Positions 1 through 64,000 are shown, counted from the stretch's first letter. The stretch: DNA of 64,000 nt from an uncultured archaeon (GCA_963782915.1 CAWALK010000020.1:256001-320000), one strand, 5' to 3'. Numbers and translations are program-made. Notes: generated by a model not told the origin, from the letters alone.

Positions 1-321
1 CCGCTCATTATTCAAGGAGTGTTAATGCATGCAATTTAGGCCCTATCAATAAAAGTCGTGAACAATAAATTTGAGTTATAATAGGAAAAAGGAGGGAGAG
101 GACAAGAGTCGTCGTCTTTTTTCTCCCTACTTCTCTTTTTGAATAGCTTTGGTTTATCCATTGCTACGCGGTAAATTGGATCAGTGCCGCTTGGCTTGTG
201 GTTGCATTCGATCTGCATCCTGCGTTAGCCTGCGAGCTTCTTTTCTTTTTGGCTCTTATCCTCACTTAAACTACTGGTGGGTTTAGTGTTATATAATTTG
301 CGGAAATCCCTCTGGATAGGT

Positions 322-400
322 TTAGTCAAGGAATGTAGACTAACCCTTAGTCAAGAAACATGAACTAAAAACTGCTGATTAGTCAAGGAACCTGCACAAG
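322..400. promoter_or_regulatory. Three tandem 22-bp dyad sites, TTAGTC-N10-GACTAA (putative transcription-factor operators)
   Basis: 322-343 TTAGTCaaggaatgtaGACTAA (perfect dyad); 347-368 TTAGTCaagaaacatgAACTAA; 379-400 TTAGTCaaggaacctgCACAAG. All three begin TTAGTCAAG(G/A)AA. Confidence 0.55.
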
Positions 401-559
401 AACCCTTTAATTTCTATCCGATCCAAGGCTTTATTTGTGGAGAAACATGCCAAAAAACAGTTCATCCGTCTATAAAATCTTCTTTGAATCCACTAATTTT
501 TCACCTCAACTGCAGTACCCTTGGACAGAAGAGTTGCAATCTGAACAGGGGGAGGCTTC

Positions 560-1666
560 CTGAACCAACTAAGAGGCCGCCTAGTAAACGTTGACCTGAT
601 TCGAACCATCGCCATGATCGGTGTAATCCTCCTACATGCATCAGGCCGCTTCATAATAACCCCCGAAGAAATCAACCAGCTTAGCCCATTGGAGTTTACC
701 CGCTGGAGCATCGTGGACGTCTATCAAAGCATCGCGGTTCCCTTGGGCGTTCCATTATTCCTAATGCTATCCGGCGCTCTTTTGTTGCAACCCCAAAAGA
801 AAGATACCTTGCCGGTTTTTTTCAAGAAAAGATGGGCCAGAATCGGTTTACCCTCCCTGTTTTGGGGCACCGCATATTTCGCATGGGATTTTCTGGTCCA
901 AAATATTCCCTTCTCCGCGGGAGTAATAGTTCAAGGCATACTCAATGGTCCCTATACGCAACTCTGGTACCTCTATGTGCTCGTCGGTCTCTACTTTTTG
1001 ACTCCGATACTGCGCATATTCATGGCTCATGCAGATTCGACGATGATAAAATACTTCATAATCTTGTGGACCGTTGGCGTAGCCATCATACCCTTCTTGA
1101 GCTTATTCAGCATTTACAAACTAAACGATAACGTCTTCGCACTCACTGGGTACGTTGGCTTCTTTGTGTTAGGATCTTACCTATCAACCGTGCACATACG
1201 CCGCAGAACTCTTGGAGCTCTCTTTATTTCCGGCGTCGCCTTAACCGCACTTGGCACATATGCCTTAGCCGCAACAAAGGGCGGGACAGAAATGTACTTT
1301 CTACAACAATACTTTAGCCCAACAATCATCTTAGCCTCAGTCTCCGCGTTTCTGCTGCTAATGACAATTAAGCCCCCCACCATTCAGAAAGACAGCAGCC
1401 CCTCTAAAGTCAACAAGCTAATCAAATTGATCAGCGTAAACACTTTAGGCATATTCTTCATCCACGTAATGATAATTGAATCCATACAATTGGGCTACTT
1501 TGGTTTCACAATGAACCGCACCACACTTAACCCCGTCATCGAGGTTCCATTGTTAACGGCAATCGTGCTGTTTGCTTCTCTTGGGATAATTCTTTTACTC
1601 AAAAAGATACCATATCTAAAACGGTTGATTGATGGGACATCTGAACATTTGGGGGGCGAGGAATGA
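560..1666 (+). CDS. Acyltransferase-3 (OafA/YiaH-like) multi-pass membrane O-acyltransferase
   Basis: Motifs VDLIRTIAMIGVILLH, VPLFLMLSGALLL, KKRWARIGLP, QLWYLY, TLGIFFIH; about 10 TM segments. The frame stays open upstream of the ATG at 614 to a CTG at 560 that follows GGAGG (551-555); in-frame stop at 542. Confidence 0.85.
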   Translation: MNQLRGRLVNVDLIRTIAMIGVILLHASGRFIITPEEINQLSPLEFTRWSIVDVYQSIAVPLGVPLFLMLSGALLLQPQKKDTLPVFFKKRWARIGLPSLFWGTAYFAWDFLVQNIPFSAGVIVQGILNGPYTQLWYLYVLVGLYFLTPILRIFMAHADSTMIKYFIILWTVGVAIIPFLSLFSIYKLNDNVFALTGYVGFFVLGSYLSTVHIRRRTLGALFISGVALTALGTYALAATKGGTEMYFLQQYFSPTIILASVSAFLLLMTIKPPTIQKDSSPSKVNKLIKLISVNTLGIFFIHVMIIESIQLGYFGFTMNRTTLNPVIEVPLLTAIVLFASLGIILLLKKIPYLKRLIDGTSEHLGGEE

Positions 1667-2322
1667 ATAGAAAAAAGTTGATGATGCTAGCGGCTGGATT
1701 AGTTGTCCTGCTCATTTCGTCAGGGTTGGTAGCATACTACCTATTCGCTGACAAAGCTTCAGAGTCAATCCGCGTTGCCTGCGTCGGAGACAGTCTCACC
1801 CAATCAACCGAATACCCCTATGACCTGTGGAATCTGCTGGGCAACCAAAGCTATAGCCTCCGCAATTTTGGTGCAGGCTCAACCACAGTTACGCTGCAAT
1901 CAGAAACACCCTACATGAACACAACCGTATTCCAAGACGCCCTAAACTTCCAGCCAAACATCGTAATCATCATGCTTGGAACCAACGACGCCCAACCCAG
2001 CTTGCACCAATTCAACGCAAGCTTTGTCGGTGACTATGTGAAGTTGGTGACGGCATTTCAGGGGCTTTCAAGTAAACCTGAAGTGTGGGTTGTTTTACCC
2101 CCGCCGATTATCAGCAACCAATCGGGCAAAATGGATAGTGCCTATTTCGAGGACACTATAATTCCAGGTATCATGCAAGCGGCAAACGAGACGGATGTGC
2201 CGGTAATTGATGTTTATTCGGCGTTTGCCGAGCGCCCCGATTATTATCTGGATGGGGTCCACGTGAATAGTGAGGGTGCAAAATTAATCGCTGACACGGT
2301 ATATTCGGCTGTTTTTTCCTGA
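1663..2322 (+). CDS. Membrane-anchored SGNH/GDSL esterase
   Basis: N-terminal hydrophobic anchor; block I GDSLT, block III GTND, block V DGVH; ATGA overlap with the upstream acyltransferase. Confidence 0.9.
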   Translation: MNRKKLMMLAAGLVVLLISSGLVAYYLFADKASESIRVACVGDSLTQSTEYPYDLWNLLGNQSYSLRNFGAGSTTVTLQSETPYMNTTVFQDALNFQPNIVIIMLGTNDAQPSLHQFNASFVGDYVKLVTAFQGLSSKPEVWVVLPPPIISNQSGKMDSAYFEDTIIPGIMQAANETDVPVIDVYSAFAERPDYYLDGVHVNSEGAKLIADTVYSAVFS

Positions 2323-2337
2323 TGGTGAGTAGCCGAC

Positions 2338-2691
2338 CTATTTTTCTTGTTTTGCAGTTGTTTTTGGGGTTGCGAGTTGTTTTCTGATTATGAGAAACAG
2401 CGCCACAAACAGTGCTGCCGCAACTACAGCTGAGGTTGCACCCATTATGAGCCATGCTTGCCATGCTGGCATGAAGGTTTCCAAATAACGCAGGGACCCG
2501 ATGAGGAAAAACAGTGCAGCTGACCCCGCCATAGAGATACCTGAGCACATAAGTACAGCGCCCGTGATAGAGATTATTAAGAGTTTTTTCAGGCGTGCTT
2601 TAAGGGCTGCTTCTTGTTTATTGGCATATTCTTTTAGGGCTGCTTTTAGTTGGTCGAAGAATTGAGTGATTAATTCTTTAAGCTCCGTTAT
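2338..2691 (-). CDS. Two-TM membrane protein, YqjE/phage-holin-family-like
   Basis: The 70-aa ORF extends in frame upstream (TELKELITQFFDQLKAALKEYANKQEAALKARLKKLL...) to an ATA at 2691 after an AGGTGG RBS-like site. Amphipathic helix, two TMs and a PAWQAWLIMG turn. Confidence 0.5.
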   Translation of the reverse strand: MTELKELITQFFDQLKAALKEYANKQEAALKARLKKLLIISITGAVLMCSGISMAGSAALFFLIGSLRYLETFMPAWQAWLIMGATSAVVAAALFVALFLIIRKQLATPKTTAKQEK

Positions 2692-2869
2692 TGTTTTTAC
2701 CCACCTAAAAACTGACTTTGCCCTGACGGTTTTTGTTGGCAGTTGGTTTAGGGCTGAACAATTTTTAAGGCTGTGTGGTTGCCAGCTAACAGCAACAGTT
2801 GTTTAATGGTGTACTTTCAGGGAAAGGGTAACTCTTACCTATTTGCAATAGACCAAAAACCGTCCTGTT

Positions 2870-2897
2870 CTGCTTGCGGTTTGCTCTACAACCAGCC
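2870..2897 (+). repeat. 28-bp dispersed repeat, copy 1
   Basis: CTGCTTGCGGTTTGCTCTACAACCAGCC, 26/28 identical to 42929-42956. Confidence 0.75.
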
Positions 2898-3239
2898 AGC
2901 AACCCAAACAATAACCCAACACCAAAACAAGCACTAATCACCTAAAACCCTCCATTTCCTTTCGGGTATTTAGTGAAGTTAAATCTGGTTTTTTCCACAC
3001 AAGGGCTTATCCGACCTCAATTATGAAAGGCAGCCTTCAGTACTCCAAAGGCAGAATCGAAACTATTGTTTATGCATCCGTTTGCATTTTCCACAGCCAC
3101 TCAAAGCAACAACAGACCTGAAACGTCGGTCAATCCATGGGGAAAACAGCAAGCATGCAGCCCACAGGAGAGGTCAAACTTACCGCTTTTCCCAGAGATG
3201 CCTACACAAAATAGCCCTATCACTAAACAGCCCTTATAA

Positions 3240-3306
3240 GAATTAACATATAGCTAACGCTGAGTCTAAAGACTGGTAATCAGGTTGGAGCTGTGGGAAA
3301 AGGTCA
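3240..3306. repeat. ~67-bp direct repeat B, copy 1 (3' flank of a secreted-protein gene)
   Basis: GAATTAACATATAGCTAACGCTGAGTCTAAAGACTGGTAATCAGGTTGGAGCTGTGGGAAAAGGTC aligns without gaps to 4240-4306. Confidence 0.9.
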
Positions 3307-4047
3307 TTGCTTCAAGTTTGCGGTTTTTCGATGGCTAATTACCACAGCAACAGCAAATACCAACAGAAGCAAAGGCACAATGGCCAACCAAGATAACTCT
3401 GGAACTGTTGGAGAGAGTGTAGGTGTTGGATTGTTGCTTTCTAATATGGTTACTGTTTGGGTCGGGCTCCAGTCACTTGATACGCCTGTAAACTTGTAAT
3501 AACTGCCCAAGCTTACTGTACCGCCGCCAACATCAGCAATATGCCCTATCTGTGCTTGCACTTCAAAATCTTCTTGTCCCTCATGAACACCAAAAATAAA
3601 TGTCGTGTTAGCCGCTTCTGATTGGGTGAAATAAGGAAAAACCCCTCTGCTGATAATCATACCATTCCAAGGAGTGGCAGTTACTCCATCAGGATTAAAA
3701 GGGAAATAAGTCCATTGGGTTCCGTAATGTCCTTTGTATCTAAAATTATAGTATAAGCCGATGTAGTTGCCGTTGGAGTCATTGTATGGCGTGAAAGGTT
3801 GGTTCTTAACCGTGACTTCAATAGACCTATTATCTACGTGATAACCTGCTTGGATTGTTATGTTCTGCCCTGTGTATTGGTCTATTCCATATTTAGGTGG
3901 AACATCATAAGAATAGTCAACATATCTAAGGGTAAATTCTGGTACAGATGGCTTAGGTATAGACTGAGCAGAAGTAAGACTAACTAGCGATAAACTTGAA
4001 ACCATCAGAAAGATGGCAACTAACAGGAACGCTTTCTTTCTTCCCAT
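3304..4047 (-). CDS. Secreted/cell-surface protein (KPSVPEFT family) with PEF-CTERM-like sorting tail
   Basis: Signal peptide, KPSVPEFT motif, Tyr/Gly-rich beta domain, PTPTLSPT linker, VPELSWL + TM + basic tail; paralog of 4305-5114. Confidence 0.8.
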   Translation of the reverse strand: MGRKKAFLLVAIFLMVSSLSLVSLTSAQSIPKPSVPEFTLRYVDYSYDVPPKYGIDQYTGQNITIQAGYHVDNRSIEVTVKNQPFTPYNDSNGNYIGLYYNFRYKGHYGTQWTYFPFNPDGVTATPWNGMIISRGVFPYFTQSEAANTTFIFGVHEGQEDFEVQAQIGHIADVGGGTVSLGSYYKFTGVSSDWSPTQTVTILESNNPTPTLSPTVPELSWLAIVPLLLLVFAVAVVISHRKTANLKQ

Positions 4048-4169
4048 ATGATGTAACCAGCAAGAAATGATAAAAATATTCTTTCAAGTTAGCGGTAGAA
4101 CCAAAACGGAGGGTGGGTACACTGCATCGCTGGAAAAGGTAGTTAAGTGCCCTTCAAAGGGTATATCAC

Positions 4170-4231
4170 CTTTAAACTTAGGCGTCAGCGCCTAGTCACA
4201 TGCAGAAACGGCTTCTCTTCAGCTGCAAGCG
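4170..4231 (-). pseudogene. Terminase large-subunit 3' remnant, shortest copy (about 15 codons plus downstream flank)
   Basis: Minus strand reads LAAEEKPFLHVTRR*, homologous to PLATGEKPFLYVVRR* (5303-5350) and PLAQEEKP (6350s). Confidence 0.65.
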
Positions 4232-4239
4232 CGAGCTGA

Positions 4240-4306
4240 GAATTAACATATAGTCAACGCTGAAACTGAAGACTGGAGATCAGGCTGGAACTGTGGGAAA
4301 AGGTCT
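4240..4306. repeat. ~67-bp direct repeat B, copy 2
   Basis: GAATTAACATATAGTCAACGCTGAAACTGAAGACTGGAGATCAGGCTGGAACTGTGGGAAAAGGTC; lies directly after the stop of 4305-5114. Confidence 0.9.
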
Positions 4307-5114
4307 ATTTGCTCAAGTGAGCGGTTTTTAGATGCCTTCTAAAAAGCAATACCGATAGAGCCACCGCAATTAGCGCAACCACTGCAATGATAATTAAGAC
4401 ATCCAAGGGCAAGGTGACTGAATTGGTAGAGTTACCATTTGTGTCTGGTGCAGTCGGTGTTACAGTAGGCGTTGAAGTGGTAGTTGAAGTTTGACCTATT
4501 ATTAATGTTTGGGTGTTGCTCCAATCGCTATATTGGCCTACAAAATGGTATTGTTTATCCCGATAATACATGTAGCCTGCTATTGCCTGTACTTGGGTAT
4601 CAAGAGAGACACCCTGAGGAACTCTCCAAACGCCCGGGATCTTGATGGTTACGGTAGTATATTCGGCGCTGGATTGTGAAAAAGCGGGGGCAGAAGGTCT
4701 CTCCTCAAGGGGAATGAATGACCCGCCATAAGTGTTTGAAGACTGACCGTCTGGCATAAATGGATAATAGTCCCACTCTGCTCCATAAGCGCCTTTTACC
4801 CTGAAGTTATAGTACAGACCAATATGGGTCCCGTTTGCATCCGTATAGGGAGTAAATAGTTGATTTTTTATGGTGAACTGTATCGACCTGTTATCGACAT
4901 GGTAGCCATTTTGTGTGATGATGGTTTTTCCTGTGTATTGGTCGATTCCATAGGTTGGTGGTACATCATAGGATAGGTCTATGTATTTTGGAGTGAATTC
5001 TGGAACAGACGGCTTGGGTGTTGATTGAGCAAAAGTTGGCTTAACCACACTCAGGCTTGGGATAGCTAATAGAACTAAAAGCAATAGAATCAAACTTTTG
5101 CTCAGTAATCGCAT
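4305..5114 (-). CDS. Secreted/cell-surface protein (KPSVPEFT family) with C-terminal TM anchor
   Basis: Signal peptide; KPSVPEFT..YIDLSYDVPPTYGIDQYTG is near-identical to the paralog; Thr-rich linker, TM and basic tail. Confidence 0.8.
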   Translation of the reverse strand: MRLLSKSLILLLLVLLAIPSLSVVKPTFAQSTPKPSVPEFTPKYIDLSYDVPPTYGIDQYTGKTIITQNGYHVDNRSIQFTIKNQLFTPYTDANGTHIGLYYNFRVKGAYGAEWDYYPFMPDGQSSNTYGGSFIPLEERPSAPAFSQSSAEYTTVTIKIPGVWRVPQGVSLDTQVQAIAGYMYYRDKQYHFVGQYSDWSNTQTLIIGQTSTTTSTPTVTPTAPDTNGNSTNSVTLPLDVLIIIAVVALIAVALSVLLFRRHLKTAHLSK

Positions 5115-5302
5115 AAGTACCCTGTGAAGTCGCTTTCAATAAAAGTTTACTGAAATCTTGTTTATGAGTAGTAACATCTTAACTGTGCAGATACATAGAC
5201 GGAAAAAGGCTCAACCACCTTTTCAAAAACTTAGGCGAGGGTTTTTCAATCCAAATGCTAGAATTCTGGTTATGTTGCTTATACCCTCACTATCTAAAGG
5301 CG

Positions 5303-5443
5303 TCAACGCCTAACCACATAAAGAAACGGCTTTTCTCCGGTTGCAAGCGGTTAACTATACCGCAGAGCATCGGTCGCATGGTCGTTTTCTTTGATGTCTT
5401 CCTGATACTCCAACAATTCGCTAATCAAGTTAACATAGCGCTT
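5303..5443 (-). pseudogene. Terminase large-subunit C-terminal remnant, middle copy
   Basis: Minus strand reads KRYVNLISELLEYQEDIKENDHATDALRYS*PLATGEKPFLYVVRR*; NDHAxDALRY motif with an internal TAA. Confidence 0.75.
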
Positions 5444-5531
5444 CATAGCACTCACACCGAACTAACAACGGGCCAAGGATGCCTCCGAAATGTTCATTTT
5501 GTTGGCAAAGGTAAAACTTGTAGGTCTCTTT

Positions 5532-6242
5532 ATGAGCGAAGTTTTAAAAGTTATCAGGGATCGTCAATCCTCCAGGGTACAATTTGACCCCAATAGACCA
5601 ATCTCCAAAGATAATATCAATCAGATACTGGAGTCTGCACGATGGTCACCTACAGGACATAACATGCAGAACTACGAAATCATGGTTATTGACGACAAGG
5701 CGCTGCTTGAAAAAATTGGCAGCGTAAAATCATGCGTCTTAGAGGAATTCTTACGCGACAACTATGAGCACCTGTCTTTCTCCGAGGAAGAACTCAAGCG
5801 GAAGAAGACTGGCATTTTATCAACTGGTTTTCCACTTGACTGGATTGACCCAGCCAAATTCCCCCAAATTGCACGTTCTCCCCCGATACCGATTAGCAAT
5901 TCCATACGAGGCAGCCCAACCCTTCTAATGGTTTTGTATGATTCAATAAAGAAAGCACCTGCCCTTGCCGTAGATGTTTATGGTTTCATTAGTTTAGGCT
6001 GCCTCATGGAGAACATCTGGCTGACTGCACAGGCTCTGGGAATTAGCATGCAAATTCTAAGTTTATCTGCCACAGTATCTGTTGAGAAGGAACTAAAACA
6101 GATCCTTGGAGTTCCCGACCCGCTAAAAATTGCTTACACAATCCGTCTGGGATATCCACTAATGCCCACAGAAAGCTTGCGCGTCAGAAGAGACATCGAG
6201 GACTTCACCCATCATAATCGGTATGGTCAAAAAGGAATTTAA
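5532..6242 (+). CDS. Nitroreductase family protein
   Basis: IRDRQSSR, ARWSPTGHNMQ, ENIWLTAQALGI and IRLGYP motifs; likely start is the ATG at 5532. Confidence 0.9.
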   Translation: MSEVLKVIRDRQSSRVQFDPNRPISKDNINQILESARWSPTGHNMQNYEIMVIDDKALLEKIGSVKSCVLEEFLRDNYEHLSFSEEELKRKKTGILSTGFPLDWIDPAKFPQIARSPPIPISNSIRGSPTLLMVLYDSIKKAPALAVDVYGFISLGCLMENIWLTAQALGISMQILSLSATVSVEKELKQILGVPDPLKIAYTIRLGYPLMPTESLRVRRDIEDFTHHNRYGQKGI

Positions 6243-6313
6243 CAAGCTTCAATACGCACCCATCTAAAAACCGCTCTTTTTTAGCGGGCGTTATTGCTTC
6301 TTTCATAGCAATC

Positions 6314-6650
6314 TCAAGTAAGGTACACCCTCAACATCGAACCACATACAGACGGCTTTTCTTCTTGAGCGAGCGGCAAACTATACCGTAGAGTATCAGT
6401 CGCATGGTCGTTTTCTTTGACGTCTTCCCGATACTCCAACAATTCGTTGATAAGGTTGACGCAGCGTTTGCTTACAAACTGGCGGGGCTTCCCATCAATA
6501 GCAGGAGTTAGGCGGCTTACAAGTTCCCCGCAACCCATCTTTACGTTTGAAAGTATAGGGCTTAGCGTTTAACCCTGCGCGGCAAAGCTTCAGAATCGAC
6601 TGGGGAAAAGGGGCATCGCACCAAAACGTTCCCTCACCCCATTCCTCTCT
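6314..6650 (-). pseudogene. Terminase large-subunit nuclease-domain remnant, longest copy (~110 aa)
   Basis: With one frameshift near 6525 it reads REEWGEGTFWCDAPFPQSILKLCRAGLNAKPYTFKRKDGLRELVSRLTPAIDGKPRQFVSKRCVNLINELLEYREDVKENDHATDTLRYSLPLAQEEKP, matching the PBSX-type TerL C-terminal pattern (CD..P..I..L...G..A; C.NLI.EL..Y; NDHA.D.LRY). Confidence 0.8.
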
Positions 6651-6917
6651 CTATCTTTGTTTGTGAAGTTTGCTTATTTGTGCAGGTTGGCGTGTGGGTG
6701 GTTTAGTTTTTGTATTGGGTTGGGTGTTGTGTGTTTGTTGGTTGTTCTGAATTTTGTGGCCCTTTGTGTTGTGCCACGGGTGGTACAAGACGGCTTATCT
6801 GTAATCAGCGGCTCTTCGGGGGTACGGGCGAACCGAATTGAATGGGCCATGCTAGTGCCCGAACTCATTGCGCTGTTCATTGCTATCATTGATTGCAAAG
6901 TAATTCAGGAATTCAGT

Positions 6918-7004
6918 CTATATATAAGGGAGGGGGTAGGTCGGCAAAGCAGCAAAGCTGCGTTTTATAGGAGATAGGGGGTCTATGCAGAGCAGCAGCA
7001 GCCT
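6918..7004 (+). repeat. Dispersed G-rich repeat pair, locus A
   Basis: CTATATATAAGGGAGGGGGTAGGTCGGCAAAGCAGCAAA (6918-6956) followed by TTATAGGAGATAGGGGGTCTATGCAGAGCAGCAGCAGCCT (6965-7004). Confidence 0.85.
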
Positions 7005-7024
7005 AGTCTATTTATTCTTTATAA

Positions 7025-8128
7025 CAGAACAAAGTTTATGAATAGCGCTGTAACCAGCTTTTGGGTATCAAGCATGACTAGCTACAGCGCCATCCCTAGA
7101 CGAAGGGATAAGCTAAAGGCTTACTTATATTTACAGAACAATCGGCAGCTTCCTTAATCTCAAACACGCCCGAAATAGCCAAGAAACCACCAAAACGCTC
7201 ATCCTAGGAGCAGGGACAACAGCTACATAGAAGGGTGCGCACAAAACCTCCAACTTGCGCAAACAGTCAGAAACCACGAAAACAACAAAACCCTCAACAA
7301 AGACCCAAATCAACCGGCAAACAATCTAGCAAATGAAACAAAAAGGCGCCCTAAACAAGCCACTGGTTGTAGCCATAGACTGGCATGATGAAATGTACGA
7401 CGGTGACCCTAAAGCAAAAGGCGTAGTGGGAACCCACACAAGAACGGCTAAACCATGCCTACAGATATGAACGATAAGTGTTGCTACCGGTCAGAGATTA
7501 ACCTTAGCAGCAGCAACAATGATTCATAGAAGCAAGCTGTGGCATGTCAAGTATCTCCTAGACGTGTCTCTGAGTTGGGCTTAACAGTTAAGCTGGTGCT
7601 GTTGGATCGAGGCTACTTCTCCACTCAAGTGATAAACTATCTAGATGACGCCAAAATAAAGTACATAATGCATATTCCTTGGCATAAGGAGCCCTTAAGA
7701 GCCGGATTGGATGTATTTTATACAACGACTACGCATAAGAAGTCGGTTTTGGATCAGGCGACTTTTAGGCTTGTAACTGTGCGTCAAAACAAGAAGCTGC
7801 TTATTTTTGCTACCAACACCATGTTTAAGCCCAAGGTGCTTAAGAAGACGTTTAGGCGGCGTTGGGGGATTGAGACTTCTTATCGTATGATTGGGTTGTT
7901 TTTGGCTAAGACTACCTCTAAGCTCTATAGGTTGAGGCAGCTGTATTTCTTTTTGGCGGTTGTACTCTATAATTTGTGGGTTTTGTGGAATTTCAGGCGT
8001 AGAAGGCGTGTTAGGACGTATGCTCTTAAGAATGCTGTTAGGTTGTGTTTAGTCTTGTCTTGGCTGCCTGATTTGGAGGCTTACGGTTGATTTTTAGAGG
8101 AGGTGAAACACGATTTTTTGATCTACTG
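7025..8128 (+). mobile_element. IS4-superfamily (ISH3-like) insertion sequence with a disrupted transposase
   Basis: DDE transposase fragments VVAIDWHDEMY.GD, LVLLDRGYFS and RRWGIETSYR. The right end ...GATCTACTG fits a CAGTAG-type end. The putative left end CAGAAC at 7025 and the ATAA flanks (7021-7024, 8129-8132) are less certain. Confidence 0.7.
7074..8090 (+). pseudogene. DDE transposase (IS4/ISH3 family), multiple frameshifts and stops in the 5' half
   Basis: The intact 3' ORF 7539-8090 carries DRGY and RWGIETSYR; upstream pieces lie in different frames. Confidence 0.8.
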
Positions 8129-8160
8129 ATAAGGGAGGGGGAGGTACCTCTGAGGTAGGT
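8129..8160 (+). repeat. Dispersed G-rich repeat unit abutting the IS right end
   Basis: ATAAGGGAGGGGGAGGTACCTCTGAGGTAGG; its TATA-like 5' part appears to lie at 7017-7024, on the other side of the IS. Confidence 0.65.
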
Positions 8161-8461
8161 AGGCTCGTAAACGCACACAACAAACCCAAAGAAACCTCAA
8201 CAAGCAACCCAAAAGCACCATTTGCCACAGGACAAGTGCCTGCCTGCTCAACATTCAGTCTCCACCAGTCGTCAACACCCCAAAACAAGGCGGTAAATGC
8301 CCGAAAACACTAAGCACCCCAGCGCCAAATACCGCTATTATCGCTAGTTTTACCATCAAATAGCAATCTGTCCTTCAGGCATTTTCTAACCCTTTATGTG
8401 CGATACGTTTTATAACATCTTCAGGAAGATGGGTAGTTAAATCGGAGGGGGAAACCAACAA

Positions 8462-8896
8462 ATGAGTGCAAGATGGAAACGAACTTTAAAGAATAAAAAA
8501 TGGTTAGACCTAAACGAGTTATCAACGTCTAAATCCAGAAAATCCAGGGCTTCCCAGAAAGCAAAGGTTCCTGCACCGAGTTTTCGCCCGTCCAGCGGCC
8601 ACGCGAAGCGTCAAGATCTTAAACCATTAATCGACATTTTCCAGGATAGTAACAACATCACAATCTTCGCAGAAATCGCAGGCTTTAATAAGGAAACCTT
8701 TAAGATTAATGTAAAAGACCAGAAAATCACGCTGTCAGCCAAATCAAAAGAGCGCAGATACTATAAAAGTTTAAATTTACCGAAGGTAGTCATTCCAGAC
8801 GAAACGCACACGAAATACAAGAACGGCGTGCTAGAAATCAAACTTAAAAAAGCTGAATCAACAGCAATAGGAAAAGCAGATCAACATGCCCCATAA
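8462..8896 (+). CDS. Hsp20/alpha-crystallin small heat-shock protein
   Basis: PLIDIFQD..ITIFAEIAG, YYKSLNLP and YKNGVLEIKLKK. Confidence 0.9.
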   Translation: MSARWKRTLKNKKWLDLNELSTSKSRKSRASQKAKVPAPSFRPSSGHAKRQDLKPLIDIFQDSNNITIFAEIAGFNKETFKINVKDQKITLSAKSKERRYYKSLNLPKVVIPDETHTKYKNGVLEIKLKKAESTAIGKADQHAP

Positions 8897-9302
8897 ACTA
8901 AGAAAAATCAGGAAATTCCGAGGCTCAAGAACAGTCGGTTACGGAAGAATAGGACAACACCGCGACAGTGGCAGTAAAGGCAACCGCAAAGTAGGACGCC
9001 ATAAACACCTCTGGAGCAAAGTCGTAACTAGCGAACCTAACTACTTCGGAAAACACGGATTCGTTTCTCCACAGAGCAAACACAGAATCGAAAACACCAT
9101 CAACCTAGTCAAACTCGACCAACTCGCTTCCGGCAAAGAAATCAACTTAACGGAACTAGGCTACACCAAACTTCTCGGCACAGGCAAAATAACCAAAGCA
9201 CTGACAATCACCGTTCCGGTCGCCTCCAAATCCGCCATGGCAAAAGTCCAAGAAGCAGGCGGAAAACTCATAACCACCGCAGCCTCCACCGTCGAGGAGT
9301 AA
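8886..9302 (+). CDS. rpl15: 50S ribosomal protein uL15
   Basis: RKFRGSRTVGYGRIGQHR, YFGKHGF, KLLGTG and KVQEAGG; directly upstream of secY. Confidence 0.95.
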   Translation: MPHKLRKIRKFRGSRTVGYGRIGQHRDSGSKGNRKVGRHKHLWSKVVTSEPNYFGKHGFVSPQSKHRIENTINLVKLDQLASGKEINLTELGYTKLLGTGKITKALTITVPVASKSAMAKVQEAGGKLITTAASTVEE

Positions 9303-9311
9303 CTAAGCTAA

Positions 9312-10742
9312 ATGGCCGGAAGATTCCTCAGCCTTTTCAAACCAATCGGTAGAATATTGCCCGAAATTAAGAAGCCTGAACGTAAAGTCAGCTTTAACGA
9401 GAAACTCTTCTGGACCGCACTTGTCCTAGTCGTTTTCTTGGTGATGACCGAAATCCCACTGTACGGTGTAAGTGCAGGTGCACAGGATAACTTTGGGTCC
9501 CTTCGTGTCATCTTTGCTTCAAACCAAGGAACATTAATGGAACTCGGCATTGGTCCAATCGTCACCGCCGGTTTAATTCTACAGTTACTCGCAGGATCAA
9601 ACATCATAAAATGCGATTTATCAAACCCTGAAGACAGAGGACTTTTTACCTCTGCAAGCAAAGTCTTCAGCATCCTCCTAACAGCCGTCCAAGCAGGCGC
9701 ATACATCCTCAGCGGCATGTACGGCACCTTACCTGAACTCGGCATAGGCGTAATACTGGCAATATTCATACAACTCATCTCAGCAGGCATAATCGTCATG
9801 TTAATGGATGAACTTGTCCAGAAAGGCTGGGGTCTAGGCAGCGGCATCAGCCTCTTCATCATGGCAGGTGTGGCCCAAAACATCCTCTGGTCAATGTTCT
9901 CACCACCAACAGGCCTATTCGTCAACCAACTATCCGCTCTCCTAAACGGACAAATCACAGCAGCACAATGGGTATTCGGCACACAATCCGGCCTCCCATC
10001 ACTAGTAGGCTTCATCGCTACCATAGCAGTATTCCTAATAGTCATCTACCTACAAGGTGTCAGAATCGAACTCCCAATGAGTTACGCAGGCTACAAAGGC
10101 TTCCGCAGCAGATACCCAATCAAACTACTCTACGTCAGCAACCTACCCGTCATCTTCGCAAGTGCACTATTCGCTAACGTGTACTTCTTCACCCAACTAC
10201 TCTGGAGCCAATTTGGACAACCACCGCCAGGCACAAGCTGGTTCTTCCAAATAGTAGGCGACTACAACGTTACAGTATCCGCAGAAGGAGCCCGAAGCGT
10301 TTCACCAGTAGGCGGATTAGCATACTACGTCACAGCACCCCGCAACATACAAACCGTCGCACTAGACCCACTGCATGCAGCCGTATACCTTGGCATAGTC
10401 ATAGCCTTCTGTGCCGTCTTCTCGCTAATTTGGCTTGAAGTCGGTGGCTTAGGACCAAACAAAGTCGCCAAACAACTAATGGACAGCGGCATGCAAATCC
10501 CAGGCTACAGACGCAGCGAACGCCCCATCGAAGCCATCCTCAAACGCTACATACCTGTAGTCACAGTACTGGGTGGCATAATCGTTGGGTTAGTGGCTGG
10601 TATGTCCGACTTCTTCGGAGCCTTCGGAACAGGTACAGGTATCCTGCTATCAGTAGGCATCATCTACCAGTACTATGAGTTGCTGATGCGTGAACGCGCG
10701 GCAGAAATGTTCCCAGCGTTTAGACGAATACTGGGCGAATAA
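9312..10742 (+). CDS. secY: Protein translocase subunit SecY/Sec61alpha
   Basis: GTLMELGIGPIVTAGLILQLL, KGWGLGSGISLFI, YPIKLLYVSNLP and GTGILLSVGI. Confidence 0.98.
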   Translation: MAGRFLSLFKPIGRILPEIKKPERKVSFNEKLFWTALVLVVFLVMTEIPLYGVSAGAQDNFGSLRVIFASNQGTLMELGIGPIVTAGLILQLLAGSNIIKCDLSNPEDRGLFTSASKVFSILLTAVQAGAYILSGMYGTLPELGIGVILAIFIQLISAGIIVMLMDELVQKGWGLGSGISLFIMAGVAQNILWSMFSPPTGLFVNQLSALLNGQITAAQWVFGTQSGLPSLVGFIATIAVFLIVIYLQGVRIELPMSYAGYKGFRSRYPIKLLYVSNLPVIFASALFANVYFFTQLLWSQFGQPPPGTSWFFQIVGDYNVTVSAEGARSVSPVGGLAYYVTAPRNIQTVALDPLHAAVYLGIVIAFCAVFSLIWLEVGGLGPNKVAKQLMDSGMQIPGYRRSERPIEAILKRYIPVVTVLGGIIVGLVAGMSDFFGAFGTGTGILLSVGIIYQYYELLMRERAAEMFPAFRRILGE

Positions 10743-10748
10743 GCGTAA

Positions 10749-10790
10749 ACGGCTTTTAGCCGCTTAACTCTTTTTTCATTTTTTTATTCA
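10749..10790 (+). terminator. Putative terminator after secY
   Basis: Small hairpin CGGC-TTTTA-GCCG followed by long T tracts. Confidence 0.45.
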
Positions 10791-10897
10791 ACCAAAATAC
10801 ACACTACTGCTTTTGCTAAAAACCAAAAATTTTGTGGATGAGTTAATAAACCTCCAAAGTGTGCTTCCCTACAAAAAATAATTGGGACGCTGATACA

Positions 10898-11437
10898 TTG
10901 AACGTTCTCTTGATTTACGGAACAAGATGGGGCGGGACAGAAAAAGTAGCCCAAACAATCGCCAAAGCCATAGAACAAGAAGGAAACTCCGTCGATGTTT
11001 TCGACGCAAAAAAGAGCCCAGAAAACATTGACTCCTATGACTTAGTTATTGTCGGAAGCGGCCTTAGAGCTGACAAATGGACCAAAGAATCCGTAGAGTT
11101 TATAGAAAAAAACGCTGACACTCTAAAAACAAAGAAAACCGCTTTGTTTGTCAGTTGCTCGATGGCTGACCGTAAAGATGCAGGCTATGATGTAGGCAAA
11201 AAGCGTTATCTCGACGACTTCTCCGCACAGCATAACCTATCACCAATAGCCTTAGGTTACTTTGGCGGTTTAATGGACTTCAGTTACAGCCATGGCTTGT
11301 TAGTCGATATCATAGTTAGAGTCAACCGCAGAAACCTCCGCAAAAACGGCTTAAACACCGCAAAAGTGCACGATACACGCGACTGGGCAGTGATTGAGGC
11401 GTGGGGGCACGAAGTCGCCAAACTGGCACTCAGCTAA
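10898..11437 (+). CDS. Flavodoxin-domain protein (HemG/Flavodoxin_5-like)
   Basis: LLIYGTRWGGTEKVA FMN loop, YDLVIVGS, FGG and DTRDW; likely TTG start at 10898. Confidence 0.85.
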   Translation: MNVLLIYGTRWGGTEKVAQTIAKAIEQEGNSVDVFDAKKSPENIDSYDLVIVGSGLRADKWTKESVEFIEKNADTLKTKKTALFVSCSMADRKDAGYDVGKKRYLDDFSAQHNLSPIALGYFGGLMDFSYSHGLLVDIIVRVNRRNLRKNGLNTAKVHDTRDWAVIEAWGHEVAKLALS

Positions 11438-11593
11438 CTTCCCCTGTCTTCTAATTTCAGCGTAAAATCCAACATGTCTTATTCATCTAAAAAAGCGATT
11501 TTTCGTTACTCCTTTTACTTCTAATCAAGTGAAAATAGTTATTAACAAGTAACATGTACGCATAGTTCAAAGAGCGGCAAGAGGAAAATCGTC

Positions 11594-12115
11594 GTGTCTG
11601 AAATATTGAGTGCAATCACTTCGTTGCCAACGGCAACATTGATTATTATGGGTATTGCAGCGGGAATTGCTTTCGCTAACTCTGGAGTTAACAGAGTTTT
11701 AATTAACTACTTTATCGGCTGGGAGCAATACCGAGTTATGCAAAAAGAAATGGCTGAATACCGCTCTGAAACCATGGCAGCAGCAAGAGCTAACGATAAG
11801 AAGCAAATGGAGAAACTTAAAAAGAAACAATCCCAAATCAACAACATGCAGCAGAAAATGTTCAAGCCCCAGATGCTTCAAATCGGAATATCATTCGTTT
11901 ACCTCATAGTATGGTTCCTGGTATTGATCCCCGTCTTCGGAAGCACTCCAATGGCCTATATCCCTGGAATCGGTACTATTGGAAACGCTGCTTTCACTGT
12001 AGGTGGAGCACCAGTCGTAAATGCCATCCCCGTCGTATACTGGTACCCAATCTGCTCGCTATTCTTCGGGTTACTCTCACAACGCGTCATCGGCATAATG
12101 CCCATAGAACAATAA
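11594..12115 (+). CDS. EMC3/TMCO1/DUF106 (Oxa1-superfamily) membrane insertase
   Basis: TM, coiled coil (MQKEMAEY...KKKQSQINNMQQKMFKP), TM, then YWYPICS; usual position between secY and cmk. Confidence 0.85.
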   Translation: MSEILSAITSLPTATLIIMGIAAGIAFANSGVNRVLINYFIGWEQYRVMQKEMAEYRSETMAAARANDKKQMEKLKKKQSQINNMQQKMFKPQMLQIGISFVYLIVWFLVLIPVFGSTPMAYIPGIGTIGNAAFTVGGAPVVNAIPVVYWYPICSLFFGLLSQRVIGIMPIEQ

Positions 12116-12141
12116 CAAATTAGAAGCGGAGAAACCCAAAA

Positions 12142-12753
12142 ATGGCCAACCCAAAAGACACCTGCCAACCCATCCCCAAAACAGTCATCTGCATTTCAGG
12201 TATGGCCGGAACAGGAAAAAGCACCCTAGCAAAAAAGTTGGCCCAAAAATACAACCTAAAATATTACTCCGGCGGCGACGCCCTAAAAGACCTTGCAAAA
12301 GACGAGGGCTATGACATCAATGCGCAAGGTTGGTGGGAAAGCCCCGTTGGACTAGATTTTCTGCAAAAAAGAGTTAACGACCCCAAATTCGACAAAGCCG
12401 TTGACAACAAACTCTTAGAATACGCAAATCAGGGCAATGTTCTATTGGATAGTTGGACTATGCCTTGGCTGCTTAAGGGTGGCTTCAAAATTTGGCTTGA
12501 AGCATCATTTGAGAAGAGAGCCGCAAGAGTTGCAGAAAGAGATAACCTGACCTACACTGAAGCTGTTAAAGTGCTAGGCGAAAAAGAAGGTCATACAAAG
12601 AGCATTTATAAAACACTCTATGGATTTTCGTTAGGCGACGATCTGGCTCCTTTCGATTTTGTGTTAGATACTGATAATTTGAATGCTCCTGAAGTTTTCG
12701 AGGTTCTATGCCGCGTTATGGATAACGTGGTTCTTTCCGCTTCAACTGTTTAA
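12142..12753 (+). CDS. cmk: Cytidylate kinase (archaeal type)
   Basis: P-loop ISGMAGTGKST, YSGGD, FKIWLEAS...RAARVAERD and FDFVLDT. Confidence 0.9.
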   Translation: MANPKDTCQPIPKTVICISGMAGTGKSTLAKKLAQKYNLKYYSGGDALKDLAKDEGYDINAQGWWESPVGLDFLQKRVNDPKFDKAVDNKLLEYANQGNVLLDSWTMPWLLKGGFKIWLEASFEKRAARVAERDNLTYTEAVKVLGEKEGHTKSIYKTLYGFSLGDDLAPFDFVLDTDNLNAPEVFEVLCRVMDNVVLSASTV

Positions 12754-12857
12754 TTCAGTTTTGGAATAGAACAATCTTCTAGAAGAATGTTCCATAGCGC
12801 TTAAAACCAGAAGCAAACAATTAGCCCTTCTAAGATTCAAGAGAGAGGCGAAGGGGA

Positions 12858-13244
12858 ATGCATAGATTAATAAATTATTTGGCAATAGGGCTTTTTAGCA
12901 CTATAATCGCTCTATGCCTTCTTTTAGCATATCGCTATATAGACCCCCAATCCAGCGTCACTTTGATAATATGCAATTTATTATTCATAACCCTATTTTT
13001 CCAGCTCAACGGCAGCTTAACCCTGAAGAGTATTCTCTTAACCGCCTGTAACATCCTGGGGTTATTCTCGAACTATCTCTTCAAATACATCTCCGACGCT
13101 GGATATGCGCTATTTGGTTCAACATTCCACAATTTCTACGCTCTCATCTTTCCACTTTTAACTCTCATGTGGATTATTCCCTTTTGGTCCTTAAGCCTGA
13201 GCTTTCTACCTAAACTGCCAAACGTATCCGAAGAACCCTCGTGA
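12858..13244 (+). CDS. Hypothetical 4-TM membrane protein
   Basis: Hydrophobic ORF with a GGGG-type RBS, 4 bp upstream of the GT2 gene. Confidence 0.65.
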   Translation: MHRLINYLAIGLFSTIIALCLLLAYRYIDPQSSVTLIICNLLFITLFFQLNGSLTLKSILLTACNILGLFSNYLFKYISDAGYALFGSTFHNFYALIFPLLTLMWIIPFWSLSLSFLPKLPNVSEEPS

Positions 13245-13248
13245 AAAT

Positions 13249-14532
13249 ATGCTAACTGAAATCCTAAACGTATTCTTTTTCTGTTCAGTGATCCTAATTA
13301 GCGCATACTTGGTACGCCACTATATCTTCACATTAACGGTTGTACGAAATGCCAAAAAACTTTCAGCCATCCATTACCCTCGGGTCAATACATACGAGCC
13401 TACAGTTTCCATTTTGATTCCTGCACATAACGAAGAACAAGTCATCGGCGCTTTGTTGCAAAAATTATCTGAACTCCAATACCCCAAAGGCAAACTTGAC
13501 GTTATAGCCATAGATGACGCGTCTAATGATAAAACGGGTTTGATCGCAGATGAGTACGCAAAAAAGTGTAAATTCATCAAAGTGTTGCATCGTGACTCTA
13601 AAGTGGGTGGGATTGGGAAGCCAGCTGCACTTAATGCTGCACTAAAACAAGCCACTGGCGAAATTGTTGTTTGTTTCGATGCAGACTATACACCCCATCC
13701 AGACCTTGTCCGTAAGATTATAGAAAAATTTGTTGACCCACAAGTTGGAGCCGTCCAAGGGAGACCTGTTGTGTTAAACGAACCGCAGAACCTAGTGACT
13801 CGTCTAATAGCGTTGGAGCGAATCGGTGGCTATAGAGTTGATCAGCAAGCACGTGATCTTTTGGGTTTGATTCCGCAATTAGGCGGTACCGTCGTGGGTT
13901 TTAGACGAAGCCTCGTAATGGATTTGGGCGGTTTTGATGAGGCAATGCTGACCGAGGACACAGACTTAACCTTCATGATTGCTCTTGGGGGCTACCAAAT
14001 TCGCTATGCGGGGGACGCTGAATGCTATGAGGAAGCGGTTGCCTCATGGAGGGCTTATTGGCGTCAAAGGCATCGATGGGCAAAGGGGCATATGCAGGTA
14101 TGCATAAAATATGCTTTAAAAGTTGTAAAAAGTGAGCATTTGACGTTTAGACAGAAACTTGATGGTTTGCTTCTGTTGCATGTCTATTTTATGCCCCTAT
14201 TAACCATGTGTTCATTGTTAGTGGGTGCTTACCTGATTATTTCTGGCTCAATTGTAGCTCCTGCGTTATGGTTTGTTGTGCCTATTTCTATGTACTGTTT
14301 TGTGGGTAATTATGCACCCTTCTTTGAGGTTGGAATTGGCGCTTATTTGGATGGGCGGAAAGAGATTCAATGGTTAGCGCCCTTACTGATTTTTTCTTTT
14401 CTCTTTAGTATGCTGATTTGTGTTAAGGCATTTTTTAGTTTGGTCATAGACAAAATCCTTGGCCGAAAAAGCCCATGGGTACATACTATCCATTCGGGAA
14501 ACGGAAATTGTTATATTGCAAACCAATCCTAA
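13249..14532 (+). CDS. Processive GT2 glycosyltransferase (cellulose synthase/PgaC-like)
   Basis: PAHNEE, DDAS.D, GKPAALN, FDAD, TED and QRHRW (QxxRW) motifs; N- and C-terminal TMs. Confidence 0.92.
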   Translation: MLTEILNVFFFCSVILISAYLVRHYIFTLTVVRNAKKLSAIHYPRVNTYEPTVSILIPAHNEEQVIGALLQKLSELQYPKGKLDVIAIDDASNDKTGLIADEYAKKCKFIKVLHRDSKVGGIGKPAALNAALKQATGEIVVCFDADYTPHPDLVRKIIEKFVDPQVGAVQGRPVVLNEPQNLVTRLIALERIGGYRVDQQARDLLGLIPQLGGTVVGFRRSLVMDLGGFDEAMLTEDTDLTFMIALGGYQIRYAGDAECYEEAVASWRAYWRQRHRWAKGHMQVCIKYALKVVKSEHLTFRQKLDGLLLLHVYFMPLLTMCSLLVGAYLIISGSIVAPALWFVVPISMYCFVGNYAPFFEVGIGAYLDGRKEIQWLAPLLIFSFLFSMLICVKAFFSLVIDKILGRKSPWVHTIHSGNGNCYIANQS

Positions 14533-14549
14533 ATGCTTGCTAGATATTA

Positions 14550-14798
14550 ATGGTGCAAATTGAGGTAGTAACTCAAATTCTGTTACCAACTTGTCTATTA
14601 GTTCTGCTTATGTTTCTGCCGTCAATTATCGAATTAAAAAAGCCCAGAGATGCAGGACCCCGACTTATACATACAAGCCTTAAAACGGGATTGGTCAACT
14701 CAAAAAACCCGTTAATGGATGTTGAGACAGGGTTAGTTAGTGGTCAATTAGCCTTAGGCTCTATTTTTCCGAGCTTTATCTGTAATATTGAGGCTTAA
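14550..14798 (+). CDS. Small single-TM protein
   Basis: N-terminal TM followed by PSIIELKKPRDAGP; downstream of the GT2 gene. Confidence 0.6.
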   Translation: MVQIEVVTQILLPTCLLVLLMFLPSIIELKKPRDAGPRLIHTSLKTGLVNSKNPLMDVETGLVSGQLALGSIFPSFICNIEA

Positions 14799-14800
14799 AA

Positions 14801-15850
14801 TTATTTGAAGAGTAAATTTGCATTTCGCCATTGATCCCTAGCTAAAGATATGTAACTACTTGGACCTCCATAAAGCGAATAAGCCACATAACATAGGTAA
14901 TTGCATTGCGTACAATCATGGTATGACTTCCGAAGATCTTCTACCTCTTGGGTTTTCCATTTCTTCGGTAAATCAAAGATTGATCCCAAATGATTGTGGT
15001 TATGGCAACCTGATACTCTGCCCAAATGATCTACTACTAAGAAGTTTTTAAGTGCTTGGCATTTCCAGATTCTTTTTTCTTCATCATAGAGGCTTCGGAG
15101 TGCTTCGAGGAGTTTGGTGGTTATGAGCATTTGTTTGTTTTTCTTTCGCATTTCGATGAGTTGGTTGCAGAGGTTAACCATGGCTTTTTTGTCGGTTATG
15201 ATGAATTCGTCGTTTGGTTTGCCGATTCTGAAGAGTTGATTGGTGTCTACTGAGGTGTCATATGAGTAGAGGCAATACCACATGGGTATTCCTTTGCCTG
15301 TGAAATAGTTAGTCATATCCACGATTTCATGGAGGTTTTTCTGTGAAATGGTTGGTGTTACTGCTACTCTGATGCCTTCACTTCGAAGGGTTTCTACTGA
15401 CTCCATTGCTTTTTTCCATGCGCCAGGAACCGCTTTTATGGCATCATTTTTTGCTGCATCTAAGCTATCGATAGAAATCGCTGCAAAATCCACTTTTCGC
15501 AAGGCATCTACCTTTTTTGCTGCCATACTTCCGTTATCGTAAACTGTTAGTATGAAGCGGTCTGCGGCGTAGTCGATAATTTCGTCGATGTCTGGGCGTA
15601 GAAGTGGGTCTCCGCCTGAGATGGTTAATTCCATTATGCCGATGTCTTTTAGGATGTCGAGGCCTTTCTTTATTTCTTGGGCTGAGAGTTCTCTTTCGTC
15701 TTGTTCTTTCCAGACGTTGCAGCCTACACATCGGTAATTACATTTTCTAGTGACTAACCATTGTGCATGGTGGGGTTTGCCCGGTGATAGAGAACGTGTT
15801 GCTATGGATGCTGCTTTCTTCAAACCTGCCGCCAAATTGTCACTAGCCAA
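14801..15850 (-). CDS. Radical SAM protein with SPASM/twitch-type C-terminus
   Basis: CNYRCVGC (CxxxCxxC), SGGDPLLR and ISIDS; C-terminal C...G.VSGC...CTQCNYLC. Confidence 0.92.
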   Translation of the reverse strand: MASDNLAAGLKKAASIATRSLSPGKPHHAQWLVTRKCNYRCVGCNVWKEQDERELSAQEIKKGLDILKDIGIMELTISGGDPLLRPDIDEIIDYAADRFILTVYDNGSMAAKKVDALRKVDFAAISIDSLDAAKNDAIKAVPGAWKKAMESVETLRSEGIRVAVTPTISQKNLHEIVDMTNYFTGKGIPMWYCLYSYDTSVDTNQLFRIGKPNDEFIITDKKAMVNLCNQLIEMRKKNKQMLITTKLLEALRSLYDEEKRIWKCQALKNFLVVDHLGRVSGCHNHNHLGSIFDLPKKWKTQEVEDLRKSYHDCTQCNYLCYVAYSLYGGPSSYISLARDQWRNANLLFK

Positions 15851-16000
15851 TAATTTATAGTTACAATTAGTCGGGTTGGAACTATAAAAACAATTATCAG
15901 GTCCCCCTCTACTTTGGTGATGGCGGTTTTGTTTTATGGTGGCTTAACAAGTGATGTTTTTGTTGAATCGGTTTATTGTTAGGCTTTAATTTAAAAGTGA

Positions 16001-16687
16001 ATGATGCTACAATGTGTTGGAGCAGCAATGGCTATGGCGTACGGTCAAGACTACTTTGACGCAAGGAAATACTCGGATAAACAGCAAATCGTTGAGCGGC
16101 ATGTCAGGGAAGTTCTGCGGTGGGCAACAAAAAACATGGGCGAAAACCTCTTGTGCGGTCAGGGCAAATCTGCGTTGGACATTGGCTGTGCTTATGGTTA
16201 CACTTCGCAGATGCTTTCAAGTTTAGGCTATGAGACTGTCGGCGTTGACGTTTCCGCTTGGGGTACAAAACAGGCAAAAAGCATCCTTGGCAGCGAGTTT
16301 TTGGTTTGTGATGTCCGGACGCCCTTGCCATTTAACGCTGACAAATTCGATTTGGTAACATGTTTTGATGTACTGGAGCATCTACCCTACCCCGAGAAGG
16401 CTCTCTCTAACATGTTTGCTGTATGCAAAGGAGCTCTTGTCTGCACTACGCCTAACAAGAAGGTTGAAAAACCAATTCGCAAGTTAATGCGTGATTATGA
16501 TGAGACTCACATCAGCGTCAAAACGCCCGCTGATTGGCAAGAATGTGTTGCAAATAATTTGGCGGCTAAAGAGTTGAGGGTTGAGGCATTTCATGATTTC
16601 GCATTTAGATTCTCAGGTAAGCTGTATTTCAAATCTTTTAGCGCTCGCACTTACGGGTTAACTGTTCGGATAGCCGCCACAAAGTAG
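16001..16687 (+). CDS. Class I SAM-dependent methyltransferase
   Basis: ALDIGCAYG, GVDVS, FDLVTCFDVLEHL and TTPN; start may be a few codons downstream. Confidence 0.9.
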   Translation: MMLQCVGAAMAMAYGQDYFDARKYSDKQQIVERHVREVLRWATKNMGENLLCGQGKSALDIGCAYGYTSQMLSSLGYETVGVDVSAWGTKQAKSILGSEFLVCDVRTPLPFNADKFDLVTCFDVLEHLPYPEKALSNMFAVCKGALVCTTPNKKVEKPIRKLMRDYDETHISVKTPADWQECVANNLAAKELRVEAFHDFAFRFSGKLYFKSFSARTYGLTVRIAATK

Positions 16688-16764
16688 CCGCAGTTCACAG
16701 AGGTTGAATATTCCAAAACTGAATTCTTATGGTTTAGCTTTTTAAGCCAACGTTAACCATAAAG

Positions 16765-17544
16765 GTGTTGATTAATTTGAATGCGCCCCTGCAAATAGAC
16801 GTTGTAGTGCTGACAAAGAACAGCCAACACCTGCTTAGCAAATGCTTAACCTCAATCTACCAAAACGTGCCTATCAAAAATCTGATTATAATCGATGGAT
16901 TCTCCACGGACCGTACACTTGAGATTCTGGAGAAGTTCAACCGTAAATATAGCAATGTTTTGCTGTTTCAGATGGAGGGTTCAAGAGCTAAGGCACGCAC
17001 CGAGGGCATACGCAAAGTATCCACTGAGTGGTTTATGTTTGTGGATAGCGATGTGCTGCTTTGTCGCGACTGGTTCAAGAAAATTAGGGTAGATTTGGCT
17101 GAGGGAGTCGGCGCTGTTTGGGGCTTAAACGTCGATGTGCTGCCTAGCTTGACAAATAAATGGATTCTGCGTTTCCAGAGTATGGTCGCTAAACAGTGCT
17201 TCAAGTTACGCGGCGGAATGCATGACACCCTGATTCTGCACAAAGCGGTTGAGGGCATCAGGATTCCCGAGGAACTTCACACCTATGAAGATGCCTATAT
17301 TGTACGCTGGATAGAAGACCACGGCCACAAAGTATCAATCGCCAGTAACGTTTACTGTTTGCATTATAAGCCTCCTGAAAATTGGAACATCAAAAACGGC
17401 ATCCAACAAGGCATCGTGGATTTGCAGTGTGGCTTGGTGTATTCGCATGTATTTTCGTATGTGCTGTTTTATCCTGTGTTTTTCTTGTATTGGGGTGTGC
17501 AGTTGCCGCTTAACGGAGTAAAAAACGGTTTACACAAAGTTTAA
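16765..17544 (+). CDS. GT2 family glycosyltransferase
   Basis: VVVLTKNS, IIDGFSTDRT, FVDSD and YED motifs. Confidence 0.9.
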   Translation: MLINLNAPLQIDVVVLTKNSQHLLSKCLTSIYQNVPIKNLIIIDGFSTDRTLEILEKFNRKYSNVLLFQMEGSRAKARTEGIRKVSTEWFMFVDSDVLLCRDWFKKIRVDLAEGVGAVWGLNVDVLPSLTNKWILRFQSMVAKQCFKLRGGMHDTLILHKAVEGIRIPEELHTYEDAYIVRWIEDHGHKVSIASNVYCLHYKPPENWNIKNGIQQGIVDLQCGLVYSHVFSYVLFYPVFFLYWGVQLPLNGVKNGLHKV

Positions 17545-17581
17545 ACTTTGAAAGACCGCTACTGAGATAAGTGAATAATTT

Positions 17582-18589
17582 TTACTTTGATAGTGCTATC
17601 CAGAGGTGGTCTGAGGTTGGTCGCTGCATTAGTTCCGCTGAGTCGTCGCCGTGTACTAAGAGGCGTTTGTTGGGGTTTGGCGTAAATTCGCCGATGACAT
17701 CAGCGTAGATGTGTTCTTTGGCGAGGTTGTCTATGATTTTAGGTGCTGCTTGCGGGTCCGCTGCGATGAGTAATGCGCCGGAGCTGATTAGTTGCAGGGG
17801 ATCAATTTCGTAGTAGCGGCATATTTTGGCGGTTTCTGGTTCAACTGTAATTTTTTCTTGGAGCACTCTTGCGCCCAAGTTTGCTGCGTCTGCCATTTCG
17901 TGGATGCCGTTTAGGATGCCGCCTTCGGTTGGGTCATGCATCGCATGCACTCCGCCTGTGCGGTAAGCTGTTAAGGCGTCTTTGACGACGCTGATTTGGT
18001 TGTAGAAATGTTTGGCGCCGTCGAGCATGGTTTGGTTGAAGACTTTTTTAAGTTGCTCCTCGCGGTCAGTCGCCAATATGGCTGTGCCTTCGATACCGGC
18101 GGTTTTGGTGAGTATGATTTTGTCGCCGGTTTTTGCTCCCGCGGCGGTTACGTATTTGCCTTTTTCTGTTAAGCCCATAATGCAGCCTACAACGATGGGG
18201 TTGGCTAATCCTGGTGTGACTTCACAGTGTCCCCCCACGATGGCTATGCCTAATTCTTTGGCGGCGTTATGCATTTGAGTGCTTATTTTTTCGATGATGC
18301 TGCTGTCTACGTTTTCAGGTAGCATTATGCAGCTGAAGAAGAATGCCGGTTCTACCCCAAAGGTGGCGACGTCGTTGGCGTTTATGTTGATGGCTTCCAT
18401 GCCTATGCGTTCGACTGCGCCAGTGATTGGGTCCATGGAGACAATGGCGTTTTTGCTGCCCATGTCAAGGATTGCCCCGTCAACTCCTGTTGCTGGCCCC
18501 AAAATGACTTCGCTTCTGTTTACCCCTAAATTTTTAAAAACGACATCCTTGAGAATGTCTACGGGAACTTTTCCTGGTTGAAGTTTCAT
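17582..18589 (-). CDS. AIR-synthase-related protein (HypE/PurM-like)
   Basis: GVDGA, DPITGA, NANDVA, IVGGHCEVT, AMHDPTEGG and ISSGALL. Confidence 0.88.
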   Translation of the reverse strand: MKLQPGKVPVDILKDVVFKNLGVNRSEVILGPATGVDGAILDMGSKNAIVSMDPITGAVERIGMEAININANDVATFGVEPAFFFSCIMLPENVDSSIIEKISTQMHNAAKELGIAIVGGHCEVTPGLANPIVVGCIMGLTEKGKYVTAAGAKTGDKIILTKTAGIEGTAILATDREEQLKKVFNQTMLDGAKHFYNQISVVKDALTAYRTGGVHAMHDPTEGGILNGIHEMADAANLGARVLQEKITVEPETAKICRYYEIDPLQLISSGALLIAADPQAAPKIIDNLAKEHIYADVIGEFTPNPNKRLLVHGDDSAELMQRPTSDHLWIALSK

Positions 18590-18603
18590 AGTGTATTCCT
18601 CTG

Positions 18604-19155
18604 TTAGAGGTAGCTTTTAAGTTGTGGGAAAACCCGCAGCACAGCATGCATGATTGGGACAGCTATTAGTAAGCCAACGAGCATCTGCACCACGTTAAAT
18701 GGAACTTCTAGTAATACTGCTGCGACTGGAAAACCAAGCACAGCTATTTCATATGTGAAGTAGCCAAAAATCATAATCAAGCCGCCCAATACGACTGATA
18801 TTGTGGCGCTTATGGTTATGCTCCGGGTTTTTTTCAGCAGTTTCCTGTTTAGATAACCCACTGTGAATCCTTCAAGTGCCTTGATGACTAAGGTGGCTGG
18901 GGCAAACACTGCGCCGCCAGGAACAAGCAAATCTGCTATAGCTGCTCCTGCTCCTGCGAATGCGCCTGCGAAGGGACCTAAAACTAGGGCGGCAACGTAG
19001 ATTATGGTTTCTCCCAAGTTGAAGTATCCTGTGGTTGCGGGGATAGGTATAACGAAGATGTAGGTGGCGACTGCTACGAGGGCTGCAAATACAGCTCCCG
19101 CTGCGATGGTGGCTGCTGTTCCGAAAGTTCCGTATCTTCTAGTCATAGACTTCAC
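18604..19155 (-). CDS. ECF transporter S component
   Basis: AALVAVAT..FVIPIPATTGYFNLGE, ADLL, APATLVIK.EG and PFNVVQ. Confidence 0.88.
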   Translation of the reverse strand: MKSMTRRYGTFGTAATIAAGAVFAALVAVATYIFVIPIPATTGYFNLGETIIYVAALVLGPFAGAFAGAGAAIADLLVPGGAVFAPATLVIKALEGFTVGYLNRKLLKKTRSITISATISVVLGGLIMIFGYFTYEIAVLGFPVAAVLLEVPFNVVQMLVGLLIAVPIMHAVLRVFPQLKSYL

Positions 19156-19346
19156 AGCGTTATAGTTTTAAGTTAACTTATTTTTACTTGCTCCCTATTA
19201 AGCATCATGACTATATTATTCCTACTTGGAATTCTTTCGTTGGTTGTAACTACCATTCTGTAATCACATAGACTTAAGAATTCTTTTCCTTCTAAAATTT
19301 TTGAGTTAATCTAAATTTAGCCTATTAACATTTTTGAGATGTTTTT

Positions 19347-21484
19347 ATGACTGAAAAAATTAAGGATAAATCAAAGTTTGAACCGCCCAAAGTGGAGAAA
19401 ACCCTTGAACTCTACAGGGTTGACTCAAAGAATCAGCAATTAACCAGCAACACAGGCGTAAAAATAAACGACACCGACAACTCCCTGCGTGTTGGCCCAC
19501 GCGGCCCAACCCTAATGGAAGACTTTCACTTCAGAGAAAAAATTATGCATTTCGACCATGAACGTATTCCTGAACGAGTTGTGCATGCCCGCGGTTCAGG
19601 TGCGCATGGATATTTTCAAGTTTACCAGTCCATGAGCAAATATACCAAAGCCAAGTTTCTCCAAGACCCAGCCAAGAAAACCCCCGTTTTCGTCCGTTTT
19701 TCTACGGTTGCGGGTTCACGGGGTTCCGCTGACACCGTTCGAGACGTACGAGGATTTGCAACTCGCTTCTACACTGAAGACGGAAACTATGACCTAGTCG
19801 GCAACAACATCCCCGTATTCTTCATACAGGACGCCATCAAATTCCCCGATGTCATACATGCGGCTAAGCCTGAACAGGACAACGAGATTCCTCAAGCTGG
19901 TACGGCACATGATACTTTTTGGGATTTCGTCGTTAACAACACTGAGACGGCGCATATGGTGATGTGGACAATGTCTGATAGGGCATTGCCTAGGAGCTTC
20001 CGTATGATGGATGGGTTTGGCGTTAATACTTACAAGTTTGTTAATGCTGAGGGCAGGGCGTTTTTTGTTAAGTTCCATTGGCGTTCGATGTTGGGTGCGC
20101 ATTCTATGACGTGGGATGAAACGCAGAAGGTTGCAGGCAAAGATGCAGATTTTAATCGCCGAGACCTCTGGGACGCTATAGAGATGGGTGATTACCCCGA
20201 ATACGAGTTTTCGGTGCAGGTAATCGATGAAGCAGATGAGGGTAAGTTTGAATTTGATATTTTAGATGCGACGAAGTTGTGGCCTGAAGAGTTGGTTCCC
20301 CGAATACCCGTCGGTAAAATGGTTCTTAACCGTAATCCTGACAACTTTTTTGCTGAAACCGAGCAGGTAGCGTTCTGTCCAGCAAACGTAGTGCCAGGTA
20401 TCGATGTTAGCGATGACCCACTATTGCAGGGTCGGTTGTTCTCGTACTTTGATACGCAACTTACACGGTTGGGTGGACCGAACTTTAACGAAATTCCCAT
20501 CAACAAGCCGCTTGTACCCGTCGTCAATAACGAGCGCGACGGTTTCCATCGCATGACTATAGATAAAGGTAAGACCGCTTACACTCCCAACATCATTAAA
20601 CGATGGTTATCCCGAAGCCTGGGCTTGATCCCAAAGAAGGCTATGTACATTACCCACAAAAAGTAGCCGGACAGAAAATTCGGGTGCGAAGCGAAACTTT
20701 CAAAGAACATTTTGGGCAAGCAACACTGTTCTGGAATAGCATGTCCGAAGCCGAAAAAATGCATATTATCCATGCGTTCCATTTTGAAGTTGGAAAAGTA
20801 ACTGACAAGGCAACCCGCCAAAAAGTCGTGGACATGTTCAACAACGTGGATAACGAGTTAGCTAAGGAGATTGCGTTGGGCGTGGGTGCAAATCCGCCGG
20901 CGCCTGTTGAGCGTCACATGCCTAAAGTCTCCATGTCCAAAGCATTAAGCTTAGAAAACACCTTCAAAAACAGCATTGCAACCCGCAAAGTAGCCGCAAT
21001 CGTCATGGAAGGTTTTAACGATGACGAATTAGCCTCAGTCAAAGCAGCTCTAACTGCCCAAGGTGCCCACGTAGACATTATTTCGCAATACCTAACCCCC
21101 ATAGACAGCGCAAACGGAAAACAAATCGTGCCCGACAAAAACTATGTCAGCGTCAGCTCAGTGCTCTACGACGCCGTCTACATTCCAGGCGGAGAAGAAA
21201 GTGTTGAAAACATGATTGATCAGGGCTACGTGGTTAACTTTATTACTGAAGCTTACAAGCACTGCAAACCCATTGGCGCGACTGGGGAGGGCGTGAATTT
21301 GCTTGCGGAGTTGGGTTTGGTGGATTCTGAGGCTGCGGGAACCAAGACTGGGCAGGTGATTTCTGAGTTGGGTGTGGTTGCTTTGATGGCTAAACCAAAT
21401 GATGCTTTTAACAAAGCATTCGTTGAGGCAATCAAAGCTCATCGGCATTGGGCGAGGGAGAAAGACGAAAGCGTCCCCGCCTGA
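19347..21484 (+). CDS. katE: Large-subunit monofunctional catalase HPII with C-terminal DJ-1/PfpI-like domain (frameshift near 20590)
   Basis: [22 protein letters not shown] and [11 protein letters not shown]; second frame [13 protein letters not shown]...YDAVYIPGG...HRHWARE. Confidence 0.95.
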
Positions 21485-21597
21485 GGCTGCGGCAATTGAC
21501 CAAAAAACCGCTTTACCCTTCGTAATCCGCCTACCTTATCCAATCAAACCCCAACAAGCGCATAAGCTATGAGCTGGAAGCCTAACAGATGTGGTGA

Positions 21598-21696
21598 CTA
21601 TAAATAAGGGAGGGGGTCCCTCTGCAGAGCAACAAACGCTCGGCTTTCTTTACTTTTGTGTCTATAAATAGAGGGGGGATAGCTTGCACAACACAC
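21598..21696 (+). repeat. Dispersed G-rich repeat pair, locus C
   Basis: CTATAAATAAGGGAGGGGGTCCCTCTGCAGAGCAACAAAC (21598-21637) and CTATAAATAGAGGGGGGATAGCTTGCACAACACAC (21662-21696), between convergent genes. Confidence 0.88.
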
Positions 21697-21702
21697 GTAA
21701 AG

Positions 21703-22191
21703 CTATTTTTTGTTAGGCACCCAACGCGCCTTATCCCATTGCGTCTTCCCAACTTTTTTAACAGGCTTTTCTCCCTGATAGCCGCATGCATAGCATCGTC
21801 CATCATGCACTGAAACTACGTCGCCGCAGGTTGGGCAACGGTATTTTTCAGCTTGGCTTTTGAGGAATTCATCCATGCCTTTGTCACGTATCATCTTCTG
21901 GTTTTCAATCATACTCATGCCGTAACGTGCCTGATAATGAGCATCCAATTTGGTTAAACGCTCACAAGGCATACTCGAGCATTCGTAGCAGAAGCTGAGT
22001 TGTTTACCCACCTTTTTTGGGCAATCCCGTTTAACAAATGCGCAGTTTTTGTTTCTGACGCGGCAACCTGAGCAATGGGATACTTCGCCTTTCTTTTGGG
22101 GTACTCCGCGTGAATAGGCGAGGTAGCTTTTGCAGATGCCGCAGTTCATTCCGCAGGGTGCGATGAGTTCGGGGGTAAATTTGGATTCCAT
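21703..22191 (-). CDS. DUF3795-type Cys-rich protein with C-terminal zinc ribbon
   Basis: IAPCGMNCGIC, CSGCR, FCYECSSMPC and CPTCG...CYACG. Confidence 0.85.
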   Translation of the reverse strand: MESKFTPELIAPCGMNCGICKSYLAYSRGVPQKKGEVSHCSGCRVRNKNCAFVKRDCPKKVGKQLSFCYECSSMPCERLTKLDAHYQARYGMSMIENQKMIRDKGMDEFLKSQAEKYRCPTCGDVVSVHDGRCYACGYQGEKPVKKVGKTQWDKARWVPNKK

Positions 22192-22291
22192 AACTGTGAT
22201 AGAGTGGGGATTGTGCTTATGTTTTTTGTTAACAGCTAATTAGCAAAAAATTAAATGCGAAAACAGCTCTATTTCCTAGTGGGGATTAAAT

Positions 22292-22771
22292 TTGGAAAAA
22301 CCACAGTTAACAAACCTAAACCCCATGCCAGCTGCTCATGTCTTTTCCTTAAGCCAGTCTCCAGAAGAGGAAGCTCTAACAAAAATTTTAGAATACGCCA
22401 AAAGCATCCGCTTATCGCCTGCTAAGTCTCATTTGTTTGGCAGAAACATTTACCCTACCGACCAGCCCGAACCCCACGGCTATGAATACTACCTAACGGG
22501 TGAAGACAAAATCAAACTAAATGGTGAAATTGGGTTCGGAGCGGTAAAAGGTGGATTATACGCGATTTTAGAGATAAAAAACCTCTTTAACATAGCTGAG
22601 GGCTGGAAAACCTTGTTTAGTTGGGTTGAAGCAAACGGGCATGTACCCTTCGGTGTAGTGAAGGGTCCGCATGGCTGGGTTAACAGTGCGTACGAGGAAC
22701 TGCTTGATTGGCAGCAGCCGAAGCCGCCTACAGAATGGCTTTTTCGCCTTTGGGTGCAACTCAGAGAGTAG
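22292..22771 (+). CDS. GyrI-like small-molecule-binding protein
   Basis: SPEEEA, LFGRN, HGYEYY, GGLYA, W..LFSWVE and YEE pattern. Confidence 0.75.
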   Translation: MEKPQLTNLNPMPAAHVFSLSQSPEEEALTKILEYAKSIRLSPAKSHLFGRNIYPTDQPEPHGYEYYLTGEDKIKLNGEIGFGAVKGGLYAILEIKNLFNIAEGWKTLFSWVEANGHVPFGVVKGPHGWVNSAYEELLDWQQPKPPTEWLFRLWVQLRE

Positions 22772-22825
22772 GTAAGCCGCAAAGTTATTACTTAACGCTG
22801 TTTCCATTTCTTTTGGATCAGCAAA

Positions 22826-23065
22826 ATGCCTAAACCCAAACAAAAGCCTAAATGGAAACCTAAAGCTGAAGTCCCCGAAGAACCCGTAGATAAAACAACG
22901 CTGAATTTTCTGTCGCTTTTGGGCATTTTGGGTTTAATATTGATAATTGCAGGTATAGCCTCGATATTTCTGGTTTCCGTCCTCATCGGTGTTGGATTGA
23001 TTGTTGTAGGTATAGCTGTTTATGTGTTGTTTTTCATTATGGAAAAACGGTTTAAAGTTATCTAA
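22826..23065 (+). CDS. Small 2-TM membrane protein
   Basis: Lys/Pro-rich N-terminus and two hydrophobic helices. Confidence 0.6.
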   Translation: MPKPKQKPKWKPKAEVPEEPVDKTTLNFLSLLGILGLILIIAGIASIFLVSVLIGVGLIVVGIAVYVLFFIMEKRFKVI

Positions 23066-23164
23066 CCCCAATTCCACCCGTTTCTTTAAAGATATCTTGG
23101 CTGTTTCCCTACAAAATTCTTAATTACCGCGCCCGCTAAATGGAGTGGCGAGGAATTACTAAAA

Positions 23165-24221
23165 ATGGTAAAACTGGACTTCGGTGGCGTAACAGAAGAC
23201 GTCATCACTCGCAAAGAGTTTACAGTGGCAATGGCCCAAAAAATCCTAAAAGATGAAGTTGTCGTTACCATCGGCTACGGAATTCAAGGCCGATCTCAAG
23301 CATTAAACATGCGTGATCAAGGTATCAAAGTAATTGTAGGTCAAAGAGAAAAATCCAAAACCTGGGATCTAGCAGTTAAAGACGGATTTGTCCCCGGCGA
23401 AACCTTGCTCCCTATTGAGGAAGCAGCCAAAAAAGGCACCATCAAAATGGTCCTACTCACCGATGCAGCACAAAAAGAAGAATGGCCAAAAATCAAAGCT
23501 GGCTTCAAAAAAGGAGACGCCCTCTACTTCAGCCACGGCTTTAGCATAGTCTTCAAAGACCAAACCGGCGTCATCCCACCCAAAGACATCGACGTCATAT
23601 TGGTCGCGCCAAAAGGCAGCGGCACCAGTGTACGCAGGAACTTTGTTGACGGCAGCGGCATCAACAGCAGCTTCGCCATCTTCCAAGACGCAACCGGCAA
23701 AGCCTTAGAACGCGCCAAAGCCATGGGCATCGCCATCGGATCCGGATACCTCTTCCCAACCACATTCGAAAAAGAAACCGTCAGCGACTTAACCGGCGAA
23801 CGCGGAACCCTAATGGGTGCCTTAGCTGGCATCATCGAAGCCCAATACCACACCCTACGCAGCCATGGTCACAGCCCAAGTGAAGCATTCAACGAAACAG
23901 TAGAAGAACTCACACAAAGCCTCATCCGCCTCGTCGACGAAAACGGCATGGACTGGATGTACAACAACTGCAGCGAAACCGCACGCATCGGCGCATTACG
24001 CTGGAAAGAACGCTTCCGCGAAGCAACCCAACCAGTCTTCGATTCAGCTCTATGACCTCGTCGCAGCAGGCGAAGAAACCCGCATCGTGCTCGAAAAGAG
24101 CAAAGGCGCAGACTACAAGCAGAAGATTGCTGACGAGCTCAAAGAGATGGGCAGCAGCGAATTGTGGCGTGCAGGCGCAACAGTGCGTTCACTTCGCCCA
24201 AGCAAACAAAAGAAAGAGTAA
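23165..24221 (+). CDS. ilvC: Ketol-acid reductoisomerase (frameshift near 24045)
   Basis: IGYGIQG..QALNMRD, FSHGF, VAPKGSG, SDLTGERG and CSETARIG; the shifted frame continues LYDLVAAGEETR...ELWRAGATVRSLRP to a TAA at 24219-24221. Confidence 0.95.
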
Positions 24222-24342
24222 TCCTCTTTTCTTCATTTTTCGTTTAGTTTTTTGTTGTTTTTACCTTTTAGTTCTGTGTTGTTTGGTTAGCTAATCTTTT
24301 ATACCCCAAAGCACCGCTTGCCTCTACATTCGAGGCACCAGT

Positions 24343-25697
24343 TTGGATTACGTTGCCATAGCTGCATTGGCAGTGTTTGTTTCCACGCTTTTCTTAATGA
24401 TTAAGCGTCCATGGGGCATCAAGCTGGGTTACGCGGCGGCTATTGGCGCTGTGGCTTCGCTTCTTTTAGGCACGGTCACTTTGGGACAAGCAGCCGATTC
24501 ATTCCTCAACATTTGGGATGCCGCATTAGCTTTCATTGGCATCGTAGCGTTTTCGGTGATTTTAGATGCTATGGGCTTCTTCAAATGGGCCGCTCTTAAG
24601 GTTGTGAGGTTTTCGAAAGGCAGCGGTTTACGGCTGTACTTCTATGTGTCGCTGCTTACGGCGGCTGTTAGCATCCTTTTCGCCAATGATAGCGCAGTTC
24701 TCATTCTAACCCCCATAGTACTCGAAATAATCGTAGCACTCAAGATTGATGGCAAAGGCAAAATGGCCTATCTCTTCTCCGCAGGCTTAATCGCCGATAC
24801 CGCCGCCATGCCACTCATCACCAGCAACCCTATCAACATCTTAAGCGCAGACTACTTCGGCTACACCTTCATCGACCACCTCATCATCATGGCGCCCATC
24901 GCAGTCGTCACCATCACAACCAGCATGCTGCTCGTCTATGTTTTCTTCCGCAAAAAAATCCCCAAAACCTACGACGCAACCGCAGTGGACACCCTTGCAT
25001 TGTCGGCGCCTATCGAACCCAGAATACTAAAAGTGTGTCTTGTCACCCTCGTCGCCATTGACGTAGGATATGTTGCGGCGTCGTTTGCTAGAATTCCAGT
25101 TTCTCTTGTGATTTGTTCAGGCGCAGTTTTCCTCTTAGCAGTTTACTTGACAAGTTCAAACAGCATGATTGTACGCGGTGAGCGTAAAGGCTTCAAAGGC
25201 TTAGCGCGCGACATCAACTGGGATATAGTGCTGTTTATGCTATGCATCTTCCTGGTTGTGCAGGGTTTAACTAACGTTGGAATCACCCAGTTGCTATCCT
25301 CTGCGTTGGTCTCAGCAAGCACCTTGCCCTCAGTGTTTGGAGTTATTGCACCCAGCGTAGTCGTCACCATCGGTGCATCTTTCATGAATAACTGGCCCAT
25401 GACAATCCTGGGATTAATGTCTATACAGAACATCGCTTCAACAGTAGCCTTAAGCGGTCAAGCTTTCACTTCACTGGTTTTCTCAAACATCATCGGCAAC
25501 AATTTAGGCCCACACTTCTTCCCACTTGGGCTCATTGGCGATTTTGATGTGGCTCGAAACCATGAAGCGCAAAGGCGTAAACATCAGCCTAAGGCAGCTA
25601 CCTGAAAGTCGGCGCGGTCCTTTCAATCGTTGAGGTGGTGGTGGCGTCGGTGGTTCTGTGGATAGAGATTGCCCTCTTGGGGTTCAAGCTTTTTTAG
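24343..25697 (+). CDS. ArsB/NhaD-family membrane transporter (frameshift near 25530)
   Basis: FANDSAVLILTP, ADTAAMPLITSNPIN, NNWP and GNNLGP..PLGSL; about 12 TMs. Confidence 0.88.
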
Positions 25698-25730
25698 GTA
25701 CAACTCCAAGTGATATCTTAAGTGGGTAGC

Positions 25731-26964
25731 ATGTTGATTAGTAAAGGTAACTTTGGGCGTGAATCACTCAAAGGCGAAGTCGTCGTTGTAACGGGCGCTG
25801 GAAGAGGCATCGGTTTTGAAGCCGCTCGGGCACTGGTTTGGCTTGGCGCAAACGTGGTTATTGCTGAAGTTGACGAGAAGAACGGTAAAGCCGCACAAGA
25901 AGCCATAAACAAAGAATTCGGCGAGGACAAAGCAGTTTTTGTTAAAACAGACATCGGTAAACCCGAAGACATCGACCACTTAGCAGAGGTGGCACAGAGA
26001 AAAATTTGGCAAAATCGACGCTGTCCTAAACAACGCCACAGTATTCCCAATGGGCGCCATCAAAGATGCCCCAATCGAGAGCTGGGATTTTAGTTACCGC
26101 GTCAACCTCCGAGGACCAGTACTGCTAGCTAAAAAGTTCTTGCCAAAGATGCTTGAACGCAAACATGGCATATTTGTCTGCGTTTCCTCTTCAGGTGCAG
26201 CGCCCTTTATGGGTCCATACGAAGTTTTCAAGACAGCCCAAGTGGAACTAGCCAACACCCTCTCCGCAGAAGTGGAAGGTACAGGCGTTTACGCTTTTAC
26301 GATTGGGCCAGGAATCTCCAAAACTCCAGGTTTCATCGAGGGCGGAGCAAAAGTGGCTTCGCTAATGGGGATGAGTCTTGACGAATTGTTTGAGTTAAAC
26401 AAGAATGCCCAGATTTCCCCTGAAGCGGCGGGCGCAGGTTTCGCATTAGCGATTGCACAAGCTAAGAAGTATCATGGGCAGGAGACGAGTTCGATTCAGG
26501 TGCTGCGTGAAGCAAACATACCTTTGAGTGAACAGGAAACGGTGGAAGAGCAAAAGCCGACAGTACAAGCAGCGGCAACCCAAACAGTCGCTAAACCAGA
26601 GGCTGGGCGAAGCAAAAATGAACTCTACCAATCAGTACAAAAAACCTTTATGGATCAATCTGAAGGCTGGAAAAAACGCAACCTATTCGAGCGCCAATGG
26701 GTTAGCCGAGACTTCAAAAAAACTACTGGCTTCTCGATTGATGAAATGCAGGCTAAACTCAAAGCTTTAGGCGATAGCTTAAAGGCTGGAACCTCAACGG
26801 CAGAATCTATCGATACGGTCAACAAAATTGTAGCTTACTACATGCATCAGCAGGAGCAACTCAGGGGCTTCGAGAAGAACCCAGCGAAGCTAGCGGAGAA
26901 CCTCAAGATTATGGATGGCTGGATTGCCGATGCACAAGCACTGATTAAAACGCTATCTCAATGA
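25731..26964 (+). CDS. SDR oxidoreductase with extra C-terminal helical domain (frameshift near 26000)
   Basis: TGAGRGIG, NNA, VNLRG, SS and YEVFK (YxxxK); about 120 extra C-terminal residues. Confidence 0.88.
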
Positions 26965-27698
26965 CTGCAAGTTTCGCAGTTGGGGTTCTTTGGCAGCGGC
27001 ACAGTTGTGAAACTCATGTCAGTGAAGTCGCAGACCAACATTTTGCCAACCAAATTTGAGCCGACTCCTGCGATGAGTTTGATGGCTTCCATGGCTTCAA
27101 GACTGCCCATTATACCCGCGGAGGCGCCGATAATGCCAAAAACCTTCTTTTCGGAGCTAACAGTGCGATTGTGCATTGTGCATTCTAAGCAGCCCGTTTC
27201 TGGCGGATTAAACACGGCGAGGTTACCTTCCAGTCCCATAACTGCCGCAAAAACGTAGGGTACACCGAGTTTTATGCATGCTCTGTTGACTAAGTAGCGG
27301 GTTGGAATATTGTCTAAGCAGTCCACTACTACATCCACGCCGTCTAGGAGTGATTCAACATTTAACGCATCCACCTTCTCAACCACGGCATTGACTTTAA
27401 TCAGTGGATTCTTCTTTGCCAGCAAATTGGCGGCGACTTCAGCTTTGGGCTGATGTAACTCGTCGGGGCTATAGAGGATTTGCCGATGCAAATTGTGGGT
27501 TTCAACTGTGTCAGGGTCGATTAAGCGCAAGTAGCCCACACCCGCCAACGCAAGATAAAGCGAACAAACCGAACCTAAACCCCCCACGCCTACAACGGCA
27601 ACACGGGCATCTGCAAGCTTCTGCTGCCCAGCAGCACCCAACTCATCAATCAGTAACTGCCGACTATAGAATAACTCTGCAAATTCCTTTTTATCCAT
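26958..27698 (-). CDS. ThiF/MoeB/E1-like adenylyltransferase (UbaA-like)
   Basis: YSRQ, GVGGLG, D.D.VETHNLHRQ, DCLDN, CLEC and NPNCETC. Confidence 0.92.
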   Translation of the reverse strand: MDKKEFAELFYSRQLLIDELGAAGQQKLADARVAVVGVGGLGSVCSLYLALAGVGYLRLIDPDTVETHNLHRQILYSPDELHQPKAEVAANLLAKKNPLIKVNAVVEKVDALNVESLLDGVDVVVDCLDNIPTRYLVNRACIKLGVPYVFAAVMGLEGNLAVFNPPETGCLECTMHNRTVSSEKKVFGIIGASAGIMGSLEAMEAIKLIAGVGSNLVGKMLVCDFTDMSFTTVPLPKNPNCETCSH

Positions 27699-27700
27699 CG

Positions 27701-29403
27701 CTAACCTGTCTCTTGGGCGTTGTATTTGCCTTTATTGCGGAACTGCCTATCAAATATTTGCCTAACCTGCCCAATAGTGCTGGCTTCCTCGGGCGATTTG
27801 TCGTCTCTTATTCGGGTGATTCTGGCGAATCGGAGTGCCATTTGGCTTGGGTATTTGGGGCTTTGCTGGATTTCGTTGTAAGCGACTTCGACAACGATTT
27901 TGGGGATAACCTTGACGCGGTGGCCTTCCTCGCTGATGGTGGATTCTTTTAGCCGCCTGTTAAATCGATGATTTCCGCGTCAGTTAAGCCCTTGAAGGTT
28001 TTACCAATATCCAAAAACTCGCCCGACTCGGGGTCCCTTGCGCCCAAATAATAATCAGACAACCAACCCTTCCGCCTGCCATAACCATACTCAGCAGCGG
28101 TAATGACCAAATCGAGGGGTTCAAGGACTGTTTTAATTTTTAGCCAGCGTTTGCCTCTGCGCCCAGGAGTGTATGGGCTGTCGAGTTTTTTAGCCATTAA
28201 GCCTTCGTGCCCTGCGGCTATGGCTTCTTTTAGGTAGCTTTCAGCTTGAATTGGCTGGTCGGTGACGATTTGGTTGGTTAAGGCGATTTTTCCTGCGGTT
28301 TGAGCTAAAATTTGTCGGCGTTCAATGTAGGGTTTTGAGATTTGGCTTTCGCCGTTAAGGAACAGGATATCAAAGAGGTAGAGTGTCAGCGGAATTTTTT
28401 CTTGCATGCCAGCGATTTCTCGGGTGCGTTTGAATCGGCGCATCAAATGCTGAAACGCGATTGGGTAACCAGCCGCGTCAAGAGCGATAACTTCTCCTTC
28501 GACGATGGCGTTGTCTGCTTGAAGGTTACGTTTTATGGTTTCGACGATGTCAGGGAGGCTTTCGGTGACATCGGTTAATCTTCGGCTGAAAACCCGCACA
28601 ACTCCGCCTTGTTTATGGATTTGCACCCTTGCCCCATCATACTTATACTCAAAGGCACTGTTGCCGTCTTGCTCTGCGAGGGCTTCCTGCACGGATTCTG
28701 CCGTTTGGGCGAGCATCAGTTTGACTGGGCGAAAAAGGCTAAAGCTCGTCTTCTCCAAACCCTCAATGCCCTCAGTTTTTAGCTTCTTCGCAACTTCTCC
28801 GATGTCGCCTAAAACCATGGCGGCATGCTGAACCCCCTGCAACGGTACATCAAACGCTCGAGCAACAGCTTGCTCCATCAACCCTTCATGCAGCCCAGTG
28901 CGCATTTCGCCTGTAAAGATTTTGACAAGGTATTTGGCTTCGACTGGGGTCGCTTGGCTGAGTAGCGCGGTGATTTGGAGTTCTTTTTTGGTTCTGGAGC
29001 CTGCACCCTGCGTTTGGCTGATTACTTCAAATGCACGCCTAACCTCTGTGACTGTGAGTGGAGTCTGGGTTAGTTGCATCTGTTTTTTAGATTTAGATTG
29101 CTCCAGAACCGCTTTGGTGGCTGAACCGATGTCGCCTGTTTTAGCCATAGCTTCGCGGAATAAGCTCCAATCGAAAACACTTACCCGCTCGAGAATACGC
29201 TGTAGGGTTGCCCAGCTTACGTCGAGCGTTTTTTGGCTGTATTTGGGGAAGGCTCTGCCAACCATCATGTTGACGGCTGGTTCGATTTCGTCTGCGCCCA
29301 GCGTTTTGAGGTAATTTGCGGTTTGATCTATGATTTCGAGGCGTTTCTTGGTGGCTTCAACGGTTTCGAGAAGTTCACTGAGGGATTTGAATGAGGCAGG
29401 CAT
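27701..29403 (-). CDS. lig: ATP-dependent DNA ligase (frameshift near 27955)
   Basis: EYKYDGAR (motif I), EGE, YLFDIL, EGLMAK, WLKIK and DLVI; the OB-fold continues in another frame (...MALRFARITRIRDDK...) to a TAG at 27701. Confidence 0.95.
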
Positions 29404-29562
29404 AATTAACCCAAAAATCCGCATTAAACTAAGAGTGTTTGGGGCTATAATTGGTTGCCCCCGCTTCTTCACTTTCACTGACCCCTCCCCTAGTACGCTA
29501 TGTTGGATTGTCGATGCTTTAAATAGGCAAAAAAGGCGTAACATGGTTTTTGTGAAGTAACG

Positions 29563-30342
29563 ATGCAGCAAAAACTATTACTTAAAGCGGCAATAACACA
29601 AACAACCCAAACAATCACAACACCGCTTGCCTTTAATGTGCCAGACATAGATGGGCTTTTTCCTGGATTCAAAGCAGGCGACTTCGCCGTAGTCTATGGA
29701 CCACAATCAGTTACTTCATTAATGTCACAACTCGTCGTTCGAGCGCAACTGCCCAAACAACTCGGCGGTTTAGAAAGTAAAGTGGTTTTCATTGACGCAG
29801 CCAACAGTTCCTCACTATCAAATATTTTGCAGGCTGCAGAACAACAACACTTAGACCCTAAAACAGCGCTTGGAAACGTTGTTAACATGCGCGCATACAC
29901 AGCTTATCGGTTGACTTCACTGATAATGGAGGAGCTAGAAGAAGCTCTGGCAGTATCCAACGCAAAAATCGTAGTTATCTCTGACATCGTATGTCCATTC
30001 CTAAATGATAATATAGATGACCAAGAAGCAAAAGCCGTCTACAGCCAAATCATGAGTAATCTCGCAAGCTTTGCAAAAAGACACAAAATCACCATAGTCG
30101 CAACATACCTATCGCATGAAAGCAACAGAAGAAACAGTACTCTACAAGAAATCAGTACATCAAAAGCGGGTACGGTGCTTAGATTCACAAAAACACCCTA
30201 CACAAGTGAAGTAGAGTTGGAGAAGCATCCATCATACATGTTGGGTGTTGTAGAGTTTACTCCTGAAATCAAAACCTTAACGGACTACTCTGCTTCAAGC
30301 AACGGAAACATGGGCTTTACGCTAAGCTACAGAAAATTATAA
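29563..30342 (+). CDS. RecA/RadA-fold protein with degenerate Walker A motif
   Basis: IDGLFPGFKAGDFAVVYG, VRAQLPKQLGGLESKVVFIDAAN and RAYTAY resemble RadA/Rad51; the GKT of the P-loop is absent. Confidence 0.75.
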   Translation: MQQKLLLKAAITQTTQTITTPLAFNVPDIDGLFPGFKAGDFAVVYGPQSVTSLMSQLVVRAQLPKQLGGLESKVVFIDAANSSSLSNILQAAEQQHLDPKTALGNVVNMRAYTAYRLTSLIMEELEEALAVSNAKIVVISDIVCPFLNDNIDDQEAKAVYSQIMSNLASFAKRHKITIVATYLSHESNRRNSTLQEISTSKAGTVLRFTKTPYTSEVELEKHPSYMLGVVEFTPEIKTLTDYSASSNGNMGFTLSYRKL

Positions 30343-30377
30343 AAAAGCTCCCTTTATTAAAGGAAATTAAAATAGGA

Positions 30378-30779
30378 TTAAGAGAACACAGAGAACGACG
30401 ATTCGCCTTCAGGCTCTTCGTTTTTCTTGTTGATCTCAGCGATTTTCTTGTTAACTTCCTCAACTTCTTTGGTGTTGCCTAAGGCTTTTTGGCTGTCCCT
30501 CACGTTTTCAAGTGCACTTACACCATAACGGTCAAAGCCCTTGCCCAAGGAGATGTCAGCGGATTTAGTGAAGAACTCAACAGCTTTCTCGTATTCTTTT
30601 AGGTTGAAGCTGCATTCGCCTGCTTTATAGTTCATTTCTGCGGAGCCAAAGTAGTTTTGGCCTTTATAGTAGAGGTCTGCGACTTTCGCGAAGAGGTCAC
30701 GTGCCTCTGCGAGTTTGCCGCTCTCCATTAAGGCTTGAGCGTCTTTGTGGAGTTTGATCGTGTCTACTTTTTCAGTCAT
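30378..30779 (-). CDS. TPR/SNAP-like helical repeat protein
   Basis: Repeated A..Y.KAG...F...EYEKAVEFF.KS helices. Confidence 0.75.
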   Translation of the reverse strand: MTEKVDTIKLHKDAQALMESGKLAEARDLFAKVADLYYKGQNYFGSAEMNYKAGECSFNLKEYEKAVEFFTKSADISLGKGFDRYGVSALENVRDSQKALGNTKEVEEVNKKIAEINKKNEEPEGESSFSVFS

Positions 30780-30841
30780 AATCATCAACGGCAAAATTAT
30801 TGAGGGAACTCACATTTAGAATTTTCCCTTAACAAAAGACA

Positions 30842-30925
30842 GCGCTAGCCCCCTCCCTCGCTTATGCGAAACAAAATAGAGGCAAGTTTGTTGCTCTGCA
30901 CAGACCCCCCTCCCCTCTATATAAA
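30842..30925 (-). repeat. Dispersed G-rich repeat pair, locus D
   Basis: Minus strand TTTATATAGAGGGGAGGGGGGTCTGTGCAGAGCAACAAAC (30925-30886), then CATAAGCGAGGGAGGGGGCTAGCGC (30866-30842). Confidence 0.85.
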
Positions 30926-31018
30926 GGCGGATTAGTTGTTGATTGACTGATGCAACATACCCTTATATGTTCTATAACATACTTAAGTATAAGCAAAGGG
31001 CTAATTTTGAACAGAGTA

Positions 31019-31819
31019 ATGCTTAAGCAAACAGATCAGCCATCGATTACAGAAATCAGGGCTACGTCACCCCAAACAGAAATTTTAACACTCAATGGTG
31101 CCTTAATTTTAAGTGGACACCAACCCACCCTGCTTCCATATCCCGGCTTCTTCTATCGAATGTACCATTCAAACATCATGGATATCTGTCCCTATGACCC
31201 CTTTAGCCGCCACAGCGACCGCTACCAGCACCGAGTCAAAATCGGAACCGATGCAAATTGGCGCTGGCTTACCCTGCCTGTGGAAGCTTCAAATGGCTGC
31301 TCTATAATGGATGTAAAACTCAAAACTAACCTGCTCACCGATCGCTGGTGCGAATTAGAACAAGTTTACCGAAAATATCCTCTATGGAAAGAATACAGGG
31401 CTGAGTTGAAAGAGATTTTCTTTGGTTACAACTGCCTCTGGGAGCTTAACATGCGCCTTATTCTTTGGATAAGGGATATTTTGAGCATCAAAACATATCT
31501 CTCCATCTCTTATGGCGCAAAAGGCTGCGATACAACGGAGCGTGTGGCTTCGCAGTTCTCAAACTATGGCTCAGTGGTCTATCTAGCCGGCAAAGGCAGC
31601 CTGGACTATTTGGACACCCAAAAATATGAACACTTAACCAACTCAACCATCGCCATAGTCACCTATACGCCGCCCCCGCCGTTCTCAACGGTTTCTATAC
31701 TGACACCGCTAATGCTTTATGCACCCCAGAAAGTCCTGGAAATCCTAAACATCAAAAAAGAACCCATAAAAGTGATGGTTAACGGCGCTGAATACAGCGT
31801 CGATTACCTGAACAGCTAA
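31019..31819 (+). CDS. WbqC-like family protein
   Basis: HQP.LLPYPGFF, YQHRVKI, WLTLPV and YLAGKGSLDYLD. Confidence 0.8.
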   Translation: MLKQTDQPSITEIRATSPQTEILTLNGALILSGHQPTLLPYPGFFYRMYHSNIMDICPYDPFSRHSDRYQHRVKIGTDANWRWLTLPVEASNGCSIMDVKLKTNLLTDRWCELEQVYRKYPLWKEYRAELKEIFFGYNCLWELNMRLILWIRDILSIKTYLSISYGAKGCDTTERVASQFSNYGSVVYLAGKGSLDYLDTQKYEHLTNSTIAIVTYTPPPPFSTVSILTPLMLYAPQKVLEILNIKKEPIKVMVNGAEYSVDYLNS

Positions 31820-31821
31820 AC

Positions 31822-32732
31822 TTATGGCGCCATCAGTTTAAGATAGATGGCTTTTGCCGAATAGAGCCTATTTTCAGCTTGCTCATAAATCACTGCTTTC
31901 GGATTTTGGATAGATTCTGCATCTATTTCGTAGCCCCGGTGAATGGGCATGTCATGCATGATGTAGGCGTCGCTTCCTTTGAGTAACTGTGTATTGATTT
32001 GGTAGGGCATCATGAGTTTGATGCGTTTCTCTTTTTCAGCTGCGAATTTGGGGTCGGTGAAGAATTCCATATCAATCCATGTATCAGTATAAACGAAATC
32101 TGCGTCTGCAACCGCCTTTTTTAACATCCAAAGTGGATTCCCAGAGCCCAGATTTCTTTGCTTCAGCCAAAATTTCGTCGTCACGTGAAGCCTCATTAAA
32201 AATCGGTGTAACCGTGGTTAATTTGACGCCTGTTTTCGTGCAGCCCTCAATGAGGCTGTTGGTGACATTGTTGTGGACGCCGATGTAGACGAGTTTGGCG
32301 CCTTTGAGTTTCCCCTTTTCTCTTTTATAGTGATTAAATCGGCTAGGGCTTGGCTGGGGTGATATTTTTCGTCACAGCCATTAATGACTGGAACACGTGA
32401 AGCAGCTGCCATCTTCAGCAAATCCGAATTGCACAGCAACCGCGCCATGATGCAGTCGACATTGCGGGAGAGATACTGGAGTTCATCTGAGATGTCGGCT
32501 AAGGCGAAGTTTGTGGTTCGCCAGTCAATGTATAATGCGTGGCCGCCCAGCTGAGTCATAGCTACCTCAAAGCTAACGCGGGTACGAGTAGAGGTTTTCT
32601 GGAAAATCAGGGCTGCAGATTTGCCCTCGAAGGTTTTCAGGTATTTTTTGGGGTTGTTTTAACTTCAATGCCTAAATCAACAAGGCCCTCGAGGTGTTTT
32701 CCACTTAATTCTTTGAAGTTAAGCAAATGCAT
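31822..32732 (-). CDS. argF: Ornithine carbamoyltransferase-like transcarbamylase (several frameshifts)
   Basis: FQKTSTRTRVSFE, PVING...HPSQALAD, YTDTW, HDMP and EQAENR; ATG at 32732 (MHLLNFKEL). Confidence 0.85.
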
Positions 32733-32833
32733 CTTTAATGTGCCTTCAGTTACGCTTGAATCAACCATGCAATAATAAGCTTTATGCAAAAACCTTTTCC
32801 GTAGAACCACTCAACCTGTACTTGGGACAAGAC

Positions 32834-33661
32834 ATGATTCTGCTCGTATCTTCCAACAAGGACATTGCAAGCCAAACAATCAAGCAGCAAATCCTAAAAC
32901 ACTACATCTTCCACCAAACCCCCGAGACATTCGAACAGAACCCAGTTTATACCGCAGATGTCAACGAAAAAAGAGTTACATTGATAACTTTAAACGAGGA
33001 ATCGGTGCGGGCGCAGGATTTACCTGAGAAATTTCCAGAGGCAGAACTCATCGTTTTCATCTCACGCCATAGCAGCCAAAGCGCCAAACCAACCTTAACT
33101 GTTCATACCCCCGGAAACTTTGGAGCTGCAGAACTCGGCGGATTACCCAAAAACGTCTCCGTTTCCCCCGCGGTTGCGATGCAAACAGCCCTAAGAGCAT
33201 TACTGCACTACAAACAGCAACAGTTACTGCTTAACTATGAAGTTTCATACGAATGCACCCATCATGGCCCAAGCCTAAAAGTGCCCACAATGTTCATTGA
33301 ACTCGGAAGCTCCCCCGCGCAATGGAGTGATTCAGTGGCAGCCGAAGCTGTTGCACATAGCGCCATGACTGCAATCGCCAACTTTGAAACCCCAACAGCC
33401 ACCGCAGTTTTGGGCATCGGCGGAACACATTACAATCAACAGTTTACGTTGATGGCTATGGTGGGGGCAGCAACGTTTGGGCATATGATTCCAAAATACG
33501 CTGTTTCCTTAATAGATGCTGATTTGATCAGGCAGTGTGTGGAGAAAACTTTGGAGAAAGTGCCTTTAGCGTTGCTAGATTGGAAGGGTATTAAAAGTGA
33601 AGATAAACCTGGCTTGCTCGCTGCTTTGGAATCCGCTGGGTTGCCCTACAACAAAGTTTAA
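32834..33661 (+). CDS. dtdA: Archaeal D-aminoacyl-tRNA deacylase (DTD2)
   Basis: SRHSS, LTVHTPGN, ECTHHGP, FIELGS, GIGGTHY and GHMIPKY. Confidence 0.93.
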   Translation: MILLVSSNKDIASQTIKQQILKHYIFHQTPETFEQNPVYTADVNEKRVTLITLNEESVRAQDLPEKFPEAELIVFISRHSSQSAKPTLTVHTPGNFGAAELGGLPKNVSVSPAVAMQTALRALLHYKQQQLLLNYEVSYECTHHGPSLKVPTMFIELGSSPAQWSDSVAAEAVAHSAMTAIANFETPTATAVLGIGGTHYNQQFTLMAMVGAATFGHMIPKYAVSLIDADLIRQCVEKTLEKVPLALLDWKGIKSEDKPGLLAALESAGLPYNKV

Positions 33662-33780
33662 GCTTAACTGTGCCCATTTCCTTACGGGTAATGTTTAAAC
33701 GTCTTTATATTGTAGTTTTTAAACCTAAAAATTACAGCAACGTTTATTATTCCTGATGAAATCTTGAGTGTGCGGTAAAT

Positions 33781-33966
33781 ATGGGAGTAAAATCTTGGCT
33801 AACGCAGGCAGCTAGAACCTTAAAACTAGCCGTTAAACCTGATCGCGAAGAGCTCTGGCTCTCAGTCAAAATCAGCCTCTTAGGCATAGGAGCAGTCGGC
33901 TTAATCGGTTTCGTCATTAAACTACTAGCGTTCTTTTTAACTCAAACTGCCCCCGCAACTACTTAG
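33781..33966 (+). CDS. secE: Protein translocase subunit SecE/Sec61gamma
   Basis: RTLKLAVKPDREE + TM (GLIGFVI); precedes spt5. Confidence 0.92.
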   Translation: MGVKSWLTQAARTLKLAVKPDREELWLSVKISLLGIGAVGLIGFVIKLLAFFLTQTAPATT

Positions 33967-33978
33967 AAGGTCACATGT

Positions 33979-34452
33979 ATGGATAAAAAAGAAGAGCTCT
34001 CACAAGTAAAAATATTCGCAGTTAAAACAACCACCGGCCAAGAACGCAACGTGGCACGGTTAATTGCATCCAAAGTAGAAATGACTCATATCCCAATAAA
34101 GGCTCTTCTTGTGCCAGACACACTAAAAGGCTACGTCTTCATCGAAGCAGATGGACCACACCTAATAGAAGAAGCCATCGCAGGCGTAAGACACGTCCGC
34201 TCCAGAATTCCAGGTCTAATCAGCTTCAACGAAATCGAACGCTACATAGTCCGCAAGCCAGTCATGGAAGACCTCAACGAAGATGACGTTGTAGAAATCA
34301 CCGGCGGACCATTCAAAGGTATGCGAGCCAAAATCACAAGACTCGATAAGTCTAAAGGCGAAGTTACGCTCGAATTACTCGAAGCAACATTCACTTTGCC
34401 AATTACAGTACATTCAGACTATGTAAAACTAGTAGAAAAAGCAAAAGCATAA
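33979..34452 (+). CDS. spt5: Transcription elongation factor Spt5/NusG
   Basis: AVKTTTGQE, KGYVFIEA and the KOW motif VEITGGPFKG. Confidence 0.96.
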   Translation: MDKKEELSQVKIFAVKTTTGQERNVARLIASKVEMTHIPIKALLVPDTLKGYVFIEADGPHLIEEAIAGVRHVRSRIPGLISFNEIERYIVRKPVMEDLNEDDVVEITGGPFKGMRAKITRLDKSKGEVTLELLEATFTLPITVHSDYVKLVEKAKA

Positions 34453-34463
34453 AGTGATACAAA

Positions 34464-34952
34464 ATGGCAGACAAAAAAGTTGTAGAATTAATCGTCAGCG
34501 GCGGTCAAGCCAACGCAGGTCCACCATTGGGTCCAGCATTGGGTCCATTAGGCGTCAACATAGTGGCTATTGTCAATAAAATCAACGAAATCACAAAAGA
34601 ATACGCTGGAATGAAAGTTCCAGTAAAGATAGCCGTTGACACTGAAGATAAAACCTTCGAAATAACCGTCGGCACACCCACAGCATCCGCACTAATAGTT
34701 GCTGAACTAAAAATCGAGAAAGGCTCAGGTACACCAAACAGCGTTAAAGTTGGCGACTTGACTATGGAGCAAATAGTAAAGATTGCAAAAATCAAGGCTC
34801 CACAGCTCTTAGCACCAAACACAAAGAAAGCTACAAAAGAGTTGCTCGGTACATGTGTCAGCATGGGCGTAACCGTTGAAGGCAAAGACCCCCGAGAAGT
34901 CCAGAGAGACATTGACGCTGGCACCTACGATAATGTATTCGGTAGTCCCTAA
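34464..34952 (+). CDS. rpl11: 50S ribosomal protein uL11
   Basis: [24 protein letters not shown] and [12 protein letters not shown]. Confidence 0.97.
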
Positions 34953-35010
34953 TGTTAAGCGAATATTTTTATAATGGGGTTCTTATCCCCTATTGGCACG
35001 AGGCTTAAAA

Positions 35011-35664
35011 ATGCCCCTAGACACTAAAACCATTACAGAAGCAATTAAACAGGCAAAAGCTAAATCTGGTGAAAAGAAGTTCAACCAGACCATAGACTTG
35101 ATCCTTGACATCGTCGAAATCGACATGAAGGCACCAGAAGGCAAAATCCAAGAGATAGTAGAACTTCCACATGCAACAGGCAAACCAAACAAAATTTGTG
35201 TAGTTGCTTCTAGCGGAGACTTCGTTGTAAAAGCGAAGGGTACCGAAGCTGAAAAGGTAATTGAACGCTCAGACCTAGATGCCTTAAACGGCAAAAAGAA
35301 GGAACTGCGTAAACTCGCCAGCGACTACGACGTTTTCATCTGCGAAGTCCCATTGATGCCCTTGGTCGGTAGGATTTTGGGTCCAGTTTTGGGTCCAAGA
35401 GGCAAAATGCCAATTCCAGTTCCAGGAAACGCTGACTTAGCCGCACTAATCAAAAAGCACCGCAACACCGTAATTGTAAGAATGCGCGCTCAACCAATCA
35501 TTCAAGTTTCCGTTGGCTCCCAACAGATGAAGGATGAAGAAATAGTCGATAACACCATGACGGTTCTACGTATGTTAGATGGAAAATTAAAGCGTGGACT
35601 TAAAAACGTAAAGTTCGCTTTCATCAAGACCTCCATGGGTGAGCCAGTCAAAATTAAAGCTTAA
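35011..35664 (+). CDS. rpl1: 50S ribosomal protein uL1
   Basis: KFNQTIDL, LGPVLGPRGKMP and KTSMG. Confidence 0.96.
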   Translation: MPLDTKTITEAIKQAKAKSGEKKFNQTIDLILDIVEIDMKAPEGKIQEIVELPHATGKPNKICVVASSGDFVVKAKGTEAEKVIERSDLDALNGKKKELRKLASDYDVFICEVPLMPLVGRILGPVLGPRGKMPIPVPGNADLAALIKKHRNTVIVRMRAQPIIQVSVGSQQMKDEEIVDNTMTVLRMLDGKLKRGLKNVKFAFIKTSMGEPVKIKA

Positions 35665-35678
35665 GGAGAAGAAGAATT

Positions 35679-36545
35679 ATGCCATCCCAACAAGTATTAG
35701 ATGAGAAATCAAGCGAAGTAGAAGCCATAAAAGACATATTCAAAGAATACAAATCCGTCGGCATCGCCAGCCTCAAGAAGGTCCGCGCCTCACAGCTACA
35801 AGAACTCAAAAAAACCATGAAAGGCCAAGTTTACCTACGCGTCCTCAAGAACACACTGACTAAAATTGCCCTTGAAGAACTGAACCAAGCAGAACTCAAA
35901 AAGCTTGAGGAATACTTGGAAGGATCAAACGTTTTCCTCTTCACTGACTTAAACCCCTTCAAATTAGCCTTAATGCTCGAGAAGGGCAAAGTCAAAACCT
36001 TCGCTAAAGCAAACGATACCGCAGCAGAAGACATAGTTGTTCCATCAAGCAACACCGGTCAACCACCAGGACCAGTCATCAGCCAACTAAACGCCGTCGG
36101 CCTTCCTACAAGAATCGAGAACGGCAGCGTCTGGGTTAGCAAAGACACCCTTGTCGTACGCAAAGGTGAAGCAATCAACGATCGATTGGCAGGTGTCCTA
36201 TCTAAACTCGGCATAAAATCCGTCGAGTTAGGCATCTCCATGCGTGCAGTCTACGACAACGGTATGATGATTAACGGTGACCTACTCAAAGTTGACGTAG
36301 CAGCCACAAAACGCAGTGTTGAAGTAAGCAACCAAGAAGCATTCGCACTCGCACTCGAAGTCGGATACGCATCTAAAGATACAATTAAGCCACTACTACA
36401 ACGTGCACACCAGAAAGCAGTATCACTATCAGTCGGAGCAGCCATCCCAACCAAAGATACCATTGCAGAATTAATCCGCAAAGCCAACTCAGAAATGACT
36501 AGCCTAAGCAGCGCAGTCGACAAGGCCAAGCCAAAAGCAGCCTAA
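35679..36545 (+). CDS. rpl10: 50S ribosomal protein uL10 (P0)
   Basis: KNTL, FTDLNPFKL, NTGQPPGP and LSKLGIK. Confidence 0.95.
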   Translation: MPSQQVLDEKSSEVEAIKDIFKEYKSVGIASLKKVRASQLQELKKTMKGQVYLRVLKNTLTKIALEELNQAELKKLEEYLEGSNVFLFTDLNPFKLALMLEKGKVKTFAKANDTAAEDIVVPSSNTGQPPGPVISQLNAVGLPTRIENGSVWVSKDTLVVRKGEAINDRLAGVLSKLGIKSVELGISMRAVYDNGMMINGDLLKVDVAATKRSVEVSNQEAFALALEVGYASKDTIKPLLQRAHQKAVSLSVGAAIPTKDTIAELIRKANSEMTSLSSAVDKAKPKAA

Positions 36546-36625
36546 AATTTTCTTTTCTCTTTTATTGTTTTTATTTTACAATTTAGAGTTAAGCTTTGAT
36601 TTTGAATTCTATTTTATTTTTAGAG
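36546..36625 (+). terminator. T-rich terminator region after rpl10
   Basis: Dense oligo-T tracts directly after the stop codon. Confidence 0.5.
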
Positions 36626-36676
36626 TTAGCTCTCTATTTCCGTTTTTCCTAAAAAAGAGAAGGTTATGAAAAAATG

Positions 36677-37015
36677 TTAGTCTACGTGTTCATGCTCATG
36701 ATCGTGTTCATGTTCATGCGCATGTTCATGGGTATGGCTGGTTCTGTATGACGCACGCCAGGCTCTGCCAATTACCGCCGAAATAATCGCCACAACAAGG
36801 AAAGTCACAGCGGTTAAGAATAGGTCGCCGCCGCCTGAGAGGCCACCGGTTAAAACCCAGACTAGAAGCGCCGCTAACAGTGCGATTGGGAACGCGAATA
36901 GGAAGCCGACGATGGCAATTATGATTATGCCTACCACTATTAAGATGACAAGTATCCAAAGAAGAGACCAAAAATCAGTGGGTATAGCTATCTGTAGAGC
37001 AGTTAGCATTGACAA
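36677..37015 (-). CDS. Small 3-TM membrane protein with His/Glu-rich C-terminal tail
   Basis: Three hydrophobic segments, then SHTHEHAHEHEHDHEHEHVD. Confidence 0.75.
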   Translation of the reverse strand: MSMLTALQIAIPTDFWSLLWILVILIVVGIIIIAIVGFLFAFPIALLAALLVWVLTGGLSGGGDLFLTAVTFLVVAIISAVIGRAWRASYRTSHTHEHAHEHEHDHEHEHVD

Positions 37016-37104
37016 AAATTTTACCTCTGACTAGAAAGGGGCCTTTTTGGATATTTAACGGTTTGTTACATGCGTTGGTTGCCCACAAAAAAGGGTCGGC
37101 AGCT

Positions 37105-37560
37105 TTATTTTTCTAAGCGGTGCCTGTAACCTTCATAGTCGGGCAGTCTGCGACAATAATCCTCATGCATCAACGTTGATGATATTATGAAGTCAGCGGA
37201 GGACCTGTTCATGGCAATGGGAATATTCCAAACAACCGCCACTCGCAGGAGCGCTTTTACATCTGGGTCATGAGGCAATGGCGCCAATGGATCCCAGAAG
37301 AATATGAGGAAGTCGATGTCGCCGTCGGCTATGCGTGCGCCAACCTGCATGTCCCCACCCAAAGGACCCGACTCTAAAACATGAATGTCCAAGCCTAATT
37401 CTTTCTCAAGAAGCAACCCAGTGGTTCCAGTCGCGTAAAGGTCATGTTTCTCCAGCAGAGTACAGTTGTATTTTGCCCACTGTAGCATGTCCTCTTTTTT
37501 GTTATCATGGGCGATAAGCGCGATTCTTTTTTTGCGTCTAATAGTTGCAGATTTTATCAA
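37105..37560 (-). CDS. mgsA: Methylglyoxal synthase
   Basis: [49 protein letters not shown]. Confidence 0.96.
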
Positions 37561-37694
37561 GCTGCTTCCCTAGCCTTAGCGTTTGCGGATTTCTTTATAA
37601 TTGTTCCGCTGTACAACAATCGATTAGCACTGTGAATTAGGAATAAAGGTTATTTAGGCAAAGCTTCGATAGGCGATGTTCGGGGAGAAGATAG

Positions 37695-38332
37695 TTGGGT
37701 GCATTGAAGAGTTTAGCCCAAGGTTACCTCGCTGCTACGGGTATCGTGTGGGTCTTTAACATTATAGCGTTGATTAGGGGCGGCGACGCTTGGTTGGGGC
37801 TGGCTTATTTGTTGATTCTGCTTATTCCAGTCTCAAGCTTAGCTATCCTCAAACTGTCGGGCTCCAACCAGGTTACACTTGACCGCAAGGTAGATTGGCG
37901 TAGCCTCCTCTTTGGCTTCCAAGGCGTAGCCTTAGCGTTCTGGAGCTTCGACATAATAACAACATTCTATGCCATAGACTTCACCGGTTTAGCCATCGAA
38001 TTAAACCCGATGGGTTGGCCTATGGGCATCTTGGGCGCCTTCGCCTTTTACGGTCCAACCTTGATGTTTGCGTATATGTTGCTGTTTAGAATCAAAGCCA
38101 ACATTGCCCTCTACGCTGCGGTGCCCTTAACGTTTATAACGTTGGGGATGGCTTCCATGAATTTGGTGGCGGGGGCGCAGAACTTCCAAGTTTTCGTTGA
38201 CACCGCCGCACTTGACGCGGCATACGCTTCGGGTTGTTAGCAACGATTGCCACCTTAAACTTGGCAATCCCATTAACCCTAAAACACACGATTACCCACC
38301 CCAAACCGCAATTTAGCCTAAAATCGGCTTAA
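37695..38332 (+). CDS. Multi-TM membrane protein, DUF5658-like (frameshift near 38220)
   Basis: D..TT......ELNP motif within the TMs; a hydrophobic continuation in another frame ends at 38332. Confidence 0.6.
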
Positions 38333-38475
38333 ACATGCTGCTTGCTCCCACGTTGCCTGCGGTGATAGAGGTCCTCTTGAGTGTCCGGTTTATGTTTAAT
38401 CCCTTCACGAGTAGGCACTGTGGTTGTATGGTCTTTAGGTTCTACTTCAACGTCTTCAGAAACCGCTTCGTTCAT
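38329..38475 (-). CDS. Putative 48-aa small protein (absent from the ORF track)
   Basis: MNEAVSEDVEVEPKDHTTTVPTREGIKHKPDTQEDLYHRRQRGSKQHV; preceded by AGAAGGA; fills the gap between neighbours. Confidence 0.35.
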   Translation of the reverse strand: MNEAVSEDVEVEPKDHTTTVPTREGIKHKPDTQEDLYHRRQRGSKQHV

Positions 38476-38609
38476 GGGCAAATCCTTCTTTCTACCCAAA
38501 AAATGTTCACCTCAACAAACAGCGAGTAAAGTAACATCTTAAGCATATGTGGGTTAATGCAAGCAACAACAAGAAACAAAAATCAAAAAATAAATTAAAA
38601 AACGGTTTG

Positions 38610-39089
38610 TTACGCTAATTTCTTAGTCATAACGTACGCGTCTTCGCCGTCACTGTAGTACCCGTTAATTGTGCGGGTAATCTCAAAACCCAACTTTTTA
38701 TACAGCGAAATCGCAGCATCATTCGTCACACGCACTTCCAAGAAGCCCTGCTTAGCCTTATAGTACTCCATGCCCTGCAGTGCCCTGTTAATAATTCCTT
38801 GGGCAACACCTTTCCTTCTGGCTTGCGGCAACACTGCAATAGAGACAACATGGCCTTTCCGGACTAAGCCGCCGAAGCCAAAATTCGATAACCCTACTTC
38901 TATGCGGCACATGATGTAGCCGATGATTTTTCCCTCTTCCTCTGCAACGATAAAGGTCTCCGGAAACCGTTGATGAAGGTCCACGAAGAAGAAATCAGTA
39001 TAGTTTTCTGGGAGGCATACACGGTTGATTTGCATAACCGATTGTAGGTCGTCTGGGACAAATTTGCGTAGTATGAAGGTTTGTTGCAT
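38610..39089 (-). CDS. rimI: N-terminal acetyltransferase (Ard1/RimI family)
   Basis: CLPENY, GYIMCRIE, KGHVVSIAV, LEVRVTN and YYSDGEDAYVM. Confidence 0.93.
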   Translation of the reverse strand: MQQTFILRKFVPDDLQSVMQINRVCLPENYTDFFFVDLHQRFPETFIVAEEEGKIIGYIMCRIEVGLSNFGFGGLVRKGHVVSIAVLPQARRKGVAQGIINRALQGMEYYKAKQGFLEVRVTNDAAISLYKKLGFEITRTINGYYSDGEDAYVMTKKLA

Positions 39090-39187
39090 CGTTTCGCCTT
39101 GCCTAAACAGGATTTCCGTGTTTAAACTTAAAGGTTACGCTTTAAACGTCAACCATGCGCCTACAATTCCATATTGGAGATGCGGGT

Positions 39188-40471
39188 TTAGGCTTTGTTT
39201 TCTTCAGGTGCCTTGAAAACTGGCAGGGTATAGCTTCCTTGAGGCATTGCCCAGACACGGGAGGCTGAACCTGCGATTTTGAAGGCTTCGTTTAAGGCGT
39301 CGTTTACTGCGCGCGCGGTTTTCAATTTAAAGATGCTTGTTGCATAGAAATCCGGCATTGAAGAAACCAAAATTATTGGGTGATTTTGCAGGGCTTTTAG
39401 GAGGTAGAGTGCTTTGTGTCCGCCCATGACGAAGTTGCGTTTAACCTCTTTCTCGACGGCTTTTATGTCTCCTAAACGTGTCATCCAGTCATAGAAGACT
39501 TGGTTGCCGTGGCCTTCGAGGCATTCAGCGACTAATATGATGACTCCGCCGCGTTTGACTGCATCTAAGGCGTTGTCTAAGCCCTTGTAGGCTTGGTAGA
39601 GGTTCATGTCAGCTGGGTATCCACCGGCGCTAACGACTATGATGTCGGCTCGGCGGTCCACTGTTATCTGGTACATTTCATCCACCAGTTTAACGCCTTC
39701 CAAGAATGCGGCTTCAACGTCGCCTGCGAAGGCTTTCACGATTTCGCCTTTCTTGTTCTCAACTACGTTAACGATAAAGTCTACTTTTGCTAGCCGCGCA
39801 GCTTCAGTCATATCCACATGCACAGGGTTACCTTCGAGGATTGCTGTTCTGGCGTTGGGGTTTACTAGCATGGCGTGGTTATGCTGGATGGTTTCGTTAC
39901 CGCACACCGCTGGCAAGACGCTTTTTCTTCCGCCGCCATACCCTGCATAATAGTGATAGTTCACGTCGCCAAGAAGCACTCGGACGTCGGCTTCGGCGAA
40001 GACGCGGTTAACCATTATTTTGTTGCCATAGGTTTTGGTTGTGCCTATGTTGACTAAATCTGTGGATGTGCAGCAGTGGCTAATTGCTTTGACTCGTTTG
40101 AGCGCCTCTGCTCCGAGGAGTTCGGTGGCTTCTTCGGGTTTAACTGCTCGGTGGGTTCCGCAGCCAAAAATTACTGTGACGTTTTCGTCTTTTACGCCTG
40201 CCTCATTGAGCTCGGCGAGCACTGGGATGAGCATGCGTTCGCTGGGGGCTTTGCGTGTAGCATCGTCAACTACGATGGCGACTTTGGATTCGGGCTTGGC
40301 GATTTCTAAGAGGCGTTTGGTTCCTATGGGTTCTTTTAGTGCGCGTTCGACTTCTGCTTTCTGGTCAGGTGCCGCTGCTCGGTCTTTGGGTTCAATGGTG
40401 CCGAGTAGGTTTCGGGCTGGAACGCGGACGCATACGTCAGTTTTTCCGTAAGGAAGCCAAACATCAACCAT
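39188..40471 (-). CDS. larA: Nickel-pincer-dependent lactate racemase family protein
   Basis: VDDATR, GCGTHR, HYYAGYGGGRKSVLP, NHAM, GNPVH.DM and NLYQAYKG. Confidence 0.9.
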   Translation of the reverse strand: MVDVWLPYGKTDVCVRVPARNLLGTIEPKDRAAAPDQKAEVERALKEPIGTKRLLEIAKPESKVAIVVDDATRKAPSERMLIPVLAELNEAGVKDENVTVIFGCGTHRAVKPEEATELLGAEALKRVKAISHCCTSTDLVNIGTTKTYGNKIMVNRVFAEADVRVLLGDVNYHYYAGYGGGRKSVLPAVCGNETIQHNHAMLVNPNARTAILEGNPVHVDMTEAARLAKVDFIVNVVENKKGEIVKAFAGDVEAAFLEGVKLVDEMYQITVDRRADIIVVSAGGYPADMNLYQAYKGLDNALDAVKRGGVIILVAECLEGHGNQVFYDWMTRLGDIKAVEKEVKRNFVMGGHKALYLLKALQNHPIILVSSMPDFYATSIFKLKTARAVNDALNEAFKIAGSASRVWAMPQGSYTLPVFKAPEENKA

Positions 40472-40603
40472 GCCAAGTCACTTATGTTGAATTTACTCGG
40501 TGCATGAAACTATTAAGCCTTATCAAGACGGGACCAAGAAAAGGCGGGTACGGCAGAGGGATATGACGAAGCTTTAAAACCAAGTTGGCGGTAGGAAGCC
40601 GTT

Positions 40604-41123
40604 ATGGATCCTAAATTCAAGCCCTTCAGTGATAGAATTTATCGGATTCTTATGGAATTCTTCTTTCTTTTTCAAGCATTCTGGATTTTTGGCAAATATA
40701 GCGACTATATCTACAGCAATTCGGCTGTTTATTTTTGCACTGGAATGGTGCTAGTGACTATGATTCCTGGTTAGCATTATACTTTGGGATGTTAGGCAGC
40801 TTAGACAGAGCAAGCTGCATTTTAAGACTGATCTAAAAACCAAAAGAATGACTTATGCCGAGTTAGGGACAGCTATTACTGCCTTTACCTTTTATGGAAT
40901 AAGCGCATACGCGCTGTCTATTTTTGATCCTTCAAACCCTGCTCTTTCCCAACTCGACATAAATAAACGGAGAATCCTCCACCCCTACCAGTCTTTATCA
41001 TTTGAACTAATCCTTCTGGCGTTCCTGTTCTATGCCATTACCCTTGCTTTGTTCTATGCGTTTCTTCCCAAGCAGATAGCCGAGGAACCACAAGCTGAAT
41101 CCTCAACCGTAACGACGTTTTAA
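40604..41123 (+). CDS. Hypothetical membrane protein (frameshifted)
   Basis: Hydrophobic ORF from the ATG at 40604 is broken near 40770 and resumes in ORF 40848-41123. Confidence 0.45.
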
Positions 41124-41191
41124 TGAAATACTTCTTTTATTATTCTTGTGCTTCGGTAAGTTTTTAAGCCCAAAAAACCCATACGCAGGTA

Positions 41192-41749
41192 ATGTCCACT
41201 TCCAAAGAGATTTCTACAAGCCTAGACGTTGGCTGCGGCGTAACCCCCACAGGAACCGTAAATGTAGATTTTGTTCGAAGCGGCGAAAACCTCCATGTCG
41301 GCGCAGTCATGCTGGACCCACGCAGCATCTCTAACTTTGTTGTCGCCGACGCCTCCCATTTACCATTCAAAGACGACGCATTCAGCCTAGTATTTTCTAG
41401 TCACGTAATAGAGCATGTGCCTGACCCCAAAAAAATGTTCGCTGAACTATGCCGAGTCTCCAAAGAGAAAGTGCTTATTCGGTGCCCACATAAGCGTGGA
41501 AGCGGCGCAAAAAGACCCCACCACTTAACCTACATCGATGAAGCATGGTTCAGGGATGCTGCCCAATCGATAGGTGTAGCGCATTGTGAGCGGATTACAG
41601 CGGTTGATTTCCCGATTAGCAACCGTTTGCCCCATAAGATGGTTAATAGGATTAACAAGGGGTTTGCTTGGCGTGTTTTTAGGCATGCCGAGTTTGTGCT
41701 GCATATTCCCTATGAAGTTGAATGCCAGGTCAATAAGGCTGCCAAATAG
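41192..41749 (+). CDS. Class I SAM methyltransferase (type 11)
   Basis: LDVGCG, ADASHLPFKDDAF, SHVIEHVPDP. Confidence 0.88.
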   Translation: MSTSKEISTSLDVGCGVTPTGTVNVDFVRSGENLHVGAVMLDPRSISNFVVADASHLPFKDDAFSLVFSSHVIEHVPDPKKMFAELCRVSKEKVLIRCPHKRGSGAKRPHHLTYIDEAWFRDAAQSIGVAHCERITAVDFPISNRLPHKMVNRINKGFAWRVFRHAEFVLHIPYEVECQVNKAAK

Positions 41750-41933
41750 CCTCAGTGGCATCGTTTGGCTAATCGCCCTTGTGTTGTCATTAATTCTGCT
41801 GATTGCATTCTATGGTCGGGATAGCATTTTCCTTTACGAAAATATTCTTGGTCTCATTCCAATGGCCTTCTCGATTTTGATGTGCGCTTCTTTTATCACA
41901 TACTTGCTCGGAAGGAAAAACAGAAATCAATAA
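41739..41933 (+). CDS. Possible small 2-TM membrane protein
   Basis: Hydrophobic 3' part of ORF 41586-41933 (LPNSLSGIVWLIALV...LLGRKNRNQ); start uncertain. Confidence 0.35.
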   Translation: MPNSLSGIVWLIALVLSLILLIAFYGRDSIFLYENILGLIPMAFSILMCASFITYLLGRKNRNQ

Positions 41934-41972
41934 ACAGGTAACGCTAACCCACCAAAGAGGCAGGCCCTAAAA

Positions 41973-42533
41973 TTAGGGTGTTTTGCAAATGCGGACTGCG
42001 TCGTCTTTAATGCCCCGCAATTGCTCAGCAGTAGGTTTACCCCTAAGGTCGCCAAGTCGGCCTTGAGTGCTGTGTTCTATTGAGCCGTGGAATTCACACA
42101 GAATATACCATTCCGCTGCAACAGTGAAGCCTATGTGGTCAAAGTATTGCCCTATATCTTTGCCTACGGGGATGGCTTCATTGATTCCTGTGTGTGGGCC
42201 TGAATAGGTTACGAAGACTATGGCTTTTTTGCCTTCAACTTTTGGGGCGTCAAGCTTTATTTTGCCGTTTTCTCGGTAGAAATTGAATTTTTTTTGCAAG
42301 AACTTGGTCATTTGTTCGGGTGGATGCCAGGAGTGGGATGGGCAGCCTACGCAGACTAAGTCGTAATCGTAGTAGTCGAGGTTTTCGGCTTCTTCGGGTT
42401 TTTTGATGGTTACGTGGACGTTTGCTTCTTCTAGGCCTTGTTTTATGGCTTTGGCTACTTTTTCTGTGTTGCCGGTTTTGGACCAGTAGATTATGAGTGC
42501 TGTTTCGATTTTTTTGAACTCGAAAGGTTTCAA
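41973..42533 (-). CDS. Flavodoxin family protein
   Basis: IIYWSKTGNTEKVA, YDLVCVGCP and FVTYSGPHTG. Confidence 0.88.
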   Translation of the reverse strand: MKPFEFKKIETALIIYWSKTGNTEKVAKAIKQGLEEANVHVTIKKPEEAENLDYYDYDLVCVGCPSHSWHPPEQMTKFLQKKFNFYRENGKIKLDAPKVEGKKAIVFVTYSGPHTGINEAIPVGKDIGQYFDHIGFTVAAEWYILCEFHGSIEHSTQGRLGDLRGKPTAEQLRGIKDDAVRICKTP

Positions 42534-42823
42534 ATTATTCGCCTAAATGACTTCAGTAGGAAATGCTGTTTCTTGCGGATTTTTATGTGTTTGCGCTTCA
42601 TATCCAAAAAAGGGACGGGACAAAGACTAACGGAACTTTTCGCAGAAGCAATGAAATTAGCGGTTAGAAGCCAGTGGTACCCAACTTATCCTTTACCAAC
42701 TTGCAGAGTAGGCCGCTGCAAATGCACACCAAAAACAAACTTAACCCAACAAACCGGCAGCCACCCACGCCACCTCTATGCATACGCATTGCCCCACCAT
42801 CGCTGGACCCACAAACGTTTAGC

Positions 42824-42908
42824 TTATAAATAAGGGAGGGGGCCTCTCTGAGAGCAACAAAAGCTCTTCTTATAGGGGATAGGGGCTAGCGGAAAAGCAC
42901 CAAAGCCT
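42824..42908 (+). repeat. Dispersed G-rich repeat pair, locus E
   Basis: TTATAAATAAGGGAGGGGGCCTCTCTGAGAGCAACAAAAG, then TTATAGGGGATAGGGGCTAGCGGAAAAGCACCAAAGCCT; colinear with locus A over ~85 bp. Confidence 0.88.
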
Positions 42909-42928
42909 ATTGTAGGTTGCTTTTGATG

Positions 42929-42956
42929 CTGCTTGCGTTTTGCTCCACAACCAGCC
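42929..42956 (+). repeat. 28-bp dispersed repeat, copy 2
   Basis: CTGCTTGCGTTTTGCTCCACAACCAGCC, 26/28 identical to 2870-2897. Confidence 0.75.
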
Positions 42957-43145
42957 TGCATCATAAACCAGACGCTAAACGCCAAAAGCAATTGGCCGCA
43001 CAACTGATTGGTTGTTGTTGTGTATAGGGCGATTTTTGCCAACAACTACAATAGAAAATTCTGAAATAACCCTTAGCCACGCCTTGATGCATCGGCGTAA
43101 CTTCTTATAAACAAACCCGACATACTAGAAGTAAGGAATCAAGTT

Positions 43146-43841
43146 ATGTCCATCCAAAAAACGCCCGAACCAAACACCATCTTCTTCACATGGTTCAACC
43201 AGTACAGCGGCATCCTACTCAAAACCCCCAGCAAAACCATCGTAATCGACCCGGTCGACATCAAAGTCAAAAACCTCACAACCGTAGACGCCATCCTAAT
43301 CACACATGAACACTACGATCACCTTGACCTGCAATTAGTCGGAGCCATCCAAAAAGCCACAGGCTGCATAGTCATCGCTGACCCCGCTTCAACAAAAAAA
43401 CTCCTCAACACTCTTATCCCACTCGATAAACTACAGGAAATTAAGCTGGGCGAGGAAGTCAAAGTCGGCGCAGTCACCATAAAAGCACAACAAAGCAACC
43501 ACAACGCCCAATCCCCAAACACTTACATAATCACAAGCGAAGACAACCTCAAAGTGTACCATACAGCCGACAGCTTACCCTTTCCCGAATTGGGGTTGAT
43601 GGGGCAAGAGGAACAATTTGACATAGTCTTCTGCACGGTTGGCGGTGCACCGGGAGCAAGCCCACAGTCAGGCTTCGAAATCGCATGGTTAACTAAACCG
43701 GCGCTGGCAGTCCCATATCACACTGCAACCGTTGCAAGCCAAAAAGAATTCGCTGACCTCATCAAAAAAGACCTGCGCAAAACAGCATGCTTGATTCCGC
43801 AGCAAAACAAAATCTATCAAGTCTCAAAGAGGCAAACATAA
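43146..43841 (+). CDS. Metallo-beta-lactamase-fold hydrolase
   Basis: IVIDP, ITHEHYDHL, YHTADS and VPYH. Confidence 0.9.
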   Translation: MSIQKTPEPNTIFFTWFNQYSGILLKTPSKTIVIDPVDIKVKNLTTVDAILITHEHYDHLDLQLVGAIQKATGCIVIADPASTKKLLNTLIPLDKLQEIKLGEEVKVGAVTIKAQQSNHNAQSPNTYIITSEDNLKVYHTADSLPFPELGLMGQEEQFDIVFCTVGGAPGASPQSGFEIAWLTKPALAVPYHTATVASQKEFADLIKKDLRKTACLIPQQNKIYQVSKRQT

Positions 43842-43842
43842 A

Positions 43843-44472
43843 ATGAAAACCGAGAAGGTTACCCTCGACAAGAAAGATAGAATGGCAAACATACTCTATA
43901 AAATCGACGCCATAAAATTCGGCGTCTACGAATTATCCTCCGGAAAAGCCAGCCCATACTACGTTGACTTACGTGTAATCCCCAGTTTCCCCGATGCTTT
44001 CCGCGAAATCTGCGACTTCTACGCCCAACAAATAACCGACGAAATCGGATTAAAAAACTTTGACCGCATCGCAGGCATACCCTTAGCAGGCATCCCATTT
44101 GCTTCACAAATCGCCTACAACCTCAAAAAACCCTTCCTCTACGTCCGCAAAGACATAAAACTCCATGGAAGAGAACGCCGAGTAGAAGGAATCCTTAGCT
44201 CAGGCGAAAAAGTATTGCTCCTCGACGACTTATTAACCACCGGTTTGACGCTTAAAGCAGCTGTTGACGCTGTTCGCGCTGAAGGTGGAGTTGTCGGTGA
44301 CGCAGTGGTGTTTTTGGATCGGGAAGAAGGCGGAAAACAGCTCCTAGAACAAAATGGCGTTAAAGTGCATCCGTTGCTAAAAATCAGTGAAGTAGCAAAT
44401 ACACTCTACGAAACAGGCGCAATAGACCAAGAAAGCAGAAAAACCATTCTAAAACAAGTAAAAAAGCAGTAA
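43843..44472 (+). CDS. pyrE: Orotate phosphoribosyltransferase
   Basis: LSSGKASPYYVDLR, YVRK..K.HG and the PRPP loop LLDDLLTTG. Confidence 0.95.
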   Translation: MKTEKVTLDKKDRMANILYKIDAIKFGVYELSSGKASPYYVDLRVIPSFPDAFREICDFYAQQITDEIGLKNFDRIAGIPLAGIPFASQIAYNLKKPFLYVRKDIKLHGRERRVEGILSSGEKVLLLDDLLTTGLTLKAAVDAVRAEGGVVGDAVVFLDREEGGKQLLEQNGVKVHPLLKISEVANTLYETGAIDQESRKTILKQVKKQ

Positions 44473-44476
44473 GCTT

Positions 44477-45037
44477 CTATTCGTAGTAGATTAGGTTGGT
44501 TTCTTCGAGTAGCGTATGCAATTTTTCCACTGCATCATAAACGTCCTGCTCATGTTTAGCGCCAGTGCATACAAGTTTGCCGCTGGCGAAAAGCAGAATC
44601 ACCACTTTAGGTTCTTCCATGCGATAGATTAAGCCCGGAAACTGCTCTGGCTCATACATTGCATGGCCCAGTGAATAAGCGGCTTTTTCAAGGTCAATCA
44701 TGCCCCCTAAGCCGCCGGAAGCAACAATATTTTGGATCTTTAATTCCGGTTTGCTGATGATTATTATGCCGCCTTTCTTGAGTTCCTTAACAACTTTGGT
44801 TACGGCGCGTTTGGCTTCTTTTTCGGATTTGGCGCCCGTGCAAACCATTTTACCGGAACTAAAAATCAAAGTCGCTGTTTTGGGGCGTTTGAGCCTGAAA
44901 ACTAATCCCGGAAACTGTTCAGGGCGATATTCAACGCCGGGGTAACCTTTGACGACTGAGTTTAAGTCGACTTTTTGGTTGAGCGTTGCGGAAGCGACGA
45001 CGTTCTCGATGCTTATTGTAGCTTTAACTTTTGGCAA
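44477..45037 (-). CDS. tbp: TATA-binding protein
   Basis: Two repeats, IENVVAS..YRPEQFPGLVFR..LIFSSGKMVCTGAKS and IQNIVAS..YEPEQFPGLIYR..LLFASGKLVCTGAK; TTG start. Confidence 0.98.
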   Translation of the reverse strand: MPKVKATISIENVVASATLNQKVDLNSVVKGYPGVEYRPEQFPGLVFRLKRPKTATLIFSSGKMVCTGAKSEKEAKRAVTKVVKELKKGGIIIISKPELKIQNIVASGGLGGMIDLEKAAYSLGHAMYEPEQFPGLIYRMEEPKVVILLFASGKLVCTGAKHEQDVYDAVEKLHTLLEETNLIYYE

Positions 45038-45101
45038 CCAATTCCTCCTCTGCTATACCGCCTGAATATTCACTTATCGAAGCCTTCGTTTATAAATACA
45101 C

Positions 45102-45797
45102 CTATGTTTGTGGCTGGGTTTGCTGCTGTTGTCCAGTTCCGTTTTCTGGTTTCTTTATGGGTTTTTTGATGGCGGGGATAACGAATTCTACAAAGACCAA
45201 TAGCATTATCAAACCAATAATTACTGGCAGCGCCCAATCGTTTTCTTTCATGAATAACGTGATTCCGCCCAAGTAGGGAATGCGCATGACTACTTTGCCC
45301 AAAACAAGGTTCTCAGGCACTCCTTGGCCGCTATTCCAAAGCGTATGTGAATCGTATTCTGATTCGCTGACATTAGTTGGCCAATGCACTCCGTTGCCGT
45401 CGCCTTTGGTTTGGAAATACCATGTACCATTAGCATCTTGGTACTTCGCTACTACTCGGTGTACGATGGGTGTGGCGTCTAAGTTGTTTTGTAAGCTGGG
45501 GTTTTGATACACGATTATGTCGCTGTTGGGGTAGTTAGCGTTCAAATCCTCAGCGTTTACTCCTTGAATGATGATTATGTCGCCGACATGTAGGGTCTGC
45601 TCAAATGGGTGGCTCCAGCCGTCACATCCAGATATTTCGGTGCACATGCTGCCGCTTTGAACAACTCGAATCGGAACCTCAGTGCCCAAAATCAGCCCCA
45701 AACCAAAAAAGAAACCCAATGCAATGCAAACAACCAAGGCAATAGCAATTGCGGTCTTTACATAATCGTTACTGAAGATTTTCTTGTAATCGGTCAC
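45102..45797 (-). CDS. Signal peptidase I (Sec11/S26B type)
   Basis: TM, VVQSGSM (catalytic Ser), GDIII, IVHRV, TKGDGN and GKVVMRIPYLG. Confidence 0.92.
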   Translation of the reverse strand: MTDYKKIFSNDYVKTAIAIALVVCIALGFFFGLGLILGTEVPIRVVQSGSMCTEISGCDGWSHPFEQTLHVGDIIIIQGVNAEDLNANYPNSDIIVYQNPSLQNNLDATPIVHRVVAKYQDANGTWYFQTKGDGNGVHWPTNVSESEYDSHTLWNSGQGVPENLVLGKVVMRIPYLGGITLFMKENDWALPVIIGLIMLLVFVEFVIPAIKKPIKKPENGTGQQQQTQPQT

Positions 45798-45908
45798 TGT
45801 AAGCCTTCACCGAGTTGGATAGGTTTCATAGCTGTTAGTGGGCAATAAAACTACCGCTTTTAAAAAGAAAAATAGAGAGTGCTCTATTTGAGGCACTGAA
45901 TTATAGGT

Positions 45909-46079
45909 TTAGATTTTCTGTTTGCTTAATACTTCGCGGAATACGTTGCCGCATTTGGGGCATTCGTAGAGGCCGATTTCTAGTTGCATACGTTTGCCAG
46001 CTTTATCTGGGCGACCTGCCATTTTCCATGTCTTTTTTGGTTTTGCAACTTCAGTTCCGCATTTTGGACATTTTCCCAT
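45909..46079 (-). CDS. Cren7-like chromatin protein with two CPKC motifs (56 aa; absent from the ORF track)
   Basis: MGKCPKCGTEVAKPKKTWKMAGRPDKAGKRMQLEIGLYECPKCGNVFREVLSKQKI; GGAGG RBS; K.W...(G/P)..G....IGL(F/Y)..P..G..FR pattern of Cren7. Confidence 0.8.
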   Translation of the reverse strand: MGKCPKCGTEVAKPKKTWKMAGRPDKAGKRMQLEIGLYECPKCGNVFREVLSKQKI

Positions 46080-46399
46080 TAAGTTTCCTCCGTATTATCG
46101 CTTTGATGCTTTTCGGCTGATTGGATAAAAAAGTTTCCATAGTGTTCCCATAGATATTCGCTGCTGGAACATGCGGATTAAACATGTTTATGTCAATGTC
46201 ATGGAAAGTCGGGTAGGGAAATGTCGAAAGCATCCGTTTACCCCATGATGATTCGCCAAGAACAACACCAATAAAGCAGCGTACTCCATGGAGCAGTCAA
46301 AATTGCATTCTATGCCTTATTATCTGAGAGTTTGCTCCGCAACATTTTTTATAGCACAAAAATAGCTTATGTTCTAATCAATTCGAAGGTCACTTTGTA

Positions 46400-49283
46400 T
46401 TGCAGGCAACTTCTGAGAACGCTTTTGAAATGCTTGTAAAGCCCGTGAGAAAGTTAGTGGAACAGAGAGGATTCTCTAAACCAACCGAGCCCCAAGAAAA
46501 AGTTATCCCAAAAATCCTCGACGGCAAAAACGTACTCTTAATTTCACCCACAGCAACAGGCAAAACCGAAGCAGCATTCCTACCCGTTCTCAGCATGCTT
46601 CTCCAACTGCCCAAAACTCCAGGCATAAAAGTCCTCTACATCACACCCCTAAGAGCCCTCAACCGCGACATGCTTGAGCGGCTGCAATGGTGGTGCAACA
46701 ACCTCGACATCAAACTAGCCGTAAGACATGGCGACACTGAACAAAAGGAACGCACACGCCAAAGCCAATGCCCCCCAGACATACTAATCACCACACCAGA
46801 AACCCTCCAAGCGATACTCTCAGGATGGCTACTACGTCAGCACTTGCAGAGCCTGAAATGGGTAGTCATCGATGAAGTGCATGAATTAGCCGATAGCAAA
46901 CGCGGAAGCCAACTGACACTGGCACTTGGAGCGTGTCCGAGGCTTAATCGGCAGGGAATTCCAAATGATTGGGTTATCCGCCACCGTGGGCAGCCCAGAC
47001 AGAGTAGCTAAATTCCTTGTTGGCAGCCAGCGCCCAGTTGAGATCGTTCGGGTTTCAGTGGCGAAAATGGTCAAGTTGCAAGTGATTTATCCCAAACCTA
47101 CCGCGGAAGACGTGCGTTTTTCATCTAAAATTTACACCCACCCCGAAGTGGCAGCTCGGCTGCGCATAATCCGTGACTATATGACTAAGTGCAAGTCGGT
47201 GCTTCTCTTTACCAACACACGTTCGGTTTCAGAAGTTTTGGCTTCCCGCTTCAAAGTCTGGGATGCCGATTTTCCGATTTCCATTCATCATGGCTCACTG
47301 GCTAAGCCCTCGCGCATAGCCGCCGAAAACGGGCTAAAGCGTGGCGACCTAAAAGGCTTAATCGCAACAAGCAGCCTCGAATTAGGCATAGACGTGGGGC
47401 ACATCGACTTTGTTATCCAATACATGAGTCCACGGCAGGTTTCACGGCTTATTCAGCGTGTGGGCAGAGCTGGGCATACTTATGGGAACTTGTCTGAAGG
47501 CTTAGTTATCGGCATGGACTCCGACGATACGCTTGAAGCGTTGGTTATTGCAAGACGGGCATTAAATGAAGAACTCGAACCAATCACTATACCCGACAAA
47601 CCCTATGATGTTTTAACCCATCAAATCGCGGGGTTACTGCTCAAGAATCGGCGCTTAACTTTCCAGGAAATCTTGGAGATATGCCAAAAAGCAGCACCAT
47701 TCGAAAACCTCACAATCGCCGACATCGAAAAAGTAATCAAGTACATGCATGGACGCTTCCCCCGCCTCGCTTGGGCATCGCTTGAAGATCAAGTTGTCCT
47801 AAAACCCCAACGCACAAAGGCGTTATTCGAATACTACTTCGACAACTTATCCATGATTCCCGTAGAAAAACAGTTCCTAGTAATCGATGAAACAGCAGAT
47901 TCATCCATCGGCGTCCTAGACGAGGCTTTTATGGCGGAATACGGCAAACCCGGAACCAAATTCATCATCCGCGGCAGTCCATGGCAAATCATCCACGCCA
48001 CCGAAGACAAAGTTTACGTTCGCCCAGTCGATGACCCAACAGGTTCCATCCCAAGTTGGATTGGTGAAGAAATCCCAGTGCCATACGAGATTGCGCAGGA
48101 ACTTGCGGAAATACGAGGCTTCGTCGAGGAAGAAACGCATCGGGGCTGTACTCCCGAGGGCATTAGTGCGTCGCTTTCACAGCGGTATCCTGCTGATGCG
48201 GAGAATATTTTGCATGCACTCGCTGAAACTTTGGAGCAAGTGCATAGCGGCTTCCCGGTTCCAACACCCCAACGGATTGTAGTTGAGGATTGGACCGAAT
48301 TTATAATTATACACAGTAACTTTGGCTCGAATACTAATCGGGCTTTAGCGCAGTTGCTTGGTCAAGTATTATCCGATAAACTTGGCCGCGGCATCATCGT
48401 TCAACATGACCCATACCGTATCTTTGTTCAAACTATGGGTGCCATGAGCGCCGAACGCCTCGTTGGAATACTCAAAGAAATCAAAGACTATCCTGAACAA
48501 ACCATACGCAACACATTAACGCTCTCTACAGTGAAAACAGGCTTATTCAAACGTCGAGTTATCCAAGTTGCACGCCGCTTCGGAGCGCTCAAAAAATGGG
48601 CAGACTTCAGCAACGTAAGCCTACAGAAACTCGTCAGCAGCTTCGAAGGAACCCCCATCTACGAGGAAGGCCTCAAAGAAGTATTCTCCAAAGACTTGGA
48701 TGCCGACGGCTTGGTTATGGTGCTTGGGCGTCTGCGCGACGGAGATGTGCGGTTACAGGTGGTTGATACTGGCGGTAATGTGACTCCTGTGGCACGTGTG
48801 GGTCTTGAACGTGTGAGTATGAAGACTGATTTGATTCCGCCTGAACAGATGCGCGCTGTTTTAGTTGAATCTGCCAAGGCACGTTTGCTTAATGAAACGG
48901 GCAATTTCGTGTGTACAAGCTGCTGGGATTACATGGAGATGATCCGAATCAAGGACTTACCCGATAAACCCAAGTGTCCTCGCTGTGGCTCATACGCGAT
49001 TGGTCTTCTAAAAGTTGAAGAGGAGAAAGCGGCTGGGTTACTTGAGAAGAAAGGTGAGCACCTCGCTAAGGGCGAGGAGAAGATGCAGTCAAACGCTAAG
49101 AAAACCGCCGAATTAATCGAAAAATACGGAAAAGCGGCGGCGGTGGGGTTGAGTGCACGACACGTTTCAGTCGCTGACATTAATGAGGTATTAGATAAGG
49201 AGCCTAAACTCTCGGATAAATTCTACGAGTTAGTGCTTGAAGCAGAACGTAAAGTCCTCAACAGGCGTTTCAATGCTAAGTAA
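46400..49283 (+). CDS. Lhr-like SF2 helicase with C-terminal zinc finger (frameshift near 46925)
   Basis: PTATGKTEAA, PLRALNRD, DEVHE, SAT, HHGSL, TSSLELGIDVG and QRVGRAGH; C-terminal CTSC...CPRC. Confidence 0.93.
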
Positions 49284-50181
49284 CGGTTTTTTTGAGTTTT
49301 GGAAAGCTGGACCGCTTTTTTATGGCGATAAATGTTGCTGCTTCAACTATGGTTAAGGTGGCAACCGCAACCAATGGCAACCAATCATACGCATACAATG
49401 CCGTGATGATGTCGCCTTTGACTCTTTTTTCTAGGAATGTTAAACCTATATTTTGGTAGAAGAAAAACGGCAAGTTGAATAACGCAATAAAACCGATGCT
49501 GGCTACGATGAATTTGCGCAGAGACGCTCTGTTGTACCATAGTAAAATTGGAATAGCTAACAATGTAACTCGGGGGTCAAAACAAGACACCATGACCATA
49601 AACGCTGACAGCAACGGCTTTTTGGCGAACCCAAAGTACAATGCAGCTCCTATGATTGCGGTTTGGATAACATGGGCGTTGCCTAAGGCGTAACCCCAAT
49701 AGTAACTTGGAAAAGTGTATTCTGCACCAATACCGAACAAGTTGGGAAGCGGGAGTACCAAAATTATTACCGTCGCTATGGCGCCTAAAATTAGGTCTTT
49801 GTCTTTGAGGATTTTATAGAGGAAGAATGTTAATGCGAAGATTGAGAGTAACTGTACAAAATCAAACACTGCAAGTGCAGTCTGGTAGTCAAGTGCTAGT
49901 AAGGGTGCGAAGAAGACGAGGAATGAGGGTGTGTACATGAAGGTTTGGGGTTTTGGCAAAATCGCTATATCGCCTGGGAGATAGTCGCCTGACCAGTAGA
50001 TTGTTGTAGGGTTATGGAATAATCGCCATTCGCCAATGTAGTAAGCTGAGAAGTCAGCAGCGAACGTTTGGTCGAGTGGTTTAACGGTTCGGGGGTAAGC
50101 GGTAATGAAGATGCCGATGTTAATCGCTAACGCAATGAGTAATATGGTGGCGAATAGTTTTTTCTTGTTTATCTTTAGCAA
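49276..50181 (-). CDS. GT-C/GT87-like (DUF2029) membrane glycosyltransferase
   Basis: ADFSAYY, FMYTP and multiple TMs. Confidence 0.65.
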   Translation of the reverse strand: MLKINKKKLFATILLIALAINIGIFITAYPRTVKPLDQTFAADFSAYYIGEWRLFHNPTTIYWSGDYLPGDIAILPKPQTFMYTPSFLVFFAPLLALDYQTALAVFDFVQLLSIFALTFFLYKILKDKDLILGAIATVIILVLPLPNLFGIGAEYTFPSYYWGYALGNAHVIQTAIIGAALYFGFAKKPLLSAFMVMVSCFDPRVTLLAIPILLWYNRASLRKFIVASIGFIALFNLPFFFYQNIGLTFLEKRVKGDIITALYAYDWLPLVAVATLTIVEAATFIAIKKRSSFPKLKKTVT

Positions 50182-50309
50182 TTGTTTTCTGTAGAATATC
50201 AGCGTTTATGCCTTTTAGGCTTTTGTAATCTGGGAAATACAGCAACTTTTTAAGTGTAGAACCGTTTATTTCTGGTTGTTTGCTTGTTATGCTTTAGGAG
50301 ACTGCAGTT

Positions 50310-50636
50310 GTGGAAATTAGCAGAAAAAACCTACGCAATGAAGTTTTAGAACGCATAAAATTCGTTAAAACCTGCGTTATGGCGCGAGAGCTCTGTTTGC
50401 TGGTGCGTACAAACCGTGCGGTTCTGGAACCTAAGGATGTGCAGGAAATATGCCAATACATCTCGAGTCTCTGCAAAGAAGAAGGTTGCAGTGAACCCAG
50501 CGAATTATGTGCCAAAGCAGCAGCTGCAATCGGCTCGAGTGATGAAGAAAAATATCTTGAGCTCTGTGCGCAAAGCTGCGTTAAATGCGGCGAAGCAAAA
50601 AGGCCAAGACCTAAAAATGACGCTTATGTCTCGTAA
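50310..50636 (+). CDS. Small Cys-rich helical protein
   Basis: 108 aa with 9 Cys in helical spacing; GGAG RBS and GTG start. Confidence 0.65.
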   Translation: MEISRKNLRNEVLERIKFVKTCVMARELCLLVRTNRAVLEPKDVQEICQYISSLCKEEGCSEPSELCAKAAAAIGSSDEEKYLELCAQSCVKCGEAKRPRPKNDAYVS

Positions 50637-50669
50637 CATGCAAACGTCGGGTTAGATGGAGGATTTAGA

Positions 50670-51146
50670 GTGTTTATTGCTCCGTTTGTTCCAAGTCCCA
50701 GTACCGTTGTAGAGTACATGCTAAAGTTGGCTGGTTTGAGGTCCGGCGAAGTGCTTTTCGATATGGGTTCGGGTGATGGGCGAACGGTGATTATGGCGGC
50801 TAAAACTTTTGGCGCACGCGGCGTTGGGATTGAGTTGCGCGAGGATTTAGCAAAGAAGGCGCTGTGTTCTATTCATGAGTGCGGCTTGGAAGATCGGGTT
50901 ACAATCGTTAATGATGACATGTTCAACGTTAACCTAACGGAAGCTGACGTGGTTTATCTTTATTTGACGACTAGCGCTAACGAAAAGATTAAACCGAAAC
51001 TGGAACGTGACCTCAAAAAGGGTGCCCGAGTGGTTTCGCATGATTATGAAGTAGTAGGTTGGCATCCCGAGAAGATCGAGAATTTCTGCGAGAACCCACA
51101 GTTAGGGTATCCTTCACATACGATTTACCTTTATAGGAAAACCTGA
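50670..51146 (+). CDS. Small class I methyltransferase, FAM173/archaeal protein-lysine MTase-like
   Basis: APFVPSP, DMGSGDGR, GVGIE, ADVVYLYL and GARVVSHDY. Confidence 0.85.
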   Translation: MFIAPFVPSPSTVVEYMLKLAGLRSGEVLFDMGSGDGRTVIMAAKTFGARGVGIELREDLAKKALCSIHECGLEDRVTIVNDDMFNVNLTEADVVYLYLTTSANEKIKPKLERDLKKGARVVSHDYEVVGWHPEKIENFCENPQLGYPSHTIYLYRKT

Positions 51147-51162
51147 TTTTCCGCTTGAGACC

Positions 51163-51381
51163 TTTTGTGCTTTCAGGGGCCCTATCCCCCTTATTTATAG
51201 GCTCAACAACTGCTGGCTGAATCTTGGCGTATCCATGCGTTCATTGGGTAGCAGTGATCCAGCAGCTGCATTATGCAAAGGACAGCGTTTATTTTCCATG
51301 CAGTTGTTTTGTGACTTTTCCTTAGTTTCAGCCGTGTGTGCGTCTGTTGCTCTGCCGAGACCCCCCTCCCCTTATATATAA
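51163..51381 (-). repeat. Dispersed G-rich repeat pair, locus F (long spacer)
   Basis: Minus strand TTATATATAAGGGGAGGGGGGTCTCGGCAGAGCAACAGAC (51381-51342) and CTATAAATAAGGGGGATAGGGCCCCTGAAAGCACAAAA (51200-51163). Confidence 0.85.
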
Positions 51382-51445
51382 GTAAAAGGAATTTGTTAAG
51401 CAAAAAATTTAACCCACACTTATCCATCTTTGAAGCTTGATTCCG

Positions 51446-51937
51446 ATGCAGTTTATTCCATGGCAAAACGTTTCAGATTGGCACTGCAAAGCCTGCGGTT
51501 ACTGCTGCAAACTCTACAGCGTAGTCCTCGGTTTCCCAGAGTGGCTAAAATTAACCCGAACGTTTGGCCAAGAAGCCGCCGTATCCGACTTAAGCCGCTT
51601 CTACATCAAACGCCACAGCGACGGCACCTGCGCATTCCTCGGCTGTAACTCTTTGAAGTATTATTGCGGTTTGCAGGGGATGAAGCCTGAAGCATGCAAA
51701 ATATGGCCCTTCAAAGTGACCGCGGCGCCTAAGTATGGTGAAGAAAAGTTGGCGGCATTCGACTATAATGGCCACCGCATCTATGTCTACGTGGATAACA
51801 TGTGCAATGGGGTGCGGTATGGCATGCCGACGTGGGAATTCCAGAATAAGACTGTTGGGGAGTTTGTGGAGTTGGCGCTTGGGACACGGGAGTTTCAGCA
51901 TCACGCGACTGGGCATGTGGGTTTTGAGTGGCGCTGA
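51446..51937 (+). CDS. YkgJ/CxxCxxCC cysteine-cluster protein
   Basis: CKACGYCC, CAFL, C.L...KPEACKIWPF and C.G. Confidence 0.88.
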   Translation: MQFIPWQNVSDWHCKACGYCCKLYSVVLGFPEWLKLTRTFGQEAAVSDLSRFYIKRHSDGTCAFLGCNSLKYYCGLQGMKPEACKIWPFKVTAAPKYGEEKLAAFDYNGHRIYVYVDNMCNGVRYGMPTWEFQNKTVGEFVELALGTREFQHHATGHVGFEWR

Positions 51938-52117
51938 AGGCTTTAGTTTCATTCTTGGTTGTTTTTTGTAATGTCTCATTTTTATTAATTTTTTGTTGAT
52001 TTTATTTGCACAAAACAGGATGAATGTCAAACCTGTTAACTATTTCTGATTCATATCTACAATTAACAACGAATAAAAGCAAAATTTGCACACCTACACT
52101 CAAAAGAAGTGTAGACT

Positions 52118-55100
52118 ATGCAATTCACCAAAGCCCTAACAATAGTTATCATCAGTATGGTATTCTTATCATGTTTTATAAGCTTATACAAAATAGAACC
52201 TGCCGCAGCAGTAACTAATAATGGCACAGTAATTTTTCATGAGACCGGTTTAGCCTCGGGTACAAGTTGGAAAGTAAATATAGGTGGCATCCAACTACTC
52301 CTCAACCAGTAATACTATTTCTCAAAGCTGGATATCTAGTCGTCTCTTACTCTTGGACTATTTATGTGCCAACTGGTTACACTTCAACATCAACATTAAC
52401 TGGCTTCTTTTTCTTATCTACGGGCGAAACAAGACATTTCTACGTTGACTTTACTGCTGCAGCCAGTTACAATGTTACCTTCACAGAATCCGGCTTATCT
52501 TCAGGCACAAGCTGGAACGTTACCTTAGATGGTACAAACAACGTTTCCACAAGCCCAACAATAACATTCACTGGAAAAAGCAACGGAAACTATGCCTACA
52601 CAATCTATACACCTTCTGGTTATGTTTGCGGTTCAGCACCCAATGGAACCATAACCGTTTCCAGCAACGTAAATTGGCCTGTTACTTTTGGCTCAGTTTC
52701 CGGCACTGATTGGCCCATGCGGCAACACAGCAACCTGCGCAGCAGTTACTCCGAATCGGCTGGACCAACCACAAATGAAATCCAACGGACTTTTGCAACC
52801 GGCGATGTTGTTTCTTCATCTGCAGCAATTGTTAATGGCGTCGTTTACGTAGGCACCGACTCTCTGGGAATGTTTGCGTTTGATGCATCCAACGGTGATG
52901 TAATATGGAATAACCAAGACCTTCAAAATGTGGCTTCTTCTCCAGCGTCGTCGACGAAGTGGTCTATGTAGGTTCATTTAGCGATAATTATGTTTACGCC
53001 TTGAATGCGGCTACAGGAGAACAATTGTGGCGTTCTTTAACAAATGGCGAAGTAACTTCTTCTCCAGCTGTTGCCAATGGAATTGTCTACGTAGGCACTC
53101 AACGAAATAACCTATATGCTTTTAACGCTGCAACAGGCAACGAAATCTGGAGTTACCCCGCCGGTGGCTATATCTATTCTTCTCCTGCAATTTCCGACGG
53201 TATTGTCTACTTCGGTTCATGTGACCATAAAGTATACGCTTTGAATGCATCCTCAGGAAGCTTCTTATGGAGCTATACCACTGGGGCCGATATCAACCCA
53301 ATTCCTGCAGTTGTTGACGGCGTCGTCTACGTGGGTTCAGACGATACAAAAGTGTATGCTCTTAACGCAAAAACTGGCGGGTTATTATGGAGTCACACTT
53401 TGGGTTCCTCTGTGTATTCGTCTCCTGCAGTTGTTAACGGCGTCGTCTACGTAGGCTGTAGTGACAACAAAATTTATGCATTAAACGCTACCAACAACGG
53501 CGCGCTCTTATGGAGTTACACAACCGGCGACTGCTGTATATTCATCACCTGCTGTTGCTAATGGTGTTGTTTACGTAGGTTCATACGACAAGAAAGTATA
53601 TGGATTAAACGCTAATAACGGAAACTTGTTGTGGAGCTACACTACTGGCGGAGGCGTATTTGCGTCTCCCGCTATTGCTAACGGCGTTGTCTATATTGGC
53701 TCAGAGGATGGCAATGTTTACGCGTTCCATACCTCCGCACCTACACAGTACACTTTGACGATGAAGACTGTTGGTCAGGGCAGTGTTTTGCCGGGGAACG
53801 GAACTCAAAATGCAGGCGCAACCGTAAACTTACAAGCTATGCCTGCTGCTGGCTGGAGTTTTGGCGGTTGGAGCGGCGATGCAAGTGGCTCAACAAACAC
53901 ATCTATAACCATTGATGGGGACAAAATAGTTACTGCAACCTTCACTCAAATTCCAACTTACACTGTGACATTACACAGACAGGTTTACCCACAGGCACAA
54001 ACTGGACAGTAACATTTAACAGTACAGCTAAATCTTCAATTACTAACACAATCTCCTTCACAGGATACGTCAACGGCATTTACTCTTACTCAATTGTAAA
54101 CCCATTCGGCTATGTCTCTGATGTATCATCTGGAACAGTAACTGTAGCAAACGCTAATGCAAATCAAGATGTAACTTTTGAGTCAGCTGATTGGCCAATG
54201 TTCCAACATAACCTAATACATACTGGCTATTCAGCAGTCAATGGGCCAACTAACAATCATACTCTATGGAGCACTACTATCTCAACTTGGGGTTATATGC
54301 GGTCGGGTGCCAGTGTTGTAAATGGTTTAGTCTACCAGGGTTCAACTGACTATAAAGTGTACGTTTTCAATGCTTCTACAGGCAACCAAGTTTGGACCTT
54401 CAACACCAACGGTCCAATATTACTTCAACTCCTGCAGTAGCAGACGGAGTCGTTTACATTGGTTCAGCCGATGATTACATTTACGCTTTAAATGCCTCCA
54501 GTGGCGCTCAAATCTGGAGCTTCCAAGTTGGTTCTGATATTTATTATTCTTCGCCCTCTGTTGCTAACGGAATTGTCTACGTTGGATCAAACGACAATAA
54601 ATTATACGCTTTAAACGCTGCTACAGGCGCTAAAATATGGGAATACACCACAGGCAACGACATAAATTCATCCCCGGCCGTTGTTAACGGCATAGTATAC
54701 TTAGGTTCATATGACAAAAACGTGTACGCATTGAATGCTGCTACCGGCGCTAAAATCTGGAACTATACCCTAGGAGGCCCGACATATTCGTCACCTTCTA
54801 TTGCTAACGGCGTTCTCTACATAGGTTCATTGGATAAACAAGTATATGCATTGAATGCTGCTTCGGGATCTAAAATTTGGAACAGCACTACTGGCGGCCA
54901 AATAACATATTCATGTCCTGCAGTTGCGAACGGAGTTGTATACATAGGTTCGCAAGACAAAAAATTGTATGCTTTGAACGCTACCACCGGCGATATGATT
55001 TGGAGTTACTTAACTAACGGAGCAATAGCCGCATCTCCTGCTATCACCAATGGTATTGTCTACATAGGCTACAAACAACAAAAGAGTCTCTGGTTTAAAC

Positions 55101-58100
55101 GCTACCACAGGCGATTGTATATGGAGCTACTATTTCACATAGTTCTGATGTACAAGCTTCTCCAGCGATTGCAAACGGTGTCCTCTATATATCATCAGTT
55201 GGGTGCAAACTGATTGCAATTGATGGACAAGCGCCACAGAGTACACGTTAAACATGAATACGGTGGGTCAAGGCAACGTTTCACCAGGCAACATAACTTA
55301 CCCAGATGGAACAATCGCAGATTTGACGGCTACACCCGCGGCAGGCTGGAGTTTTAAAGGATGGAGCGGCGATGCAAGCAGGCTCAACAAACACATCAAT
55401 AACCATTGATGGCGACAAAACAGATCACTGCAACTTTCATTCAAAACAGTTACATCCTAACTATGATTACAGTCGGCAACGGAACTGTTAACCCCGGAAA
55501 TGTAACAACCTGCAATTATGGCGACATCGTTGACATTAACGCATTCAATGATGCCGGATGGAGCTTTAGTGGTTGGAGCGGCGACGCTTCTGGCTCAAGC
55601 AATACTACTATAACAATGGATGGTAACATAACCGTAACTGCCACTTTCGTTCAATTTAATGCAGTGAGCAACGGAAAAACCAGCGGTCAAGTCGGCGATA
55701 CAATAACCTATAGCGGCATCAGGATTTGCACCAGAAACAAGTTACTATTTGTCATTCGGCGGCTACTACATAGCAGATATCCAAACCAACAGTACAGGCG
55801 GGTTCATCTACACCGATACAGTAATGAAGATTATGGGTGCCGAATGGACAGTTGAACTTGTGGATTCCGGAAGCAGCCTTTCAGTTGCCAGCACCCAATT
55901 CACTGTCTTGCAATCCCTCACATTAAACGTTACTTCAGGCCCGTCCGGAACTATAGTTTCAATAGTTGCTACTGGTCTGCAATCAGGAACACCCACCATA
56001 GGCGATAACCTTGCCGCAACATTCAACGGAACAACAGTAACCCTAAACAGCGCTATGAGCAGCGGTTGGGGCGACTTTAACGCAACGTTCACAGTTCCCT
56101 TATCAGCACTTGGCAACTGGACGCTTCGAATTACCGACGACACCGGCGACGACATAACCGCAACCTTCCAAGTAACAGGTTACACAATCACCGTAAACCA
56201 AAACAGCCACGGCACCATCAGCCCAGCCACCCAAGAATACACCAAAGACACAAACCAAACCTACACAATCACTCCTGACCTTGGCTACCACATCGTCGAT
56301 GTAGTCGTGGATAGTGTTTCAAAGGGTGCAGTTTCATCTTGGCAATTCAACAATGTAACTGAAAACCACTCAATCACAGCAACTTACGCATTAGACGAGT
56401 ACACCATAACCATTTTAACATCAGGTAACGGTTCAGTTGTTAAAACCCCCAGCCACCTCACCTATCACTACGGCGACCTGGTGGAATTAACCGCGACTCC
56501 GGATGCAGGCTATTCATTTAGTGCATGGACTGGCGATACAACAGGGACAAATACAACCATAACCGTCACCATGAACGGCAACAAGACTGTCACTGCAACC
56601 TTCACTCAAAACAAATACACGATCACCCTAAACTATGATGGCCAAGGACACATTAACTGCAACGCAACTGAACCCTACACTTACAACCAAGCCGTAAACT
56701 TAACAGCAATAGCAGATCAAGGCTGGACTTTCGCAGGCTGGAGCAATGATGCCTCAGGCAGCAATAACCCCTACACTTTAGTGATGGATTCCAACAAAAC
56801 CGTAACCGCCACTTTCGTGCATAACACCTACTACATTACAATAAACACAATCGGTCAAGGATCAGTTAACCGCAATGTAACCGGGCCCTATGAATACAGT
56901 CAAGACGTCAATTTGACTGCTGTAGCAGCGGCAGGTTGGTGTTTCAGCGGTTGGAGCGGCGACGCATCAGGCAACGATAACCCCTACATTGTAAGCATTG
57001 ACAGTAACATTACTATCACTGCGACTTTCACCCAAGACAGCTATCTATTAACAGTAATTACTGTCGGTCAAGGGTCAGTCGCCGCTGGTAATGTGACGTA
57101 TCTATCTGGAACAAATGTTACCCTTGAAGCCCTATCTACTGCTGGTTGGTGTTTCAGCGACTGGACTGGCGATATTACTGGAACCGCAAATCTCGCCTCC
57201 GTTGTTATGGATAGAAACATGACGGTAACTGCGACTTTCAAACGTAACACCTACATCTTAACTGTGATTACGATAGGCAACGGTGTGGTGCGGCCAGCGA
57301 ATGAATCATTCAAGTACGGCGAAAAAGTTGATGTTGGCGCCAAAAACGATGATGGATGGAGTTTTAGCGGTTGGAGTGGAAATGCTTCAGGTGCAAACCC
57401 CAAACTTCGACTCACTATGACTGGCAACTTGACAATCACTGCAACTTTCACTGAAAACGTTTACACCTTAACCCTGCTTACAGTGGGCAACGGCGATGTC
57501 TTACCTGGCAACATGACCGCCTACTCATACAACGATTCAGTTAGATTTAGCAGGCGATCAACGCTAAAGGCTGGACATTCGCAAACTGGACAGGCGACGT
57601 AGAAGGCGTAACTAACACAACAATCAACATCATAAGAAACATGACTGTTACTGCCGCTTTCACCCAAGACACCTACAGTTTAACAATGATTACCCTCGGT
57701 CAAGGCACGGTCACTCCTGGTAACCAAACCTACCTATCAGGCACATTTGTAGACATAGCTGCAATGAATGCAATTGGATGGACATTTAGCGGTTGGAGCG
57801 GTGATTATACTGGTTCAACTAACACCACAATCACGCTAGATTCCAATATGACCCTAACTGCCACTTTCACCCAAAACCTCTACACATTGACAATCCATAC
57901 AGTTGGTCAGGGCAACGTTAGCCCCGGCAATCAGACGTATCTCTCCGGAACATCCGTTGACTTGAACGCTATGAATGCGAAGGGCTGGACTTTCAGTCAA
58001 TGGACAGGAGACGCTTCAGGCTCCACTAATAAAACCATCACAATGGACAGCAACCTGACTATAACTGCCACATTCACCATCAACACTTACACTTTAACCG

Positions 58101-60790
58101 TAACTCAAGGCAGCCATGGTACTATCAGCCCAGAAACATCAATAGTAAACTATGGAACAGACAAGTCCTTCTCCATTACCCCTGATACAGGCTACCACAT
58201 CGTTGACGTCCTAGTTGATAGTGTCTCGGTAGGTGCAGTGAAATCCTGCGAATTCGCCGACGTAAACACCGCCCACTCTATAACCGCTGTCTATGCCATC
58301 GACACCTTCAGTATCACGGTTACCCAGTCAAACCATGGAACAATTAGCCCCTCCACTGCAACTGTTGACTATGGCGGTGTTCAGAGCTTCACAATAACAC
58401 CCGACACCGGCTACCATATAGTCGATGTCACAGTGGACGGTAACTCGCAAGGTGCAATCACGTCATACCAATTCAGCAATATAGAAGAAACCCACACTAT
58501 AACTGCAACCTTCGCAATCGACACCTTCACAATATCAGTGACTCAGGGCGCTAACGGCGTTATCTCGCCAGAAACAACCATAGTCAACTATGGCTGCAGT
58601 CAAGCATTTACTATTACAGCTAACGTGGGCTATCATATCGTTGACGTAGTTGTCGATGGTACCTCAAAGGGTGCAGTATCCGCCTGGGAATTCAGTGATG
58701 TGCAAGAAACTCACACTATCACCGCAAGCTTTGCAATTGACCAATTCACCATAACTGTTACGCAAACAGACAACGGTCTCATCACACCTGACACTACGGT
58801 CGCAGACTACGGAAGTTCAAACAGCTTCTCAATAACGCCAAGCATAGGCTACCATATTGTTGACTTAGACGTTGACGGCGAATCTAAGGGTGCTGTAAAT
58901 TCATGGCAGTTCACCAACATCCAAGAAGCGCACTCAATTACTGCAACATTCGCAATCGATACATTCAATATAACTGTCACACAGAACGGCAACGGAGTTA
59001 TTGCTCCCTCAACCACCGCAATCAACTATGGCTCAGCCCAAAGCTTCACAATAACACCTAACATAGGTTACCACATTGCAGATGTTACAGTAGACGGAGC
59101 ATCGAAGGGCGCTGTTTCTTCATGGATTTTCTCAGATGTCAAAGAAGCCCATACCATAACAGCAAGCTACGCCCTAAACGAATACACACTAACAATCAAT
59201 ACTGCAGGCAGCGGTTCAGTCGCAAAGAATCCTATAAAAGCAACCTATCACTACGGCGACGCAGTCCAATTAACCGCCACCCCGAATGCCGGATGGTCAT
59301 TTGCCACCTGGGCAGGAGACTTAACAGGCACAGATAACTCAGGAACGGTAACTATAAACGGCGACAAAACTGTCACTGCAACATTCACTCAAGACACCTA
59401 TACCCTAACCATAACCACAGCCGGTCAAGGCACCGTTACACCAAGCAACACCAGTTACCTCTCAGGAACCACCGTAGACCTCAATGCAGTAGCTGCCCTA
59501 CACTGGAAATTCAGCGGATGGAGCGGAGACGCTTCAGGTACAGCCAACACAACCATCACTATGAACGGCAACAGAACAGTAACAGCAACATTCACAAAGA
59601 CACTCTACACCGTCAACTTTGCCGTCTCAGGCGTCGGCTCAGACTATAGCGGATCAGCCTTGACTGTCGATGGCACAGAATACTTGGCTAATGCGTTTCC
59701 GTTAACATTCACTTGGGAGTCAGGCTCTAACCACAGCTTCGCATATGCCTCAACACTTGGGGCAAGCAGCGCGAAACGTTATGTTTGGTCCTCAACCGCT
59801 GGTCTCGCAGATGCACAAACCGGTTCATTAATGATTGCAGATGCAGGTACCGTTACAGCAAGCTTTAACACTCAATACCAGTTGACCGCAACTTCCGCTC
59901 ATTCATCAGCCAGTGGCAGCGGCTGGTACCCCGCTGGAAGCTACGCCACGGCAGCAGTATCCTCCTCAACAGAGATGTCCGGAAGCGCTGTCCGCTATGT
60001 GTTCAGCGGTTGGAGTGGCGCAGGTAATTCAGAGCTGTACACCTACATATTGATGGAAGGACCGAGAACGGTTACTGCAAACTGGGTAACACAGTACCAA
60101 GTAACCGTCTCAGTTGATCCTGTTGGCAGTGGAAGTGCAACTTCGAACACTTGGATGTCCGCGGGAACACTGACCCTATCAGCGACACCATACAGCAACT
60201 ACACCTTTGCAGCCTGGACTACAACTGGATCCATAAGCATCGCTTCGTCCTCAATGAATCCGATCACAGCAACAGTCAGCGGCCCCGGAACAGTAACAGC
60301 CAACTTTAACAGCACAAACCTAATCGCGACAGTAACCACAAACGGCGAAACCTACGGCGTCGGCTTAAGCGGAAACGTTACCACAAGCCAAATGTCGAAC
60401 TTAACCATCACACCGCATGAAGACATCGCAACTACCTCAGTGGCATTCACCGTTACAGGTGAACATGGCATGATGGGCTTTGGTAACTTAACACTATCGA
60501 AGAACGCCATACCCTATGGAACAACACCGCTACTCTACATCGATGGTATCTTGGCAGAAAACCAAGGATACACCGAAGACGCCAACAACTACTACATATG
60601 GTACACGACGCATTTCAGCACCCACGAAATCACCATCGAATTCACATCGGCGATAACTCAGCCGCAGCCTTTAACAAACGCGTTTGATGTACCCGTCTAT
60701 TGTGCAGTGGCTATTATCGGATTGGTACTGTTTGGTTTGTTGCTACAGCGCAAAAAGAAATCAGAGGATAACCAAAAAAGCACAACCTAG
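52118..60790 (+). CDS. Giant cell-surface protein (~2,900 aa): two PQQ-like beta-propellers, many InlB-B/Flg_new and Ig-like repeats, C-terminal TM (several frameshifts)
   Basis: Signal peptide; VTFTESGL..GTSW.V domains; SSPAVANGIVYVGS.D..YALNA.TG..IW repeats; GW.F.GWSGDASG...T.TMD.N.TVTATF repeats; ITPDTGYHIVDV.VDG repeats; terminal TM + RKKK. Consecutive ORFs continue the same repeats. Confidence 0.88.
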
Positions 60791-60795
60791 GCGTT

Positions 60796-60828
60796 GAAAG
60801 GGGTTTCATCCCCTCGAATTTTTTTGTT
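60796..60828 (+). terminator. Putative terminator after the giant surface-protein gene
   Basis: AGGGG-TTTCAT-CCCCT hairpin followed by a T7 tract. Confidence 0.5.
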
Positions 60829-60857
60829 AGATGCAACTAAACGGGGTGGCTGGAAGC

Positions 60858-61016
60858 TTAGAACATGACTGATTGCAGCATATATGAGACCACAATTATA
60901 CTGCAGAGCGCTACACAGATTGGTGGTGCAGCTTTTCTAGAAAAAAACGATTCGTAGTAATCTTTGAATTCAACTTTAATTAAACGTAGGCACCCCTCAG
61001 CATGAACCCTATCCAT
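60858..61016 (-). CDS. Possible small protein with C-terminal TM
   Basis: ATG at 61016 after AGGAGAAGG; 52 aa ending in a hydrophobic stretch. Confidence 0.3.
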   Translation of the reverse strand: MDRVHAEGCLRLIKVEFKDYYESFFSRKAAPPICVALCSIIVVSYMLQSVMF

Positions 61017-61191
61017 TTTTAGCCTTCTCCTTCTCAGAAAAGGGTAGGGTTGCTTGGTTAATAAGTTCTTTCGAATATTGGGTCTGCAGAGCTTTTGATT
61101 CAAAGTTGCCTATTTTTCTTTTCACTAAGAATAGGTTATTTAGGCGGCGGCTGATTTTAACCAGAAACATTCCAGTCACACGGTGAAGTCC

Positions 61192-61973
61192 ATGTCTAAA
61201 CCTAAAGTTGGCGTTTCAATGCTCTACTGCCTCGGTGAACCATTCGACCGCATGGTTAAACGCATAGCGACACTCGACACAAAAAACATAGAGATACTCG
61301 ACGATGGCACACACGAATTAACCCCCACCCGCATAGCCACACTCAAAGAAACAGCCAAAACCTTCGGCATAGACTATTCATTGCATGCACCTTTTGCCGA
61401 CATCAACATAGCTTCACCCATAAAACCGATTTTGGCAGCTTCAATTAAACGGGTAAAACAATCCATCGCCCACGCCAACAGCTTAGACGCTAAACTCGTA
61501 GTCATCCACCCCGGCGCACACACAGGCATCAGCCAATTCTACCCCGGCGCTGAATGGAAACGAAACATCGAGAGTATAAAGAAATCTATGCAGCCGCCGA
61601 AGAATACGGCGTTAACATTGCAATGGAGAATTTGCCGGGTAAATACTGGTTTTTGATGAATTCCCCAGTGGAATTCAATCGGTTCTACAAAGAATCTAAC
61701 TTGCCCATAGGCATCGTCTTGGACTTGGGTCACGCTAACTTGGAAGGGCAAATTGAACCGTTCTTTAATCAGTTAGCGGACAAAATCGTGCATATCCACG
61801 CCAGCAACAACGACGGATCAGATGACCAGCATAACGGCGTAGAAGACGGCAACATAAACTACAACCAATTTGCCGAGTCAATCAAGAAGATTGGTTACGA
61901 TAAGTGGGTTATGGTTGAGTCTACGAAGAAAGTGCCTGAGAGCATCGCGAAGTTAAAGCAGTTGCTCGTTTAG
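61192..61973 (+). CDS. Sugar-phosphate isomerase/epimerase (AP-endonuclease-2 TIM barrel; frameshift near 61575)
   Basis: SLHAPFADINIAS, VIHPG, MENL, LDLGHA, HIHASNN.G..DQH and VE. Confidence 0.88.
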
Positions 61974-62883
61974 GGGCAACTCTATTTCCAGGTAGTCTTC
62001 GGCTAGGATGCTGTTTGGGAACACTTTTTTTGCTTGTTCCAGTAGTTGCGAGGCATCTGGGTATCTTGCGCTGATGTGTGTGAGTACGAGGCGTTTGGCG
62101 TTTGCAGCTTTTGCTTGGGCGGCAGCTTGGCTTGGTGTAGAGTGCCCATCAACACCTGCTTTCTCAGTCAATGAATCGTCAAATGTGCAATCATGAATAA
62201 CTAAATCTGCACCGTCCGCAAACTTGGCGAAGGCTTCGAAGGGTTTGGTGTCGCCTGTATAGACGATTTTGCGACCGGAACGGAGAGGACCCATTACGTC
62301 GCTGGGTTTCACGATTTCGCCGTTTGGTGCGGTGACTTCTTGGCCGCTTTGGAGTTTGCCCCATAATTCGCCGGCTGGGATGCCGAGTGCCTGAGCTTTC
62401 TTGGGATAAAACCTGCCGGAGCGCGGCTTCTCGATAAACGCGAAACAGTAACCTTCTACGGCATGGTTGGATTTTGTGGCTATGACTTGGTATTCTTCTT
62501 CATCACAGATCAATGCCTTCGCCTGTGATTTCGTTGATTTCATATGGGTAATTTAAGCCAAAGTTAAGTGTTTCTTTGGTGCAAATCAGAAATTTTTCAA
62601 GGCCGAGTGGACCATAAATTTCGAGGGGTTCTTTGCGGTCCATCAAAGCCATAGTCTGCAGCAGCCCCGGCAATCCAAGTACGTGGTCGCCGTGCAAGTG
62701 GGAAATGAAAATCTTCATTTTACGATGAAAACTCACTTTTCCCCCCATCATTTGATGCTGTACGTTTTCGCCGCAGTCAAACATCCACTGATTCTTCGGA
62801 CACTGCACAACCACACAGGGCAAGCTCCGCTTCATCGTTGGTACGCTGCCGCTTGTTCCCAAAAACACCACACGAATACTCAT
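61953..62883 (-). CDS. rnz: Ribonuclease Z (frameshift near 62520)
   Basis: FLGTSGSVPT..R, FDCGE, SHLHGDH, YTGDT, HDCTF, HST and LTHISARY. Confidence 0.95.
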
Positions 62884-62888
62884 CAGCT

Positions 62889-63929
62889 TTACACCTTTTC
62901 GAATACTGCGATTTCCCTTGTCAAAGTAGCGTGGATATAGGCGAAATGGGATTCCACATGCCTAAAGCCTATCTCTTTGCCTAATTCGGATATGTTTAAT
63001 GTTTTAGGGGAAGCTATACAAATCCGTTGCCCCACCCCCAAGAGTTCACGTGAAGCAGCTAAGACTTCTATTACGAGTTGTTTGGTGGTGGATTTTAGGG
63101 TGCTTGATGAGCGGCCGTAGGGTGGGTCGGTGACTATGGCGTCGGCTTTGTAGAGGGGGATTTTGCGTGAATCCGCCATCAGTAAGCCTTCAGCGGCGAT
63201 GTTGAAGAATTCCAGGTTCTTTTTTGTGCCTTTAATCATTCGGCGTTGTGCGTCTATGCCGACTGCTCGGCAGCCGATGAATGTGGCTTCGATGAGTGAG
63301 GTGCCTGTGCCGCAGAATGGGTCCAGCAGTACGGATTCGGCTTTGGCATGTGCCAGGTTGATCATGCATCGGGCCATTTTTGAGGGCATGGCTGATGGGT
63401 GGAAGAATGGTTTTTTGCGTGGACGACGTTCCGAGAAGGTTTTGCTGGTTATGTCGGTTAATTTTAGGCCCAGTATGAGTTTGTCGTCGGTGATTATGCC
63501 GATTATGGTTTTGTCTGGGTTTTTGAGGTTTACTTTGGCGCCTTGGGTTTGGTTGAGGATTTGTGCGCCCAACTCAATCTCAAGTGTCATGGTGTTTATT
63601 TCGGCGTCGGCGTAGTTTTTGATGCGGTTGATGCGTACTACGAAGCTTTCGCCGGATTGGATGATTGATTTGAAGTCTACTTTTGCTGCTGCTTCGGCTA
63701 TGTCTTTGTAGGTTGCGTTTGCTACAAGGAGCTCCTGTGCACAAACCCTTGTGTAAGCGGAGCGAATCTGCACAACCTTAACGCTTTCCAACTGTGATTC
63801 TAAGCGGAGAATCTGGTCAAACTCTGAAGCATCACTATACGGGTAACCTTCAGCTTCCAAAATCGCCTTAACTTCCGATGAGGGAAGTGACTCATTTTCG
63901 CCTGAAAGCAAAAAGAAAAGCTTAGGCAC
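62889..63929 (-). CDS. trm11: tRNA m2G10 methyltransferase (THUMP + Rossmann MTase, Trm11/TIGR01177-like)
   Basis: LSGEN..LP, RKKPFFHP, LDPFCGTG, TDPPYGRS and H.TLTR. Confidence 0.88.
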   Translation of the reverse strand: MPKLFFLLSGENESLPSSEVKAILEAEGYPYSDASEFDQILRLESQLESVKVVQIRSAYTRVCAQELLVANATYKDIAEAAAKVDFKSIIQSGESFVVRINRIKNYADAEINTMTLEIELGAQILNQTQGAKVNLKNPDKTIIGIITDDKLILGLKLTDITSKTFSERRPRKKPFFHPSAMPSKMARCMINLAHAKAESVLLDPFCGTGTSLIEATFIGCRAVGIDAQRRMIKGTKKNLEFFNIAAEGLLMADSRKIPLYKADAIVTDPPYGRSSSTLKSTTKQLVIEVLAASRELLGVGQRICIASPKTLNISELGKEIGFRHVESHFAYIHATLTREIAVFEKV

Positions 63930-64000
63930 TAAACAGCGCCTTTGAGAGCTTGGCTAATCAGCGGCGCCAACGAAACCTTGCTGATGCTTCCGGGGACGCT
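63929..64000 (-). CDS. prs: C-terminal end of a probable ribose-phosphate pyrophosphokinase (truncated by the window edge)
   Basis: Reads SVPGSISKVSLAPLISQALKGAV*, resembling the archaeal Prs C-terminus; only 23 residues visible. Confidence 0.5.
   Translation of the reverse strand, partial: SVPGSISKVSLAPLISQALKGAV

Follow-up and report, generated by a model that had tools for sequence, protein, structure and literature searches.

Terminase gene ends alternating with cargo genes in a probable remnant of a temperate virus of Bathyarchaeia

We analysed a 64,000-nucleotide stretch of DNA (the window) from an uncultured archaeon whose 3.28-Mb genome was assembled from a metagenome as a draft in 25 contigs; C11, C15, C18, C19 and C23 denote contigs of this genome. 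Three 3' pieces of a terminase large subunit (TerL) gene, here called A, B and C, alternate with a nitroreductase gene and two secreted-protein genes, SP1 and SP2, and the array also contains a 67-nt repeat, repeat B (Table 1). All parts of the array that a preliminary description had listed are present, each in the position given for it. The three TerL pieces lie on the same strand, become shorter stepwise and, as had been claimed, have diverged from each other: A and B are 80.9% identical over 141 nt (E = 3.6e-31, searched against the whole 3.28-Mb genome), B and C 82.7% over 52 nt (E = 3.9e-8). The pieces do shorten stepwise, but nothing indicates that this is more than incidental.

Table 1. 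Features of the array and its borders (positions in the window).
Feature	Position	Strand	Remarks
Short multi-copy repeats	2847..3020		flank the opposite end of the remnant
Repeat B copy 2, full D and decayed protease start	3047..3305	-	end of the viral remnant
SP1 paralogue SP2, cargo 3	3304..4047	-	secreted, C-terminally anchored protein
TerL tail C	4185..4231	-	last ~15 codons, stop TGA 4187-4185
Repeat B copy 1	4239..4305	-	SP1 3' flank, ~40-nt extension and first ~17-25 nt of D (CTATATGTTAATTCT)
SP1, cargo 2	4305..5114	-	secreted, C-terminally anchored protein; large Bathyarchaeia-specific paralogous family
TerL tail B	5303..5455	-	last ~46 codons, internal TAA
Nitroreductase-family gene, cargo 1	5490..6242	+	PF00881 at 1.8e-24; opposite strand to the array
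TerL C-terminal fragment A	6317..6650	-	pseudogene, ~102-110 codons, two in-frame stops upstream of 6565
MITE-like multi-copy repeat	6653..6998		abuts and truncates fragment A
IS element	7008..8163	+	frameshifted DDE transposase, ORFs 7333-7470 and 7539-8090

Searched alone, the TerL fragments match no Pfam family, and their matches to the PHROGs terminase large subunit are weak (3.6e-4 for A, 0.07-0.1 for B). The expected agreement with terminase profiles is found instead in their full-length homologues (444-449 aa), which match Terminase_6N above the cut-off (1.6e-5) and Terminase_6C marginally (1.5e-4, 22.2 bits against a cut-off of 22.6), and it is through these homologues that the fragments are identified as TerL. 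The label 'PBSX-type' does not hold, a full-length homologue scoring 28.5 bits against TIGR01547 where the cut-off is 105.05. Fragment A corresponds to residues ~336-437 of an intact 444-aa TerL; in tblastn it aligns with residues 6-107 of a 114-residue intact TerL tail at 57% identity (E = 1.9e-30) and tail B with residues 69-110 at 90% (E = 1.35e-19). By homology, we assign the pieces to the C-terminal, RNase H-like nuclease domain of Caudoviricetes TerL. Tail A is closest to the terL genes of C18 and L045 (84-89%), with 88.6% nucleotide identity over 317 nt to that of the C18 provirus, and for tails B and C the nearest terL is that of L043 (88%, and 86% over shared columns, respectively). 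A small hairpin (AGGCGTTGACGCCT, 5311-5298) spans the terL stop TGA (5305-5303) at tail B, and the same hairpin follows the stop of tail C, down to 4180.

Repeat B is the start of D, a conserved non-coding leader of the capsid-protease operon. An invariant 20-mer opens D across relatives, and this start presumably resembles an archaeal BRE/TATA element. The two copies of repeat B (3239-3305 and 4239-4305) are 87% identical; copy 1 was aligned with the D of eight relatives, and its ~40-nt extension also occurs upstream of D in some of them. For the complete D of the window, 157 of 159 nt are matched at 86%, and the region containing it is 81% identical to C18:13910-14142 over 236 nt. Next to D, the first ~15-30 codons of a capsid-maturation protease are decayed, the remnant reading VALSGCGKCKRMHKQ-stop against LSEGLGCGKCKRVHEQ.

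The nitroreductase likely starts at its second methionine, about 5532. It shares 95.6% amino acid identity with a copy in the related genome G014, where the same two tails lie on either side of it; dS between the copies is 0.069 and dN/dS, with only 22 differences behind it, 0.28, as against 79% identity for the core genes of the two genomes. The paralogous SP1 and SP2 share 51% amino acid identity, and the best paralogue of SP1 lies on C11 (55%). At E <= 1, SP1 has 28 matches within its own genome, of which 16 fall below 1e-9; it matches no Pfam or NCBIfam family, and its Atlas neighbours are Bathyarchaeota hypothetical proteins. The cargo genes have remained intact; that they benefit the host, or do it no harm, is a plausible cause, and selection may have kept them.

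The remnant is bordered by multi-copy repeats and one IS. The MITE-like repeat has many copies in its own genome (the longest 247-322 nt at 76-88% identity, blastn), with more than 30 matches to its ~40-nt core (6912-6957). The neighbouring IS transposase matches PF01609 DDE_Tnp_1 at 2.3e-9 and has copies on C15 and C23 that are 95.7% and 97.3% identical. At the other end, the short repeats have more than 25 genome-wide matches of 38-66 nt, and 2900-3020 is 87.8% identical to C19:18231-18353. Between these borders the window keeps only a cargo slot, which starts with the final ~110 codons of terL and ends with the initial ~15 codons of the protease gene. The reported lack of portal, capsid and integrase genes is confirmed: when 12 proteins of an intact relative were searched against positions 1-12000 (tblastn), portal, capsid, protease and the others had no match at E <= 1e-4, the TerL tails were the sole matches, D was recovered by blastn, and no recombinase was found.

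A parent provirus, for which a search had been proposed, exists in intact form in relatives, complete with portal, capsid and integrase, and in decayed form on C18. Portal, capsid and protease genes, absent from the window, accompany the intact TerL homologues. The gene order in relatives is ParB-like, ABC-ATPase, GNAT, p174, TerL, slot, D, protease, cement, HK97 capsid and portal, followed by neck and tail genes and a tyrosine integrase, and the G014 provirus occupies about 39.8 kb between 18-nt direct repeats from the 3' end of tRNA-Lys. The intact homologues are true TerL genes belonging to a head-tailed temperate provirus of ~40 kb that is integrated at tRNA-Lys, and the 3.6-kb locus in the window is probably what decay has left of such a virus in Bathy-6 Bathyarchaeia. 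In a complete Bathy-6 MAG, a provirus of 46.8 kb that has a terminase and an integrase has been described (PMC11697101), and virus families of Bathyarchaeia have been proposed (10.1101/2023.08.24.554615). Host class and kind of virus agree with those of the remnant; the available portions of these two reports do not mention a terL/D hotspot, orphan terL ends or stacked units.

Comparison of the locus across relatives shows that cargo varies at a fixed point. In five of six D-bearing IMG/VR contigs, representing three distinct junction sequences, 2 nt separate the terL stop from the D motif, and this is the cargo-free, ancestral state. All seven genome-borne copies with D carry 1.08-5.18 kb of mutually unrelated cargo in this gap, including kinases, secreted proteins and defence-like genes (a DruE-like helicase, a PLD nuclease and a RelA/SpoT-like gene in L046, a weak TIR match in L047). 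Homology among 12 tails stops within ~10 nt of the terL stop, and the orientation of the cargo varies among units. The terL-stop/D junction is a hypervariable cargo slot, with the unrelated cargo and the cargo-free state that characterize accessory-gene hotspots of prophages, and the window is a decayed remnant of this slot.

The SP1 and SP2 units could have arisen by local tandem duplication of one unit of tail, secreted protein and repeat B followed by divergence in place, since the spacings are similar (1000-1118 nt), the two proteins are paralogous and both units end in the same join of SP 3' flank and D extension. We consider this origin, which the preliminary description had set against its own reading in the form of a duplication with fixed content, disfavoured and quite improbable. 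The non-coding flanks (80-87% identical) are far closer than the interiors (24-74% per 50-nt segment, with gaps), and the intergenic regions upstream of the SP genes are unalignable. In addition, SP1 is nearer to its C11 paralogue than to SP2, the first unit contains an unrelated gene in the opposite orientation, and the tails group with different viral lineages. By these sequence affinities, the units of the array differ in origin.

The tail-nitroreductase-tail module also occurs in G014, at a non-syntenic site. Identity between the two genomes is at least 26/30 per segment from 6353 to 5367, across the junction of nitroreductase and tail B, and drops inside both tails flanking the nitroreductase. 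Recombination breakpoints thus lie inside both tails, which act as recombination arms. The G014 copy, from an independently assembled single-contig genome, also makes it very hard to attribute the array to a false join or duplication at repeats during assembly. Such an error is conceivable in a 25-contig metagenome-assembled draft for which the matching public contigs are short, none spanning the whole array. The repeats, however, are 47-150 nt long and only 80-87% identical, and short, diverged repeats do not readily cause mis-assembly; public contigs with 0-1 differences, which may stem from the source sample, bridge 3047, 3305, 5455 and 6650.

Stacked tails recur at four further loci besides the window. 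On C18, terL, a kinase cargo and 85 nt of D are joined to a ~155-nt tail, small ORFs, D and protease; G248 has three tails and two unrelated ~5.5-kb units of secreted proteins, and L058 two tails spaced 7 kb. Of 332 family genomes, 42 contain tail matches, many of which have short open frames, and 19 of 23 loci inspected, chosen for such short frames, have orphan tails. Stacking is not universal, as 15 other TerL loci lack a tail duplicate apart from one 20-nt match (blastn-short). The junctions are of several types: 85 nt of D joined to ~155 nt of tail, ~17-25 nt of D to 47 nt of tail, and ~150 nt of tail with no D. Orphan tails begin 141-164 nt before the terL stop in six of nine independent junction contexts (judged by eye), truncated D copies stop at about +85 to +100 in three, and D-start copies stop after ~17-25 nt in two (the window and L070). 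Random illegitimate joins would not obviously produce such clustering, which counts against them. Detection limits may contribute, tblastn missing tails under ~30 codons, as may the fragile apex of a hairpin predicted in D, which coincides with the D breakpoint.

One explanation for the clustered edges is that the breakpoints are ends of virion DNA, that is, terminase cuts or terminal-repeat boundaries near terL -150 and D +85. Linear genomes end-joined to each other or to the chromosome would then give stacked units and orphan tails. The C18 junction has exactly this form, the same D end precedes unrelated sequence in the L071/L081 family and in L075, and in L079 an orphan tail that starts ~146 nt ahead of the stop is separated by 14 nt from a partial tRNA. 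D is 84-95% identical in nucleotides where the capsid proteins share 58-65% of amino acids, and this far stronger conservation would fit a packaging signal. Against these observations, the window's second junction (~17-25 nt of D, 47 nt of tail) and its nitroreductase-tail B junction without D do not fit, no pile-up of ends is seen among 151-251-nt contigs of three runs, the cargo of a junction's two units differs, unlike in a simple unresolved terminal repeat, and the predicted hairpin apex offers another cause for the D breakpoint. We regard virion ends as an unlikely source of the array.

Equally doubtful is a site-specific cassette system, a virus-borne analogue of integrons or cis-mobilisable cassettes, in which units of terL tail, cargo and D start would become mobile, for example in circular form, and enter the terL-stop/D junction through a recombinase that acts on sequences in the tail or in the invariant D motif. 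The constant insertion point, the invariant 20-mer, the tails ending no more than ~10 nt from the stop and the clustered breakpoints are all consistent with it, and the order of D start and tail in the window is that expected of a circularised unit. In L057, ~65-nt copies of the whole tail-end/D-start junction lie directly repeated on both flanks of the cargo, which looks like the insertion of a circle carrying this junction and would also result from a site-specific process; a short repeat, GCGTTGAC, flanks cargo in L043, L045, the window and the second D of C18. However, no integrase or recombinase is present in positions 1-12000 or in any examined cargo, and the 18-nt tRNA-Lys core of provirus integration is unrelated to tail or D and absent from the window. 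Duplicated tails can be as short as ~8 nt or as long as ~160 nt, D pieces measure 0 to 85 nt, and cargo orientation is not constant. The tails fold into no consistent attC-type structure and share only a 5-bp stop-codon hairpin, missing from many of them; z-scores of six strands folded as DNA run from -0.39 to -2.62, those of the C18 tail reaching only -0.5 and -1.1. An integrative element duplicating its att site at a gene 3' end was also considered and rejected, since the examined cargo lacks an integrase and the repeat lengths vary between ~8 and ~160 nt.

General recombination between related viruses or their remnants through conserved flanks, followed by decay, is the best reading of the array and in our judgement a reasonably likely one. 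Slot units, each made of a terL 3' end, cargo and a D start, would have come from different related viruses or remnants and been joined head to tail by the general recombination of cell or virus, with illegitimate or unequal joins making the D-tail and cargo-tail junctions. Homologous exchange in the conserved terL tails and D would later have replaced cargo or renewed it. The remainder of the virus would then have been lost, one side being cut by the MITE-like repeat and the IS; the order of these events, like the working of the process with no dedicated enzyme, is what the sequences suggest. Of the two origins offered in the preliminary description, scars of provirus events agree with the hotspot, the unit origins and the tail breakpoints. 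A recombination platform is not supported: the array has neither a recombinase nor an attC-like structure, its junction positions are heterogeneous, and the provirus integrase uses an unrelated site in tRNA-Lys.

The slot resembles the accessory-gene (defence or 'moron') hotspots of temperate phages and satellites, as described for P2-like phages and P4-like satellites (PMC9122126), in its fixed place between conserved genes, its unrelated cargo with defence-like genes included, and its cargo-free state. It differs in its archaeal host, in being a 2-nt gap between the terL stop and a capsid-operon leader, in cargo consisting mostly of envelope or secreted proteins, sensor kinases and redox enzymes, and in units that are stacked with partial terL ends and slot remnants that outlast the virus. 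Temperate phages and defective prophages are reported to exchange DNA by relaxed homologous recombination (PMC3945230); here too, crossover points lie in diverged flanks (terL tails, 78-91% identical) and a cargo module is common to the remnant and other genomes, but no phage recombinase, Rad52-like or other, was identified, and the partners are deduced. As in the modular shuffling of PeSL regulatory cassettes in T4-type phages (PMC2839356, PMC4122927), short conserved non-coding boundary motifs flank variable genes and appear to be recombination joints. Unlike in that system, one flank is a coding 3' end rather than a promoter-terminator motif, a single slot was studied, and minicircles are no part of the evidence. 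Integron gene-cassette arrays, reported in Archaea too (bioRxiv 10.1101/2022.02.06.479319; PMC9668308), are visually similar in having short repeats between single unrelated genes of ~1 kb. The likeness ends there: the repeats of the array are gene fragments of varying length and junction, one cargo gene is inverted without affecting the pattern, and positions 1-12000 contain no integron tyrosine recombinase, the lone transposase being an IS4/IS5-type DDE fragment.

No dedicated cassette machinery was found, and the array is an unusually clear case of an otherwise ordinary process, in which slot units of several related viruses have piled up. There is a small chance that the terL-stop/D junction is instead a dedicated gene-capture site, a virus-borne cassette platform without an integron integrase. 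If so, the junction may coincide with a packaging cut or terminal repeat of virion DNA, and host genes would be captured, stacked as units of terL tail, cargo and D start, and passed between viruses and chromosomal remnants.

The window carries three co-oriented 3' fragments of a viral terminase large-subunit gene (terL; tails A, B and C) that alternate with cargo genes. The order of parts claimed in the preliminary description, read along the minus strand from 6650, was confirmed by sequence, translation and repeat comparison. Tails A and B are 80.9% identical over 141 nt (E = 3.6e-31) and tails B and C 82.7% over 52 nt (E = 3.9e-8), with the whole 3.28-Mb genome as search space, a likeness that far exceeds chance. 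The 67-nt repeat is composed of the 3' flank of the secreted-protein (SP) gene, a ~40-nt extension that also precedes D in some relatives, and the initial ~17-25 nt of D, a conserved non-coding leader located upstream of a capsid-protease operon. The longest nitroreductase reading frame begins 14 codons before a second methionine (MSEVLKV...; window 5490-5532), which is the more plausible start; the N-terminal extension reaches toward the edge of tail B. An Rfam search of window 2800-7000 returned nothing at E ≤ 1.

Parts of the terL-tail array, in order along the minus strand of the window
Feature	Coordinates	Strand	Remarks
TerL C-terminal fragment (tail A)	6650-6317	-	in frame, two stops upstream of 6565
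Nitroreductase gene	5490-6242	+	opposite to tails; PF00881, 1.8e-24
TerL piece (tail B)	5455-5303	-	last ~46 codons, internal TAA
Secreted-protein gene SP1	5114-4305	-	
67-nt repeat, first copy	4305-4239	-	
TerL piece (tail C)	4231-4185	-	last ~15 codons
SP2, paralogue of SP1	4047-3304	-	
67-nt repeat, second copy	3305-3239	-	

The TerL identity of the fragments was settled through relatives, since Pfam and NCBIfam searches of the fragments themselves gave no TerL match and PHROG matches to the terminase large subunit were weak (3.6e-4 for A). The assignment stands by way of intact full-length homologues (444-449 aa) in relatives belonging to the genus of the window. These match Terminase_6N (1.6e-5) and, marginally, Terminase_6C (1.5e-4). 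The earlier assignment to the PBSX type does not hold, as the homologue scores 28.5 bits against a cut-off of 105 bits for the PBSX equivalog. Using the N-terminal part of TerL as query, matches were obtained in 15 of 61 genomes, all of the same genus. Among species-representative genomes, 21 TerL loci were found, 17 labelled as Bathyarchaeia/Bathyarchaeota (3 merely as 'uncultured archaeon') and 4 as bacteria. The latter (L052, L055, L056 and L061) encode TerL proteins with 52-75% identity in MAGs assigned to Bipolaricaulis, Gallionella (two) and Gemmatimonadales, and these contigs are probably mis-binned.

Intact parent proviruses, which had been proposed as a search target, are present in relatives, and the genome of the window itself contains a second, decayed locus on contig C18. 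Its terL is full-length but frameshifted, and it also has another orphan tail (a terL 3' end detached from the rest of the gene). Provirus genes follow the order ParB-like protein, ABC-type ATPase, GNAT, p174, TerL, a variable slot, the ~155-nt D, and head genes encoding protease/scaffold, cement protein, HK97-type capsid protein, portal and p109. In the single-contig genome of a relative (G014; provirus L043), p109 is followed by a response-regulator/CheB-CheR-kinase block, neck and tail genes (phrog_5, 1e-21; phrog_290, 5e-15; phrog_400, 6e-9), a type-I-restriction-like block and a tyrosine integrase (phrog_1, 1.4e-7). The tRNA-Lys 3' end lies within an 18-nt direct repeat that delimits ~39.8 kb. 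A head-only parent resembling a gene-transfer agent or satellite was rejected in view of the neck and tail genes, integrase and att repeats, all located past a second cargo block. According to PMC11697101, a complete Bathy-6 MAG harbours a siphovirus-like provirus of 46.8 kb in which a terminase and an integrase are encoded.

The C18 provirus (C18:5323-18526; L018) is chimeric: its left part, ending at a truncated D, is 95.6% identical to one G014 locus (locus 1), and its right part, which spans D through the portal plus a flanking kinase gene, is 94.4% identical to another (locus 2). The terL of this provirus is frameshifted, and only pieces of its neck and tail genes remain. A CheB/CheR-histidine-kinase gene occupies the terL slot in both C18 and G014 locus 1, and a 66-68% identical paralogue lies between the head module and the neck and tail genes (L018:9207-12433 vs 18492-21756; L043:17685-21322), a position that suggests a second cargo site within the provirus. 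Further remnants of the same virus family are found on two other contigs of the genome, C11 (protease to portal) and C19 (D, p93). The SP family (cf. window 3304-5114) is characterized by a signal peptide, a conserved PKPSVPEF motif and a C-terminal membrane anchor, with at least 16 paralogues in the genome. SP-family genes are also present in the G014 provirus between att and p93 (L043:5835-7411), and the family seems to travel with these viruses.

The junction between the terL stop and D is the cargo hotspot of these proviruses. In five of six D-carrying IMG/VR contigs the slot is free of cargo, 2 nt separating the terL stop and the motif CTATA(A/T)GTTAATTCTTATAA of D; these five contigs show three distinct junction sequences and therefore represent at most three independent viruses. 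All seven genome-borne copies with D hold 1.08-5.18 kb of mutually unrelated genes at this position. The cargo encodes a membrane protein, histidine kinases of the CheB/CheR and PocR types, a RelA/SpoT-like protein accompanied by a PLD nuclease and a DruE-like helicase, a protein of weak TIR-like similarity, secreted Kelch, Ig-like and NosD proteins and, at L060, a putative ArsR-type regulator with a cysteine-desulfurase-like gene, both named by eye. Homology among 12 aligned tails ends no more than ~10 nt from the stop codon, and D opens with an invariant 20-mer, which we take to resemble a BRE/TATA element. D (window 3100-3262, minus strand; L043:12571-12735; eight other loci) is ~155 nt long and 84-95% identical among viruses whose capsid proteins share 58-65% identity. 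A consensus fold predicts a long hairpin for D, yet 0 of 44 pairs covary, which renders the prediction uninformative. D might serve as a promoter or leader, as a packaging signal, or as both.

The units of the array, each consisting of a terL tail, cargo and the start of D, do not derive from one local duplication. A single local duplication of the SP units was considered and rejected: their flanks are 80-87% identical, their interiors are much less alike (best window of the coding regions, 37/50) and the sequences upstream of the SP genes are unalignable. SP1 shares 55% identity with a C11 paralogue but 51% with SP2. Over shared alignment columns, tail A is nearest to the terL genes of L045 and C18 (85% and 84%; for C18, 88.6% over 317 nt by BLAST), L043 is nearest to both tail B (88%) and tail C (86%), and A and B are 81% identical. 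The unit junctions also differ from one another. Tail C is preceded by ~17-25 nt of D and a 7-nt filler that makes a small palindrome with the bases after it, and in C18 ~85 nt of D directly adjoin a ~155-nt tail. Between the nitroreductase gene and tail B a D remnant was not detectable, the local alignment score being reached by 187 of 500 shuffles. The 5' edges of tail B and the second C18 tail are alike, and both tails carry a Cys-to-Tyr codon; an origin in one event was rejected, since the two tails share 81% identity, less than each shares with an intact terL of its own (88% and 91%).

The remnants still recombine with related sequences. The tail-nitroreductase-tail arrangement recurs in G014 at a non-syntenic site (L068 8762-10007; 91.7% over 1253 nt). 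From 6353 to 5367, across the nitroreductase-tail B junction and ~90 nt of tail B, identity to G014 is 26-30 of every 30 positions; deeper in both tails it drops to 16-23 of 30, and the similarity ends at the tail B terL stop. The nitroreductase genes differ at 22 of 750 positions (dS 0.069, dN/dS 0.28). The nitroreductase module is 97% identical between two genomes whose core genes (L15-SecY region) are 79% identical, and together with the drops inside the tails this indicates that it was recently moved or renewed, with crossovers within the tails.

The window holds just the slot of the virus. Similarity to the C18 provirus begins at 6648, where ~110 terL codons remain, and ends at 3047, inside the protease gene after ~22 codons, with no further similarity in the rest of window 1-12000. 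Fragment A is adjoined at 6653 by a MITE-like repeat with many genomic copies, followed by an insertion sequence at 7008-8163 whose other copies in the genome are 95.7% and 97.3% identical; further multi-copy repeats adjoin the opposite end. Repeats at 6653-6998, 2847-3020 and 8129-8163 border both remnant ends and the insertion sequence. Their cores of 35-60 nt occur more than 25-30 times across the genome, and longer copies measure 250-320 nt. These MITE-like elements are a possible cause of the deletions. In G014, the interval from the SGNH-hydrolase gene to Hsp20/L15 has no similarity to window 2322-8373, though both flanks are syntenic; in three other relatives synteny is limited to the L15/SecY side. 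No tRNA genes were found in window 1-14000, and a search for the provirus att core, allowing up to 2 mismatches, gave no copy in the window.

Orphan tails recur across the family. A 66-residue tail query matched 42 of 332 family genomes (27 of 169 high-quality ones), with many matches in open frames of just 30-110 codons. In 23 loci picked for closer inspection because of seemingly short frames, 19 contained orphan tails, and five of these have a same-orientation D copy 0.6-3.2 kb downstream, the intervening genes including an ABC transporter, catalase, flavodoxin and radical-SAM enzyme. One further tail is followed by a PAS kinase. Outside the window, stacked tails occur at four loci: G248, with three tails and two ~5.5-kb units (NosD, PQQ-propeller, Kelch and Ig-like proteins); L058, with two tails 7 kb apart; C18; and G014, which is homologous to the first unit of the window and therefore not an independent event. 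Unit interiors in G248 and L058 are unrelated. A blastn-short screen for tail duplicates in 15 other TerL loci found none save one 20-nt match in L057; this screen misses short copies, as a ~45-nt tail copy before D in L057 was seen by eye. L079 carries a partial tRNA (6600-6667; 3' two-thirds, anticodon loop GAG, no ARAGORN call) 14 nt upstream of an orphan tail; downstream of this tail come a flavodoxin gene, D and the protease gene. L070, L071 and L081 (genomes G120, G129 and G142) have a recurrent order of orphan tail, cargo, ~85-nt truncated D, two small genes, ParB-like, ABC-ATPase and GNAT genes; head genes were not detected in the fetched stretch, and the arrangement may represent a rearranged or headless viral derivative.

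Breakpoint positions are unevenly spread. Orphan tails start 141-164 nt before the stop in six of nine independent contexts and 114-126 nt before it in the other three (by eye); longer pieces of 220-470 nt were also found. Truncated D copies from C18, the L071/L081 family and L075, which are three independent contexts, stop at ~+85 to +100, and D-start copies stop after ~17-25 nt in two (window, L070). This unevenness may partly be detection bias because tblastn misses pieces below ~30 codons; fragility at the apex of the long predicted D hairpin may also contribute. That the recurrent breakpoints mark a dedicated capture mechanism is unlikely. A site-specific cassette process could produce such recurrence, but a recombinase was not found in or beside any unit examined, the provirus integrase uses an unrelated tRNA-Lys site, repeat lengths vary and folding of the tails gave no support for an attC-like structure, leaving this process improbable. 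Joining at the physical ends of virion DNA, which would likewise yield recurrent positions, does not fit two of the window junctions and is equally doubtful. If a specific activity, whether cutting or recombination, lay behind these recurrent positions, it would amount to a new kind of cassette system.

The short length and the divergence of the repeats make false joins or collapse in the assembly unlikely. G014, an independent single-contig genome, reproduces the first unit. Public short contigs (151-251 nt) with 0-1 differences bridge 3047, 3305, 5455 and 6650. Their source is a single study, represented by three DNA runs at small shares (0.05-0.11), which may be the source sample; none spans the array and their coverage excludes the D-tail C junction. 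No RNA run with this sequence is on record.

Overall, an accessory-gene array built by recombination at the terL 3' end, as originally proposed, is supported in the form of scars of provirus events. The locus is probably what decay has left of a head-tailed temperate virus of Bathyarchaeia, a multi-unit remnant of its cargo hotspot, and the array would have been put together by general recombination via the conserved flanks. Bathyarchaeia are abundant uncultured archaea of sediment and soil, and their viruses are barely known. As far as the available texts go, known kin of the locus are prophage hotspots and morons (PMC9122126), exchange with defective prophages (PMC3945230) and motif-flanked modular shuffling (PMC2839356, PMC4122927), of which it is a variant in a poorly known archaeal lineage. 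A literature search on Bathyarchaeia terminases and proviruses found no description of the hotspot or of orphan terL ends, nor is there one in the available text of PMC11697101 and 10.1101/2023.08.24.554615.

One temperate virus family of Bathyarchaeia has a single, sharply defined cargo slot filled with host-type genes for sensor kinases, catalase, nitroreductase, flavodoxin, secreted or envelope proteins and defence-like functions. The slot survives loss of the virus as small chromosomal remnants, seen as terL-tail matches in 42 of 332 family genomes. This represents a traceable, concrete path of virus-mediated gene flow within an archaeal lineage, and the combination of terL tail and D provides a simple marker for locating such cargo.
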